From NCBI RefSeq assembly GCF_036971445.1, contig NC_091473.1:205220001-205284000 (forward strand): a DNA stretch of 64,000 nt, read 5' to 3'. Every line of letters starts with the position of its first letter. Position 1 is the stretch's first letter. The position numbers were made by a program, and so were the translations under genes. This document shows positions 1 to 64,000 of the stretch, piece after piece. Source of the stretch: Narcine bancroftii. Its lineage: Eukaryota. Below the pieces are notes generated by a model, which saw only the letters and a list, made by a program, of their open reading frames with translations, had not been told where the DNA came from and made no database searches.

Positions 1-24
1 TGATAATGGCGGCGCGGGTAGGGC

Positions 25-480
25 AAGAGCGTGGCCACACATTCATGAGTGCATATGGCATAGAGTAGGGGACAAAGCAGGCATTGATGCGTGGTTCTGA
101 TCATCGTAGAGGAGGTGATGTTGCCGATGAGCACTGTTGGGGGCTTCCAATGAGGATGTCACAGATCCAGTAACAGATGGCTGGACAAAGTACCGGATCC
201 TTTAGATTGGTCTTCCGCTTTGCAACTGTGTGGGCGTTGAACGCCGGGCATTAGTCCTTGAACAGCAAACCCACCATGGTATTTCAGCGGTATAGGTGAT
301 TTAATAAAGAGTGGACCGTCAACGGTAGCGGTGGGGGTGGGGGTCGGTCGTCACTTGTGGCGACGGGCGATGGGCGAATTGAAGTGTGTCCAGTTCCTTC
401 AAGTGATAGGTGTTAATGCGCTCGATAACCAAACGGCGAAAACATTTCCTCCAAGTCCGTTAACTTGCTCCTGATGGGCA
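25..480 (-). mobile_element. Degraded Rex1/Babar-type non-LTR retrotransposon RT fragment (second copy ~10243-10700)
   Basis: Minus-strand translation of the copy (IGNITSSTM...LLCPLLYAICTHECVA) resembles the RT motif IGNITSSTL..NTGAPQGCVLSPLLYSLYTHDCV. Confidence 0.65.
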
Positions 481-1094
481 ACAGGAGAGAGCAACGTGGA
501 AGCAAAATCTCATAGAAATGCTGGAGCAACACAGCCGGTGCTGCAGAACCCAAAAGGAGGGAAAGATACCTCACCGATATTTCGGGTCTGAGTCCTTCTT
601 CAATGAATAAGAAAATCTCCTGAATGTGTTAAAATTAAGACTGCAGACTGACCGGTTTTGTTGGGGGGGTGGGGGGGGGGGTGGTGAGGGAGAGGGGCAG
701 TTCAAAGCGACAGTTGATAATTGGCTATGGAAGGTAAAGAGATGAGAATTGATTTTGTTTCTGTCAACGGGGACAGAGGGAAACTCACATAGACCGAGAC
801 ACAGAATGNNNNNNNNNNNNNNNNNNNNNNNNNNNNNNNNNNNNNNNNNNNNNNNNNNNNNNNNNNNNNNNNNNNNNNNNNNNNNNNNNNNNNNNNNNNN
901 NNNNNNNNNNNNNNNNNNNNNNNNNNNNNNNNNNNNNNNNNNNNNNNNNNNNNNNNNNNNNNNNNNNNNNNNNNNNNNNNNNNNNNNNNNNNNNNNNNNN
1001 NNNNNNNNNNNNNNNNNNNNGGGAGAGAGAGGGCCGCGGGGAAATGCAAAAGTGGGAAGAATTAATTGTTTATCCTGACTTCTCCCCCTTTCAG

Positions 1095-1433
1095 TTGTTT
1101 GCTGATTTTGTGGACCGATCCACTTGGCGAACCTCTGACTGATTGGGTAGCTTGCGTCCCTCCCGGTTCAGCGCAATTTCTCGCATATTACATTCATTGC
1201 GTGTTTCGTTCAGACACAAATTGAAATATCGTGGCCCATATATTAAATGCTTAAAAATTATAACCGAGACGACGTGGTTCTGCCTCACGTTTGACTGGAC
1301 AGGATGACGTTAGAGAAAAGGGGCTGGATATTTCACCTCAATACGTCGAAAACGTTTGTAGCGGACTTGATGGTTTATCTCAGGGCGGTGTGGCTCACGC
1401 TGTTCTTTGGAAATAGCTGGACGCACAAATCGT
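1095..1433 (+). pseudogene. Degenerate TCR V pseudogene (family B) with RSS
   Basis: FR3 remnant (gacaggatgacgttagagaaaaggggctggatatttcacctcaat) is homologous to the other family-B Vs. RSS: cacgctg (1396-1402), 22 nt, acaaatcgt (1425-1433). Confidence 0.7.
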
Positions 1434-1662
1434 ATGTGGTTTGAAATGAAACGCGAGAAAGAGGATGCTAGAGCACGTGAGGGATTGCTTAATGTTGAAC
1501 AGGTGAAAATGTGAGACAGAGTGAGCGTCAAGAATAGAACGAAAGAAGGAGAAAGGGGGAGAGGGAGGAGATTAAAAAAAGGGTAGATGCGGGGAGTGAA
1601 CAGGTAGAGGGTTCGTGAAGCGAGGGGAACGCGATGCAAACTGTCTTCACTAACGCGTTCTA

Positions 1663-1692
1663 ATTGGTTGGATAATGACCACACCAACCAAT
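1663..1692 (+). promoter_or_regulatory. Inverted CCAAT-box dyad in the putative V promoter (homologues precede every distal leader on the + strand)
   Basis: ATTGGTTGG-12 nt-CCAACCAAT, ~120 nt upstream of the leader ATG at 1813. Homologues at ~6786-6817, 8926-8955, 11875-11904, 17006-17038, 19135-19167, 20441-20470 and 22851-22882. Confidence 0.55.
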
Positions 1693-1812
1693 CCTGTATG
1701 ATGGAAACACTCTGATATATGTCCAAAGTGTTAGACCGCTCATAACATCGCCCCACCAATTGTACTGCGGTAACATAAGGAAACCTTCGTTGATGATCTT
1801 AATCCACATACC

Positions 1813-2616
1813 ATGTTCTTCGTGAATGGTTTGGTGATTCTTTGGGCCGTTCTGACTAGTGAGCATGTCTGACTGGTCAGCGACTTCTGCCCATTGTCCT
1901 CTCTCTACAAATCTCTAGCTTTAAACTAATTAAAGACGGACAAATTCCCCAACTTCCTTTGCTCTTCCTTGCACCTTCTTCCTCCGCTTACTCATTTACA
2001 CACTCTCTGTGTTTACTGAACTTCCTCGCGGTTTCACTGTCGCACTCCTTCCCCACCTCTCTCGCTCTTCGCCATTTTCGTACGAGGGAAACGGGGACAC
2101 ATACAGAGTTTCTGCTGCTCCCGACGTGGGTACGCAACCTGATACCTCCGAATTTAGACCGGTCATCATGTTCCTACTGATTTGTTGGCTGATTATATGC
2201 ACCGTTCCGCCTGTGGAGACTAACTGGTCAACTAGTGCCGCGCGGGTTCAGTGCCATCCAGCGGCGTTCACACATTTTGTTTTGTTCCAGGGGCGAGGGC
2301 AAAGGATTCGGTGACACAAAGCCCGCCGCAAATGTTAGTGGATAAAGGGCAGATCGTATCAATGAAATGTAGTTACTTGATTAGCCCCGACACTAATTTT
2401 TGGTACATTCAATATCCCGGAGAATCTCCAAAATATTTGGCGAAAATCTACACGTCCCGAATCGTGGTTCAGACTCACGATTGTCCTGAGAAAATAACGC
2501 GTTATTTGGTGAAAAAGGTAATGAAATCCCACCTCAACATCTCTGAAAGCCTTGTGGCGGAATCCGTCGTGTATCTCACGCAGCTGCCAATGGGCTGGCA
2601 GATCCACACAAAAAAC
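1813..2616 (+). pseudogene. TCR alpha/delta-like V segment (family A) lacking the second conserved Cys: leader 1813-1858, V exon 2291-2576, RSS 2577-2616
   Basis: Leader MFFVNGLVILWAVLT followed by gtgagc; acceptor tttgttccag. The V exon reads DSVTQ..MKCSY..FWYIQYPGESPKYL..SHLNISESLVAESVVY then runs straight into heptamer cacgcag, 24 nt, acaaaaaac. The CAV codons are missing. Confidence 0.85.
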
Positions 2617-2919
2617 CGAACCTCATGGAATTTAATCGGACACTGTGGCTCAGGGGCGCACCCGTCAACGGAATGGAAGCGACAGCGCGATCTACCTGAA
2701 GGGCCTGCTATAACGCGGAGTTGCAGGAGATTTGCCATTCTCTGAGCGTTTCTCTTTCTCTGAGTGCTCTTGGTCTGAATTGGAGGTTGGAAGTCAGAGG
2801 AGAGGGTGAAACAGATAGGTATTTGTCAGTATATTGTAGGAAAATGAAGCAATGTTCTTTAGATGGAAGGTGAGAAGTTTAAAAAAATCTTAGCCAGGCG
2901 GGTCGGTGGGACTAGCGAT

Positions 2920-3140
2920 CCCTCAAACCTGTTATTGCTAAAATGAACAACTAGCTCCTTGGTCTTGATGATATTAAAAACATAATTGTCGTTCTCGAAC
3001 CAGCCAAACTGGTTCTCGATCACTATCCTACATTCGGACTCATCGTTTCCATTTATTTGGGCAGCCCTGGTGGCGCCTTCAGCTAATTTGTAGATTGAGT
3101 TTGGGGTGAACTTGGCTGAACATCCATGAGTGAACATGGC
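2920..3140 (-). mobile_element. Rex1/Babar-type LINE RT fragment (copies ~13130-13350 and ~21690-21905)
   Basis: FTHGCSAKFTPNSIYKLAEGAT..INGNDESECR..IEN..W..DN..FNIIKTKELVVHF matches the YTHDC..KFADDTT..NDESEYR..LNVSKTKELVIDF RT consensus. Confidence 0.75.
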
Positions 3141-3499
3141 TAAGGTTGAAGGGAGGGAGAGATTGGCACTGCTCTCGAAAGATTAACTAAGTGGAAGACG
3201 GAGTCGACTCAAGGAAGGAAGTGAAAGAGAACAGGAGAAGCGGCGAGAGGGTGCAGGAAAACATGTGAAGATGAAGGAAAGGGATGAGCAAGAGTGAAGA
3301 AGAGAGAGACATCTGGTGTGTAAATATAGACAAGTAACACGTGGGAAAAAGAGTGAGAATGAGAACGGCCAAGATTAGTAACCAGATTTCATTGGTTCTA
3401 TCACTATTGTGAAGATGTGCGAGGAATGCGCCCTCCTGTGCCTCCTAGAGGATGGGCCGCTACTGACGCGATCCCACAGTCACATATCGGGCGAAGACG

Positions 3500-3983
3500 T
3501 TGAAAGATGCTTCTGTTCATATTCATCCTGGATTCCTTCCCATTCAGTGTTTTTCTGATTCTGTGGGCCGTTCTGCTTGGAGAACCTCTGTCTAATTTGT
3601 CAGCGCGTGTCCCTCCCGGCTCAGACTATTTCCTCGCAGATCTGCACTGCTTGCTTCTTTCCGAAACAAATGGGGAAATGCTGTGACACACGGACATGGC
3701 CGCGGTAAGACAAGAAGTGGCACTGACACTAGTAACCCGAGAGGTGTAACCTTATTTTTTGGAGGCGTTACAATTCCCGTGGACCGCGAGATCTTGGATA
3801 TAACATACTATTCAATGCGTTTCGGTCTCACGATCGTCCGGACAGGATGACGGTTCCTTTGGAGAAAAGGGCCTGGATATTCCACCTCAATGTTTCGAAA
3901 GCTGTTGAAGCGGACTTGGCCGTGTATCTCTGCGCGGTGCCGCTCACACTGTTCTTTGGAAATTGCGGAAATGCACAAAAGCT
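3500..3983 (+). pseudogene. TCR V pseudogene (family B) with mutated splice sites and a well-formed 23-RSS
   Basis: Leader remnant LILWAVLL with a mutated donor. FR3 reads RMTVPLEKRAWIFHLNVSKAVEADLAVYLCAV. RSS: cacactg (3945-3951), 23 nt, acaaaagct (3975-3983). Confidence 0.85.
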
Positions 3984-4049
3984 GATTCTGAAATCGGATG
4001 TGGGTGGAAACAAAACCGGAGACAGAGGACGCGAGACTCAGAGTGAGGC

Positions 4050-6322
4050 AGTCATATGGCAACTCGATCACACTCCCGCCACTCTCTGAGTGGAGGTTCC
4101 CCCTCAACCTTTCCCCTTTCACCATAAAGCGGTGTCCTCTTGTAGTTATCTCTCCAAATCTAAGTTGAAAGAGCCTACTCAATTTTACAGTGTCTACAAC
4201 TCTCTTAAATTAGTAAATCTCAATCAAGCATCCCCTTATTCCTCTACGCTACAAGTCCTAACCTGTGTAATCTTTCCCTGTAATTCAACTCCTGAATACT
4301 CGAAACATCGTAGCAAATCTCTCTGCAGTCTTTCAATCTTAAATATACCCTTCGTATAGTTTGGCGACCAGAAGAGCACACAGAACTCCTAATGTTCTCA
4401 TATTTTCTTTCTTTTTCAATCTTTTTATTATTATTATAGTAATTTATAAACACATACAGTTCAGAGATATAAAAAATACATAGTAAGTAATGAATTAATA
4501 CAGAGATATTAAACAATAATATTACAGAATAAAAATATATCATAAAGTTTTTTTTACATCAGTTTAAGGTGTGAACTATCTCTAAAAAAAAGATATAGTT
4601 AATAACAATATATGAAAAAAGAGAAAAAAATACCCCAAAAAAGAAGAAAAAACAAATCTGAATTAAAAAAACTTTAAAAAAAACTTTAAAAAAACTACAG
4701 ATATAGCTAAACCACGCCGATCACTCCGATCTCAACTTACAGCCCAATTATCATACATAATCATAGAAAGAAAACAGAGCCAGATCAACTCACCACAAAT
4801 GAAAATATTGAATAAATGGTCGCCAGGTTAACTCAAACTTAGAAGGGGATTCATACACAGAGTTTCTAATATTCTCTAAATTTAAACATAGTATAGTTTG
4901 GGTAAACCATTGGAAAACAGTGGGAGGATTAACCTCTTTCCAATTCAATAGTATAGATCTTCTAGCCATTAGTGTAAGAAAAGCAATCATACGATCCGCA
5001 GGAAGAGATAAATAAGTCAAATCTATCATAGGTGCAAAACATTCACTAATAGAGTTTAAAGTTGTTCATAGAGCTCATATGTCTAAAGATAAGCTCCATC
5101 GCTTTTATTCTCATATCGATCCTATATGTGATAAATGTCAATTGGAAATAGCTTCCCTTACACATATGTTTTGGTCCTGTCCCTCTTTACAGAATTATTG
5201 GAAGGAAATTTTTTCCATTATATCTACTGTTTTGAATATTGATTTACAACCACATCCCATTACTGCAATTTTTGGATTACCTATGATAGATTTGACTTAT
5301 TTATCTCATATTTTCTATACTCTTCTCGTAGCTAATTGCTATTTGTTCCCTATACACACTTTACACCTTCTTCACCAGATCGCAAATGTCCTCGAAAACC
5401 AAGGTTCCCTCTGCCTGTTATCTGTGCCTTTAATCGTGACAGGAACGGGCAAAATCTGCTCTCTCAAAATGTCTCATTTGAAGACCTTCCTCTGACTGAA
5501 CACATATTTGCCATTAAACAGATTATTCCAGTCCACTCTTCCTCGATCCTTTCTCATTTCCATAAATTGGCCTCTCACCAATTTATAATATTAACTCGAC
5601 GGTTAGACCTGTCCATATGCATAAGTAAATTGAAAATAAGGACATAAAGTATTGCATCAGCTCTCGTTGGCACCTATATATATTGATTAAGAAATCTTTC
5701 CTGAACACATTTGACAAACGTTAAGCCACCCAGCCCTTTTACCACATGGGGGTCCAGTCAATATATGGAAAATTAAAATCACCTACTATCCCAACTTTCT
5801 GTTTCTTACATCGGTCTGCTTACTCTTTTCATATTTGCACCGTCAATTCTCTTGGACTATTGTACGGTCTATAACACAACCCTTTCAGTGTGGCCGCATC
5901 ATACCCGTTGGTGAACTACATCCATATGGCCTCTGAGGACGAGGCCTGTCCTGTCTAATCTCACTCCTCCCCCTTTCACCCTCCCACATCATGTCTGAAA
6001 GAGAGAATCTAGTCCTACTGCTCCTGCAACCACGTCTCACTAAAGGCAATAACGTCGTGATTCCACGCCTGAAAACCGCCCGCCTTTGTGGCAATACTCG
6101 TTGCATTAAAATAAATAGAACATTTCTATCGTGTGCAAACCTTTGATTTCTGTCTATACACGCAGTCCTCACATGATATTTATCCACGTCCACCTCACTA
6201 TCAGCTCTCACAGTCTGGTTTTCCTCCCCCTACAAATCAAATTTAACCCTCCGGAACAGCATCAGCAAACCTGCCTGCAAGGATATAGGTCCCCTTCCAG
6301 TTCGGATACAAACCCCCTGTCG
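4050..6322 (-). mobile_element. Degraded CR1-type LINE with a nested L1 fragment; it abuts a 5'-truncated V (copy ~14266-16543)
   Basis: Minus-strand remnants LNYRERLHRLGL, GEITTRGHRFMVKGE and ENQGSL-type segments resemble the CR1 ORF2 copies at 58349-61081. Confidence 0.7.
4409..5303 (-). mobile_element. 5'-truncated, 5'-inverted L1 insertion with a 13-bp TSD
   Basis: TSD tctcatattttct at 4396-4408 and 5304-5316. 4409-5033 is the L1 3' end on the minus strand. 5034-5303 is the L1 ORF2 CCHC region (CDKC..LTHMFWSCP) on the plus strand. Confidence 0.85.
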
Positions 6323-6323
6323 G

Positions 6324-6524
6324 ATATATTTGCTGGAAAATCCGCAGCTCAGGGGTAGAGGGTCTGTCTCACTATTGGACGGACAGGATGCAGGGTTCCT
6401 TGGAGAAAAGGGGTCGGATATTCTAAGTCATTATCTCCGGAGATCTTGAAACAGACTTGGCCGTTTGTCTCTGTTCGGTGCGATTCACACGCTTCCTGGG
6501 ATATTGCGGAGGTACACAGGCTCA
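6324..6524 (+). pseudogene. 3' half of a TCR V relic with a degenerate RSS (copy ~16545-16743)
   Basis: atatatttgctggaaaatc...ggacaggatgcagggttccttggagaaaagg...gacttggccgtttgtctctgttcggtg is homologous to V FR2-FR3. It is followed by cacacgc, 23 nt, acaggctca. Confidence 0.65.
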
Positions 6525-6936
6525 TTCTGAGATGGGATGTGGTTAGAGAGAAAAGGGGAGAAAGAAGTGAATAAGCGTGTTGAGATTGAGAAAGGTTAAG
6601 CAGGTGAAAGAGTGAGACAGAGTGAGGTAGAACTGTAGAAAGAATGAAGGGGTGAGGCGGAGGAGTGAGGGAAAGCGAGGGAGGAGATACAAAGAGGGCA
6701 GGAGAAAGACGCGGGAAGTGGACATAGAGGGAGAAACTGAGCGAAGGACGGGGAACGAGATGGGGATTGTCTTATCAACTCAGTCTGGTTGGATCAATTA
6801 TGCCCACACGAACCAATCCTGTGTGAGGTAAACACTCTCATATCTGGCCCAAGCGTCATTTCGCTTAAAACATCGCCCCACCCTGGTACAGCGGTAACAC
6901 AGGGAAATCTTCGCTTTAGACCTTAATCCGTGTACC

Positions 6937-7571
6937 ATGACCCTCCTGAGTTGTTTGCTGATTCTGTGGGCCTTTCTGACTGGTGAGACTGTCTGATTGG
7001 TCAGCGACGTCTATCCATCGTCTTTTCTCTTTGTATCTCCAGCTTTAACCTCATGAAAATTGACAATTCCCCAAAATGTTGCTTCGGACTTGGAATCGCG
7101 CTTTTATATAATCGAGCATTTGTAAAATATTCTTCCTCCGATTTGAGTCCGGGCATCATTTTCCTACTGTGCTGTTGGCTGATGCTTTGCACCGTTCTGC
7201 CTGGTGAGAGTGATTGGTCAACAAGTGTCCAGTGGGATCAGCGCGATTAACACCTTCTGTTTTGTTCCAGGGGCGAGTGGGAACGACTCAGTTAGTCAAG
7301 ACCCCACGGAATTGGTGGTCTATGAAGGGCAGATCGTATCACTGTGCTGCAGTTACTCGAAGAGCCTAACGGCATATATTTGGTACATTCATCATCCTGG
7401 AAAATCTCCCAAATATCTGCTGAAAATCTACGCGTCAGGAGAGGCGTTTCCGTCTCCAGATTGTCCGGAGAGGATATCGGGTATATTGGAGAAAAAGAGT
7501 CAGAAATCCCACCTTAACATCTCTAAAAGCCTTGTAGAAGATTCCGCCGTGTATCTCTGTGCAGTGAAGCA
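6937..7571 (+). CDS. TCR alpha/delta-like V gene segment, potentially functional: leader 6937-6982, V exon 7271-7571
   Basis: 46-nt leader MTLLSCLLILWAFLT(G) with donor gtgaga and acceptor ttccag. Open V exon GASGNDSVSQ..SLCCSYS..WYIHHPGKSPKYLLKI..DSAVYLCAVK retains Cys-Trp-Cys and is followed by an RSS. Confidence 0.88.
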
Positions 7572-7610
7572 CACGGTGTTCCTGAGCAGTGGCAGATCCG
7601 TACAAAAAAC
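7572..7610 (+). promoter_or_regulatory. Recombination signal sequence (23-RSS)
   Basis: cacggtg, 23-nt spacer, acaaaaaac (consensus CACAGTG-23-ACAAAAACC). Confidence 0.9.
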
Positions 7611-8192
7611 GTAGCACACGAAATTTAATCGGACGCAGTTGGTCGGGGGCGCCTTCGATCACGGAATGGAAGCGGCAGCGCGACCTTCTTGGAGGGTCTG
7701 CAGGAACGTGGAGTGTGTTGAGATCTGCCCTCCTCTGATCGTTTCTCTCTCTCTGCGTGCTCTGTGTCTGAGGTGAGAGGTTGGAAGTCTTGAAGAAATA
7801 GACAGCTATTTGCTGGAATATTGTACTTAAACGATCGATTGTTGTTTAGATAGATGGGAGGGAGAGGTTATCACTACTCTCGAAAGGTTAAATAAGTGTA
7901 AGAGGGAGTCGAGTCGAAACAGAACGGGAGAAGCGGCGAGGGGGCCCAGCAAAACAAGAGGAGGTGATGGGAAGGGATGAGCGAGAGTGAAGAAGATAAA
8001 GACGTGGGGAGTGTAAATGTAGACAGCGAAACACGAGAGAATATGACTGAACATGAGAACAGCCAACATTAATAACTAGTTTCCATTGGTCCAGTAACTG
8101 CGCCCTATTGAGCCGATGTGCGAGGAGGGCGCCCTCCCGTGTATCCTAGAGGATGGGCCGCCACTGACGCGACCACCCAGTCTTCGACTAAA

Positions 8193-8680
8193 ATGTTGAA
8201 ATATTCGCTGTTTATCTTCATGCTGGTTTCGTCCCCATTCAGTTATTTGTTGATTCTGTGGGCCGTTCAGCTTGGTGAGCCTCTGACAGATTGGTCAGCG
8301 CGTGTCCCTACCGGCTCAGCGCAATTCTTCTCATATCTTGCACTGCGAGCTTCATTCCAGGAACAAAAGGGGGAATGTAGTAACACACGGAAATGTCTGC
8401 GGGACGTCAAGCAGAGTCACTGACACTACTTACCCCACAAGTGTTACCTTATATCTTTGGGACGTTAAAATCCCCGTGGATCGTCAAATCTTGGATATAA
8501 CATCCAGTTCGATGTGGTTCAGACTCATGATCGTCTGGACAGGATGACGGTTACATTGGAGAAAAGGGTCCGGATATTACATCTCAATATCTCGAAAGCT
8601 CTTGAAGCCGACTTGACCGTGTATATCTGTGCGGTGCGGCTCACGCTGTTCTTTGGAAATTGCGGTGACGCACAAAACCT
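8193..8680 (+). pseudogene. TCR V pseudogene (family B), frameshifted, with intact splice sites and 23-RSS
   Basis: Leader ..YLLILWAVQL(G) followed by gtgagc; acceptor at 8360; early stop and frameshifts. FR3 reads LHLNISKALEADLTVYICAVR. RSS: cacgctg (8642-8648), 23 nt, acaaaacct (8672-8680). Confidence 0.85.
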
Positions 8681-9084
8681 GATTCTGAAATCGGATTTGG
8701 GTCTAATCAAAACGGGAGGAAGAGGACGGGAGATCATGTTAGTGATTGGGAAAGGCCGAGCAGGTGAAAATGTTAGATAGAATGAGCTAGAGGAATAGAA
8801 TGAAAGAAGCGGAGAGAGGGAGCGAGGGAGGAGATAAAAAGACGGAAGACACTGGGACTGCACAGATAGAGGGAGAAACCGTGAAAGGAGAGCTCGATGA
8901 AGACTGTCTTCTCAACGCGGTCTTATTGGTTCACGAATGAGATCATCAACCAATCCTAGGTGAAGGAAACGCATTCATTTCTGACCCAGGGTGTTTGTCC
9001 GCTCATAACATCGACCGATCCGTATTTCCCTATGTTCAGCTGTAATACGGGGAAATCTTCGCCTTTGACCTTAATCCGCAGATC

Positions 9085-9293
9085 ATGGCTGTTGTGTGTT
9101 TTTTGCCGATTCTTTGGGTCGTTTTGACTGGTGAGCATGTCCGATATGTTACCATCCCCGGTAGTCCACGTGTTTTTAACTTTAACATTAGTAAAGTTAG
9201 ATGAGTTCCCCCCAAGAATCAAACTCCTTAGCTCTCCCTTCGTTTACTCGTTTACTCGTTCACTGTCTACGTACTGATCTACGTCGCGCGCCC

Positions 9294-9359
<66 letters not shown>

Positions 9360-9914
9360 CTCGCCATTCTAATGAGAGAGAAACAAGTCCAGTCTCCAAA
9401 AGACATTTTTCAGCATCCGACTTGAGTTTGCGACCTTGTGTCGGGCGAGCATTTAGAAAATTTCTTTCTTCCGAATTGAAGCGGAGCATCATGTTCCTCC
9501 TGAAGATTGGGCAGAATCTTAGGGCCGATCTGCCAGCTGAGACAGATTGGTCAACAAGTGTCGCGCGGGTGTAGTACGTTCCAGTGGTGTTCACTCATTC
9601 TGCTTTGTTCCAGGGGCCAGTGCGAATGATTCAGTGACACAAAGACCGCCGGAAATGATAGTCGATGAAGGGCAGTTTGTGGAACTGAACTGTAGTTACT
9701 CGAAGACAACCTACGCTTATTTTTGGTACATTCAACATCCCGGAGAATCTCCAAAATATTTGCTGAAAATCCAACGGTCAGGAGACGTGTTTCCTTCTCG
9801 CGATTGTCCTGAGAGGATATCGGGTTCCTTAGAGAAAACGAGCCAGAGATTCCACCTTAATATCTCACAAATCCGCGTGGATGATTCCGCCGTGTATCTC
9901 TGCGCCGTGGAGCT
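9085..9914 (+). CDS. TCR alpha/delta-like V gene segment, potentially functional: leader 9085-9130, V exon 9614-9914
   Basis: Leader MAVVCFLPILWVVLT(G) followed by gtgagc. Open V exon GASANDSVTQ..VELNCSYS..FWYIQHPGESPKYLLKI..FHLNISQIRVDDSAVYLCAVE. Confidence 0.9.
9297..9352. repeat. (CT)n microsatellite in the V intron (shorter in the copy at ~19516-19552)
   Basis: Seen directly in the sequence. Confidence 0.95.
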
Positions 9915-9952
9915 CACGCTGTTCCAGGGCGGCGGGGATCTGCACAAAAACT
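9915..9952 (+). promoter_or_regulatory. RSS with a 22-nt spacer
   Basis: cacgctg, 22 nt, acaaaaact. Confidence 0.85.
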
Positions 9953-11306
9953 CACCTCGAGAATTGTCATCACGCGCGGTGGCTTGGGGGCGCTCTCGGT
10001 CCCCAGAAGCCAGTTCTGTCAGTCAGATTAATAGAAGGGTGAAGTCAACGCCGAGGTGCTGGAGATTTTCCCTCATCTTGCGTTTCTTTTTCTCTGCATC
10101 CGTTTCGTTTCTTTGAGGTTGAAGGTAGGATGACAGCGAGGGAGAAAAAGTGAACAGCTGTTTCCCAGAATATAGTGGGAAAAGGGAAGTTATGTTTTTG
10201 TGATGGAAATTGAGAAGTTGATAAAGGCGGCGCGGGTAGGGCAAGAGCGTGGCCACACATTCATGAGTGCATATGGCATAGAGTAGGGGACAAAGCAGGC
10301 ATTGATGCGTGGTTCTGATCATCGTAGAGGAGGTGATGTTGCCGATGAGCACTGTTGGGGGCTTCCAATGAGGATGTCACAGATCCAGTAACAGATGGCT
10401 GGACAAAGTACCGGATCCTTTAGATTGGTCATCCGCTTTGCAACTGTGTGTGCGTTGAACGCCGGGCATTAGTCCTTGAACAGCAAACCCACCATGGTAT
10501 TTCAGCGGTATAGGTGATTTAATAAAGAGTGGACCGTCAACGGTAGCGGTGGGGGTGGGGGTCGGTCGTCACTTGTGGCGACGGGCGATGGGCGAATTGA
10601 AGTGTGTCCAGTTCCTTCAAGTGATAGGTGTTAATGCGCTCGATAACCAAACGGCGAAAACATTTCCTCCAAGTCCGTTAACTTGCTCCTGATGGGCAAC
10701 AGGAGAGAGCAACGTGGAAGCAAAATCTCATAGAAATGCTGGAGCAACACAGCCGGTGCTGCAGAACCCAAAAGGAGGGAAAGATACCTCACCGATATTT
10801 CGGGTCTGAGTCCTTCTTCAATGAATAAGAAAATCTCCTGAATGTGTTAAAATTAAGACTGCAGACTGACCGGGTTTGTTGGGGGGGGGGGGGGTGAGGG
10901 AGAGGGGCAGTTCAAAGCGACAGTTGATAATTGGCTATGGAAGGTAAAGAGATGAGAATTGATTTTGTTTCTGTCAACGGGGACAGAGGGAAACTCACAT
11001 AGACCGAGACACAGAATGNNNNNNNNNNNNNNNNNNNNNNNNNNNNNNNNNNNNNNNNNNNNNNNNNNNNNNNNNNNNNNNNNNNNNNNNNNNNNNNNNN
11101 NNNNNNNNNNNNNNNNNNNNNNNNNNNNNNNNNNNNNNNNNNNNNNNNNNNNNNNNNNNNNNNNNNNNNNNNNNNNNNNNNNNNNNNNNNNNNNNNNNNN
11201 NNNNNNNNNNNNNNNNNNNNNNNNNNNNNNNNGGGAGAGAGAGGGCCGCGGGGAAATGCAAAAGTGGGAAGAATTAATTGTTTATCCTGACTTCTCCCCC
11301 TTTCAG

Positions 11307-11645
11307 TTGTTTGCTGATTTTGTGGACCGATCCACTTGGCGAACCTCTGACTGATTGGGTAGCTTGCGTCCCTCCCGGTTCAGCGCAATTTCTCGCATAT
11401 TACATTCATTGCGTGTTTCGTTCAGACACAAATTGAAATATCGTGGCCCATATATTAAATGCTTAAAAATTATAACCGAGACGACGTGGTTCTGCCTCAC
11501 GTTTGACTGGACAGGATGACGTTGGAGAAAAGGGGCTGGATATTTCACCTCAATACGTCGAAAACGTTTGTAGCGGACTTGATGGTTTATCTCAGGGCGG
11601 TGTGGCTCACGCTGTTCTTTGGAAATAGCTGGACGCACAAATCGT
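11307..11645 (+). pseudogene. Degenerate V pseudogene (duplicate of 1095-1433)
   Basis: Near-identical copy; RSS heptamer 11608-11614, nonamer 11637-11645. Confidence 0.7.
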
Positions 11646-12024
11646 ATGTGGTTTGAAATGAAACGCGAGAAAGAGGATGCTAGAGCACGTTAGGGATTGC
11701 TTAATGTTGAACAGGTGAAAATGTGAGACAGAGTGAGCGTCAAGAATAGAACGAAAGAAGGAGAAAGGGGGAGAGGGAGGAGATTAAAAAAAGGGTAGAT
11801 GCGGGGAGTGAACAGGTAGAGGGTTCGTGAAGCGAGGGGAACGCGATGCAAACTGTCTTCACTAACGCGTTCTAATTGGTTGGATAATGACCACACCAAC
11901 CAATCCTGTATGATGGAAACACTCTGATATATGTCCAAAGTGTTAGACCGCTCATAACATCGCCCCACCAATTGTACTGCGGTAACATAAGGAAACCTTC
12001 GTTGATGATCTTAATCCACATACC

Positions 12025-12828
12025 ATGTTCTTCGTGAATGGTTTGGTGATTCTTTGGGCCGTTCTGACTAGTGAGCATGTCTGACTGGTCAGCGACTTCT
12101 GCCCATTGTCCTCTCTCTACAAATCTCTAGCTTTAAACTAATTAAAGACGGACAAATTCCCCAACTTCCTTTGCTCTTCCTTGCACCTTCTTCCTCCGCT
12201 TACTCATTTACACACTCTCTGTGTTTACTGAACTTCCTCGCGGTTTCACTGTCGCACTCCTTCCCCACCTCTCTCGCTCTTCGCCATTTTCGTACGAGGG
12301 AAACGGGGACACATACAGAGTTTCTGCTGCTCCCGACGTGGGTACGCAACCTGATACCTCCGAATTTAGACCGGGCATCATGTTCCTACTGATTTGTTGG
12401 CTGATTATATGCACCGTTCCGCCTGTGGAGACGAACTGGTCAACTAGTGCCGCACGGGTTCAGTGCCATCCAGCGGCGTTAACACATTTTGTTTTGTTCC
12501 AGGGGCGAGGGCAAAGGATTCGGTGACACAAAGCCCGCCGCAAATGTTAGTGGATAAAGGGCAGATCGTATCAATGAAATGTAGTTACTTGATTAGCCCC
12601 GACACTAATTTTTGGTACATTCAATATCCCGGAGAATCTCCAAAATATTTGGCGAAAATCTTCACGTCCCGAATCGTGGTTCAGACTCACGATTGTCCTG
12701 AGAAAATAACGCGTTATTTGGTGAAAAAGGTAATGAAATCCCACCTCAACATCTCTGAAAGCCTTGTGGCGGAATCCGTCGTGTATCTCACGCAGCTGCA
12801 GATGGGCTGGCAGATCCACACAAAAAAC
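12025..12828 (+). pseudogene. V segment lacking the second Cys (duplicate of 1813-2616): leader 12025-12070, V exon from 12503, RSS 12789-12828
   Basis: Same structure and the same CAV deletion. Confidence 0.85.
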
Positions 12829-13715
12829 CGAACCTCATGGAATTTAATCGGACACTGTGGCTGAGGGGGGCACCCGTCAACGGAATGGAAGCGACAGCGC
12901 GATCTATCTGAAGGGCCTGCTATAACGCGGAGTTGCAGGAGATTTGCCATTCTCTGAGCGTTTCTCTTTCTCTGAGTGCTCTTGGTCTGAATTGGAGGTT
13001 GGAAGTCAGGGGAGAGGGTGAAACAGATAGGTATTTGTCAGTATATTGTAGGAAAATGAAGCAATGTTCTTTAGATGGAAGGTGAGAAGTTTAAAAAAAT
13101 CTTAGCCAGGCGGGTCGGTGGGACTAGCGATCCCTCAAACCTGTTATTGCTAAAATGAACAACTAGCTCCGTGGTCTTGATGATATTAAAAACATAATTG
13201 TCGTTCTCGAACCAGCCAAACTGGTTCTCGATCACTATCCTACATTCGGACTCATCGTTTCCATTTATTTGGGCAGCCCTGGTGGCGCCTTCAGCTAATT
13301 TGTAGATTGAGTTTGGGGTGAACTTGGCTGAACATCCATGAGTGAACATGGCTAAGGTTGAAGGGAGGGAGAGATTGGCACTGCTCTCGAAAGATTAACT
13401 AAGTGGAAGACGGAGTCGCCTCGAGGAAGGAAGTGAAAGAGAACAGGAGAAGCGGCGAGAGGGTGCAGGAAAACATGTGAAGATGAAGGAAAGGGATGAG
13501 CAAGAGTGAAGAAGAGAGAGACGTCTGGTGTGTAAATATAGACAAGTAACACGTGGGAAAAATAGTGAGAATGAGAACGGCCAAGATTAGTAACCAGATT
13601 TCATTGGTTCTATCACTATTGTGACGATGTGCGAGCGAGGAATGCGCCCTCCTGTGCCTCCTAGATGATGGGCCGCTACTGACGCGATCCCACAGTCACA
13701 TATCAGGCGAAGACG

Positions 13716-14199
13716 TTGAAAGATGCTTCTGTTCATATTCTTCCTGGATTCCTTCCCATTCAGTGTTTTTCTGATTCTGTGGGCCGTTCTGCTTGGAGAA
13801 CCTCTGTCTAATTTGTCAGCGCGTGTCCCTCCCGGCTCAGACTATTTCCTCGCAGATCTGCACTGCTTGCTCCTTTCCGAAACAAATGTGGAAATGCTGT
13901 GACACACGGACATGGCCGCGGTAAGACAAGAAGTGGCACTGACACTAGTAACCCGAGAGGTGTAACCTTATTTTTTGGAGACGTTACAATTCCCGTGGAC
14001 CGCGAGATCTTGGATATAACATACTATTCAATGCGTTTCGGTCTCACGATCGTCCGGACAGGATGACGGTTCCTTTGGAGAAAAGGGCCTGGATATTCCA
14101 CCTCAATGTTTCGAAAGCTGTTGAAGCGGACTTGGCCGTGTATCTCTGCGCGGTGCCGCTCACACTGTTCTTTGGAAATTGCGGAAATGCACAAAAGCT
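13716..14199 (+). pseudogene. Family-B V pseudogene (duplicate of 3500-3983)
   Basis: ADLAVYLCAV, then cacactg (14161-14167), 23 nt, acaaaagct (14191-14199). Confidence 0.85.
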
Positions 14200-14624
14200 G
14201 ATTCTGAAATCGGATGTGGGTGGAAACAAAACCGGAGACAGAGGACGCGAGACTCAGAGTGAGGCAGTCATATGGCAACTCGATCACACTCCCGCCACTC
14301 TCTGAGTGGAGGTTCCCCCTCAACCTTTCCCCTTTCACCATAAAGCGGTGTCCTCTTGTAGTTATCTCACCAAATCTAAGTTGAAAGAGCCTACTCAATT
14401 TTACAGTGTCTACAACTCTCTTAAATTAGTAAATCTCAATCAAGCATCCCCTTATTCCTCTACGCTACAAGTCCTAACCTGTGTAATCTTTCCCTGTAAT
14501 TCAACTCCTGAATACTCGAAACATCGTAGCAAATCTCTCTGCAGTCTTTCAATCTTAAATATACCCTTCGTATAGTTTGGCGACCAGAAGAGCACACAGA
14601 ACTCCTAATGTTCTCATATTTTCT

Positions 14625-15522
14625 TTCTTTTTCAATCTTTTTATTATTATTATAGTAATTTATAAACACATACAGTTCAAAGAGATATAAAAAATACATA
14701 GTAAGTAATGAATTAATACAGAGATATTAAACAATAATATTACAGAATAAAAATATATCATAAAGTTTTTTTTACATCAGTTTAATGTGTGAACTATCTC
14801 TAAAAAAAAGATATAGTTAATAACAATATATGAAAAAAGAGAAAAAAATACCCCAAAAAAGAAGAAAAAACAAATCTGAATTAAAAAAACTTTAAAAAAA
14901 AACTTTAAAAAAACTACAGATATAGCTAAACCACGCCGATCACTCCGATCTCAACTTACAGCCCAATTATCATACATAATCATAGAAAGAAAACAGAGCC
15001 AGATCAACTCACCACAAATGAAAATATTGAATAAATGGTCGCCAGGTTAACTCAAACTTAGAAGGGGATTCATAGACAGAGTTTCTAATATTCTCTAAAT
15101 TTAAACATAGTATAGTTTGGGTAAACCATTGGAAAACAGTGGGAGGATTAACCTCTTTCCAATTCAATAGTATAGATCTTCTAGCCATTAGTGTAAGAAA
15201 AGCAATCATACGATCCGCAGGAAGAGATAAATAAGTCAAATCTATCATAGGTGCAAAACATTCACTAATAGAGTTTAAAGTTGTTCATAGAGCTCATATG
15301 TCTAAAGATAAACTCCATCGCTTTTATTCTCATATCGATCCTATATGTGATAAATGTCAATTGGAAATAGCTTCCCTTACACATATGTTTTGGTCCTGTC
15401 CCTCTTTACAGAATTATTGGAAGGAAATTTTTTCCATTATATCTACTGTTTTGAATATTGATTTACAACCACATCCCATTACTGCAATTTTTGGATTACC
15501 TATGATAGATTTGACTTATTTA
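14625..15522 (-). mobile_element. Duplicate of the 5'-inverted L1 fragment
   Basis: TSD tctcatattttct at 14612-14624 and 15523-15535. Confidence 0.85.
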
Positions 15523-17157
15523 TCTCATATTTTCTATACTCTTCTCGTAGCTAATTGCTATTTGTTCCCTATACACACTTTACACCTTCTTCACCAGATC
15601 GCAAATGTCCTCGAAAACCAAGGTTCCCTCTGCCTGTTATCTGTGCCTTTAATCGTGACAGGAACGGGCAAAATCTGCTCTCTCAAAATGTCGCATTTGA
15701 AGACCTTCCACTGACTGAACACATATTTGCCATTAAACAGATTATTCCAGTCCACTCTTCCTCGATCCTTTCTCATTTCCATAAATTGGCCTCTCACCAA
15801 TTTATAATATTAACTCGAGGGTTAGACCTGTCCATATGCATAAGTAAATTGAAAATAAGGACATAAAGTATTGCATCAGCTCTCGTTGGCACCTATATAT
15901 ATTGATTAAGAAATCTTTCCTGAACACATTTGACAAACGTTAAGCCACCCAGCCCTTTTACCACATGGGGGTCCAGTCAATATATGGAAAATTAAAATCA
16001 CCTACTATCCCAACTTTCTGTTTCTTATATCGGTCTGCTTACTCTTTTCAGATTTGCACCGTCAATTCTCTTGGACTATTGTACGGTCTATAATACAACC
16101 CTTTCAGTGTGGCCGCATCATACCCGTTGGTGAACTACATCCATATGGCCTCTGAGGACGAGGCCTGTCCTGTCTAATCTCACTCCTCCCTCTTTCACCC
16201 TCCCACATCATGTCTGAAAGAGAGAATCTAGTCCTACTGCTCCTGCAACCACGTCTCACTAAAGGCAATAAAGTCGTGTTTCCACGCCTGAAAACCGCCC
16301 GCCTTTGTGGCAATACTCGTTGCATTGAAATAAATAGAACATTTCTATCGTGTGAAAACCTTTGATTTCTGTCTATACACGCAGTCCTCACATGATATTT
16401 ATACACGTCCACCTCAATATCAGCTCTCACAGTCTGGTTTCCGTCCCCCTACAAATCAAACTTAATCCTCCGGAACAGCATCAGCAAACCTGCCTGCAAG
16501 GATATAGGTCCCCTTCCAGTTCGGATACAAACCCCCTGTCGGATATATTTGCTGGAAAATCCGCAGCTTAGGGGTAGAGGGTCTGTCTCACTATTGGACC
16601 GACAGGATGAAGGGTTCCTTGGAGAAAAGGGGTCGGATATTCTAAGTCACTATCTCCGGAGATCCTGAAGTGGACTTGGCCGATTGTCTCTGTTCGGTGC
16701 GATTCACATCCTTCCTGGGATATTGCGGAGGTACACAGGCTCATTCTGAGATGGGATGTGGTTAGAGAGAAAAGGGGAGAAAGAAGTGGATAGAGGTTGT
16801 TGAGGATTGAGAAAGGTTAAGCAGGTGAAAGAGTGAGACAGGGTGAGGTAGAACCGTAGAATGAATGAAGGGGTGTGACGGAGGAGTGAAGGAATGCGAG
16901 GGAGGAGATACAAAGAGGGCAGGAGAAAGACGCGGGAAGTGGACATAGAGGGAGAAACTGAGCGAAGGACGAGGAACGAGATGGGGATTGTCTTATCAAC
17001 TCAGTCTGGTTGGTTCAATTATGGCCACACGAACCAATCCTGTGTGAGGTAAACACTCTCATATCTGGCCCAAGCGTCATTTCGCTTAAAACATCGCCCC
17101 ACCCTGGTACAGCGGTAACACAGGAAAATCTTCGCTTTAGACCTTAATCCGCGTACC

Positions 17158-17802
17158 ATGTCCCTCCTGAGTTGTTTGCTGATTCTGTGGGCCTTTCTGA
17201 CTGGTGAGACTGTCTGATTGGTCAGCGACGTCTATCCATCGTCTTTTCTCTTTGTATCTCCAGCTTTAACCTAATGAAAATTGACAATTCCCCAAAATGT
17301 TGCTTCCGACTTGGAATCGCGCTCTTATATAATCGAGCATTTGTAAAATATTCTTCCTCCGATTTGAGTCCGGGCATCATTTTCCTACTGTGCTGTTGGC
17401 TGATTGTTTGCGCCGTTCTACCTGGTGAGAGTGATTGGTCAACAAGTGTCCAGTGGGATCAGCGTCACCCCGCGCGATTAACACCTTCTGTTTTGTTCCA
17501 GGGGCGAGTGGGAACCACTCAGTTAATCAAGACCCCACGGAATTGGTGGTCTATGAATGGCAGATCGTATCACTGAGCTGCAGTTACTCGAAGATCCAGA
17601 CGGCATACATGTGGTACATGCATCATCCTGGAAAATCTCCCAAATATTTGCTGAAAATCTACGCGTCAGGAGAGGCGTTTCCGTCTCCAGATTGTCCGGA
17701 GAGGATATCGGGTATATTGGAGAAAAAGAGTCAGAAATCCCACCTTAACATCTCTAAAAGCCTTGTGGAAGATTCCGCCGTGTATCTCTGCGCAGTGAAG
17801 CA
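17158..17802 (+). CDS. TCR alpha/delta-like V gene segment, open frame (paralogue of 6937-7571): leader 17158-17203, V exon 17502-17802
   Basis: Leader MSLLSCLLILWAFLT(G). Open V exon with Cys/Trp/Cys, although a conserved FR1 Gly is changed to Trp. RSS: cacgctg (17803-17809), 23 nt, actaaaaac (17833-17841). Confidence 0.8.
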
Positions 17803-18403
17803 CACGCTGTTCCTAAGCAGTGGCAGATCCGTACTAAAAACGTAGCACACGAAATTCAATCGGACGCAGTGGGTCGGGGGCGCCCTCGATCACGGAATGG
17901 AAGCGGCAGCGCGACCTTCTTGGACAGTCTGCAGGAACGGGGAGTGTGATGAGATCTGCCCTCCTCTGATCGTTTCTCTCTCTCTGCGTGCTCTGTGTCT
18001 GAGGTGAGAGGTTGGAAGTCTTGAAGAAATAGACAGCTGTTTGCTGGAATATTGTACTTAAACGATGGAGTGTTGTTTATATAGAAGGGAGCGAGATGTT
18101 AAATAAGTGTAAGAGGGAGTCGAGTCGAAACGGAACGGGAGAAGCGGCGAGGGGACCCAGGAAAACAAGAGAAGGTGATGAGAAGGGATGAGCGAGAGTG
18201 AAGAAAATAAAGACGTGGGTAGTGTAAATGTCGACAGAGAAATACGAGCGAAAATGATTGAAAATGAGAACAGCCAACACTAATAACTAGATTCCATTGG
18301 TACAGTAACTGCGCCCGATTGAGCCGATGCGCGAGGAGGGCGCCCTCCTGTGTGTCATAGAGGATGGGCCGCCACTGACGCGACCACCCTGTCTTCGACT
18401 AAA

Positions 18404-18891
18404 ATGTTGAAATATTCGCTGTTTATCTTCATGCTGGCTTCCTCCCCATTCAGTTATCTGTTGATTCTGTGGGCTGTTCGGCTTGGTGAGCCTCTGACAG
18501 ATTGGTCAGCGCGTGTCCTCGCCGGGTCAGCGCAATTCTTCGCATATCCTGCACTGCGAGCTTCATTCCAGGAGCAAATGGGGAAATGTAGTAACACACG
18601 GAAATGTCTGAGGGAAGCCAAGCAGAGTCACTGACACTAGTTACCCGACAAGTGTTACCTTATATTTTTTGGTCGTTAAAATCCTCGTGGATCGTCAAAG
18701 CTTGGATATAACATCCAGTTCGATGTGGTTCAGATTCACGATCGTCCGGACAGGATGACGGTTACATTGGAGAAAAGGGTCCGGATATTACATCTCAATA
18801 TCTCGAATGCTCTTGAAGCTGACTTGGCCGTGGATATCTGCGCGGTGCGGCTCACACTGTTCTTTGGAAATTGCGGTGATGCACAAAACCT
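18404..18891 (+). pseudogene. Family-B V pseudogene (paralogue of 8193-8680)
   Basis: Frameshifted; ADLAVDICAVR; RSS cacactg (18853-18859), 23 nt, acaaaacct (18883-18891). Confidence 0.85.
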
Positions 18892-19295
18892 GATTCTGAA
18901 ATCGGATGTGGGTGGAATCAAAAAGGGAGGAAGAGGACGGGAGATCATGTTAGTGATTGCGAAAGGCCGAGCAGGTGAAAATGTTAGATAGAATGAGCTA
19001 GGGGTATAGAATGAAAGAAGGGGAGAGAGAGAGCGAGGGAGGAGATGAAAAGAAGGAAGACACGGGGACTGTACAGATAGAGGGAGAAACCGTGAAAGGA
19101 GAGCGCGATGCAGATTGTCTTCTCAAAGCGGTCTGATTGGTTCACAAATGAGATCATCAACCAATCCTATGTGAAGGAAACTCATTCATTTCTGACCCAG
19201 GTTGTTTGTCCGCTCATAACATCGACCGACCCGTATTTCCCTATATTCAGCAGTAATACAGGGAAATCTTCGCATTTGACCTTAATCCGCAGATC

Positions 19296-19513
19296 ATGGC
19301 TGTTGTGTGTTTTTTGCCGATTCTTTGGGTCGTTTTGACTGGTGAGCATGTCCGATATTTTACCGAACTCTGTCCATCCCCGTAGTCCACGTGTCTTTAA
19401 CTTTAACATTAGTAAAGTTAGATGAGTTCCCCTCAAGAATCAAATTCCTTAGCTCTCCCTCCGTTTACTCGTTTACTCGTTCACTTTCTACTTACTGATC
19501 TACGTCGCGCGCG

Positions 19514-19553
<40 letters not shown>

Positions 19554-20153
19554 GTCGCTCCTCGCCATTCTAATGAGAGAGAAACAAGTCCAGTCTCCAA
19601 AAGACATTTTTCAGCATCCGACTTGAGTTTGCGACCTTCTGTCGGGTGAGCATTTAGAAAATTTCTTTCTTCCGAATTGAAGCGGAGCATCATGTTCCTC
19701 CTGAAGATTGGGCAGATTCTTAGGGCCGTTCAGCCAGCTGAGACAGATTGGTCCACAAGTGCCGCGCGGGTGCAGTACGGTCCAGCGGTGTTCACTCATT
19801 CTGCTTTGTTCCAGGGGCCAGTACGAATGATTCAGTGACACAAAGACCACCGGAAATGATAGTCGATGAAGGGCAGTTTGCGGAACTGAACTGTAGTTAC
19901 TCGATGACAACCTACGCTTATTTTTGGTACATTCAACATCCCGGAGAATCTCCAAAATATTTGCTGAAAATCTAGCTGTCAGGAGACGTGGTACCTTCTC
20001 GCGATTGTCCTGAGAGGATATCGGGTTCCTTAGAGAAATCGAGCCAGAGATTCCACCTTAATATCTCACAAATCCGCGTGGATGATTCCGCCGTGTATCT
20101 CTGCGCCGTGGAGCTCACGCTGTTCCAGGGCGGCGGGAATCTGCACAAAAACT
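19296..20153 (+). pseudogene. V pseudogene with a single in-frame stop (paralogue of 9085-9952): leader 19296-19341, V exon 19815-20115, RSS 20116-20153
   Basis: TAG at 19973-19975 where the paralogue has CAA; otherwise intact. Confidence 0.9.
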
Positions 20154-20590
20154 CACCTCTAGAATTGTCATCACGTGCGGTGGCTTGGGGTTGCTCTCGG
20201 TCCCCAGAAGCCAGTTCTGTCAGTCAGATTAATAGAAGGGTGTAGTCAACGCCGAGGTGCTGGATTGCTTAATGTGGAACAGGTGAAAATGTGAGTCAGA
20301 ATGAGCTTCAAGAATAGAACGAAAGAAGGAGAGAGTGAGCGAGGGAGGAGATAAAAAAGGGTAGATGCTGAGAGTGTAAAGGGAGAGGGTTCGTGAAGCG
20401 AGGGTAATGCAATGCAAACTATCTTCACTAACGCGATTATATTGGTTGAATAATGACCAAACCAACCAATACTGTGTGAAGGAAACACTCTCATATCTGT
20501 CCCAAGTGTTAGACCACTCAAACCATTGCCCCACCATTTGCACTGCGGTAACATAAGGAAATCTTCGCTGATGATCTTAATCCATATACC

Positions 20591-21383
20591 ATGTTGTTCG
20601 TGAGTGGTTTGGTGATTCGTTGGGCCGTTCTGACTGGTGGGTCTGTATGAATGGTCAGCGACCACTGCCCATTGTTCTTTCTCTACGAATCTCTAGCTTT
20701 AAACTAATTAAAGACAGACAATTTCCCCAAATTCATTTGCTCTCCCTTGCACGTTCTTCCTCCGCTTACTCATTTACCCACTCTCTGAGTTTACTGAACT
20801 TCCTCCCAGTTTCACTGTCGCTCTCTATCCCCCCTTTCTCGCTCTTTGCCGTTTTCGTGAGAGGGAATCCGCGACACAAATTGAGTTTCTGCTGCTTCCG
20901 ACGTGGGTACGCGACCTGATATGGTCGAGGAATTGTAAAATATCCTTCTTCCGAATTTAGACCGGGCATCATGTTCCGACTGATTTGATAGCTGATTTGA
21001 TTCACCATTCCGCCTGTTGAGACTAATTGGTCAACTAGTGCCGCGCGGGTTCAGTGCCATCCGCCGACGTTCACACATTTTGTTTTGTTCCAGGGGCGAG
21101 GGCGAAGGATTCAGTGACCCAAAGCACGCCGCAAATGATAGTGGATGAAGGGCAGATCATATCAATGAGCTGTAGTTACTTGATTAGCCTCGACACTAAT
21201 TTTTGGTATATTCAACATCCCGGAGAATCTCCAAAATATTTCCTGAAAATCTACACGTCCCGAGTCGTGGTTCAGTCTCACAACTGTCTTGAGAGAATAT
21301 CACGTTCTTTGACGAAACAGAAAATGAAATCGCCTTGTGGAGGATTCCGTCGTGTATCTCAGTGGCAGATCCACACAAAAAGC
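20591..21383 (+). pseudogene. Family-A V pseudogene with an FR3 deletion and loss of CAV and heptamer: leader 20591-20636, V exon from 21094
   Basis: DSVTQ..MSCSY..FWYIQHPGESPKYFLKI; deletion after atgaaatc; gtgtatctc joins directly to the spacer remnant agtggcagatccac and nonamer acaaaaagc. Confidence 0.85.
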
Positions 21384-22130
21384 GAAACTCATGGAATTTA
21401 ATCGGACGCTGTGGCTCGGGGGCGTCTTCGGCAAGGAATGGAAGCGACAGCGCGATCTTCCTGAAGGGCCTGCTATAACACGGAGTTGCAGGAGATTTGC
21501 CCTCCTCTGAGCGTTTCTCTTTCTCTTAGTGCTCTGGGTCTTAGTTGGAGGTTGGAAGTCATGTGGAAAGGAAGAAAGAGATAGGTATTTGTTAGTATAT
21601 TTTAGGAAAATTAAGGAGTGTTGATTAGATGGAAGTTGAGATATTTAAAGTGTAGCAGCCGCGCTGGTGGGTAGGAGTAGTAAGCGGCCCCTCAAACCTG
21701 TTATGGCTAAAATGAACAACTTGCTCCTTGGTCTTGATGATATTAAGAACATAATTGTCGTTCTCGAACCAGCCAAACTGGTTCTCGATCACCATCCTAC
21801 ATTAGGACTCATCATTCCCAATTATTTGGGCAGCCCTGGTGGTGCCTTCAGCTAATTTGTAGATTGTGTTTGGGGTGAAATTGGCAGAATAGCCATGGGT
21901 GAACATGGCAGAGTTTGAAGGGAGGGAGAGATTGGCACTGCTCTCGAAAGATTAACTAAGTGTAAGACGGAGTCGCCTCAAGGAACGAAGCATAACAGAC
22001 CGCGAGAAGCAGATTTAATTGGTCTACGAACGGCGTTCGATTGAGCCGATATGGGAGAAGGGCGCCTTTTTGTGTGTCCTTGAGGATGTGCCGCTACTCT
22101 CGCGCCAATACAGTTTTATATCGGACTAAA

Positions 22131-22600
22131 ATGCTGAAATATTCTCCTGTTTATCTTCATCCTGGCTTCCTCCCCATTCAGTTTTTTCTGCTGATCCTGT
22201 GGGCCGTTCCACTTGTCTGATTAGTCAGCGCGTGTCCCTTCCGGCTCAGCGCAATTCTTCGGGTATCCTAAACTCCGTGTCTCGTTCCAGGAACAAATGG
22301 GGAAATGTAGTGTCACACGGACATGTCCGCGGGAAGGCAGGTAGTGTCACCGACTCTAGTTACCCGACGAATGTAACCTTATATTTGTGGTACGTTAAAA
22401 TTCCCGCTGACAGTGAAATCTTGGGTGTAACATCCTAGTCGATGTGGGTCCGTGTCACGATTGTCCAGCCAGGGTGACGGTTAATTTGGAGCAAAGGGGC
22501 CGGATATTCCACCTCAAAGATCTTGAACCGGCTTGGATGTGTCTCTCTGCGCGGTGCGGCTCACACTGTTCTTTGGAAATTGCGGAGATGCACAAAAGCT
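22131..22600 (+). pseudogene. Family-B V pseudogene with 23-RSS
   Basis: Leader remnant, acceptor cgttccag, ..ctctgcgcggtgcggct, then cacactg (22562-22568), 23 nt, acaaaagct (22592-22600). Confidence 0.8.
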
Positions 22601-22996
22601 GATTCTGAAATCGGATGTGGGTGGAATCAAATCCGGAGACAGAGGACGCGAGAACGGGTTAGGAACTCCTTACGGTCGGGCAGCTGAAAATATTAGATAC
22701 AATGAGCTAGAGGAATAGAATGAAAGAAGGGGTGAGAGGGAGCGAAGGAGGATATAAAAAAGAGGTAAGACTTGGGGTGTATACAGGTAGTGAGAGAAAC
22801 CTTGGTGGAAGAAGGGGAATGTGATGCAGAATGTCTTCTCAACGCCATCTGATTGGTTGACGAATGATAACATCAACCAATCCTGTGTGAAGGAAATATT
22901 CATATCTACCCCAGGCGTTAGTCGCTCATAACATCTTCCTAACACTTGTACAGCTGTAGCACAAGGAAATTTTCTTTTGATCTTAATCCACATACC

Positions 22997-23042
22997 ATGA
23001 TCTTCTTGAATGGTTTGGTGATTCTTTGGGCCGTTCTTACTG
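22997..23042 (+). other. Orphan V leader exon (MIFLNGLVILWAVLT-G) with promoter and intact donor
   Basis: 46-nt ATG exon followed by gtgagt; no intact V exon follows. Confidence 0.8.
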
Positions 23043-23094
23043 GTGAGTCTGTCTGACTGGTCAGCGACCTCAGCCCATTGCCCTTTCTCAACGA

Positions 23095-23107
23095 ATCTCT
23101 CTCACTC

Positions 23108-23175
<68 letters not shown>
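23095..23175. repeat. (CT)n microsatellite
   Basis: Seen directly in the sequence. Confidence 0.95.
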
Positions 23176-23179
<4 letters not shown>

Positions 23180-23576
23180 CCTCTTCCTCCCTCTCCCTCC
23201 CTCCTTGGTCAAGCGCTGTAAAACTGCATGAAGCTAATTTTCTTGAATTTTAAATATGGTCGGAAAACAGGAAGAACAATGAACCGTAAATCTGTTTGAG
23301 AAATAGGTAACGCAAGAAATGGTTCGGATGTGTCTGCTTTTGGCGAGTGGGGGTGTGGGAGCGGTGGAGAGGGTGGGGGGTGGGGGGGGGGGAAGGTGAG
23401 CGACCATGAAACTGCAAGAAAGTTCAGTAAACACAATGAGTGTGTAAATGAGTAAGCAGAAGGAGAACGTGCAAGGAAGAGCACAAATTTTGGGGAAATC
23501 GTCTGTCTTTAATTAGGTTAAAGCTAGAGATTAATAGAGAAAGGGCTGAGGTCGCTGACCAGTCAGACAGACTCAC

Positions 23577-23622
23577 CAGTAAGAACGGGCCAAAGAATCA
23601 CCAAACCACTCAAGAAGATCAT
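23577..23622 (-). other. Inverted copy of the V leader exon (MIFLSGLVILWPVLT-G)
   Basis: Reverse complement of 22997-23042 with 2 substitutions. Donor GTGAGT is intact on the minus strand, and intron-homologous sequence extends to ~23400. Confidence 0.85.
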
Positions 23623-25026
23623 GGTATGTGGATTAAGATCAAAAGAAAATTTCCTTGTGCTACCGCTGTACAAGTGGTGGGACGAGAGAGGGAGGGAGAG
23701 GGAGAGAGAGAGATGGAAGTCCAGAATGTCAGTCTCTCGGATGTCTGATCATCCGCTATTGCTCTAGAAATTTGTTTGTTCCAGGTCATGTGGCTAAAAT
23801 AGTATTTTCAATCCCGTCTTGCTGAAATTCGCGATCAACAACAACCGTGACACATCTTAATGTTGACTTTGCGGTCGATCTCATCACTGATCCTGTTATG
23901 TTCCTACACTTCAAATGAGAATGCTATCAGATGTTTGCGGATATATACGATCGTTGTCAGTTGTTGGCACAGCAGAGTAGTGGGTTCATTGTTTGGCATT
24001 TGTATCATTGCCTCGAGTTTGGCGGACCTTAATTATATTCACACACGAAGCATTATATAGTGCCAGTTTTTAGAATACTCAAGCTCCTCAGATAACTTTC
24101 CATTTTAATATTGGCACCTGTAAGCAGGCATTGAAAAATGGAAGTTATTACAAATATTAATGAAGAAGATGAAAATTTCTGCAATATTGCTTTTGTGAAA
24201 AGGGGCCGCCAGGACATGACCGGAGTATAGTCTGAAACAGCATTGGCAGTCGGGCTTCTGAGTGTGCACACCTTCAGTTACATGTATTCGGGTTAAAGAT
24301 ACGAGATAAGAAGGTACCGATGTACGATATTATGGTCATGTACTGAGTTACAGGCCTTGCTTAGGCTGAACATCATAAATCTGCTGGCAATGTTCTTTAC
24401 ATTGGAGGTCCTGCGAAGGGAGTGTAATGAATGCCAAGGAGGTGGGCAGTTAAACGCACAATTATAGTAATCAGCATTGATGCATATTCTAACATTGAGT
24501 TTAAATTAGATGTTGTATTGTTCGTTGGCGAATAGTTCCTTGCAATATGCTTTTTAGAAGATAGCTGAAGAAGTCAAAGTCTAATAAAATGAACTTGCTG
24601 CATAAATGATTTCAATACATGAAATAAAAACGTGTTTCATCACATCGTCTGTTTACTCTGCATTCTTTTTTAAATTTTTTTATTTTTCACAGTATAAACC
24701 ATATTGATCAAGATACATATATTTTCCTTTTCAAATATATACTGTCGTTTTCTCCCCCCCTTCCCTCCTCCCCTCCCTCCCGCCCTCACCTCCCCTCCCA
24801 CTTATTTAAAGTTCAGAATATAAGATACATTAAACCCGTTAAACAATGTTGTCACTCAATAAAAATAAACAAGAAATTCCACTGAGTCAGTTCTTTTCAT
24901 TCTCTTCTCCTTCTGTCATTTTAGGTGGCAGATGTCCACGGTAGGTTTTCTCTATTGTGTTTCATGTATGGCTCCCATATTTGTTCAAATATTGTAATGT
25001 TATTTCTTAAATTGAACATTTCATAG

Positions 25027-25625
25027 CGGCGGCCCCGATACGGGCAGGAGCAAGGGGGAGACGGCGGCCCCAGTCCGGGCACAGGGAGAGCAGCAGCGGA
25101 CCCGGCCCCGGTCCGGGCGAAGGGTAGACGGCGGCGGCCCCGATCCGGGCAGGAGCAAAGAGGAGACGGCGGCCCCGGCCTCGGTCGAGTGAGGCAGGCG
25201 GAGGCCCCGGTCCGGGCAGGGAGTGGGAGGCGGCGGCCCCAGTCCAGGCACAGGGAGAGCAGCAGCGGCCCCGGCCCCGGTCCGGGCGAAGGGTAGACGG
25301 CGGCGGCCCCGATACGGGCAGGAGCAAGGGGGAGACGGCGGCCCCGGCCTCGGTCGAGTGAGGCAGGCGGAGGCCCCGGTCCGGACAGGGAGTGGGAGGC
25401 GGCGGCCCCAGTCCGGGCACAGGGAGAGCAGCAGCGGCCCCGGCCCCGGTCCGGGCGAAGGGTAGACGGCGGCGGCCCCGATACGGGCAGGAGCAAGGGG
25501 TAGACGGCGGCCCCGGCCTCGGTCGAGTGAGGCAGGCAGAGGCCCCTGTCCGGGCAGGGAGTGGGAGGCGGTGGCCCCAGTCCAGGCACAGGGTGAACTG
25601 CGGCGGCCTCGGCCCCGGTCCGGGC
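25027..25625 (+). repeat. GC-rich tandem array (~169-bp period, ~3.5 units) at the RTE 5' end
   Basis: agggagagcagcagcgg recurs at 25083, 25252 and 25421, with a variant at 25590. Confidence 0.9.
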
Positions 25626-25863
25626 AGTATGGACCGACCTAGGAGGGGAGGCAGGCCCCTCCAGCCCGGGTAAGAAACCTGCATAGGAGAAGGCCACTCC
25701 GATATAAAACCTACGACCCAAGGACCTCGCTGCCACGTCCCAGCTTGCTTGGCCACGGCACACGAACCATGGGTGTAAAGGGTGGGGCCAGTACTGCGGC
25801 ACTGCACTCCACCTAAAAGCTCCTTTGCGCAGGCCCGAGGTCAGGTCCACGTCCTCCCCCTCA

Positions 25864-28800
25864 ATGTCCTCCCCCTCCACGTCCTCCCCCTCAAAAGATG
25901 CTCACAAACTCAAGCTAGCATGCTGGAACATCAGAACCATGCTAGACAAGACTGACAGCCACCGACCTGAACGTCGGTCTGCCCTCATTGCACATGAACT
26001 CCTCAGACTTGACATCGACATAGCCGCTCTCAGTGAAGTCCGCCTGGCAGATGTAGGCAGCCTCCAAGAATGCGGCGCGGGCTACACACTCTACTGGTCT
26101 GGCAAGCCTTCGGATGAACGACGCCTATCTGGTGTAGGCTTCATGGTCAAGAGCTTCATTGCCTCCAAACTCGAAAAACTTCCGACAGGCCTCTCGGACC
26201 GAATCATGTCCATGCGACTCCCACTTCAAAACAAGCGTCACATCACCCTCATCAGTGTCTATGCTCCAACCCTCCAGGCGGAACCAGCAGAAAAGAACAA
26301 GTTCTACACCGACCTGCGCAACCTCATCCAACGTACCCCTACAGCCGACAAGGTTGTCATCCTGGGCGACTTCAACGCTCGTGTCGGCAAAGACTCAGAA
26401 ACCTGGCCAGGAATCCTGGGCAAGCATGGCGTCGGCAAGTGCAACGACAATGGGCGCCTCCTGTTGGAGCTCTGCGCAGAACAGCGGCTTGTCATTACAA
26501 ACACCCTTTTTCAGCAGAGGGACAGCCTTAAGACCACCTGGATGCATCCCCGATCCAAACACTGGCACCTCCTGGACTACATCCTGGTGCGAGAAAGTGA
26601 CAAACAAGATGTGCTCCACACCAGGGTCATGCCTAGCGCGGAATGCCACACTGACCACCGGCTGGTTCGCTGCAAGCTCAACCTTCACTTCAAGCCAAAG
26701 CCCAGGAACAATAAAGCCCCCAGAAAGAGGTTCAATGTTGGAAAACTGCAGTCAGACGAAGCGAGAGGAAACTTCCAGGCAAACCTCAAAGCAAAGCTCG
26801 ACGTTGCAACCCGCCTCCCGGACCCGTCCCCTGAAACCCTCTGGGATCAGTTGAAGACTACCATACTGCAATCCACTGAAGAGGTACTGGGCTTCTCCTC
26901 CAGGAAAAACAAGGACTGGTTTGACGAAAACAGCCAGGAAATCCAGGAGCTGCTGGCAAAGAAGCGAGCTGCCCACCAGGCTCACCTTACAAAGCCGTCC
27001 TGTCCAGAGAAAAAACAAGCCTTCCGTCGTGCATGCAGCCATCTTCAGCGCAAACTCCGGGAGATCCAAAATGAGTGGTGGACTAGCCTCGCCAAACGAA
27101 CACAGCTCAGCGCGGACATTGGCGACTTCTGGGGTTTCTACGAGGCTCTAAAGGCTTTGTACGGCCCCTCACCCCAAGTCCAAAGCCCGCTGCGCAGCTC
27201 AGACGGCAAAGTCCTCCTCAGCGACAAGATCTCCATCCTCAACCGATGGTCAGAACACTTCCAATCTCTTTTCAGTACCAACCGCTCAGTCCAAGATTCC
27301 GCCCTGCTCCAGCTCCCTCAACAGCCCCTAAGGCTAGAGCTGGATGAGGTTCCCACCCTGGATGAGACATATAAGGCAATCGAACAACTGAAAAGTGGCA
27401 AAGCAGCAGGTATGGATGGAATCCCCCCAGAAGTCTGGAAGGCTGGCGGCAAAACTCTGCATGCCAAACTGCATGAGTTTTTCAAGCTTTGTTGGGACCA
27501 AGGTAAACTGCCTCAGGATCTTCGTGATGCCACCATCATCACCCTGTACAAAAACAAAGGCGAGAAATCAGACTGCTCAAACTACAGGGGAATCACGTTG
27601 CTCTCCATTGCAGGCAAAATCTTCGCTAGGATTCTACTAAATAGAATAATACCTAGTGTCGCCGAGAATATTCTCCCAGAATCACAGTGCGGCTTTCGCG
27701 CAAACAGAGGAACCACTGACATGGTCTTTGCCCTCAGACAGCTCCAAGAAAAGTGCAGAGAACAAAACAAAGGACTCTACATCACCTTTGTTGACCTCAC
27801 CAAAGCCTTCGACACCGTGAGCAGGAAAGGGCTTTGGCAAATACTAGAGCGCATCGGATGTCCCCCAAAGTTCCTCAACATGATTATCCAACTGCACGAA
27901 AACCAACAAGGTCGGGTCAGATACAGCAATGAGCTCTCTGAACCCTTCTCCATTAACAATGGCGTGAAGCAAGGCTGTGTTCTCGCACCAACCCTCTTTT
28001 CAATCTTCTTCAGCATGATGCTGAACCAAGCCATGAAAGACCCCAACAATGAAGACGCTGTTTACATCCGGTACCGCACGGATGGCAGTCTCTTCAATCT
28101 GAGGCGCCTGCAAGCTCACACCAAGACACAAGAGAAACTTGTCCGTGAACTACTCTTTGCAGACGATGCCGCTTTAGTTGCCCATTCAGAGCCAGCTCTT
28201 CAGCGCTTGACGTCCTGCTTTGCGGAAACTGCCAAAATGTTTGGCCTGGAAGTCAGCCTGAAGAAAACTGAGGTCCTCCATCAGCCAGCTCCCCACCATG
28301 ACTACCAGCCCCCCCACATCTCCATCGGGCACACAAAACTCAAAACAGTCAACCAGTTTACCTATCTCGGCTGCACCATTTCATCAGATGCAAGGATCGA
28401 CAATGAGATAGACAACAGACTCGCCAAGGCAAATAGCGCCTTTGGAAGACTACACAAAAGAGTCTGGAAAAACAACCAACTGAAAAACCTCACAAAGATA
28501 AGCGTATACAGAGCCGTTGTCATACCCACACTCCTGTTCGGCTCCGAATCATGGGTCCTCTACCGGCACCACCTACGGCTCCTAGAACGCTTCCACCAGC
28601 GTTGTCTCCGCTCCATCCTCAACATCCATTGGAGCGCTCACACCCCTAACGTCGAGGTACTCGAGATGGCAGAGGTCGACAGCATCGAGTCCACACTGCT
28701 GAAGATCCAGCTGCGCTGGATGGGTCACGTCTCCAGAATGGAGGACCATCGCCTTCCCAAGATCGTATTATATGGCGAGCTCTCCACTGGCCACCGTGAC

Positions 28801-29094
28801 AGAGGTGCACCAAAGAAAAGGTACAAGGACTGCCTAAAGAAATCTCTTGGTGTCTGCCACATTGACCACCGCCAGTGGGCTGATAACGCCTCAAACCGTG
28901 CATCTTGGCGCCTCACAGTTTGGTGGGCAGCAGCCTCCTTTGAAGAAGACTGCAGAGCCCACCTCACTGACAAAAGGCAAAGGAGGAAAAACCCAACACC
29001 CAACCCCAACCAACCAATTTTCCCTTGCAACCGCTGCAATTGTGTCTGCCTGTCCCGCATCGGACTGGTCAGCCACAAACGAGCCTGCAGCTGA
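25864..29094 (+). CDS. RTE retrotransposon polyprotein: APE endonuclease, reverse transcriptase and C-terminal zinc-finger-like motif
   Basis: Uninterrupted ORF with WNIRTM..AALSEVR..GDFNARVG..LDYI..TDH (APE), NYRGITLL..FVDLTKAFD..GVKQGC..LLFADD (RT) and CNRC..HKRAC. The first in-frame ATG is at 25864. Confidence 0.92.
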   Translation: MSSPSTSSPSKDAHKLKLACWNIRTMLDKTDSHRPERRSALIAHELLRLDIDIAALSEVRLADVGSLQECGAGYTLYWSGKPSDERRLSGVGFMVKSFIASKLEKLPTGLSDRIMSMRLPLQNKRHITLISVYAPTLQAEPAEKNKFYTDLRNLIQRTPTADKVVILGDFNARVGKDSETWPGILGKHGVGKCNDNGRLLLELCAEQRLVITNTLFQQRDSLKTTWMHPRSKHWHLLDYILVRESDKQDVLHTRVMPSAECHTDHRLVRCKLNLHFKPKPRNNKAPRKRFNVGKLQSDEARGNFQANLKAKLDVATRLPDPSPETLWDQLKTTILQSTEEVLGFSSRKNKDWFDENSQEIQELLAKKRAAHQAHLTKPSCPEKKQAFRRACSHLQRKLREIQNEWWTSLAKRTQLSADIGDFWGFYEALKALYGPSPQVQSPLRSSDGKVLLSDKISILNRWSEHFQSLFSTNRSVQDSALLQLPQQPLRLELDEVPTLDETYKAIEQLKSGKAAGMDGIPPEVWKAGGKTLHAKLHEFFKLCWDQGKLPQDLRDATIITLYKNKGEKSDCSNYRGITLLSIAGKIFARILLNRIIPSVAENILPESQCGFRANRGTTDMVFALRQLQEKCREQNKGLYITFVDLTKAFDTVSRKGLWQILERIGCPPKFLNMIIQLHENQQGRVRYSNELSEPFSINNGVKQGCVLAPTLFSIFFSMMLNQAMKDPNNEDAVYIRYRTDGSLFNLRRLQAHTKTQEKLVRELLFADDAALVAHSEPALQRLTSCFAETAKMFGLEVSLKKTEVLHQPAPHHDYQPPHISIGHTKLKTVNQFTYLGCTISSDARIDNEIDNRLAKANSAFGRLHKRVWKNNQLKNLTKISVYRAVVIPTLLFGSESWVLYRHHLRLLERFHQRCLRSILNIHWSAHTPNVEVLEMAEVDSIESTLLKIQLRWMGHVSRMEDHRLPKIVLYGELSTGHRDRGAPKKRYKDCLKKSLGVCHIDHRQWADNASNRASWRLTVWWAAASFEEDCRAHLTDKRQRRKNPTPNPNQPIFPCNRCNCVCLSRIGLVSHKRACS

Positions 29095-32000
29095 CGTGGA
29101 CTTTTTACCCCCTCCATAAATCTTCGTCCGCGAAGCCAAGCCAAAGATTTCTTAAATTGTATGTAATTTTTTCTAATGGAATATATTTATTCATTTCTAT
29201 ATTCTATTGTTGTATTCTCAAATTATCTTCTAATTTCCAGGTTGACATAATACATTTTTTTGCTACAGCTAGGGCTATCATAACAAATCTTTTTTGTGCT
29301 CCATCCAAATCAAGTCCAATTTCTTAGTTTTTTATATTACTTAGGAGGAAGATCTCTGGGTTTTTTGGTATATTGCTTTTTGTGATTTTATTTAGTATCT
29401 GGTTTAGATCTTCCCAAAATTTTTTCACTTTCTCACATGTCCAGATTGCATGAACTGTTGTTCCCGTTTCCTTTTTTACAGAGAAAACATCTGTCTGATA
29501 CTGTTGGATCCCATTTATTTAACTTTTGAGGTGTAATGTTTAACCTGTGTATCCAGTTATATTGTATCATGCGTAACCTTGTGTTTATTGTATTTCTCAT
29601 GGTTCCAGAGCATAGTTTCACCCATGTTTCATTCTTTATCTTTATGCTTAGATCTTGTTCCCATTTTTGTTTGGTTTTACCATTTGTTTCCCCATTCTCC
29701 TTTTCTTGTAGTTTAATATACATGTTTGTTATAAATTTTTTGATTATCATTGTATCTGTAATCACATATTCAAAATTACTTCCTTCTGGTAACCTGAGAC
29801 TGTTTCCCAATTTGTCCTTCAAGTAGGATTTCAGTTGGTAGTATGCCACCCATGTATCGTCAGTTATATTATATTTATCCTTCAATTGTTCGAAGAACAA
29901 TAGTTTATTTCCCGAAAAACAATTCTCTAATCTTTTGATCCATTTTTTCTCCCATTCTCTAAAGGAAAGGTTATCTATTGTAAAAGGGATTAGCTGATTT
30001 TGCATCAGTATTAGTTTTGGTAGTTGGTAATTTGTATTATTCCTTTCTACATGAATCTTCTTCCAAATGTTGAGCACATGATGCAATTCCTACGTAGTAC
30101 CAATTTTTCATCCAATTTATATAATATATGTTCAGGTATCTTCTCCCCTATTTTATCTAGTTCTAATCTAGTCCAATCTGGCTTTTCCCTTGTTTGATAA
30201 AAATCTGATAGGTATCTTAATTTTGCGGCTCTATAATAATTTTTAAAGTTTGGTAGTGGTAAGCCTCCTTGTTTATATCATTCTGTTAATTTATCTAGTG
30301 CTATCCTCGGTTTCCCCCCTTTCCATAAAAATTTCCTTATTATTTTCTTTAAATCTTAAAACATTTCTCTGTTAATCGTATTGGTAATGTCTGAAATAAA
30401 TATTGTATCCTTGCGAAAATGTTCATTTTAAATCAGTTTATCCTTCCTATCAGTGTTAGTGGTAAATCTTTCCAATGCTCTAAGTCGTCTTGTAATTTTT
30501 TTTCATTAGTGGATAATAATTGAGTTTATATCGATGGCTGAGGTTTTTATTTATTTGTATACCTAGATATCGCATTGCTTGCGTTTGCCATCTGAATGGT
30601 GATTCTTTCTCAAATTTTGAGAAATCCGCATTATTCATTGGCATTGCTTTGCTTTTATTTGCGTTAATCTTGTACCCCGACACTTCTCCATATTCCTTCA
30701 ATTTCCTATGTAATTCTTTTATTGATATTTCTGGTTCTACTAAGTATATTATAACGTCATCTGCAAATAGACTGATTTTATATTCCTTGATTTTATTTTT
30801 TATCCCTTTTATTTTATTTTCTGTTCTTATCAGTTCTGCCAGTGGTTCTATGGCTAATGCGAACAATAAAGGAGATAGTGGGCACCCTTGCCTTGTTGAT
30901 CTGCTTAAGTTAAATTATTTTGATATATATCCATTTACTGTCATTTTCGCCAATGGCCCCTTATATAATGATATAATCCAATTAATATATTTCTCTGGTA
31001 AGCTGAATTTTTGTAGTACTTTGAATAAATAATTCCATTGTACTCTGTCAAAGGCCTTCTCTGCGTCTAAAGCAACCGCTACTGTTGGAGTTTTATTTCC
31101 TTCTATTGCATGAATTATGTTAATAAATTTACAGATATTGTCTGTTGTTCGTCTTTTTTTAATAAATCCAGTTTGGTCTAGATTTACTATTTTTGGTACA
31201 TAGTCAGCTAATCTGTTTGCTAATAGTTTAGTAAAGATATTGGTCTATATGACGCTGGTGTAAGTGGATCTTTCCCTGTCTTTGGTATTACTGTAATTAT
31301 TGCTGTTTTACATGACTCTGGTAAGCTTTGTGTTTTATCAATCTTGTTGATTACTTCCAGAAGGGGAGGAATTAATAAATATTTAAATGTTTTATAGAAT
31401 TCTATTGGGAATCCATCTTCTCCTGGTGTTTTATTGTTTGGTAGTTTTTTATTATCTCCTGTATTTCTTCTATTTCAAATGGTTTTGTTAATTTATTTTG
31501 TTCCTCTGTTTGTAATTTCGGTAGTTCAATTTTAGTTAAAAATTCATCTATTTTATCTTCTTTCCCTTCGTTTTCAGTTTGATATAGTTGTTCGTAGAAT
31601 TCTCTAAAGTTTTCATTAATCTCCGTTGGATTATATATGATTTGCTTGTCTTTTTTCCTTAATGCCAATACAATTCTCTTAGTTTGTTCTGTCTTAATCT
31701 GCCACGCTAGAATTTTGTGTGTTTTTTCTCCTAGTTTATAATATTTCTGTTTTGTCTTCATTATGTTCTTTTCCACCTTATATATTTGTAATGTTTCATA
31801 TTTTATTTTTTTATCTGCCAATTCTCTTCTTTTAGTTGTGTCTTCCTTCATTGATAATTCCTTTTCTATATTTGCTATTTCCCTTTCCAACTGTTCTGTT
31901 TCCTGGTTGTAGTCCTTCTTCATCTTGGTTACATAACTTATTTTTTGCCCTCTGATGAACGCTTTCATTGCGTCCCATAGTATAAACTTATCTTTCACTG

Positions 32001-32268
32001 ATTCCGTATTTAATCTCCATCTATACATTCTTGGTGGGATGTCCTCTAACTCTATTGTCAATGACAGGGGTGAGTGGTCTGATAATAGTCTAGCTTTAAA
32101 TTCCGTTTTCCTAACTCTCTCTTGCATGTGAGCTGATAACAGGAATAGGTCTATTCTTGAGTATGTTTTATGTCTGCCCGAATAATATGAATATTCCTTT
32201 TCCCTTGGGTGTTGTTTCCTCCATATATCCAAAAGTTGCATTTCTTGCAATAAGTTGCATTTCTTGCA

Positions 32269-32356
32269 GGGAGGTGGGACTAGAAAGGGGTGTTTGGTTT
32301 GGTGCGGACTAGAAGGGCCTAATGGCCTGTTTCTGTGCTGTAAATTGTTATGTTAT
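32269..32356 (+). mobile_element. Short CR1 3'-tail insertion inside L1 ORF2
   Basis: gtgggactag..ggactagaagggcctaatggcctgtttctgtgctgtaaattgttatgtta is homologous to the CR1 3' ends at ~61072-61157 and ~62560-62616. Confidence 0.7.
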
Positions 32357-33479
32357 TTAATTATAAATTTGGTTACTTTGTTCTTTCCATTAATTTTTTT
32401 CCCAGTTTTATCCATGTTTGAATCCAAATTAAGATTGAAATCCCCTCCTATTAGTATGTTCCCTTGCGTATCTGCTATCTTCAAAAAGATATCTTGCATA
32501 AATTTTTGATCTCCTTCATTAGGTGAATATACATTGAGTAAATTCGAAAACTCTGAATATATCTGACATTTTATCATTACATATCTCCCTGCTGGATCTA
32601 TTATTTCTTCTTCTATTTTGATTGGTACATTTTTACTGATTAATATAGCTACTCCTCTAGCTTTTGAATTATACGATGCTGCTGTTACATGTCCTATCCA
32701 ATCTGTCTTTAATTTCTTGTGTTCCACTTCGGTTAAGTGTGTCTCTTGTATGAATGCTATATCAATATTTTCTTTTTTCAATAAATTTAACAGTTTCTTC
32801 CTTTTGATTTGGTTATGTATTTCATTAATATTTAAAGTCATATAATTCAACATAGCCATCTTATACTTTGTTTATCTTTCCTTTCCGTTTCCTCATCATC
32901 ACCTTTCCTTCTTATCCCTTCCTGTTTTCTTTTTTTAAGCACATTATAAGACAACATTTCTAAAACATAAAATATTTCGATTACTCTCCTATCTAAAAAT
33001 CCTTTAACCCCATTATCCCCTCCCCTTCCTGAGTTGCCCTTTGTCCCTTGTCGGGAAACCACATGTCCCCTCTTTATTTGGATTTGCGAATTCACTCGCA
33101 AACGTCAACTGATTTTGCAGTGACTGTAGTTCTTTCCCACCCAGCCCCCCAGAAAAGATTTAAATCTTCATATATAACAAAAGTCACTCTCTTAATTCCC
33201 TCCTTACTTCCTCTCTTCCTTTACTTTCCCTTNNNNNNNNNNNNNNNNNNNNNNNNNNNNNNNNNNNNNNNNNNNNNNNNNNNNNNNNNNNNNNNNNNNN
33301 NNNNNNNNNNNNNNNNNNNNNNNNNNNNNNNNNNNNNNNNNNNNNNNNNNNNNNNNNNNNNNNNNNNNNNNNNNNNNNNNNNNNNNNNNNNNNNNNNNNN
33401 NNNNNNNNNNNNNNNNNNNNNNNNNNNNNNNNNNNNTATAGTTTGTGGTAATTTTTGCTCTCGTTACCTGTCTTCATCT

Positions 33480-33768
33480 ATAACCATATAACCATATAAC
33501 CATATAACCACTTACAGCACAGAACAGGCCAGTTCGGCCCTACTAGTCCATGCCATAGCAAATCCCCACCCTCCTAGTCCCACTGACCAGCACCCGGTCC
33601 ATACCCCTCTAGTCCCCTCCTATCCATGTAACGATCCAGTCTTTCCTTAAATGTAACCAATGATCCAGCCTCGACCACGTCTGCCGGAAGCTCATTCCAC
33701 ATCCCCACCACCCTCTGCATAAAGAAATTTCTCCTCATGTTCCCCTTATAATTTTCCCCCTTCAATCT
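33480..33768 (-). mobile_element. 5'-truncated CR1 insertion with an (ATATGGTT)n tail near the end of L1 ORF1
   Basis: RLKGENYKGNMRRNFFMQRVVGMWNELP..FKERLDRYMD is the same family as ORF 60854-61081; the 8-mer tail repeat is taaccata. Confidence 0.85.
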
Positions 33769-36700
33769 CTCTGTCTGTTTTGCAGTTGTTCTGCAAATTT
33801 TTGTGCCTCCTCCGGATCCGAGAATAGTCTGTTTTGCTGCCATGGAATAACTATTTTAAGTACCGCTGGGTACTTTAGCATAACTTTATATCCTTTTTTC
33901 CATAGGATCACTTTTGCTGTATTAAACTCCTTCCTCTTCTTCAGGAGTTCAAAACTTATATCTGGATAGAAAAAATTGTTTTGACCTTAGTATTCCAGTG
34001 GCTTTTTGTCTTCTTTTATTTTCTTCATTGCTTTCTCCAATATATTTTCTCTTGTATATCTTACGAATTTTACTAGAATGGATCTTGGTTTTTGTTGTGG
34101 TTGTAGTTTAGGGGCTAATGTTCTATGTGCCCTTTCTATTTCTATTTCTTCCTGTAATTCTAGTCTTCCTAGGACGCTGAGGATCCAATCTTTTATAAAT
34201 TCTCTCATATTCTTGCCATCTTCATCTTTCTTAAGGCCCACTATCTTTATATTATTTCTTCTATTATAATTTTCCATTATATCTATCTTCTGAGCTAACA
34301 GCTCTTGTGTATCTTTAGCTTTTTTATTAGATTCTTCTAATTTCTTTTTTAAGTCATCTACTTCCATTTCTATGGCTGTTTCTCGTTCTTCCACCTTGTC
34401 CACTCTTTTTCCTATATCTGACACGACCATCTCTAATCTATTCATTTTTTCTTCTGTACTTTTAATTCTTCTTTTTATTTCACTAAATTCTTGTGATTGC
34501 CATTTTTTATTCATTCCATATATTCTTTAAAAAAATATATCCATGTACTTGCCCTTCCCTTCTTCTTCCATTTCTCTGTGTTCTTCCTCTTCTTCTTCCT
34601 CTGGGTTGGTCATCTGTTGTTTCTTTGATTTCTTTTTACTCTCTTCTTTCTTGTTCTCGTTGTTTTCTATGTTCTCCTCTTGCTGCTGTGTTGCAGTTGT
34701 CAATTTCAGCTGTGGGGATCGACTCCTCAGCTGGTCCCCCGTGCTGTCTGTGTTTATTTTTGTCTTGCGGATCACGCATGTGCGACTCCTCGCGCATGCG
34801 CAGTTGCGCACTTTTGCTTGGCTCCACGAGCCATTTTTGTTGTCCCGAGCTCGGGGCTTCAACTGACCTGAGGGAGCGGGCTTCTCTCTCCACAGCAGGC
34901 CTCCTCGGACAGGTAAGGCCTTCACCTTCTTCTTCCGACGTCTTTTCTTCTTCTCTTCTTCCCGTTGCTTTCGACTTTTTTTTCTTCGCTGCCATTTTCT
35001 TCGCACCTTTATTTTCACTTTATTTTAATTTTCGTGTTTGTGCCTTTGTGTTTTCTCTGTTTTTAAAAAACTTTTCTGGAGAGGGCTGGAGTTCCCCGAC
35101 CGGCCACTACTCCATCACGTGACTCCCCTCCCTCTGCATTCTTGATCACTGAAGCCAACCACGAATGTAACAGAGAAAATATTATGCTGTATCGCCACAG
35201 GGCCGTCATGTCAAGGGAACCTACGAGCAGAATGTTTCCTCACATACTCAGACTGGTCGGCAACCTATAACTATTTTCACTACATATCTTCACAAATCAA
35301 AGCAATCTAAATCCAGACTTCTTCACAACCTACCAAACGGTCCTTTGAACCGAGACATCAAGGCCAACAGGCTGATGATTAGTGATTCGGTGATCCATTT
35401 ACTTAATGAGAACATGGAAACGCTACCTGTGCAAAATAAATGAAAAAAAAAACCTCACAGTTATTCCAACGAGGAACCGAAAAGAAAAACACAGTCACTG
35501 GTATTTTCAATGTAGAAATAGAAGAGAGAGAGGCTCAGTCAATCAGGAAGAATCCATGGACAGAAATTATCATTAAACGTTTCACATCAGAACCCTTGAC
35601 TCGATTATTGGTTCCAATCAATAATTTTCACTGCGTATTTCATTCCATTGATGATTCCTGTCCATGTAGCGGTGTCATTTATGTCCAGAGTACCCATAAC
35701 CTCCCAATAGAAGGCGTCCTCCTTCTCCGAGACGAAAGGGAGAGTCAAGCAGTGTAGAATATCGACTTCGTCATTCACACAAGCGAGTATTGGAACGTTT
35801 TCACACTCTATCACATTCCGTTTCGTTAGCTGTTTGGGGGAAATAATTTACTTCGAGTCTCGGCCCAACTGGAACTGCATGAAATGGAAGTCAAAAAAAG
35901 CTTTGAATTGATTGGTGAAATCGAAGGAAAAAAGGAGAAATACGACTATAGGAGATAATGAGGAACAGATCCAAATTGCGGTTGGTGTGGTCGGAGAGGG
36001 TGAGAGCATTGTGCTGAACGGATGTCATTCTGCCAATCATGAGAGAGACCAGAATTCACAGCTCTATTTGTACCTCCGATTACAAACTATCTCTGAATCA
36101 TGTAGATTCAGATCAAATTAATCCTCGCCGCCTCGCAACTAAGTGTTCTCTTTCAATTTATTGGCTTCTTAAATCATTTGCTCTCTACACCAGTAGGTTG
36201 ACTGCGTATCAGGCCATTTAATCAGAGACTGTAAAAAGGTAACAGGTAATCTCCTCGCCTGAACAAAGCTTGAACAATTGTTTGCTGCTCCGTATATGCG
36301 TCACAAACCAAATGGAAGACTGGAGATGATTATCCAATTTTATGCTACTGATAACATAATTTTATCATCTTACACGTACAATTTATTGTCATGGAATAAA
36401 ACAGAAATGAATGTTATTATATAATTGCATTTAATCTGTCATTAGGTGGAAAAAAGATAGAGCATTATCATTGCCCGGAGCCCCTGTCAGTGAGAGAAAG
36501 AAATGCAAACGAAAGTCCCCCCAGAGTCACCGAATGTTGGTGGATTCGCCCCTATCACACTCGGAGCCTCTGAAGCAGCAGAAGCCTCAAGTTCAGAGTC
36601 AATTAGAGCCTAGAGCTAAACTTCGGAATCTATAAGGAGGCCTTTGTAAGCCTGTGGGGAGCCGTTAAACTAGGACTGGCCAATAGGACACCAGACGGGA

Positions 36701-36995
36701 GGGCTGTGTCTTCGTTCCCCGCGGGTGCGCAGAGGCAGTGATGGCGTTACAGGAGCTTCGTTAGTGCCATCATTATTTATAAATCTGCGCCCACAGTCAA
36801 TTGACCAACCAATTCCAGATCAGAGGTGTGCCTTCAAAAAATGAGATAGAACTCTCGCTTTGCATCCCTTCTTTTCTCATCCAAGGGTATTCTCTGGTTC
36901 TGAGCCCTTGACAATAGGAAGAATTTTTCCTTTAAATTTAAGCCATTGCCGTATTGGTAAAATATGCCTCAAAATTTTGAAAATACATTATACCC

Positions 36996-37812
36996 TGCCC
37001 TGGGTAAACTTGTACCTCTCACTTTATTTGTTTTAGATTGGTCACAGTGTTTGAGCTACCGAAAGAAAATAGACACACACGCCGAGAGCACTTCAGTTTA
37101 TACAAATCTTTATTACAAATTCTATATCTGATATCAAACTACAATGTGCAAGCCCTTCCCAATTATACTCATCAACACCTGGACTGGTCCTAACTGCCGA
37201 AGTGAGGCAACGACCGCACACTTGTAGTAGGTTGTCGGGGCGCTGGTAACAGCTTCTCCATCTCCCCCGACCGGGATGTTGGCTGGACTCTAGAAGTTCT
37301 TCTTCATGAGAGATGTTGCCACCTCTCGGAGAGTCTCAAACTTCAGCAGCGGGATCATGGCTTATGTTATCATGGCTAAAAATTGCTTACACAAGCACCT
37401 ATTCCCAGCACAGAAAGAAAGATAAGCAGGCAAGCTAGCATGCCTAGGCTTCTATCGAATAACATAATTTTCAGCTTATCGCTTTGGATACAATGGTTTA
37501 TTGTACATCAAGGTTAGGCCTCTGACAGTCTGTGACCAAAACAAGAAGGAAGATTAAATGTTCTTGGAACACAGATGTCCTTCCGTCAGGTAACTGCATT
37601 TCTGGCCCCTCGGTGGAATTTAGCTTATGTCTGCTGATTCTTAAAAACAAGCAGGTTCTGGCTGCAAAAGTAAAAAAAAAACATGGTCTAAATCTTCGAT
37701 TACATACCTTGCTTGCCCTGTTTCAGAAGTTATTAGCCTTTCAAATTAACATCCCGATTTCACATATTTTAACTTAATATTCCTGATTTTTATTAACTTA
37801 TCTGTGATAACA
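36996..37812 (-). mobile_element. Solo LTR-like element
   Basis: TG...CA termini on the minus strand and an AATAAA signal; homologous to the inverted partial copy at 38582-38977. No clear TSD. Confidence 0.55.
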
Positions 37813-37814
37813 CA

Positions 37815-38080
37815 ACATCCGTGGAAGGTAGAAGATCTATAGCCAGTGCTTGCAGTGCAAGAGACCTCAAACACAGGTGACGAGTGGTTGGCTGCAATGG
37901 TATCGGAAGCACGTGAATATGAATCAACACCACATACTGATTTGGTGAATGGAGGAGACGGGAAACAAACTTTTCAGGGCGCAGTTTTAGACATTTTAGA
38001 TATACATTTAGCATCGTATTTCAACAGGCGTTGGCAAATCCTTCTCATTGTCCATGCTGTTATACTTTGTGTGCTCATTT
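37815..38080 (+). pseudogene. Highly decayed V-segment relic
   Basis: One frame reads LQC(37856)KRPQTQVTSGWLQW(37898)YRKH, a canonical Cys-Trp spacing with a WYR motif. A later HAVILCVL resembles DSAVYYCAL. Stops and frameshifts present; no good RSS. Confidence 0.4.
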
Positions 38081-38581
38081 CATTTGATAGAAAAAAGCAG
38101 TATCCCTTTGATAGGAGAATTATTTATTTAAATTGTCTAAATTCTGAAGCGTATTTCTGCAGTTTCTGTTTATGCTATTCCGTCTCTCACTGCCTCCAGA
38201 AATGAGCAAGTCTTCACCTACCTCTGCTTCAGGGAAGATGCCAACATCTGTAAAGACCCATTCCAAACCGGTCACACTCTCCCCCCACCCCGCGTTTGAC
38301 AGAATATTGAAAACAGGAATACACCATTCAGCTTTTCTGGTCAGATGTTTGAATGGACGTATTATCAGGTCAGCGTCGGTGACTTGCTCTGTTTCAACTC
38401 AGTTATCTCCTTAGCTGTAATGGAGGATTTAGACCAGCTTATGCAAGAAGGGATGCAGTTGCATCAGAAGACATAATCTAAATTCCACCATGGGGCACAG
38501 GGATGCAGTTGTATTTTGTTGGTCGCAGACTGTCAGGAGACCTTGAAGATAATTAAATCATTTATTCAAAGAGATAAGCTA

Positions 38582-38977
38582 TGAGTAAACAATTTATTGG
38601 GTAATGTAACCCATGGTCCCACTGCTGGAATGGAGACTCTCTAAGGGGTGGAAACGCCTCTCAGCAAGAAGAAGAACTTCTAGAGTCCAGCTTACATCGC
38701 GGTCAGGGAAGGCGGAGAAGCTGCTACCGGCGCCCCGACAACCTACTACAAGTGTGCGGTCATTGCCTCGCTTCGGCAGTTGGGACCAGTTCAGGCATTG
38801 ATAAGTATAATTGGGAAGGGCTTGGATATTGTAGTTTGAAATTAGCTTTTGAATTTGTAATAAACATTTGTATAAACTGAACTGCTCTCAGTGTGGGTGT
38901 ATATTTTCTTTCGGTAGCTCGAACAATGTGACCAATCTAAAACGAGCAAAGTGAGAGGTACAAGTTTACCCAGGACA
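38582..38977 (+). mobile_element. Partial LTR-like copy, inverted relative to 36996-37812
   Basis: Reverse-complement similarity over ~400 nt (e.g. ccccgacaacctactacaagtgtgcggtc; gtgagaggtacaagtttacccagg); AATAAA near 38859; ends in CA. Confidence 0.65.
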
Positions 38978-40759
38978 ATAGACTGCATCTTCTATTTGTA
39001 ATACAGCCATCTTTTCAGTTTGAAGAAAGTGTGACACTTGTCCACAGCACTTTGGTTTTGTTGTTGCATCATATGTTCTACATATTGTATGTTAATTTGC
39101 CTGTATTTCAGAAAAGACAATATTATTTACTACGTATCAACAGAAATGGCAACGAAAAACTCAAAGTCGTTTTCTGACTTAATTTATGTTATCTGCCATT
39201 TGAGAGGCAGGAGGATAATACAAATACAAATGCACCAGCAATCATGCTTGAACAACCTTTTGAATATGTGGCATTCTGATTTGAAATTAGTCTGGCCTAA
39301 TAACATAAGGATCAGTTTAATTGCAATAGATGCTTCAGAAAGGTTTCTGGATCAACACATTAACCTGCAGCGAAAATCAAATATGCTGGAAAAAGGTATT
39401 TAATTTAATTTGGCTCCCTACTCCGTGCTATATTATGTGTTGCCTTCTTGAATGCACAGCGCTTAAATCCGAACAGTAAAGAATCCAAGTATCAAGTGAA
39501 TAAACACACCTTTAAAAGATCAATAGCGTGATACATTGGGAAGCTTATATTATTCACGTGATCCTTGGATTATATCATTAACATTATATGAGACACGATC
39601 AAGCCCGGTGAAAATAAATTGGCCATATTTGAGTTAACCACCATGTTCACCAAGCATAAAAGGTGAAATAATAAATGTAATGAGGCCAGTTCGGGTGAAT
39701 ATAATGGCAACGGTATTTGTAAAACCATTAACAAAAACTAGAATAAACCGGAGAGTAAAGGGTGTAAGAATGACAAGGAGCTGTAAAACTATAAACGGAG
39801 CTGCTGTTTTTGATGGGAAAACTTCCATCGAAAGAGTGAAAAATGCCTTTGCAGTGGAACATGATATGTGGACTATCCACTTCAAAAGCGCCAGTGTGAG
39901 ATGAAGAATGACCGGGCCAACTATTAGAAGGTCTATTGAATAATAAAGGGCGGATTAATGTAAATAATCCGAGACATGCAAAATACACAGGGACTAAAGG
40001 ATGAGCCGTTGGCATGCTATTCCCTATAGTTATGCTGGTCACATCTGCCATAATATCGACCACAGGGTCTCATTGGGGCAAGAGAGCAGCGAGTGAGAGG
40101 CCTGAGTGTATTTGGGGATGAGTATGACAAAAGTGCAACTTCAGATAAATTGAGTGAAGCGACTCTTAGCATCTTTGCTACTTAGACCCACATGCATCTT
40201 GGTGATATTAGTTAACTTTTGCATATTACTCCTGGCCTTATTACGCCTATTGTAGGGATAAGTGAACAGCTTGATGCAAAAGAGATCATGAATCGAAAAC
40301 ATATATTTTCAGATTTACGTGTTAGTCAATGATATGCCATTCCCGAACAGTATCCAAACCTATGCGCCGATGGAACGCCATTTCCCCGTTATTCGAGCCA
40401 ATGATTAGGCTTTTCTGTTATTCCAGTTATTCAAGTAAAGCATACAATATATTTCCTCAATGTGATACAAAGTTCACGTATCTGCGTGTTGAAATACTAA
40501 AGAGTTCAGAGGATGAGAACTGAGCCCTAAAACTTCTTGAAGTTTTAGCACAATATTGAAAGGTGGGAGTGAACGAAAGGCTGCTAGTTGAACGGCACGT
40601 CGCATGACGAGGCTTCGGTAGGTCTTTAGAATCGCAAGAGAGAAACGACTTCCAGGGTTATGACTTATTTTTGTTGATATTTTACTTACATTATTTAAAG
40701 CCAAGCATGCAATTAACAGGTAAAAGAAGCATAACATCTTAAATACAGAAAAGAGCGAG

Positions 40760-43700
40760 TTATCCATAATACATAATGACTATAATTCCTCATTCTACAC
40801 AGCCCCACCCTCACAAAGAAAGGAAAAGAGAGAATTAGTAAAGAAACAAGAAATCTCCCTGAAAAATGAAGAAAAAGAAGTAAGAAAAGAAATAAAGAAG
40901 AATTGTCGGGAATCTGTAGTCTACTCCACAGACTTCAAATTTTCAAGACTTACTTCGGTCTTGAGGGGACGTGAACGCAGGTCTCGAGGGCGATCGGGGA
41001 TGGTGTAGGGGGGGGGTGTTGGGCGGACATGGGGTGACAAGAATGACACCCATAGTTTGTAAATATGGCTGTCATATTTTTAAAAAGTACATCCCAGATT
41101 ATTTCTTAGGTTATAGGCAATCTTCTCAAGGGAAGGACAACTGTGCATTTCCACATTCCAATGAGTTATACCTCCATGGGCATCAAACATCGAAGTTAGC
41201 ACTATATATTTCCTGGCCACTGGCAATGCATCTTGACAAATTCTATTTGATATTTGAACAGCCTCATTTTAGGTCTTACTCCCACAATATTCCCAATTAA
41301 AACAGTTCTGGATTTTGTGAAATTTGAACCCTAATAATTTTCTCTCGGAAACTCCATAGACCCACCCAGAATGGTCTCACCTTGGGACATGACCAGGTTG
41401 AATGTGAAAGGGTTCCTGCACCTGTCTGAATATTACATTTATTGTGTTTGTCGTACTGACCATCATAAATCGGACCATTTTTATTCACGAATTCTTATAT
41501 TTAAGTCTAGACTTATGTAAACATACCCCCCCCCCCCCCGGTTAAGGAGTTCCTGTTTGAAGTAAGAGATACATTGCTGAGATAAATTTCTTAGTGTTTT
41601 CCTTTTGGATCAGAATACTCTCATCACTGCACCGTGGTAGAATCATTGTTGGGCTCAATTTGTTGCTTAAATAAGCTGAACTGAAAATAGCAAAAGATTG
41701 TATCATTAACAATACCGTACTTAGTTTTTAATTGATTAAATGACATGAGTTACCCCTGCTCATAACAGTCCTCGATACCTGATACATTTCCTGAACCGTT
41801 TTCAAAATTTTATTATTCGTAGTTCAAGGTATGAACATATTCAGATTCAGGGTTGTTTTGGAGATAGTGTAACATCATCTCTGCACAGACCCAATCTGAT
41901 AATTTATTGTGTACCAAATATTTTTTATATGGAGACTCGAGTCACCTTACATTTCTGAAGAAAAAATCTGACATATTTATTTAAATCCTGAAAAAAATCT
42001 GAGGCAACGGTATGGGCAGCGTCTGAAAGTCTATTCATTTTTACACAATTGACTCTGTTGCTAATAGTATTGGTTGAACCATCCACCTATTCAAATCCTC
42101 TTCAAACGTTTTAAGCAACGGGAGATAATTTAACGTGCATACATTCTGTAAATTGTCTCTTCTAATCCCTACATATTTTTTTTATCCATTTAGCATCCAT
42201 TTAAATTGAGTTTCTCCTTGTCACCGCTAAATGGCATAATTTCGCATTTATTCCAATTTATTTTATAACCTGGGTTGTTCCACATAGTCTTCCAGTTCTG
42301 AGTACAATTTTTGAAGTGAAGTTGCTGATTCTATCAAATATTTCAGTACATCCTCTGCAAATAAATGCGTCCGATATATTAGAACAGTGGTTCTCAACAT
42401 TTTTATTTTCACTCACATACGACCTTAAGCAATCCCTTCTTAATCATAGAGCAGCTACGGCATAGGGAATACTTAAAGTGGTATGTGAGTGGAAACAAAA
42501 AGGTCGACGCCATTGTATTAGAATATAATTTATGTAATTTCTGCGGGGTAAGATATTGCAGATACAAAAAAAAATCTTTCCAGCTATCTATATCTTACAT
42601 TAATTGTATTAGTCATGCATTCCTGTCATAAATCGGACTAGTTCGTATCACCAATATTTATATTCAAGCCTGATTCTTATCTCTGTTTTGATTTATATAA
42701 CTTCCCCTTTGGAATGCTCAACTGAAGAAACGAATACATTGCAGATGTAAACTTCCCCGGGTTCCACTTTTGGATCAGCATTTCCATTTCACTGCACTTT
42801 GGTAACATCATGGCCGATTCTAATTAATCTCTAAAAACTATTAATTGAAAGTAGCAGAATATTGTATTATTAAGAATATTATATTTATTTTTTAACTGTT
42901 CAAACGACATTAATTGCCCTTGTTTATAGCAATGTTCCTCATACCTGATGTCTTTATGGAACCATGTATGTAGAATGTTATTATGCATTGATAAATTAAT
43001 TTATCTAATTTGAGTAAGTTATTCAATTTATTCTAAATATTCAAAATAAGCTTTGTTAAAGGTGTTCCTTTCCACCAGAAATAGATTTAATATCCCATTT
43101 ATATGTGACCTGCTCCCGCCCGGTGGGGCCCGAGGTCCTGCCTGAGTCCGCCTGATGTAACGGCCGCATCGCAGGGAGAGACAGCCAGCCGAGACCGGGC
43201 CTGCCCGCACCGATGCCCGAGCACCGAACACAGGCCGCCGTCACCAGGCAAACCCGGCAGCCCGCACAGCCCGACCGTTGGCAGCCGAGCCCCGGGCCTG
43301 GAGCGGTCAATGAGAACTGTTTAGTGTATTTCAGAGTTAAATACACACCTCAAAAAACAATAGTCTAAACACTAACAACTGTGAACTCCATTGCAGAGTT
43401 CTCTCCAGTGTTAAAATTTTTTTTTCTACTAGAACTTTTCTTTCTGATCTTTACTCGGCCGCGGCAGGAGTAAACGCACGCAGGCTGATTCCAGGGCGCA
43501 CCACTCCATAACTGTGGACAGCGGTCGTAGATCTCCAAAATGGTTCGACGTAAAAGGGGAGGCAGGCCTCTTCAGCCCAGTTAAGCAACCTGCATAGGAG
43601 AAGATCACTCCGATATAAAACCTACACACGAACCATGGGTGTAAAAGGTGGGGCCAGTACTGCGCACACTGCACCCCACCTAAAAGCTCCTTTGCGCAGG

Positions 43701-46700
43701 CCCGAGGACAGGTCCACGTCCTCTCCCTCAAAAGATGCGCACAAACTCAAGCTAGCATGCAGGAACATCAGAACCATGCTAGACAAGGCTGACAGCCACC
43801 GACCTGAACGTCGGTCTGCCCTCATCGCACATGAACTCCTCAGACTCAACATCGACATAGATACTCTCAGCGAAGACTGCCTTGCAGATGTAGGCAGCCT
43901 CCAATAACATGGCGCGGGCTACACACTCTACTGGTCTGGCAAGCCTCAGGCTGAATGACGCCTATCTGGTGTTGGCTTCATGGTCAAGAACTCTATTGCC
44001 TCCAAACTCAAAAACCTCCCAACAGGCCACTCTGACCGGATCATGTCCATGTGACTCCCCCTTCAAAATAAACGATGCATCACTCTTATCAGTGTCTATG
44101 CTCCAACACTTCAGGTGGAACCAGCAGAAAAGGACAAGTTCTACAATGATCTGCGCAACCTCATTCAACACACCCCTACAGCTGATGAGGTTGTCATCCT
44201 TGGAGAGTTCAATGCTCGCGTCAGCAAAGAGTCAGAAACCTGGCCAGGAATCCTTGGCAAGCATGGTGTCGGCAAGTGCAATGACAACGGGCGCCTCCTG
44301 TTGGAACTCTGCGCAGAACAGCGGCTTGTCATTACAAACACCCTTTTCCAGCAGAGGGATAGCCTGAAGACTACCTGGATGCATCCCCAATCCAAACACT
44401 GGCACCTCCTGGACTACGTTCTGGTGTGAGGAAGAGACAAACGAGATGTGCTCGACACCTGGGTCATGCCCATCGTGGAATGGCACACTGACCACCGGCT
44501 TGTTCGCTGCAAGCTCAACCTTCACTTCAAGCCAAAGTTCAAGAACAGTGGAGCCCCCAGAAGGAGGTTAAATGTTGGAAACTTGCAGTCAGACGTAGTG
44601 AGAGGAAATTTCCAGGGAAACCTCCAAGCAAAGCTCGAGGATGCAAACTGCCACGCGGACACGTCTCTTGAAACCCTCTTGGATCAGCTGAAAACGGCCA
44701 TACCGCAATCCACTGAAGAGGTACTGGGCTTCTCTTCCAGGAAAAACAAGGACTGGTTTGACAAAAAGAACCAGGAAATCCAGGAGCTGCTGGCAAAGAA
44801 GCGAGCTGCCCACCAGGCTCACCTTGCAAAGCCTTCCTGGCCAGAGAAAAAACGAGCCTCCCGTCTCGCATGCAGCCACCTTCAGCACAAACTCCGGGAG
44901 ATCCAAAATGAGTGGTGGACTAGCCTCGCCAAATGAACCCAGCTTAGCGCCGACAGTGGCGACATCAGGGGTTTTTATGAGACACTAAAGGCGGTGTACG
45001 GCCCCTCACCCCAAGTCCAAAGCCCTCTGTGCAGCTCAGACGGCGATGCCCTCCTCAGCGACAAGATCTCCATCCTCAATCGATGGTCAGAACATTTCCA
45101 ATCCCTTTTCAGTGCCAACTGCTCAGTCCAAGAATCCGCCCTGCTCCAGCTCCCTCAACAACACTTGAGGCTAGAGCTGGATGAGGTCCTTACCCGGGAA
45201 GAGACATATAAGGCAATTGAACAACTGAAAAGTGGCAAAGCAGCAGATATGGATGGAATACCCCCCCCCCCCACCCCACCCCACCAGAGGTCTGGAAGGC
45301 TAGCAGCAAAGCTCTGCATACCAAACTGCATGAGTTTTTCATGTTCTACTGGGACCAAGGAAAGCTGCCTCAGGACCTTCGTGATGCCATCATCATCACC
45401 CTGTATAAAAACAAAGGCGAGAAATCAGACGGCTCCAACTACAGGGGAATCATGCTGCTCTCCATTGCAGGCAAAATTTTCGCTAGGATTCTCCTAAATA
45501 GAATAAAACCTAGTGTCACCGAAAATGTCCCCTCAGAATCACAGTGTGGCTTTCACGCAAACAGAGGAACTACTGACATGGTCTTTGCTCTCAGACAGCT
45601 CCAAGAAAAGTGCAGAGAACATAAGAAAGGACTCTACATCACCTTTGTTGATCTCACCAAAGCCTTTGACACCGTGAGCAGGAAAGGGCTTTGGCAAATA
45701 CTAGCGCGCCTCGGATGCCCCCCCAAGTTCCTCAACATGGTTATATCACTGCACGACAACCAACAAGGTCGGGTCAGATACAGCAATGAGCTCTTCGAAC
45801 CCTTCTCCATTGCCAATGCAAGGCTGCGTCCTCGCACCAACCCTCTTTACTATCTTCTTCAGCATGATGCTGAAACAAGCCATGAAAGACCTCAACAATG
45901 AAGATGGTGTTTACATCTGGTACTGCACAGATGGCAGTCTCTTCAATCTGAGGTGCCTGTAAGCTCACACCAAGACACAAGAGCAACTTGTCCGTGAAGT
46001 ATTCTTTGCCGACGATTCCACTTTAGTTGCCCATTGAGAACCAGCTCTTTAGCACTTGACGTCCTGTTTTGCAGAAACTGCCAAAATGTTTGGCCTGGAT
46101 GTCAGCCTGAAGAAAACTGAGGTCCTCCATCAGCCAGCTCCCCACCATGACCACCAGCCCCCCCTACATCTCCATCGGGCACACAGAACTCAAAACGGTC
46201 AACTAGTTTGCCTTCCTCGGCTGCACCATTTCATCTGATGCAAGGATCGACAAAGAGATAGACAACAGGCTTGCCAAGGCAAATAGTGCCTTTGGAAGAC
46301 TACACAAAAGAGTCTGGAAAAACAACCACCAGAAGAAACACACAAAGATCAGCGTGTACAGAGCCGTTGTCATACCCACGCTCCTGTTCAGCTCTGAATC
46401 ATGGGTCATCTACTGGCATCACCTACCGCTCCTAGAACACTCAACGCTGTATCCGCTCCATCCTCAACATTCATTGGAATGACTTCATCACCAACATCGA
46501 AGTACTCGAGCTGGCAGAGTCTGCAAGCATCGAATCCTCGCTGCTGAAGACCAACTGCGCTGGGTGGGTCACGTCTCCAGAATGGAGGACCATCGCCTAC
46601 CCAAGATCGTGTTCTATGGCGAGCTCTCCACTTGCCACCGAGACAGAGGTGCACCAAAGAAGAGGTACAAGGACTGCTTAAAGAAATCTCTTTGTGCCTG

Positions 46701-47520
46701 CTACATTGACCACCACCAGTGGGCTGATATCCCCTCCAACCGTGCATCTTGGCACCGCACAGTTCGGCGGTCAGCAGCCTCCTTTGAAGAAGACCGCAGA
46801 GCCCACCTCACTGACAAAAGACAAAGGAGGAAAAACCCAATACCCAACCCCAACCAACCAATTTTCCCTTGCAACCGCTGCAACTGTGCCTGCAAGTCCT
46901 GAATCGGACTTGTCAGTCACCAACGAGCCTGTAGCAGACGTGGAAATACCCCTCCATAAATCTTCGTCCGTGAAGCCAAGCCAAAGTAAGTAAAGTATAT
47001 ATGAGATCATCTGATACACTGTCTCTGACTTTGTGCATTTCAATTTCTATCCATGAAGGTTTGTGTCCTCCGTCAAAGAGGGAAGTGAACAAATTTCATC
47101 TGGGCCATTCAGTAGTAATATTTAAAAGTTTTGCATTGAAACCCTACCCCCCACATATGGTATTTCCAAAATAATTTTCCATGGAGACTTTGGCTAACTT
47201 AATTTTCCAAAGAAACTTCCTAACTAACTTATTAATATTAAACAAAATCTTCCTTGGTAATGGCACTGGAAGTGTCTGAAAGATTTACTCTATACATGGG
47301 AATATATTTAATTTCATACAATTAAATCTTCCAAAGTTATTAGAAAAGTTGTCCATTCATTTAAAGCTTCTTCAACCCTTTTAAACAAGGGGATGTAGTT
47401 CATTTTTCCACAAACTCTTCAAGTCATCATCTGTTTTTAATCCCAAAATACATAATCCCATTCTTCAGCCGACGGTGAGGATTTCCTGTTGATGAACAGG
47501 TGTTTGTAGTTCCTACTATT
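40760..47520 (-). mobile_element. Old, degraded L1-clade ORF2, split by the RTE insertion at 43109-46997
   Basis: CNIQTGAGTLSHSTWSCPKVRPFW is a CCHC remnant at 41297-41488. The flanks of the RTE rejoin to read ..YQMISYKWDIKSISGGK.., an L1 'WD..K..RG'-like region. Confidence 0.6.
43109..46997 (+). mobile_element. Second RTE LINE copy, pseudogenised (stops and frameshifts)
   Basis: Colinear with 25640-29146 from ~43550 and with the same 3' tail gaagccaagccaaag. Probable TSD tatatgtga (43100-43108) / tatatgaga (46998-47006). Confidence 0.9.
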
Positions 47521-47904
47521 GGGAACTACTAAGGTGAAGGAAAGAAAACGTGAAAACCACTTTTCTGATGTGAGGAAGAAGTAAAGAAAAATGGAGAGAG
47601 AGTAAAAGTGGATATGACCCTTGAGCCAGAGCACACTCTCGACGAAACCATTTAGCTCTCAATTCCAGCGACTTAATGTTGTTTGTTGCCAGAGTTACAA
47701 AGTTTGTCTTCATGTCACATCTCAGTTGCAACCTCGCTGAAGATACTTGCGTTGGATACTGAAAGTAACCGAAATTGATTCGCAGTTGTGAAATACTAAA
47801 GACTGCGGACACTGTGATTGTCGTAAGAAAACTAAATGCTGGAGAAACTCAGCAGGAAGTAAAGATATATATCCAAATTTTCAGACAGGCGTTTCAATTC
47901 AATG

Positions 47905-48791
47905 TAAAGGTGTTAATTCGATATGGAGAAGGGTACCAGAAGAGAAGAAAAGCGAGAATTGATAGGGGAGGTGGTTTTGGCTCTATGACCACAGAGCTGG
48001 GATCATAGAGGAAAAACAAATAGACGTCTTCATTCAATGGAAAGTCAGGAGAGAAGTACAGTCAAACAGTGAAATGGTGTTAATTTGATATGGAGACGAA
48101 GACCAGGAGAGAGAGGAAGTAAGAATGCATTGGGGAGGAGGTTTGGCTCTATGAATACAGAGCTGNNNNNNNNNNNNNNNNNNNNNNNNNNNNNNNNNNN
48201 NNNNNNNNNNNNNNNNNNNNNNNNNNNNNNNNNNNNNNNNNNNNNNNNNNNNNNNNNNNNNNNNNNNNNNNNNNNNNNNNNNNNNNNNNNNNNNNNNNNN
48301 NNNNNNNNNNNNNNNNNNNNNNNNNNNNNNNNNNNNNNNNNNNNNNNNNNNNNNNNNNNNNNNNNNNNNNNNNNNNNNNNNNNNNNNNNNNNNNNNNNNN
48401 NNNNNNNNNNNNNNNNNNNNNNNNNNNNNNNNNNNNNNNNNNNNNNNNNNNNNNNNNNNNNNNNNNNNNNNNNNNNNNNNNNNNNNTTAATTTGATATGG
48501 AGACGAAGACCAGGAGAGAGGAGGTAAGAATGCATTGAGGAGGAGGTTTGGCTCTATGAATACAGAGNNNNNNNNNNNNNNNNNNNNNNNNNNNNNNNNN
48601 NNNNNNNNNNNNNNNNNNNNNNNNNNNNNNNNNNNNNNNNNNNNNNNNNNNNNNNNNNNNNNNNNNNNNNNNNNNNNNNNNNNNNNNNNNNNNNNNNNNN
48701 NNNNNNNNNNNNNNNNNNNNNNNNNNNNNNNNNNNNNNNNNNNNNNNNNNNNNNNNNNNNNNNNNNNNNNNNNNNNNNNNNNNNNNNNNNN
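47905..48791. repeat. Tandem repeat (~167-bp unit), partly N-masked
   Basis: ttaatt(c/t)gatatggaga...ggtttggctctatga recurs at ~47913, ~48080 and ~48487 around the N-runs. Confidence 0.7.
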
Positions 48792-49629
48792 NGTGAGAGA
48801 GAGACGGCTGGAGGGAAAAGGAGATATAGCGATATTTGTGTGGGGGGAGGGGAAGCTGATGGAAACCATAGAATTCAATTTGTATGCCATCTGGATGGAG
48901 GATTCCCAGAGCGATTATGACATTTTCCCTCCAGTGTTCGGGTGGTCTCAGTCTGACAGTTTACCAGAACATGCCAGCCATTTACATAAGGGAATCGGAC
49001 AGAAATAGAAATGTTTAGTTCCTGGGATATCCTGCTATGGCGGCACTCAAAGCTGAGGTACTGAATGATGCGATCTCCCAGTATGACATCGAAGCCAACA
49101 CTCAGGTATGGAGGAGGGGAGAAAGGAAGGGAGGAAGGGAGAAAAAAGAGCGAAAGGTAAGAGAGATGGAGATAGGGAAAGAGGGATAAAATGTCAGAGG
49201 AAGTACGGAAAGAAGGCACGTATTGAAATTGCGGTCGAAGGTAGTCTGAATGCATCAGGATCGACCTCTTTCAATCGCCAAACCAATCAACGCGGAGCAC
49301 TGACTGAACAATCAAAATTTTGGGGAAATGCCCGCTCGTTTTATCGAAATAGAAACATGCCCCTCTCCGATCCAGAGTCCAAACACGACAGATTAAATCC
49401 AGAGGCCATGTTTTTCCCCAGACCAAACAGAACGCCGTTTCTCTGGTCAATATGGATTCCCATGTACGTTTTAGTTTCCATGGCATTTGTGCGACCACGG
49501 TATTTTTTCTCTACTTCACTGCTGCTTAACATTAAGTATAATATTTATTGTCGTTTTCATTGAACAATATACAGATGCGCAGACATTCCTACTTGCTGCA
49601 GCCCAGCGTATATTTGATAAATAAATAAA

Positions 49630-51240
49630 GGAACTTCCTTCTGGCCGTTGATGGAGTAGTAGCTTTTTGAAGTTGCTTCAGCTTATTTTACCATTTTCAA
49701 AATTTTAAAGTCCTTATTCTTAAACCACGTTGTGCATTAAATTGATTGGATCAACGGCAGTAACTGTCTTCAATATGGATAGAAGGAGATAAGTGAAATC
49801 CTCCCGCATCTTGGGAATATCTTATGGAATTGCTTCGACAACAAACGAAAGAATTATTTGATTAGAAAGAAATTCATAAAGGAATTTAAGGAGATGAATG
49901 CTAAATTGGATTATTTTCAAGAAATATAACACGATCATGATAGACGTATTCATGATAATGAAGAAATCTCGACTGTTTTGGATGGAAGACTGGATGATAT
50001 TTCAAATGTTATGTAAAAAGCTATAAAATACTAATTAAGAATTAAAGCATAATATCATTAACCTCGAAAACAAAAGCAGAAGAAATAACTTACAAATTCT
50101 GGGCTTGAAAGTGTCAATTGAGGGTGATCAACCTACTAAATCCGTTGAAAGTTTTTTTTGTAAGAAATGTGTTGTCCTGGAGTCTTCAGACTCTCCCTGT
50201 CAGTTCTAGTCAGAGAACTCGATCGGTTGTTGTGTGTCTTCATGAATTTCAAATTAAGAATCTTTTAACATGTGAATATCGTCGAAGAGGAATGATGGAC
50301 TACAAAGGTCAGAAGATTCGTCTCCTTGAAGATTATTCTCCCGCTGTTACGAGTAAGAGTGTTAGATATAAGAAGATACTGTCGTATTTCTACAACCAAA
50401 GGGTTAAGAGGGTTTAAGCCTTCGTTGATTTTTCCAATACGCCTTCGAATTACACTGAAGGACAAATCTAAGAAATAGTTTTGTTCCGATTAAGATGCCC
50501 AGGAGTTTTTGAATGAATATCTACCATCTATTTTATCTCCATCAGTGTAACTGTTTTTCTAATTCCTGGAGATGATTAACTTCATGAGTCTTTTAATTAA
50601 TAGAATGTTTTAATGATTTAATGCTTTAAGTGTTTATAACTTTTGATTTGAGTGTTTTGACACTTATTTAACAACTTAGATTATAATAATAATCTTGAAT
50701 CTGATTTATTTAAATTAATCTTCTAATACGAAGGTATCTTTTCGTTGTGATAAATGCATCAATGGAGATGCTTCATTAATTCATATGTTTTTGAATTTTC
50801 AGTTTTGAGAAATATTGGAACCAAGTATTTCAAAATTTCTCAGCACGTTTTAAAGCTAATTGTATACCGAATACCTTATCGTCCATATTTTGCATTGTTA
50901 GAGAGAATGACATAAAGTCAACAGCATCTGATCTGCATATACTAACTTTTCATTTCCTCATGGCTCGGCGGGCAGTGTTGCTTAGATGGACAGACATTGC
51001 TCTGTCTATTCATGCTCAATGGATACGTGACCTAATGGCATATTGATATTTAGAGAAGATTAGATGCTCAATCTTTGAATTACTTTCATAAACTTTCATT
51101 TGATATGAAGGTAGAATTGTTGACTAATGAGGCAATTTATTACTCCGATAAGAATTTGTTGTTCCTTTGCTGTTAGTCAAACAGCTTATTTCTTGGTAGT
51201 GGGTTTGGATTGTTTATTAAATAATAAAATATTAATACAA
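49630..51240 (+). mobile_element. Internally deleted, degraded L1 (5' UTR, ORF1 remnant and ORF2 3' end)
   Basis: LENKSRRNNLQILGL and RSVVVCLHEFQIK..YKGQKIRLLEDYSP are ORF1 remnants; ctcatggctcggcgggcagtgttgcttagatgg (LMARRAVLLRW) is the ORF2 C-terminus. Confidence 0.65.
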
Positions 51241-51599
51241 TATAGCTTGCTTGGTTGACAATGTGAATGGAGCAAGCTATCATTGGGGTAACTGAGGTGG
51301 AATTGTTGCAAATTTAATGAAACACTTCGACGGACAAATTCATTGATAGGATTGGCAAATTGGACCAGTGTTGGTGGGGCATTTTCAGTGAGGTTTGCAG
51401 GTTAGCTTGAAGATCCTATTTGCATAATTTTTCTCCATGATATCTGATATAGCAGAAGGCATTGCAACAATCTCATGCTGCAGGATTAACACCGTTCAGA
51501 AATACAGATCGCCGTTATCCCCTTGTCAATTTAAGCGGCTCATGCCATACTGACACATTTGTGCAGTCTCTATAACGAAGTGCAAAAAATGCAATTAAT

Positions 51600-51729
51600 T
51601 CGCCTGGAAATTGATGACAAGGAGAGAAGTGCACCTCTTAAAGAGAGATATTGTTTCCGACTCTGCCAAGTATCTCCTTGGAATGAGATCCGCTGTGTTG
51701 CAGAGAAGCAGAAGATCCAAACAAAAACC
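51600..51729 (+). pseudogene. V-segment relic retaining a 23-RSS
   Basis: gactctgccaagtatctccttggaatgaga (DSAKYLLGMR, resembling DSAVYYCAMR), then cgctgtg (51691-51697), exactly 23 nt, and a perfect nonamer acaaaaacc (51721-51729). Confidence 0.65.
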
Positions 51730-54099
51730 AACCAGTGCAGTTTCAGCGAACGCTTACGAGAGGGTGGAGGTCCCATAGTAAAGGAAAATTATCTGAGACT
51801 AAAAGATTCTCGAAGGTTTCAACAAATGCACTGTGAACATTCCTGAATTTGAAGTAAAAGGATCACAATGCTCCCAATGTTATCCATGCTCGTTCTTCTG
51901 TAAATCACACGCTCCGACCCTATCAATATTAGTACCTTTTAAACTAGTAATCTACAAGAATATATATTTTCCGCCTTGATATCGAGGTAAATGTTTGTAA
52001 ATTTTGTACTGAGTTGTAGAAACTCTTGATATGATTACAATATTTTATTTGATATTCTGCATCGAGGAAGATTAGCGATTCACCAGAAACCGGAGGTTTC
52101 AGCAATTATTTTGCTTTTTGCAATTTTCAATTCCCGATGTAGTGTGAGCACCGTTCCTTTCGGCAATCGCTGGTAAGATAGTGGAATTTAAATTTTAATG
52201 AGACCCAAAAGATACGGTTATTTCAGACTTTGGTATTTCATTCTGAGTAATGCAATTTTTGGAATTATGAGCTCTATTTTCCTGTGCGGTTAAATAAAGT
52301 TCATTCTTGTTCCTTGCATGTGAAGTGTTTGCTCGTGTATGTGCCTCCAGTGATTGTATCGTTTCCCATCGCAGACCCCAAAGTGCATAGGTCTCCGTGG
52401 GATAATGTAAACATTAAATTGCCTAAGTACGTATCTGATTCTCTGAAAGGATTGACGTGGTGCAGAACATTTAAACTTAGTTTGGAGCAGATTGGTATAT
52501 TTATTTAAAAATGTTTTGTTCAAAGTGGATCTCTGAGAAAGGTCACACTGAGCCGACGTCTATTACATAAATTCATACACTTAAACATACAGAATGGTGT
52601 CTCAGCAACAGGAGCCAGACGACTTGAGCAATTTTGGCATTTAGCGTTAGAGTGCCCTTCTGTTTCTCCAACGTGTTTCCAACAAGATTATTCTCGTCAG
52701 TTCATGGAAAATGTTTTTCCATTCTTCTTCTTTGGCTTGGCTTCTCGGACGAAGATAAGAGCGCTGGAGATTGAAACACTAAAATTAGTGCGAAGGAGAT
52801 CTCAGAGACTGAGAAATAGTAAGNNNNNNNNNNNNNNNNNNNNNNNNNNNNNNNNNNNNNNNNNNNNNNNNNNNNNNNNNNNNNNNNNNNNNNNNNNNNN
52901 NNNNNNNNNNNNNNNNNNNNNNNNNNNNNNNNNNNNNNNNNNNNNNNNNNNNNNNNNNNNNNNNNNNNNNNNNNNNNNNNNNNNNNNNNNNNNTTCTGGA
53001 CAAGGACAGAGGGAGAATACAAGTTTTAGAATTACTTCTGGACAATTATTATAACAATGATCGAGAGTTGCAAAATGAGGTTTCGTTCGAGAAATCGTGG
53101 GATAATGCCAGATATCAACAAAGAACAGTGGGTGAGAGCTTGCGTGGAAGAGACAGAGACATTGAAACAGACGACAGACAGAGGCGGGAAAACATTAACA
53201 CATAGATAAAGAATAGATACTGAATCGTAGAACGTTGAAATATTCCCTGTGCAAACTTGCTCACACGGATAAAAATTGTCCCCCTCACTGTAGTCCCACC
53301 TGTCTGTATTTCGCCGACATCTTTATAATCATGCCGATTTATCCGTCGATACGTCTTCAATATTCCAATAACCACCTATTTCCTTTCCCTTTTCCACACA
53401 TCCACCAGACTTTGTTACCTATTAAGTATATGTTCATTCTCTTTTTTTCTACTCTGAGCAAAATACTGCGTTCTCCTGATGAATTCTTCTCATGACTATG
53501 TGTAACTACCATCCACTATGTCGGTCTTAATCAGGCGAGAACTTCCAAATACAACACCTAACATTTCTAAATTACATTCCACACACCATTCAGCGACCCA
53601 ATCATTCTAGATCTTACTGTAAAATACCAGACACATCAGTGTCACTCGGAAATTTCATAATCCTGCAACGTCCATTTTTATACAAATCATTGCTGCAGAT
53701 GACAACCAGCAATGGACACATCTCGGGAGTCAATGTACGAATTGCGTCACTCGAGAGCAATGAGGCAATCACATACTGGAGGAAAACAATTTGCAGAAAG
53801 AGAAAATTGCCTGTTTTCTGAATTTCCTCTGGCTAAACAAATAAAATATATTCGCGTCTACCACATTTGGTCGGGAGGTAAACACCGTTACAAGCCTTTT
53901 GTCTAACGGATAATTTCAATGCTTCCCGTTGAGTTTTTCCTTAAATGATTCCCGCGGGAAACATCGTTTGATTCACTGAAGGACCATATGAGGATAATGC
54001 AATGTCCGAGAAGTGTCTGTGCTGACGCTAGAAGGAAAATGAGCTGGAACAATGAATTGCAGCAACCGGCAGCATTCAGTGACGACATTGTCATTACAT

Positions 54100-57000
54100 C
54101 CAGTGAGCGGAGGAATATTCGAAATATATAATCTGAAGATGTTCAGGACTAGATCGGGAGAGCGATGTCAAGATTCCGTTTGTCATAAGAACATTTGGCT
54201 GGATCTTTCAACTATCTCCGTGAATCTTGTCCTTGAGGCCGGAGTGTTAACAACAGGAGAGGTGATGGACATTGCCCCTCAGCCTACGGACAGCAGAAAC
54301 AATCAGGACAAGTTGCCCTAACCATCCACATCAGCGGAAGGCTGTTACAAAATATGCGCTGGTCTTGTCTGTAAGCCCAGATGTCTTGCAGGTGCTTTGG
54401 TTGGGATCCCAGAAGTTTCCATGCCACTGGTAGAGTAGTCCTGGTCTGCCTGGACATTAACCAGTGCGCTGGCGAACCCAGGGTGGTGTCGCCGGAATGT
54501 TACTTAAGTTTAGTAGGTTGAGGAAAATGTCTGCCTTCTCTCTGTGGAAATTCTCCATTAGCTGCTTGGCACTGCTCACAGCACTTCGAGCCAGCCCATC
54601 TGATTGTATGTACTCTAGGCTGCTGGTGATGTGGTTGAAGTCTCATTTCTTCGCCAAATTGTGGAACCTCTATCATGTGAACTGTCTACCGTTGTCCGAG
54701 AGAAGTGTGTGAGGTGCACCGTGTACCAAAAAAATCAATTTTAATTTGATGATGACAGCCACAGAGGTTGCGATCTGGAGCAGGTCTATATCAGGTCTAT
54801 ATCAGGTCTATATAAAACCAGCCTATATCAAACCAGCCTGAGTATGAGTCTATAAGTATTAGGCACTGTTGCCTCCGTCATTCAGAGCATTCTGACTCTC
54901 TCTGTTTCTCTATCAAAGGGAAGTTCGGGTACCGGGTGTAGCTGCAATGGCTTTTTCTGCTGGCATGGCTTGGTACCGTTGAACACCGAGCAGGACTGTA
55001 CCTCTTCACGTATATTCTCTGCCATAGCTGGCCAGAAGTAAATGTCGCTTATTCTACGTTTCATTTCTTTGGCGCCAGGTTGCCCGCTGTGCAGGATCTC
55101 CACATACTTATTCTGCAGTGTTTTGGGGATGCCTACCCTATGTCCCTTCAGGATTACCCCTTCATCAATAAGCAGTTAATTGCTGTAAGGAAAGAAAGGG
55201 TACACAGCTGGTGGCCGGCTGCGTTGCTTGGCCGGCCAGCTGCCCTTAGTGAAGATGCCCATTGTAGTAAGGATTCCATTTTCTGCCGTGTGCTTTCTTA
55301 GTTCATCCAGCCGGGCTGAGGAAAGATGGGTTTGGTCATCACATGGAAACTGTCCTCTTCACGACCAGTTGGACCATGCAGTGGTTGGTTTCTGTAGTGA
55401 CTGGCCTGCCATCGACATAATACTTCATTTTCGAGCAGGCGAAAACTATAGCCAGTAGCTCTTTATCAAGTGAGCATATCTCGTTTCCATGTCTGTACGT
55501 GGCCGAGAAGAGTACTACTGATTTTCCGTCCTGCATTCATGCTTCCCTAGGTAGTACTGTGAGGCAACTCAGGTCAGCATCACCAATCTACGTATGCCAT
55601 ATTAGGATAGGACTGTGGTAGGCATTTTGTTGTTGTTCGTGCCAGGTCCATTCAACGTCTCTATAGGTCAACTGTTTAAGCGGGGCTGTAAGTTCACTGA
55701 AGTTGGACATGAACTTTCCCAAGTCGTCATCATGCCCAGGAACAGTTGCACTGCAGTCATGTTCGTTGGCACCGTAATGTCACTGAAAGCTCTTGTTTTG
55801 GGACGGTCTGCCTTCAGGTCATTGGTGGTGAACATGTTTCCCAGGTAGCTGTGTTGATTTCGAAATAACCTGCTTTTGAAAAGGTTGAGCCGCAGGTTTA
55901 CATTCAGTGCCTGGTCGAACCCCTTTCTTCAGTTGGCATCATGCTCTTCTTGTTGAATATGATGGAACAGGGGTACCTTTGGAATACCTCGCAAGTCGAC
56001 TTGATGCTAAATAGCAATCTGAAGAAACTGTACCGACCAAAAGCAGTGCTGAACGTGGTCAGAAGTAATCAGCGGTAGTCGAGCAGGATGTGCCTGACGA
56101 GGTCTTCACATCCAGGACCGAGAATATCATTGTGCTGGCCATCTGTGCAGCAAGTTCGTCCATGGCGTGCATGAAGCGATGTTGTTTTTACAGAGGTCTC
56201 GTGGATTTATACATATTCTCATCCTCTGTCCATCTTTGTTTGGGCGGCTATCACGGAGGACACCATTTGGTTTGTTTTTTGGTTTAAGTGATGAAGCCTA
56301 AGACCTGCATTCTTTCCAGCTCAGCCTTGACTTTATCCTTCATTGCTACTGGAATGCGGTGCACCAGACGGACTACAGTTCTTACCTTTGTGTCTAGCCG
56401 CATGGAGTACATCACTGGCAGCCTGCAGAACTCATATTTGAAAGGTTCACTATACTCAGAAAAAACGTTTCTGTGAGATATAGTCCTTGGAGTGGCTTAA
56501 CTGATGGACCTCTGTGCTAAAAGAAATAAGCCCCATGTCCATGCACGCACTGAGGCCTAGCAGAGGCATGACGTCCTCAGGGACCTTGAAGGAATTTAGC
56601 ACGTGGATCCGTCCTTTAAAAATAATATCGCAGACACATCATGCAGTTGGTTTGGATTCTGCTGACCCCATAAGCAATAGGCTGATAGACGATGCATATT
56701 TTGACTTGTTTTGTCCATCTCAGCTTTTTAAACATCCTCAGTGACATTTTCCCCAGTGTCGACTTTCATCTCAGCTGTCGTGCTGTTGACTTCCATGGAT
56801 CCGACGATCTCTGCTGGGTTGACTGCCATCTCCCTGGTAAACCCATCAACGTAGTACTCATCGTCGGTTTCGCTCCCTCTCTGCTCTGGTTCCAAGTGGT
56901 CGATGGTCCTCCTGTGTCTAGTTCTTGCAGTGGTTTGCTTCCTGGACCTGCAGCACCAGCTGATGTGGTTCCATTTGTCGCAGTTCCTGCAATGCTGCCT

Positions 57001-57156
57001 GAACTCCGGACAGATCTCCCTTCTTAGCATGTGATCTCATCTGCAGTTGCCACATCTTGTCTTGCACGTAGCTTGGCCGGGCTCTCTTGGCTGTCTCTTC
57101 CTTCTGACCTCATGCCACTCTCTGCTCGCCGGTTCTGACTCTATCGCATCAATGCT
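54100..57156 (-). mobile_element. Ty3/Gypsy LTR retrotransposon, pol and 3' gag, degraded
   Basis: Gag CCHC (CRNCDKWNHISWC), protease (KVDTG), RNase H (KELLAIVFACSK..GRPVTTETNH) and integrase zinc-binding (LHSGQPG..FWPAM..IREEVQSCSVF) remnants, with the integrase last as in Gypsy. Confidence 0.85.
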
Positions 57157-60100
57157 TATGGTGGAGGGATAAAATGGTACCCCTTTGGAGATCACGAGGT
57201 AGGCTTCGTGAAAGCCAGAAGAGATGGGAGAAAATTTAAACTATCTTTTTTATCTTCGGTAGTCACCAAAGAAAAGAATATTGAGCGAGATGTAGTGAAT
57301 AAACGTGGTAGGGAGGTCATGGATAATATAAGAATCAATGAGGAGGTAGTGTTAGCTATAGGGAAAAATATCAAGGTGGATAAATCTCCAGGTCCTGACA
57401 AAATATTCCAGAGGAACCTGAGGGAGGTTAGTGAACAAATAGCGGGGTGGTTGACCGAAATATTCGGGAATTGGGTGACTGTGAGGAAAGGAGAGAGGGT
57501 GCCAGTGCAGAGTACCCCTGTGGAAGTTCCCCTCAGCAAAATGTATACGGCATTGGATACTGCTGGTAGGAACAGCCTATCAGGGACGAGTCGTGGGGGC
57601 AGGTCTCTGGCACAGGGGCTGCCCCTGAGGCTCAGAAGAGAAGGAGGGATAAGAAGAGGGTTATTGTGGTTGGGGACTCACTTGTCAGAGGGACAGATAG
57701 GAGGTTTGTTGGACGAGATCGGGGATCCAGGTTGGTCTGTTGGCTCCCTGCTGCTCAGGTCCGGGACGTCTCTGATCAAGTTCACAGAATTTTGCAAGGG
57801 GAAGGTGAGCAGCCAGAAGTCGTGTTCCATGTGGGGACCAATGGCTTAGTTAGAAGTGGGGATGAGGTCCTGAAACAGGAATACATAGAATTAGGCAGGA
57901 AGGTAAAAAGCAGTTTCTCTAAGGTTGTAATCTCTGGATTGATGCTGGTGCAACGTGCTAGAGAAGGTAGTAATATGAGGATTTGGAGGATGAATGCGTG
58001 GGTAAAGAGTTGGTGCAGGGGGTAGGGGAATAGATTTTTGGATGATTGGGATCTCTTCTGGGGAAGGTCGTACATGCACAAAAGGGACGGACTGCACTTG
58101 AACTGGAGGGGACCAATATCCTGGCAAGCAGATTTGCTAGAGCTGTGGGGGTGGGTTTAAACTAGTTTGGCAGGGGGATGGGGAGCAGAGTTTGTGAGCA
58201 GTGGCTAGGGTGCATGACCACCTATTTAAGAATGATAAAGATAACAAAGGAAGGATGGAGGTTAAGGTAAAAGGTAGAAGGAATATATGTGATGGTCATT
58301 CTCTGAAATGCATGTACTTTAACGTAAGATGCATAGTGAACGAGGTATATGAGCTTAGGGTATGGATTGGCACGGAATCATGATGTTGTGGCAATTAGTG
58401 AGAGCTGGTTACAGGAGGGACAACACTGGCAACTAAATATTCCAGAATACAAATGTTTTAGATGTGATAGAACAGGGGGTAAAAAAGTTGCTTTGCTTGT
58501 GAAGGAGGACATTACTGCCGTGAGGTGGCAGGATGGTTTGGAGGGATCGTCCAGTGAGGCTGTTTGGGTGGAATTGAGGGGTGGAGGAGGCATTAGGGAA
58601 CTAATAGGAGTGTATCATAGACAACCAAATGGGCCAAGAAAATTGGAGGAACAAATTTGTAAGGAGATAGCATATATGTGTAATAAACATAAGGTAGTGA
58701 TCATGGGAGATTTTAACTTCCCTCACATTGATTGGGATACCCATACAGTAAGAGGGCTGGATGGGCTAGAGTTTTTCAAATGTGTACAAGATAGTTTTCT
58801 TAATCAATAGGTAGAGGAACCGACTCGGGACGGTGTAATACTGGATCTCCTGTTAGGGAACGAGATAGGTCAGGTGTCTGAGGTTAATGTTGGAGAACAA
58901 ATTGGATCTAGTGATTACAACTCTATTAATTTGAGGGTAGTTTTAAGGAAGAGCAAAGAAGGGCCTAAAGTTGAGGTTCTGGATTGGAGAAAAGCAAATT
59001 TCTAAGGAATAAGAATGGATTTGGGGAGTACTGAGTGGGACATGATTTTTTCAGGGAAGGATGTAAATGAAAAATGGAGACTATTCAAAGAAGAAATTTT
59101 GAGAGTGCAGAGTAGATATGTCCCAGTGAAGATCAAAGGAAAGGCTGGAGCCTTGATTTTCGAGGAATATTATAAATTTGGTTAGGAGAAAGAGGGAGGT
59201 GTACAAGAGGTATAAACAGCAGGGTGATGAGAAATTGAAAGAGTACTGCAAGGAGTGTAGAAAAAATCTTAAGAAAGAAATTAGAAAGGCCAAAAAGAGG
59301 CACGAAGAGGCTTTGGCAGGCAGAGTAAGAATAAATCCAAAGGGTTTCTATAGGTACATTAAAAGTAAAAGATTAGTGAGGGATAGAATTGGACCCCTTG
59401 TAGATAGGGAGGGTAGGCTATGCGAGAAGTCAGAGGAGATGGGTGAAATTTTAAATGCTTTCTTTTCCTCGGTATTCACTAGGGAAAAAATATTGTACCA
59501 GTTAAGTAAAGAAAAATAGTGGGGAGGTCATGAATCATTTAAGGATAACCGAGGAGGTAGTGATGGCAGTGTTAAAAAAGATAAAGGTGCACAAATCTCC
59601 GGGACTGGACAAAGTATACTCAAGGACACCCAAGGAGGCTAGTGTATAGATAGTGGGGCCATTAACAGAGATATGTAGGATGTCACTGCTCACGCGGGTA
59701 GTGCCAGAGGATTGGAGGATGGCTCATGTTGTTCTGCTGTTTAAGAAAGGGTCCAAACGTAAGCCAGGAAATTATAGACCTGTGGGTCTGATGTCTGTGG
59801 TGGCTAAGTTGATGGAAAGCGTTCTGAGGGATGGCATTTACAAATATTTGGATGAACAGGGATTGATAGGCAGTAGTCAACATTGTTTTGTCAGGGGTAG
59901 ATCATGCTTAACAAACCTTCTAGAGTTTTTCGAGGGGGTTAGAAGAAGATTGATGAAGGGAAGGCTGTGGATGTTGCCTATGTAAACTTTAGGAAAGTAT
60001 TTGACAAAGTTCCCCACAGGAGGTTAGGTAAAAAGGTGGAGGCATTAGGTATCAATAAGGAAGTAGTGAAATGGATTCAGCAATGGTTGGATGAGAGGTG

Positions 60101-62616
60101 TCAGAGATTAGTGGTTGAAAATTATTTGTCAAATTGGAGGCCAGTGACTAGTGGAGTTCCTCAGGGATCGGTCCTGGGTCCATTATTGTTTGTTATATAT
60201 ATTAACGACCTGGAAGAAGGAGTGGTAAATTGGATAACTAAGTTTGCAGATGATTCAAAGATTGGTGGTATTGTGGACAGTGAGGAAGATTACCGGAGCT
60301 TAAAAAAAGAGATATAGGAAAGCTAGAGGAGTGGGCAGAAAAATAGCCGATGGAATTTAATACAGATGAGTGTGAAGTGTTGCATTTTGGAAAGGCAAAT
60401 CTAAATAGGTCATATACATTGAATGGTAGACAATTGAGGAATGCAGAACAACAAAGGGATTTAGGAGTTATGGTAAATAGTACCTTCAAAGTTGATACTC
60501 AGGTAGATAGAGTAGTGAAGAAGGCATTTGGAATGTTGGCCTTCATAAATCGGTGTATTGAATTCAAGAGTTGGGATGTTATGAAATTGTACAAAGCATT
60601 GGTGAGGCCAAATTCGGAATACTATGTGCAGTTTTGGTCACCACATTATAGGAACGATATAAACAAAATAGAGCGAGTGCAGAGAAGGTTCACGAGAATG
60701 TTGACAGGATGTTAGGATTTGAGTTACAGAGAATGGTTGAGCAGCCTGGGGCTTCTTTTCTCTGGAGCATAGAAGATTGAGGGGGGATTTGATGGAGGTG
60801 TTCAAGACTTTAAAAGGGACAGAGAGAGTCAACGTGGATAGGCTTAATTAAGAGTGTGGGATATTCAAACCAGAGGCCATGGTTTAAGATTGAAAGGGGA
60901 AAATTATAAGGGGAACATGAGGCGAAATTTCTTCACGCAAAGGGTGATTGGGATGTGGAATAAGCTTCCGGTGGAGGTGTTTGAAGCAGGAACATTATTT
61001 ACATTTAAGGAAAGACTGGATAATTACATGGTGAGGAGAGGATTGGAGGGGTACGTACCAGGTGCTGGTCAGTGGGACTAGGAGGGTGAGGATTTCTTCA
61101 TGCATGGACTAGTAGGGCCAAACAGGCCTGATATTTGCTGTATTTGGTTATATTATTATATTTAAAATATCACTGGCTATGGAGGAAGTGTTGGAGGACT
61201 GGAAAATGGCTCATGTGGCTCCACTGTTCAAAAACTGATCCAAAAGAAAACCTGGTAATTATAGGTCTGTACCTCGGACGTCAGGAGTGGGTAAATTAAG
61301 AGAAATTGTTCTTAGAGATGGTACAGGGAAAGACAGGGATTGATTCGCTGTAGTCAGCATATCAATCATGGTACATCATATCTAACAAATCTTATAGAAT
61401 TTTTCGAGGAGGTTACTAAAAGTGTGATGAGCGAAAGGCAATGGATGTTGTCTATTTGGACTATCGTAGGTTTTTGAAAAGGTTCCCCATATGAGGTTAA
61501 TAAAGAAGGTACAAACATTAGGTATTAAAGATGAAGTAGTAAAATGGATTCAACAACGTTTGGCTGGGAGGTGCCAGAGAGTCGAGGTGGAAAATTGTAT
61601 TTGGAATTGAAGTCCAGAGACGGTGGAGTTCCTCAGGTGACGATTAGAGTCCACGTCTGTTTGTCATACATATTAACGATCTTGATGATAGGGTGGAAAA
61701 TTTGGCTTTGTAAATTTGCAGATGATATATAGGTTGACGATGTTGTTGACTGTGAGAAAGATTATCAAAACTTACATGACTAAATAGGACAGTTAGAAAA
61801 GTGGGCTTTAAAATAGCAGATTGAGGCTAACACTGATAAATGTGATGTGATATAGTTTAGTCGGACTAATCAGAATAGGATATACACGTTAAATGATAGA
61901 CAATTGAGAAGTGCAGTGGAGTAAAGCGATTTAGGAGTCATGGTACATAATTCACTGAAAGTGAAATCACATATAGATAGGGTGGTGAAGAAGGCATTTA
62001 TTATGTTGGTTTTCATAAATCAGAGTATTGAATACAGAAGTTGAGATGTTATGTTGAAATGTGTCAAACATTGGTGAGGCCAAATTTGGAATATTGGGTG
62101 CAGTATTGGTCGCCGAATCATAGGAAAAATATAGAGATAGTGCAGAGGAGGTTTACGAGAATTTTACCATGGTTTCATGGGTGGAGTTACAGGGAAAGGT
62201 TGAGTAGGCTGGGAGTTTATTCCCTAGAGCATAGAAGATTGAGGGTTGATTTGATAGAAATAATCAAAATTATATGGGGTTAAGAAGGAATCAATGTGGA
62301 TATGCTTTTTACATTGTGAGTGGGGGAGATTCAAGCGAGAGGGCATGGATTGAGAGTAAAATGTATAAGGTGAGGGAAACATGAGGGGGAATTTCTTCAT
62401 GCAGAGGGTGGATTGGGTATGGAATTTCTTCCAGCAGAAGTTGCAGAAGCGAGATCATTGTTAATATTTAAGGATAAGTTGGACAACTTTATGAACGGAA
62501 GAGGTGTGGAGGGTTGTGGACCGAATGTGGGAGAGTGGAAGATGGGAAAAGATGTTCGGCAAGGACTAGTATGGCCAAACTGGCCTGTTTCTGTACTGTA
62601 AATGGTTATATGGTTA
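57157..62616 (+). mobile_element. Outer 5'-truncated CR1 LINE inserted in Gypsy gag and split by an inner CR1
   Basis: TSD aatgct at 57151-57156 and 62617-62622. KVDKSPGPD..LTEI (to 57464) resumes as FKISLA at ~61161. Confidence 0.8.
57465..61157 (+). mobile_element. Inner CR1 LINE (ORF1 SGNH-esterase part and ORF2 APE-RT), disrupted
   Basis: VGDSLVR..VFHVGTN..DGLHLN (GDSL/SGNH); GDFNFPHIDW; [18 protein letters not shown]; probable TSD atatt (57460-57464, 61158-61162). Confidence 0.88.
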
Positions 62617-63400
62617 AATGCTAGGACAGCCTTGTGCAGATAAATGCTGTGATGTCTTTTTCTAGTGACAGCTCACGGCCTTGCAGGAGCACCTTCCGCA
62701 TACTATCATCACAAATGCTAGAGACCATACTGGTTTTAGTTACTTACAAAGAATGCCGGACTCGCAGCGTTTTGCCCTGATTTTCAAATCGCCGATATCT
62801 GAGTGTATCGACTTGCTAGGCTTTTGATATCTTATGTTAGATTTGTGCTTTTCCATTGTCATATTTTTCTGACGGTTGGACATTTCTCTAAATTTATGAT
62901 TTAAACATTCGGAGTCCTTTGTTGACTCACCCGGAGGGGGAAAGGTTTCCATCACGCATTTCACTCACATTTACAAATGATCTTTCCTTTTCAATGACAA
63001 AATTTACGCTGTGGTGCTAACAGGAATGCCACAGTGTGCTTCCACTATAAATATGTCATATTTCTGTTCACAAACTGTGCCAGTTGTTTGCCACTGTTCA
63101 ATCAAACGCGACTGGGCTGAGCCTTCTGAATCCGTCCGCCATCATGCTGACTGTGCAAAACGTGGTTGTGGTTATTCACTGCGGCTATGATTGGAAGTTT
63201 TCAGGCTTGGGACACTTTTGTTCCCACTATTTTCGTTATTGAATGATTAAAAACGAGTCCAGTCGGCTTGTGAGGCAAACCAGACATAAGGCTTTACTGA
63301 ACACAACCAAATGTGCTGGACATGCTCTCACACGCGCAGTGTACTGTTGCGAATACCGTGGCTGCAATGAGATTTCATTGAGTGCAGAGCAAAAGATGGC
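62617..63400 (-). mobile_element. 5' part of the Gypsy element (gag N-terminus and possible LTR remnant)
   Basis: ESTKDSECLNHKFREM..KNMTMEKHK..QKPSKSI..LKIRAKRCESG resembles Gypsy gag (ERHKF..Q.PGESI..L...AK.CEFG). Confidence 0.65.
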
Positions 63401-64000
63401 CTAGTCTCCATCTGAGGTGTGCCTGCCTTCTGCTACATCCAGCATCCTAGACATGAGCTGAGATATTTACTAAAATAATAAGCACTGGGGTGAAGACAAG
63501 TCTTTGAGTTTCCGGGACCGGTTTCTTCTGCTTATCAGAAATTAAGTTGTCCGTTTCCTCCAACTTCCTTGTCTCTGCGCCATGTAGCCATCTTGACGAT
63601 GAAGTGTTTGTGGTTTTGGGTCAGGAACCTGCATTAATTATCAGAAAATTGAAGGGGGAGTGTTGACATAAAGAGGTGAATGGATTTGGTGGGACATGGT
63701 GTTATGGCTCTTGGGTATTCTATGTGAGTGCACTATGCGGATTGCAGCTCACATCAAAAGTGTTTCACACCTTATTTCAACACACTTTGCCCAAAGTACC
63801 AACGTCAACTTTCTCTTCACCAAACTCCTGCCATGCAGAGTTTTATGCAGTTTTCTGTGGGGTCATTGCTCTAGAATAAAGGATGAGCTGCATGTTTTTA
63901 CAAGCGCCTTACTTATTGGGTCCAATCCAAGGCTCGAATTAATTATTTCCGTCTGAAATTGCGGCAACTTACCCAATATAAATATGTCCGATTTTTAAAG

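Follow-up and report, generated by a model that had tools for sequence, protein, structure and literature searches.

How does a T-cell receptor (TCR) V gene come to be expressed when the leader exon nearest to its V exon is dead? The question is raised by a TCR V cluster of the ray Narcine bancroftii that spans C11 ~205.15-206.75 Mb. The window, that is, the whole 64,000-nt stretch analysed here (G000:C11:205220001-205284000; C11 coordinates below refer to that contig), lies inside this cluster. Besides the window, 60 stretches of 10 kb placed around V matches were examined within the full locus of 1.6 Mb, and 40 stretches around V matches were taken for reading the repeated unit. A sequence-only reading of the window had proposed that seven V exons of one family, family A, each have two tandem leader exons, a distal one (D) that is intact and a proximal one (P) that is disabled.

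Leader and V exons of family A

All 14 proposed leader exons, each of 46 nt and in phase 1, were recovered, two for each of the seven Vs:

1663..1858, plus strand: distal promoter (ATTGG at -150, CCAAT at -125) and D exon 1813-1858, for the A1 V at 2291
2168..2213, plus strand: P with a dead donor (TG), A1
6780..6982, plus strand: distal promoter and D exon 6937-6982, A2; joint 6982>7271 in one X3 contig
7158..7203, plus strand: P with ATG>ATT and a retained GT donor, A2
8925..9130, plus strand: distal promoter and D exon 9085-9130, A3; joint 9130>9614 seen in one contig, from the paralogue G000:C11:205638966/205659213
9491..9536, plus strand: P with donor GT>CT and the hydrophobic core lost to polar residues, A3
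12025..12070, plus strand: D of the A1 duplicate
12380..12425, plus strand: P with a dead donor (TG), A1 duplicate
17158..17203, plus strand: D of the A2 duplicate
17379..17424, plus strand: P with ATG>ATT, A2 duplicate
19296..19341, plus strand: D of the A3 duplicate
19692..19737, plus strand: P with a CT donor and polar residues, A3 duplicate
20591..20636, plus strand: D carrying a single L>R change; its donor, GTGGGT, is weaker
20971..21016, plus strand: P with three stops and a TT donor, A1

In each of the seven D exons the ATG, the hydrophobic core and the GT donor are retained, and the exon splices in phase 1 and in frame to its V acceptor over 288-483 nt (7/7 in the window). The promoter dyad attributed to all of them holds in one half: CCAAT is found at about -125/-135 before 7/7 D exons, but the paired upstream ATTGG is exact at only 5/7. 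Hydropathy, together with small residues seen by eye where -3 and -1 probably fall, suggests that D encodes a signal peptide. The seven P exons lie 67-77 nt from the V acceptor and all are broken, in different ways as proposed, although the A1 lesion had been misread: it is one common donor change, GT>TT, with the TG at 2168 and 12380 and the stops at 20971 acquired afterwards. Lesions sort by lineage across the locus, with a stop at codon 7 in A0, donor GT>TT in A1, ATG>ATT in A2, GT>CT in A3 and ATG>ACA in A4, and there are also deletions; the open V at 205534329 has lost the P donor and most of the P intron. The majority P sequence across the five lineages is nevertheless an intact leader with ATG, hydrophobic core and GT.

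The same pattern is found beyond the window. Family-A V matches in the examined stretches number 49, and both leaders are present in 41; the other eight, without D, P or both, are outside the counts of 41. D is intact in 35/41 (examined stretches and window) and P in 0/41, and among open Vs having an acceptor and a recombination signal sequence (RSS) the corresponding figures are 17/18 and 0/18. A generic scan, which detects intact leaders only, has a chance hit rate of 3.7% (300 shuffled windows of 600 nt) and detects exactly one leader-like exon in 35/41 family-A units, always at the D position. In the other V families of the locus (16 genes), the intact-leader scan returns a single donor site for 11 and no site for the other five. 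Each family-A gene thus has a single functional split leader, D, with a dead second leader beside it.

The V exons of the window range from open genes to truncated pseudogenes:

2291..2625, plus strand: A1 pseudogene, frame open, Cys104 and RSS heptamer lost
7271..7610, plus strand: open A2 V, 23-spacer RSS (heptamer 7572); an in-frame J join is seen for a near-identical copy from the array
7772..7774, plus strand: donor behind the RSS, spliced by unrearranged read-through contigs (runs X1, X2) to the next V acceptor (9614)
9614..9952, plus strand: open A3 V, 22-spacer RSS (heptamer 9915); run X3 shows an in-frame J join for an array-type copy
12503..12837, plus strand: A1 pseudogene without Cys104 or heptamer
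17502..17841, plus strand: open A2 V, 23-spacer RSS (nonamer with two mismatches)
19815..20153, plus strand: A3 pseudogene with an in-frame TAG, RSS present
21094..21380, plus strand: A1 pseudogene with a 3' deletion

As had been proposed, 7271, 9614 and 17502 are the only window Vs that are open with Cys104 and an RSS; all three encode a V-set domain with Cys23, Trp41 and Tyr-x-Cys104. PDB matches of the V exons include TCR alpha chains (for example 1ac6_A, E 4e-15). The RSS spacer is 23 nt in A2 and 22 nt in array copies of A3, one A3 type of which is seen rearranged. Open family-A Vs with an acceptor and RSS number 18 in the examined stretches and the window.

Self-comparison of the window reveals a tandem duplication (1021-10063 versus 11233-20264, 96.7% identity) with a unit of ~10.2 kb, so the seven Vs represent three lineages rather than seven events: A1 (2291, 12503, 21094), A2 (7271, 17502) and A3 (9614, 19815). 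A2 copies are spaced 10.1-10.2 kb apart through six units in succession, and the double-leader layout is present in several clusters across 0.8 Mb. The repeated unit opens with a family-B gene (promoter, leader, a V with a frameshift, RSS), followed by the D promoter and D; after these come a pyrimidine-rich stretch, a (CT)n tract, ~100 nt of sequence upstream of P, and then P itself with its V and RSS. None of the 17 family-B V exons with a clear acceptor is open. Elements around the paired leaders are:

8060..8680, plus strand: family-B promoter and leader with a frameshifted V pseudogene and its RSS, amplified together with, and upstream of, the distal promoters
Near 3330-3983, 13540-14199, 18230-18891 and 21990-22600: further family-B copies, with fragments near 1069, 6202, 11281 and 16421
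22850..23200, plus strand: orphan distal promoter and intact leader (22997-23042) that runs into a (CT)n tract with no V after it, at the array 3' end
23386..23685, minus strand: inverted partial copy of the distal leader and the start of its intron

An orphan D terminates six clusters, and a CT-type repeat tract follows in all three that were read (22997, 205538223, 205813803). An orphan D running into such a tract fits a duplication junction at that point, and also a plain truncation. A tandem array of near-identical units could also arise through misassembly, and the leader pairs through chance similarity, but units differ by ~3%, several clusters spread through 0.8 Mb share the layout and D-V splice joints exist in contigs; an artefact is thus largely refuted and has a negligible chance of being the explanation.

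Transcripts and V-J joining

Transcript evidence comes from assembled contigs of three runs (X1, X2 and X3) from one study, whose RNA status is a guess, none being recorded as RNA. Of the three junctions predicted from the window (the third being 17203>17502), the two that fell within the stretches compared with the contigs, 6982>7271 and 9130>9614, are both present as GT..AG joints in one contig each, the former (288 nt skipped) in run X3 and the latter (483 nt skipped) in run X2. These contigs begin 16 and 64 nt before the distal ATG. They derive from paralogues and not provably from the window's own copies: the difference counts of one (2/61+2/173) match the genomic paralogue G000:C11:205196746 exactly, and those of the other (14/109+13/137) the paralogue 205638966/205659213. 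None of the contigs extends from leader to J. Joints from the P donor (7203>7271, 9536>9614) do not occur among the contigs, and no contig was found for A1 genes at 88%; the contigs are too few for either to count as evidence.

Three other contigs leave the V 3' end (7570, 9914, 9908) into J sequence, and by hand reading all three V-J joins are in frame with the FGxG of the J. The joined J segments lie at C11:207076516, 207103357 and 207106363, 1.85 Mb downstream on the same strand; one was located only with mismatches allowed, its exact query having begun in N-nucleotides. They belong to an array of ~40 J segments with 12-spacer RSSs (41 matches, of which the last is false), followed by a C-like exon. 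This C1-like exon (~C11:207130368) has a weak PDB match (E 0.16) and no contig extends to it; from its position after the J array we take it to be alpha. In run X2, one paralogue type supplies both the D-V joint and the V-J join. Given the D-V joints and the in-frame V-J joins, family A is a functional group of TCR-alpha V genes expressed through D. The product is an ordinary TCR alpha chain, so no new immune mechanism is involved.

Origin of D and decay of P

Family A is one clade with support of 100/100 in a V tree that drew on 42 P-bearing rows (a single row was excluded for an internal deletion) and three outgroups. The leader regions of D, P and family B form three groups ~0.5 apart, with within-group divergence of 0.25-0.35. 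A D-P divergence of ~0.5 against 0.25/0.35 within groups means that D and P were both long kept intact before P died. D and P split long before family A radiated, and P stopped mattering at about the time of the radiation.

The sequence-only reading held that an upstream promoter-leader had been captured; this origin is favoured, but it is not proven, as approximately unbiased (AU) tests on the leader tree reject neither a D+P clade (p-AU 0.317) nor a D+B clade (0.209). The 140 nt upstream of D align to the family-B promoter and 5' UTR (z 8.2), whereas the sequence upstream of P does not (z 0.3); the D-B likeness comes mostly from the last 40 nt, without which z is 1.1. The CCAAT pair is missing at P, and a mere ~100 nt separates P from the (CT)n tract upstream of it. 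Comparison of the D-P interval with V exons gave no trace of the supposed lost V (z <=1.0), and no D-type promoter with a V of its own was found among 40 genome matches. The best candidates for a V remnant or an inverted spacer in the interval (z 3.4 and 3.1) consist of low-complexity DNA and were set aside as unconvincing.

These observations bear on an old intragenic duplication, in which a V doubled its own promoter-leader, the two copies long served as alternative first exons and P was later dropped in each lineage. Such a history would account for D and P both being 46 nt, in phase 1 and clearly homologous, for the unrejected D+P clade, for a D-P interval in which no lost V is visible and for the lineage-specific P lesions. 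It fits less well with a D 5' region that is closer to family B than to P, and with a P that lacks the CCAAT pair and retains so little upstream sequence; it further requires two redundant first exons to persist through deep divergence and then be lost in every lineage. We consider it unlikely.

Single capture followed by neutral decay is the simplest and most likely reading, with the caveat that the leader tree does not prove the origin. One event would have set the full promoter-leader of a paralogue ahead of a V, joining at or near the (CT)n tract shortly before family A radiated and trimming the native P promoter to its ~100-nt remnant. Transcription would then start at the CCAAT-pair promoter of D, native P would decay neutrally and independently in each lineage, and the layout would have spread as the whole unit of B pseudogene, D, P and V was duplicated in tandem. 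The repeated loss of the native leader, put at three or more occasions by the sequence-only reading, is borne out as visible lesions (at least five lineage-specific ones locus-wide) and is better described as one functional loss with independent neutral decay thereafter. Taken as a whole, the account in which transcripts splice from D to V past the broken P, the D promoter-leader was likely captured once from a now-lost paralogous V, and each lineage then probably let its native leader decay neutrally is one we regard as probable.

Neutrality of the decay can be set against active selection on P, which as a competing start or an out-of-frame cassette exon within the new intron might have been harmful. 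The absence of any intact P among the 41 despite a divergence of just ~0.27, and the loss of the donor in A1 and A3, would agree with such selection, as would a pyrimidine-AG acceptor at intron +60 in A2 which, with the GT of P, would arithmetically define a frame-shifting 161-nt exon. A joint to this acceptor (6982>7043) does not occur among the contigs, which are too few for this to count as evidence. Against selection, the GT donor of P is still present in A0, A2 and A4, and P diverges at roughly the rate of intron DNA: cross-lineage divergence is 0.216 for the D promoter, 0.228 for the D exon, 0.265 for the P exon, 0.296 for introns and 0.310 for P upstream sequence (pairs not independent). 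At such divergence, one lesion per lineage could arise without selection. The lower figures for the D promoter and exon speak for the capture-and-decay account. dN/dS does not separate the leaders (D 1.02, P 0.95). We judge selection against P to be improbable, and retain neutral decay.

Relation to known leader arrangements

Family-A genes resemble the canonical split-leader V gene of antigen receptors, as outlined in the available part of PMC12227049, in having a phase-1 leader exon, a GT-AG intron, a V exon, a 23-RSS and an ordinary V-alpha domain, and differ in that the leader intron contains a fossil second leader. The nearest named relatives of the V exons, known as protein models only, are Leucoraja erinacea XP_055487445.1 (51% identity) and Chiloscyllium punctatum GCC21066.1 (45%). 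These skate and bamboo-shark models carry 15-residue leaders of the same type, and the skate leader ends in Leu-Pro, as does P. Protein searches returned no close annotated orthologue (one search gave no match and another four; the best single-V identity in a third was 53%, to an unnamed protein).

The sequence-only reading took one leader to be the norm for V genes; published exceptions are mouse TRBV12-2/TRBV13-2 and the newt L-L-V unit. The original mouse report reportedly dates from 1987. According to the accessible part of a recent preprint, the mouse TRBV12-2 L-PART1 is spliced to the TRBV13-2 V-EXON in 46,029/69,248 TRBV13-2 transcripts (bioRxiv 10.64898/2026.01.30.702900), so there, as in the ray, a TCR V exon is expressed from an upstream leader and its own leader is skipped. 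In the mouse this is facultative, as the same portion of the preprint describes: the donor gene retains a V of its own, and 'true' TRBV13-2 transcripts also occur (10.64898/2026.01.30.702900). Ray family A, by contrast, has no V after D or between D and P, a native leader that is dead in 41/41 and a layout that has been amplified to a family. The ray case works like the mouse borrowing but is obligatory, hard-wired and family-wide, and is not the same arrangement. The TRD locus of the newt Pleurodeles waltl has L-L-V and L-V-V units, one V having two upstream leaders; as reported in the available text (PMC12698447), L-L-V concerns one V gene in one haplotype, and neither the death of one of its leaders nor the origin of the pair is mentioned there, whereas in the ray a whole TRAV family has the layout, with lineage-specific decay. 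The accessible portions of PMC5931798, PMC10540303 and PMC10972964 hold nothing on double leaders. No report of a family-wide fixed double leader, or of this layout in rays or sharks, was found in the literature searched, which took in few subscription papers.

The finding is of use for V-gene annotation and V-gene evolution, and its transcript support is direct but thin, at one contig per joint. Annotation from the nearest leader would lose each of the 18 open family-A genes with an RSS found here, although their subfamilies undergo rearrangement and are expressed. In V genes, the V exon and the promoter-leader cassette can act as modules that are shuffled and then fixed family-wide, beyond the occasional splicing of the mouse type. 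The chances are about even that a promoter-leader swap founded this expressed TCR-alpha V family, a duplication junction at a CT microsatellite having put the promoter-leader of an orphaned paralogue before a V, made the borrowing obligatory and rewired the timing and strength of transcription and rearrangement of ~18 open Vs; if so, the dead native leaders would date the radiation of family A.

Read-through splicing and recombination signals

Transcript contigs (from X1 and X2, two runs of a single study that are taken to be RNA and are available as contigs) join window position 7772 to 9614, linking a donor 160 nt past the recombination signal sequence (RSS) of the A2 V segment to the acceptor of the following V. 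The contigs carrying this joint in both runs are unrearranged, the A2 RSS being retained by read-through, and their sequence contains a stop codon after that RSS, so a two-V protein is not made from these transcripts. The RSS spacer measures 22 nt in the A3 copies of the array (window 9915-9952 and its array paralogues), and one A3 array type with this spacer is nonetheless found rearranged among the contigs.

Family B, which was co-amplified upstream of the family-A distal promoters, is a V pseudogene family, as none of the 17 family-B V exons with a clear acceptor is open (one copy of the family lies, for example, at window 8221-8680). Its copies retain good RSSs and have contig coverage. 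Family B hitch-hikes in the array, being present in each repeat unit. The family-A distal promoters carry an ATTGG/CCAAT pair arranged back-to-back at -150/-125.

Inserted elements and the 5'-most family-A V

The most 5' family-A V (L003; G000:C11:205152600-205153270) is without its distal leader, which was displaced by an inserted element, presumably LINE-1-like, whose end falls within the former leader intron. Unspliced contig coverage extends across the proximal leader (depth 36.6) and one contig loose end matches the insert, which perhaps supplies an antisense promoter. Two LINE copies, 87% alike, lie at window 25900-29100 and 43700-46950; read by eye, the former seems to retain an endonuclease/reverse-transcriptase reading frame that is open over a long stretch.

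Orphan leaders and leader introns

Distal leaders also occur as orphans:

Window 22997-23685: intact orphan distal leader at the array end, with an inverted self-copy ~540 nt further
G000:C11:205813803-205814494: likewise an intact orphan distal leader at an array end, with an inverted self-copy in the same arrangement

At G000:C11:205285448, a deletion seems to have created a new 40-nt leader. A separate V family (stretches L010-L011, L026 and L033; for example, G000:C11:205294259) has a single leader and an intron of ~490 nt; long leader introns by themselves are therefore not unusual at this locus.
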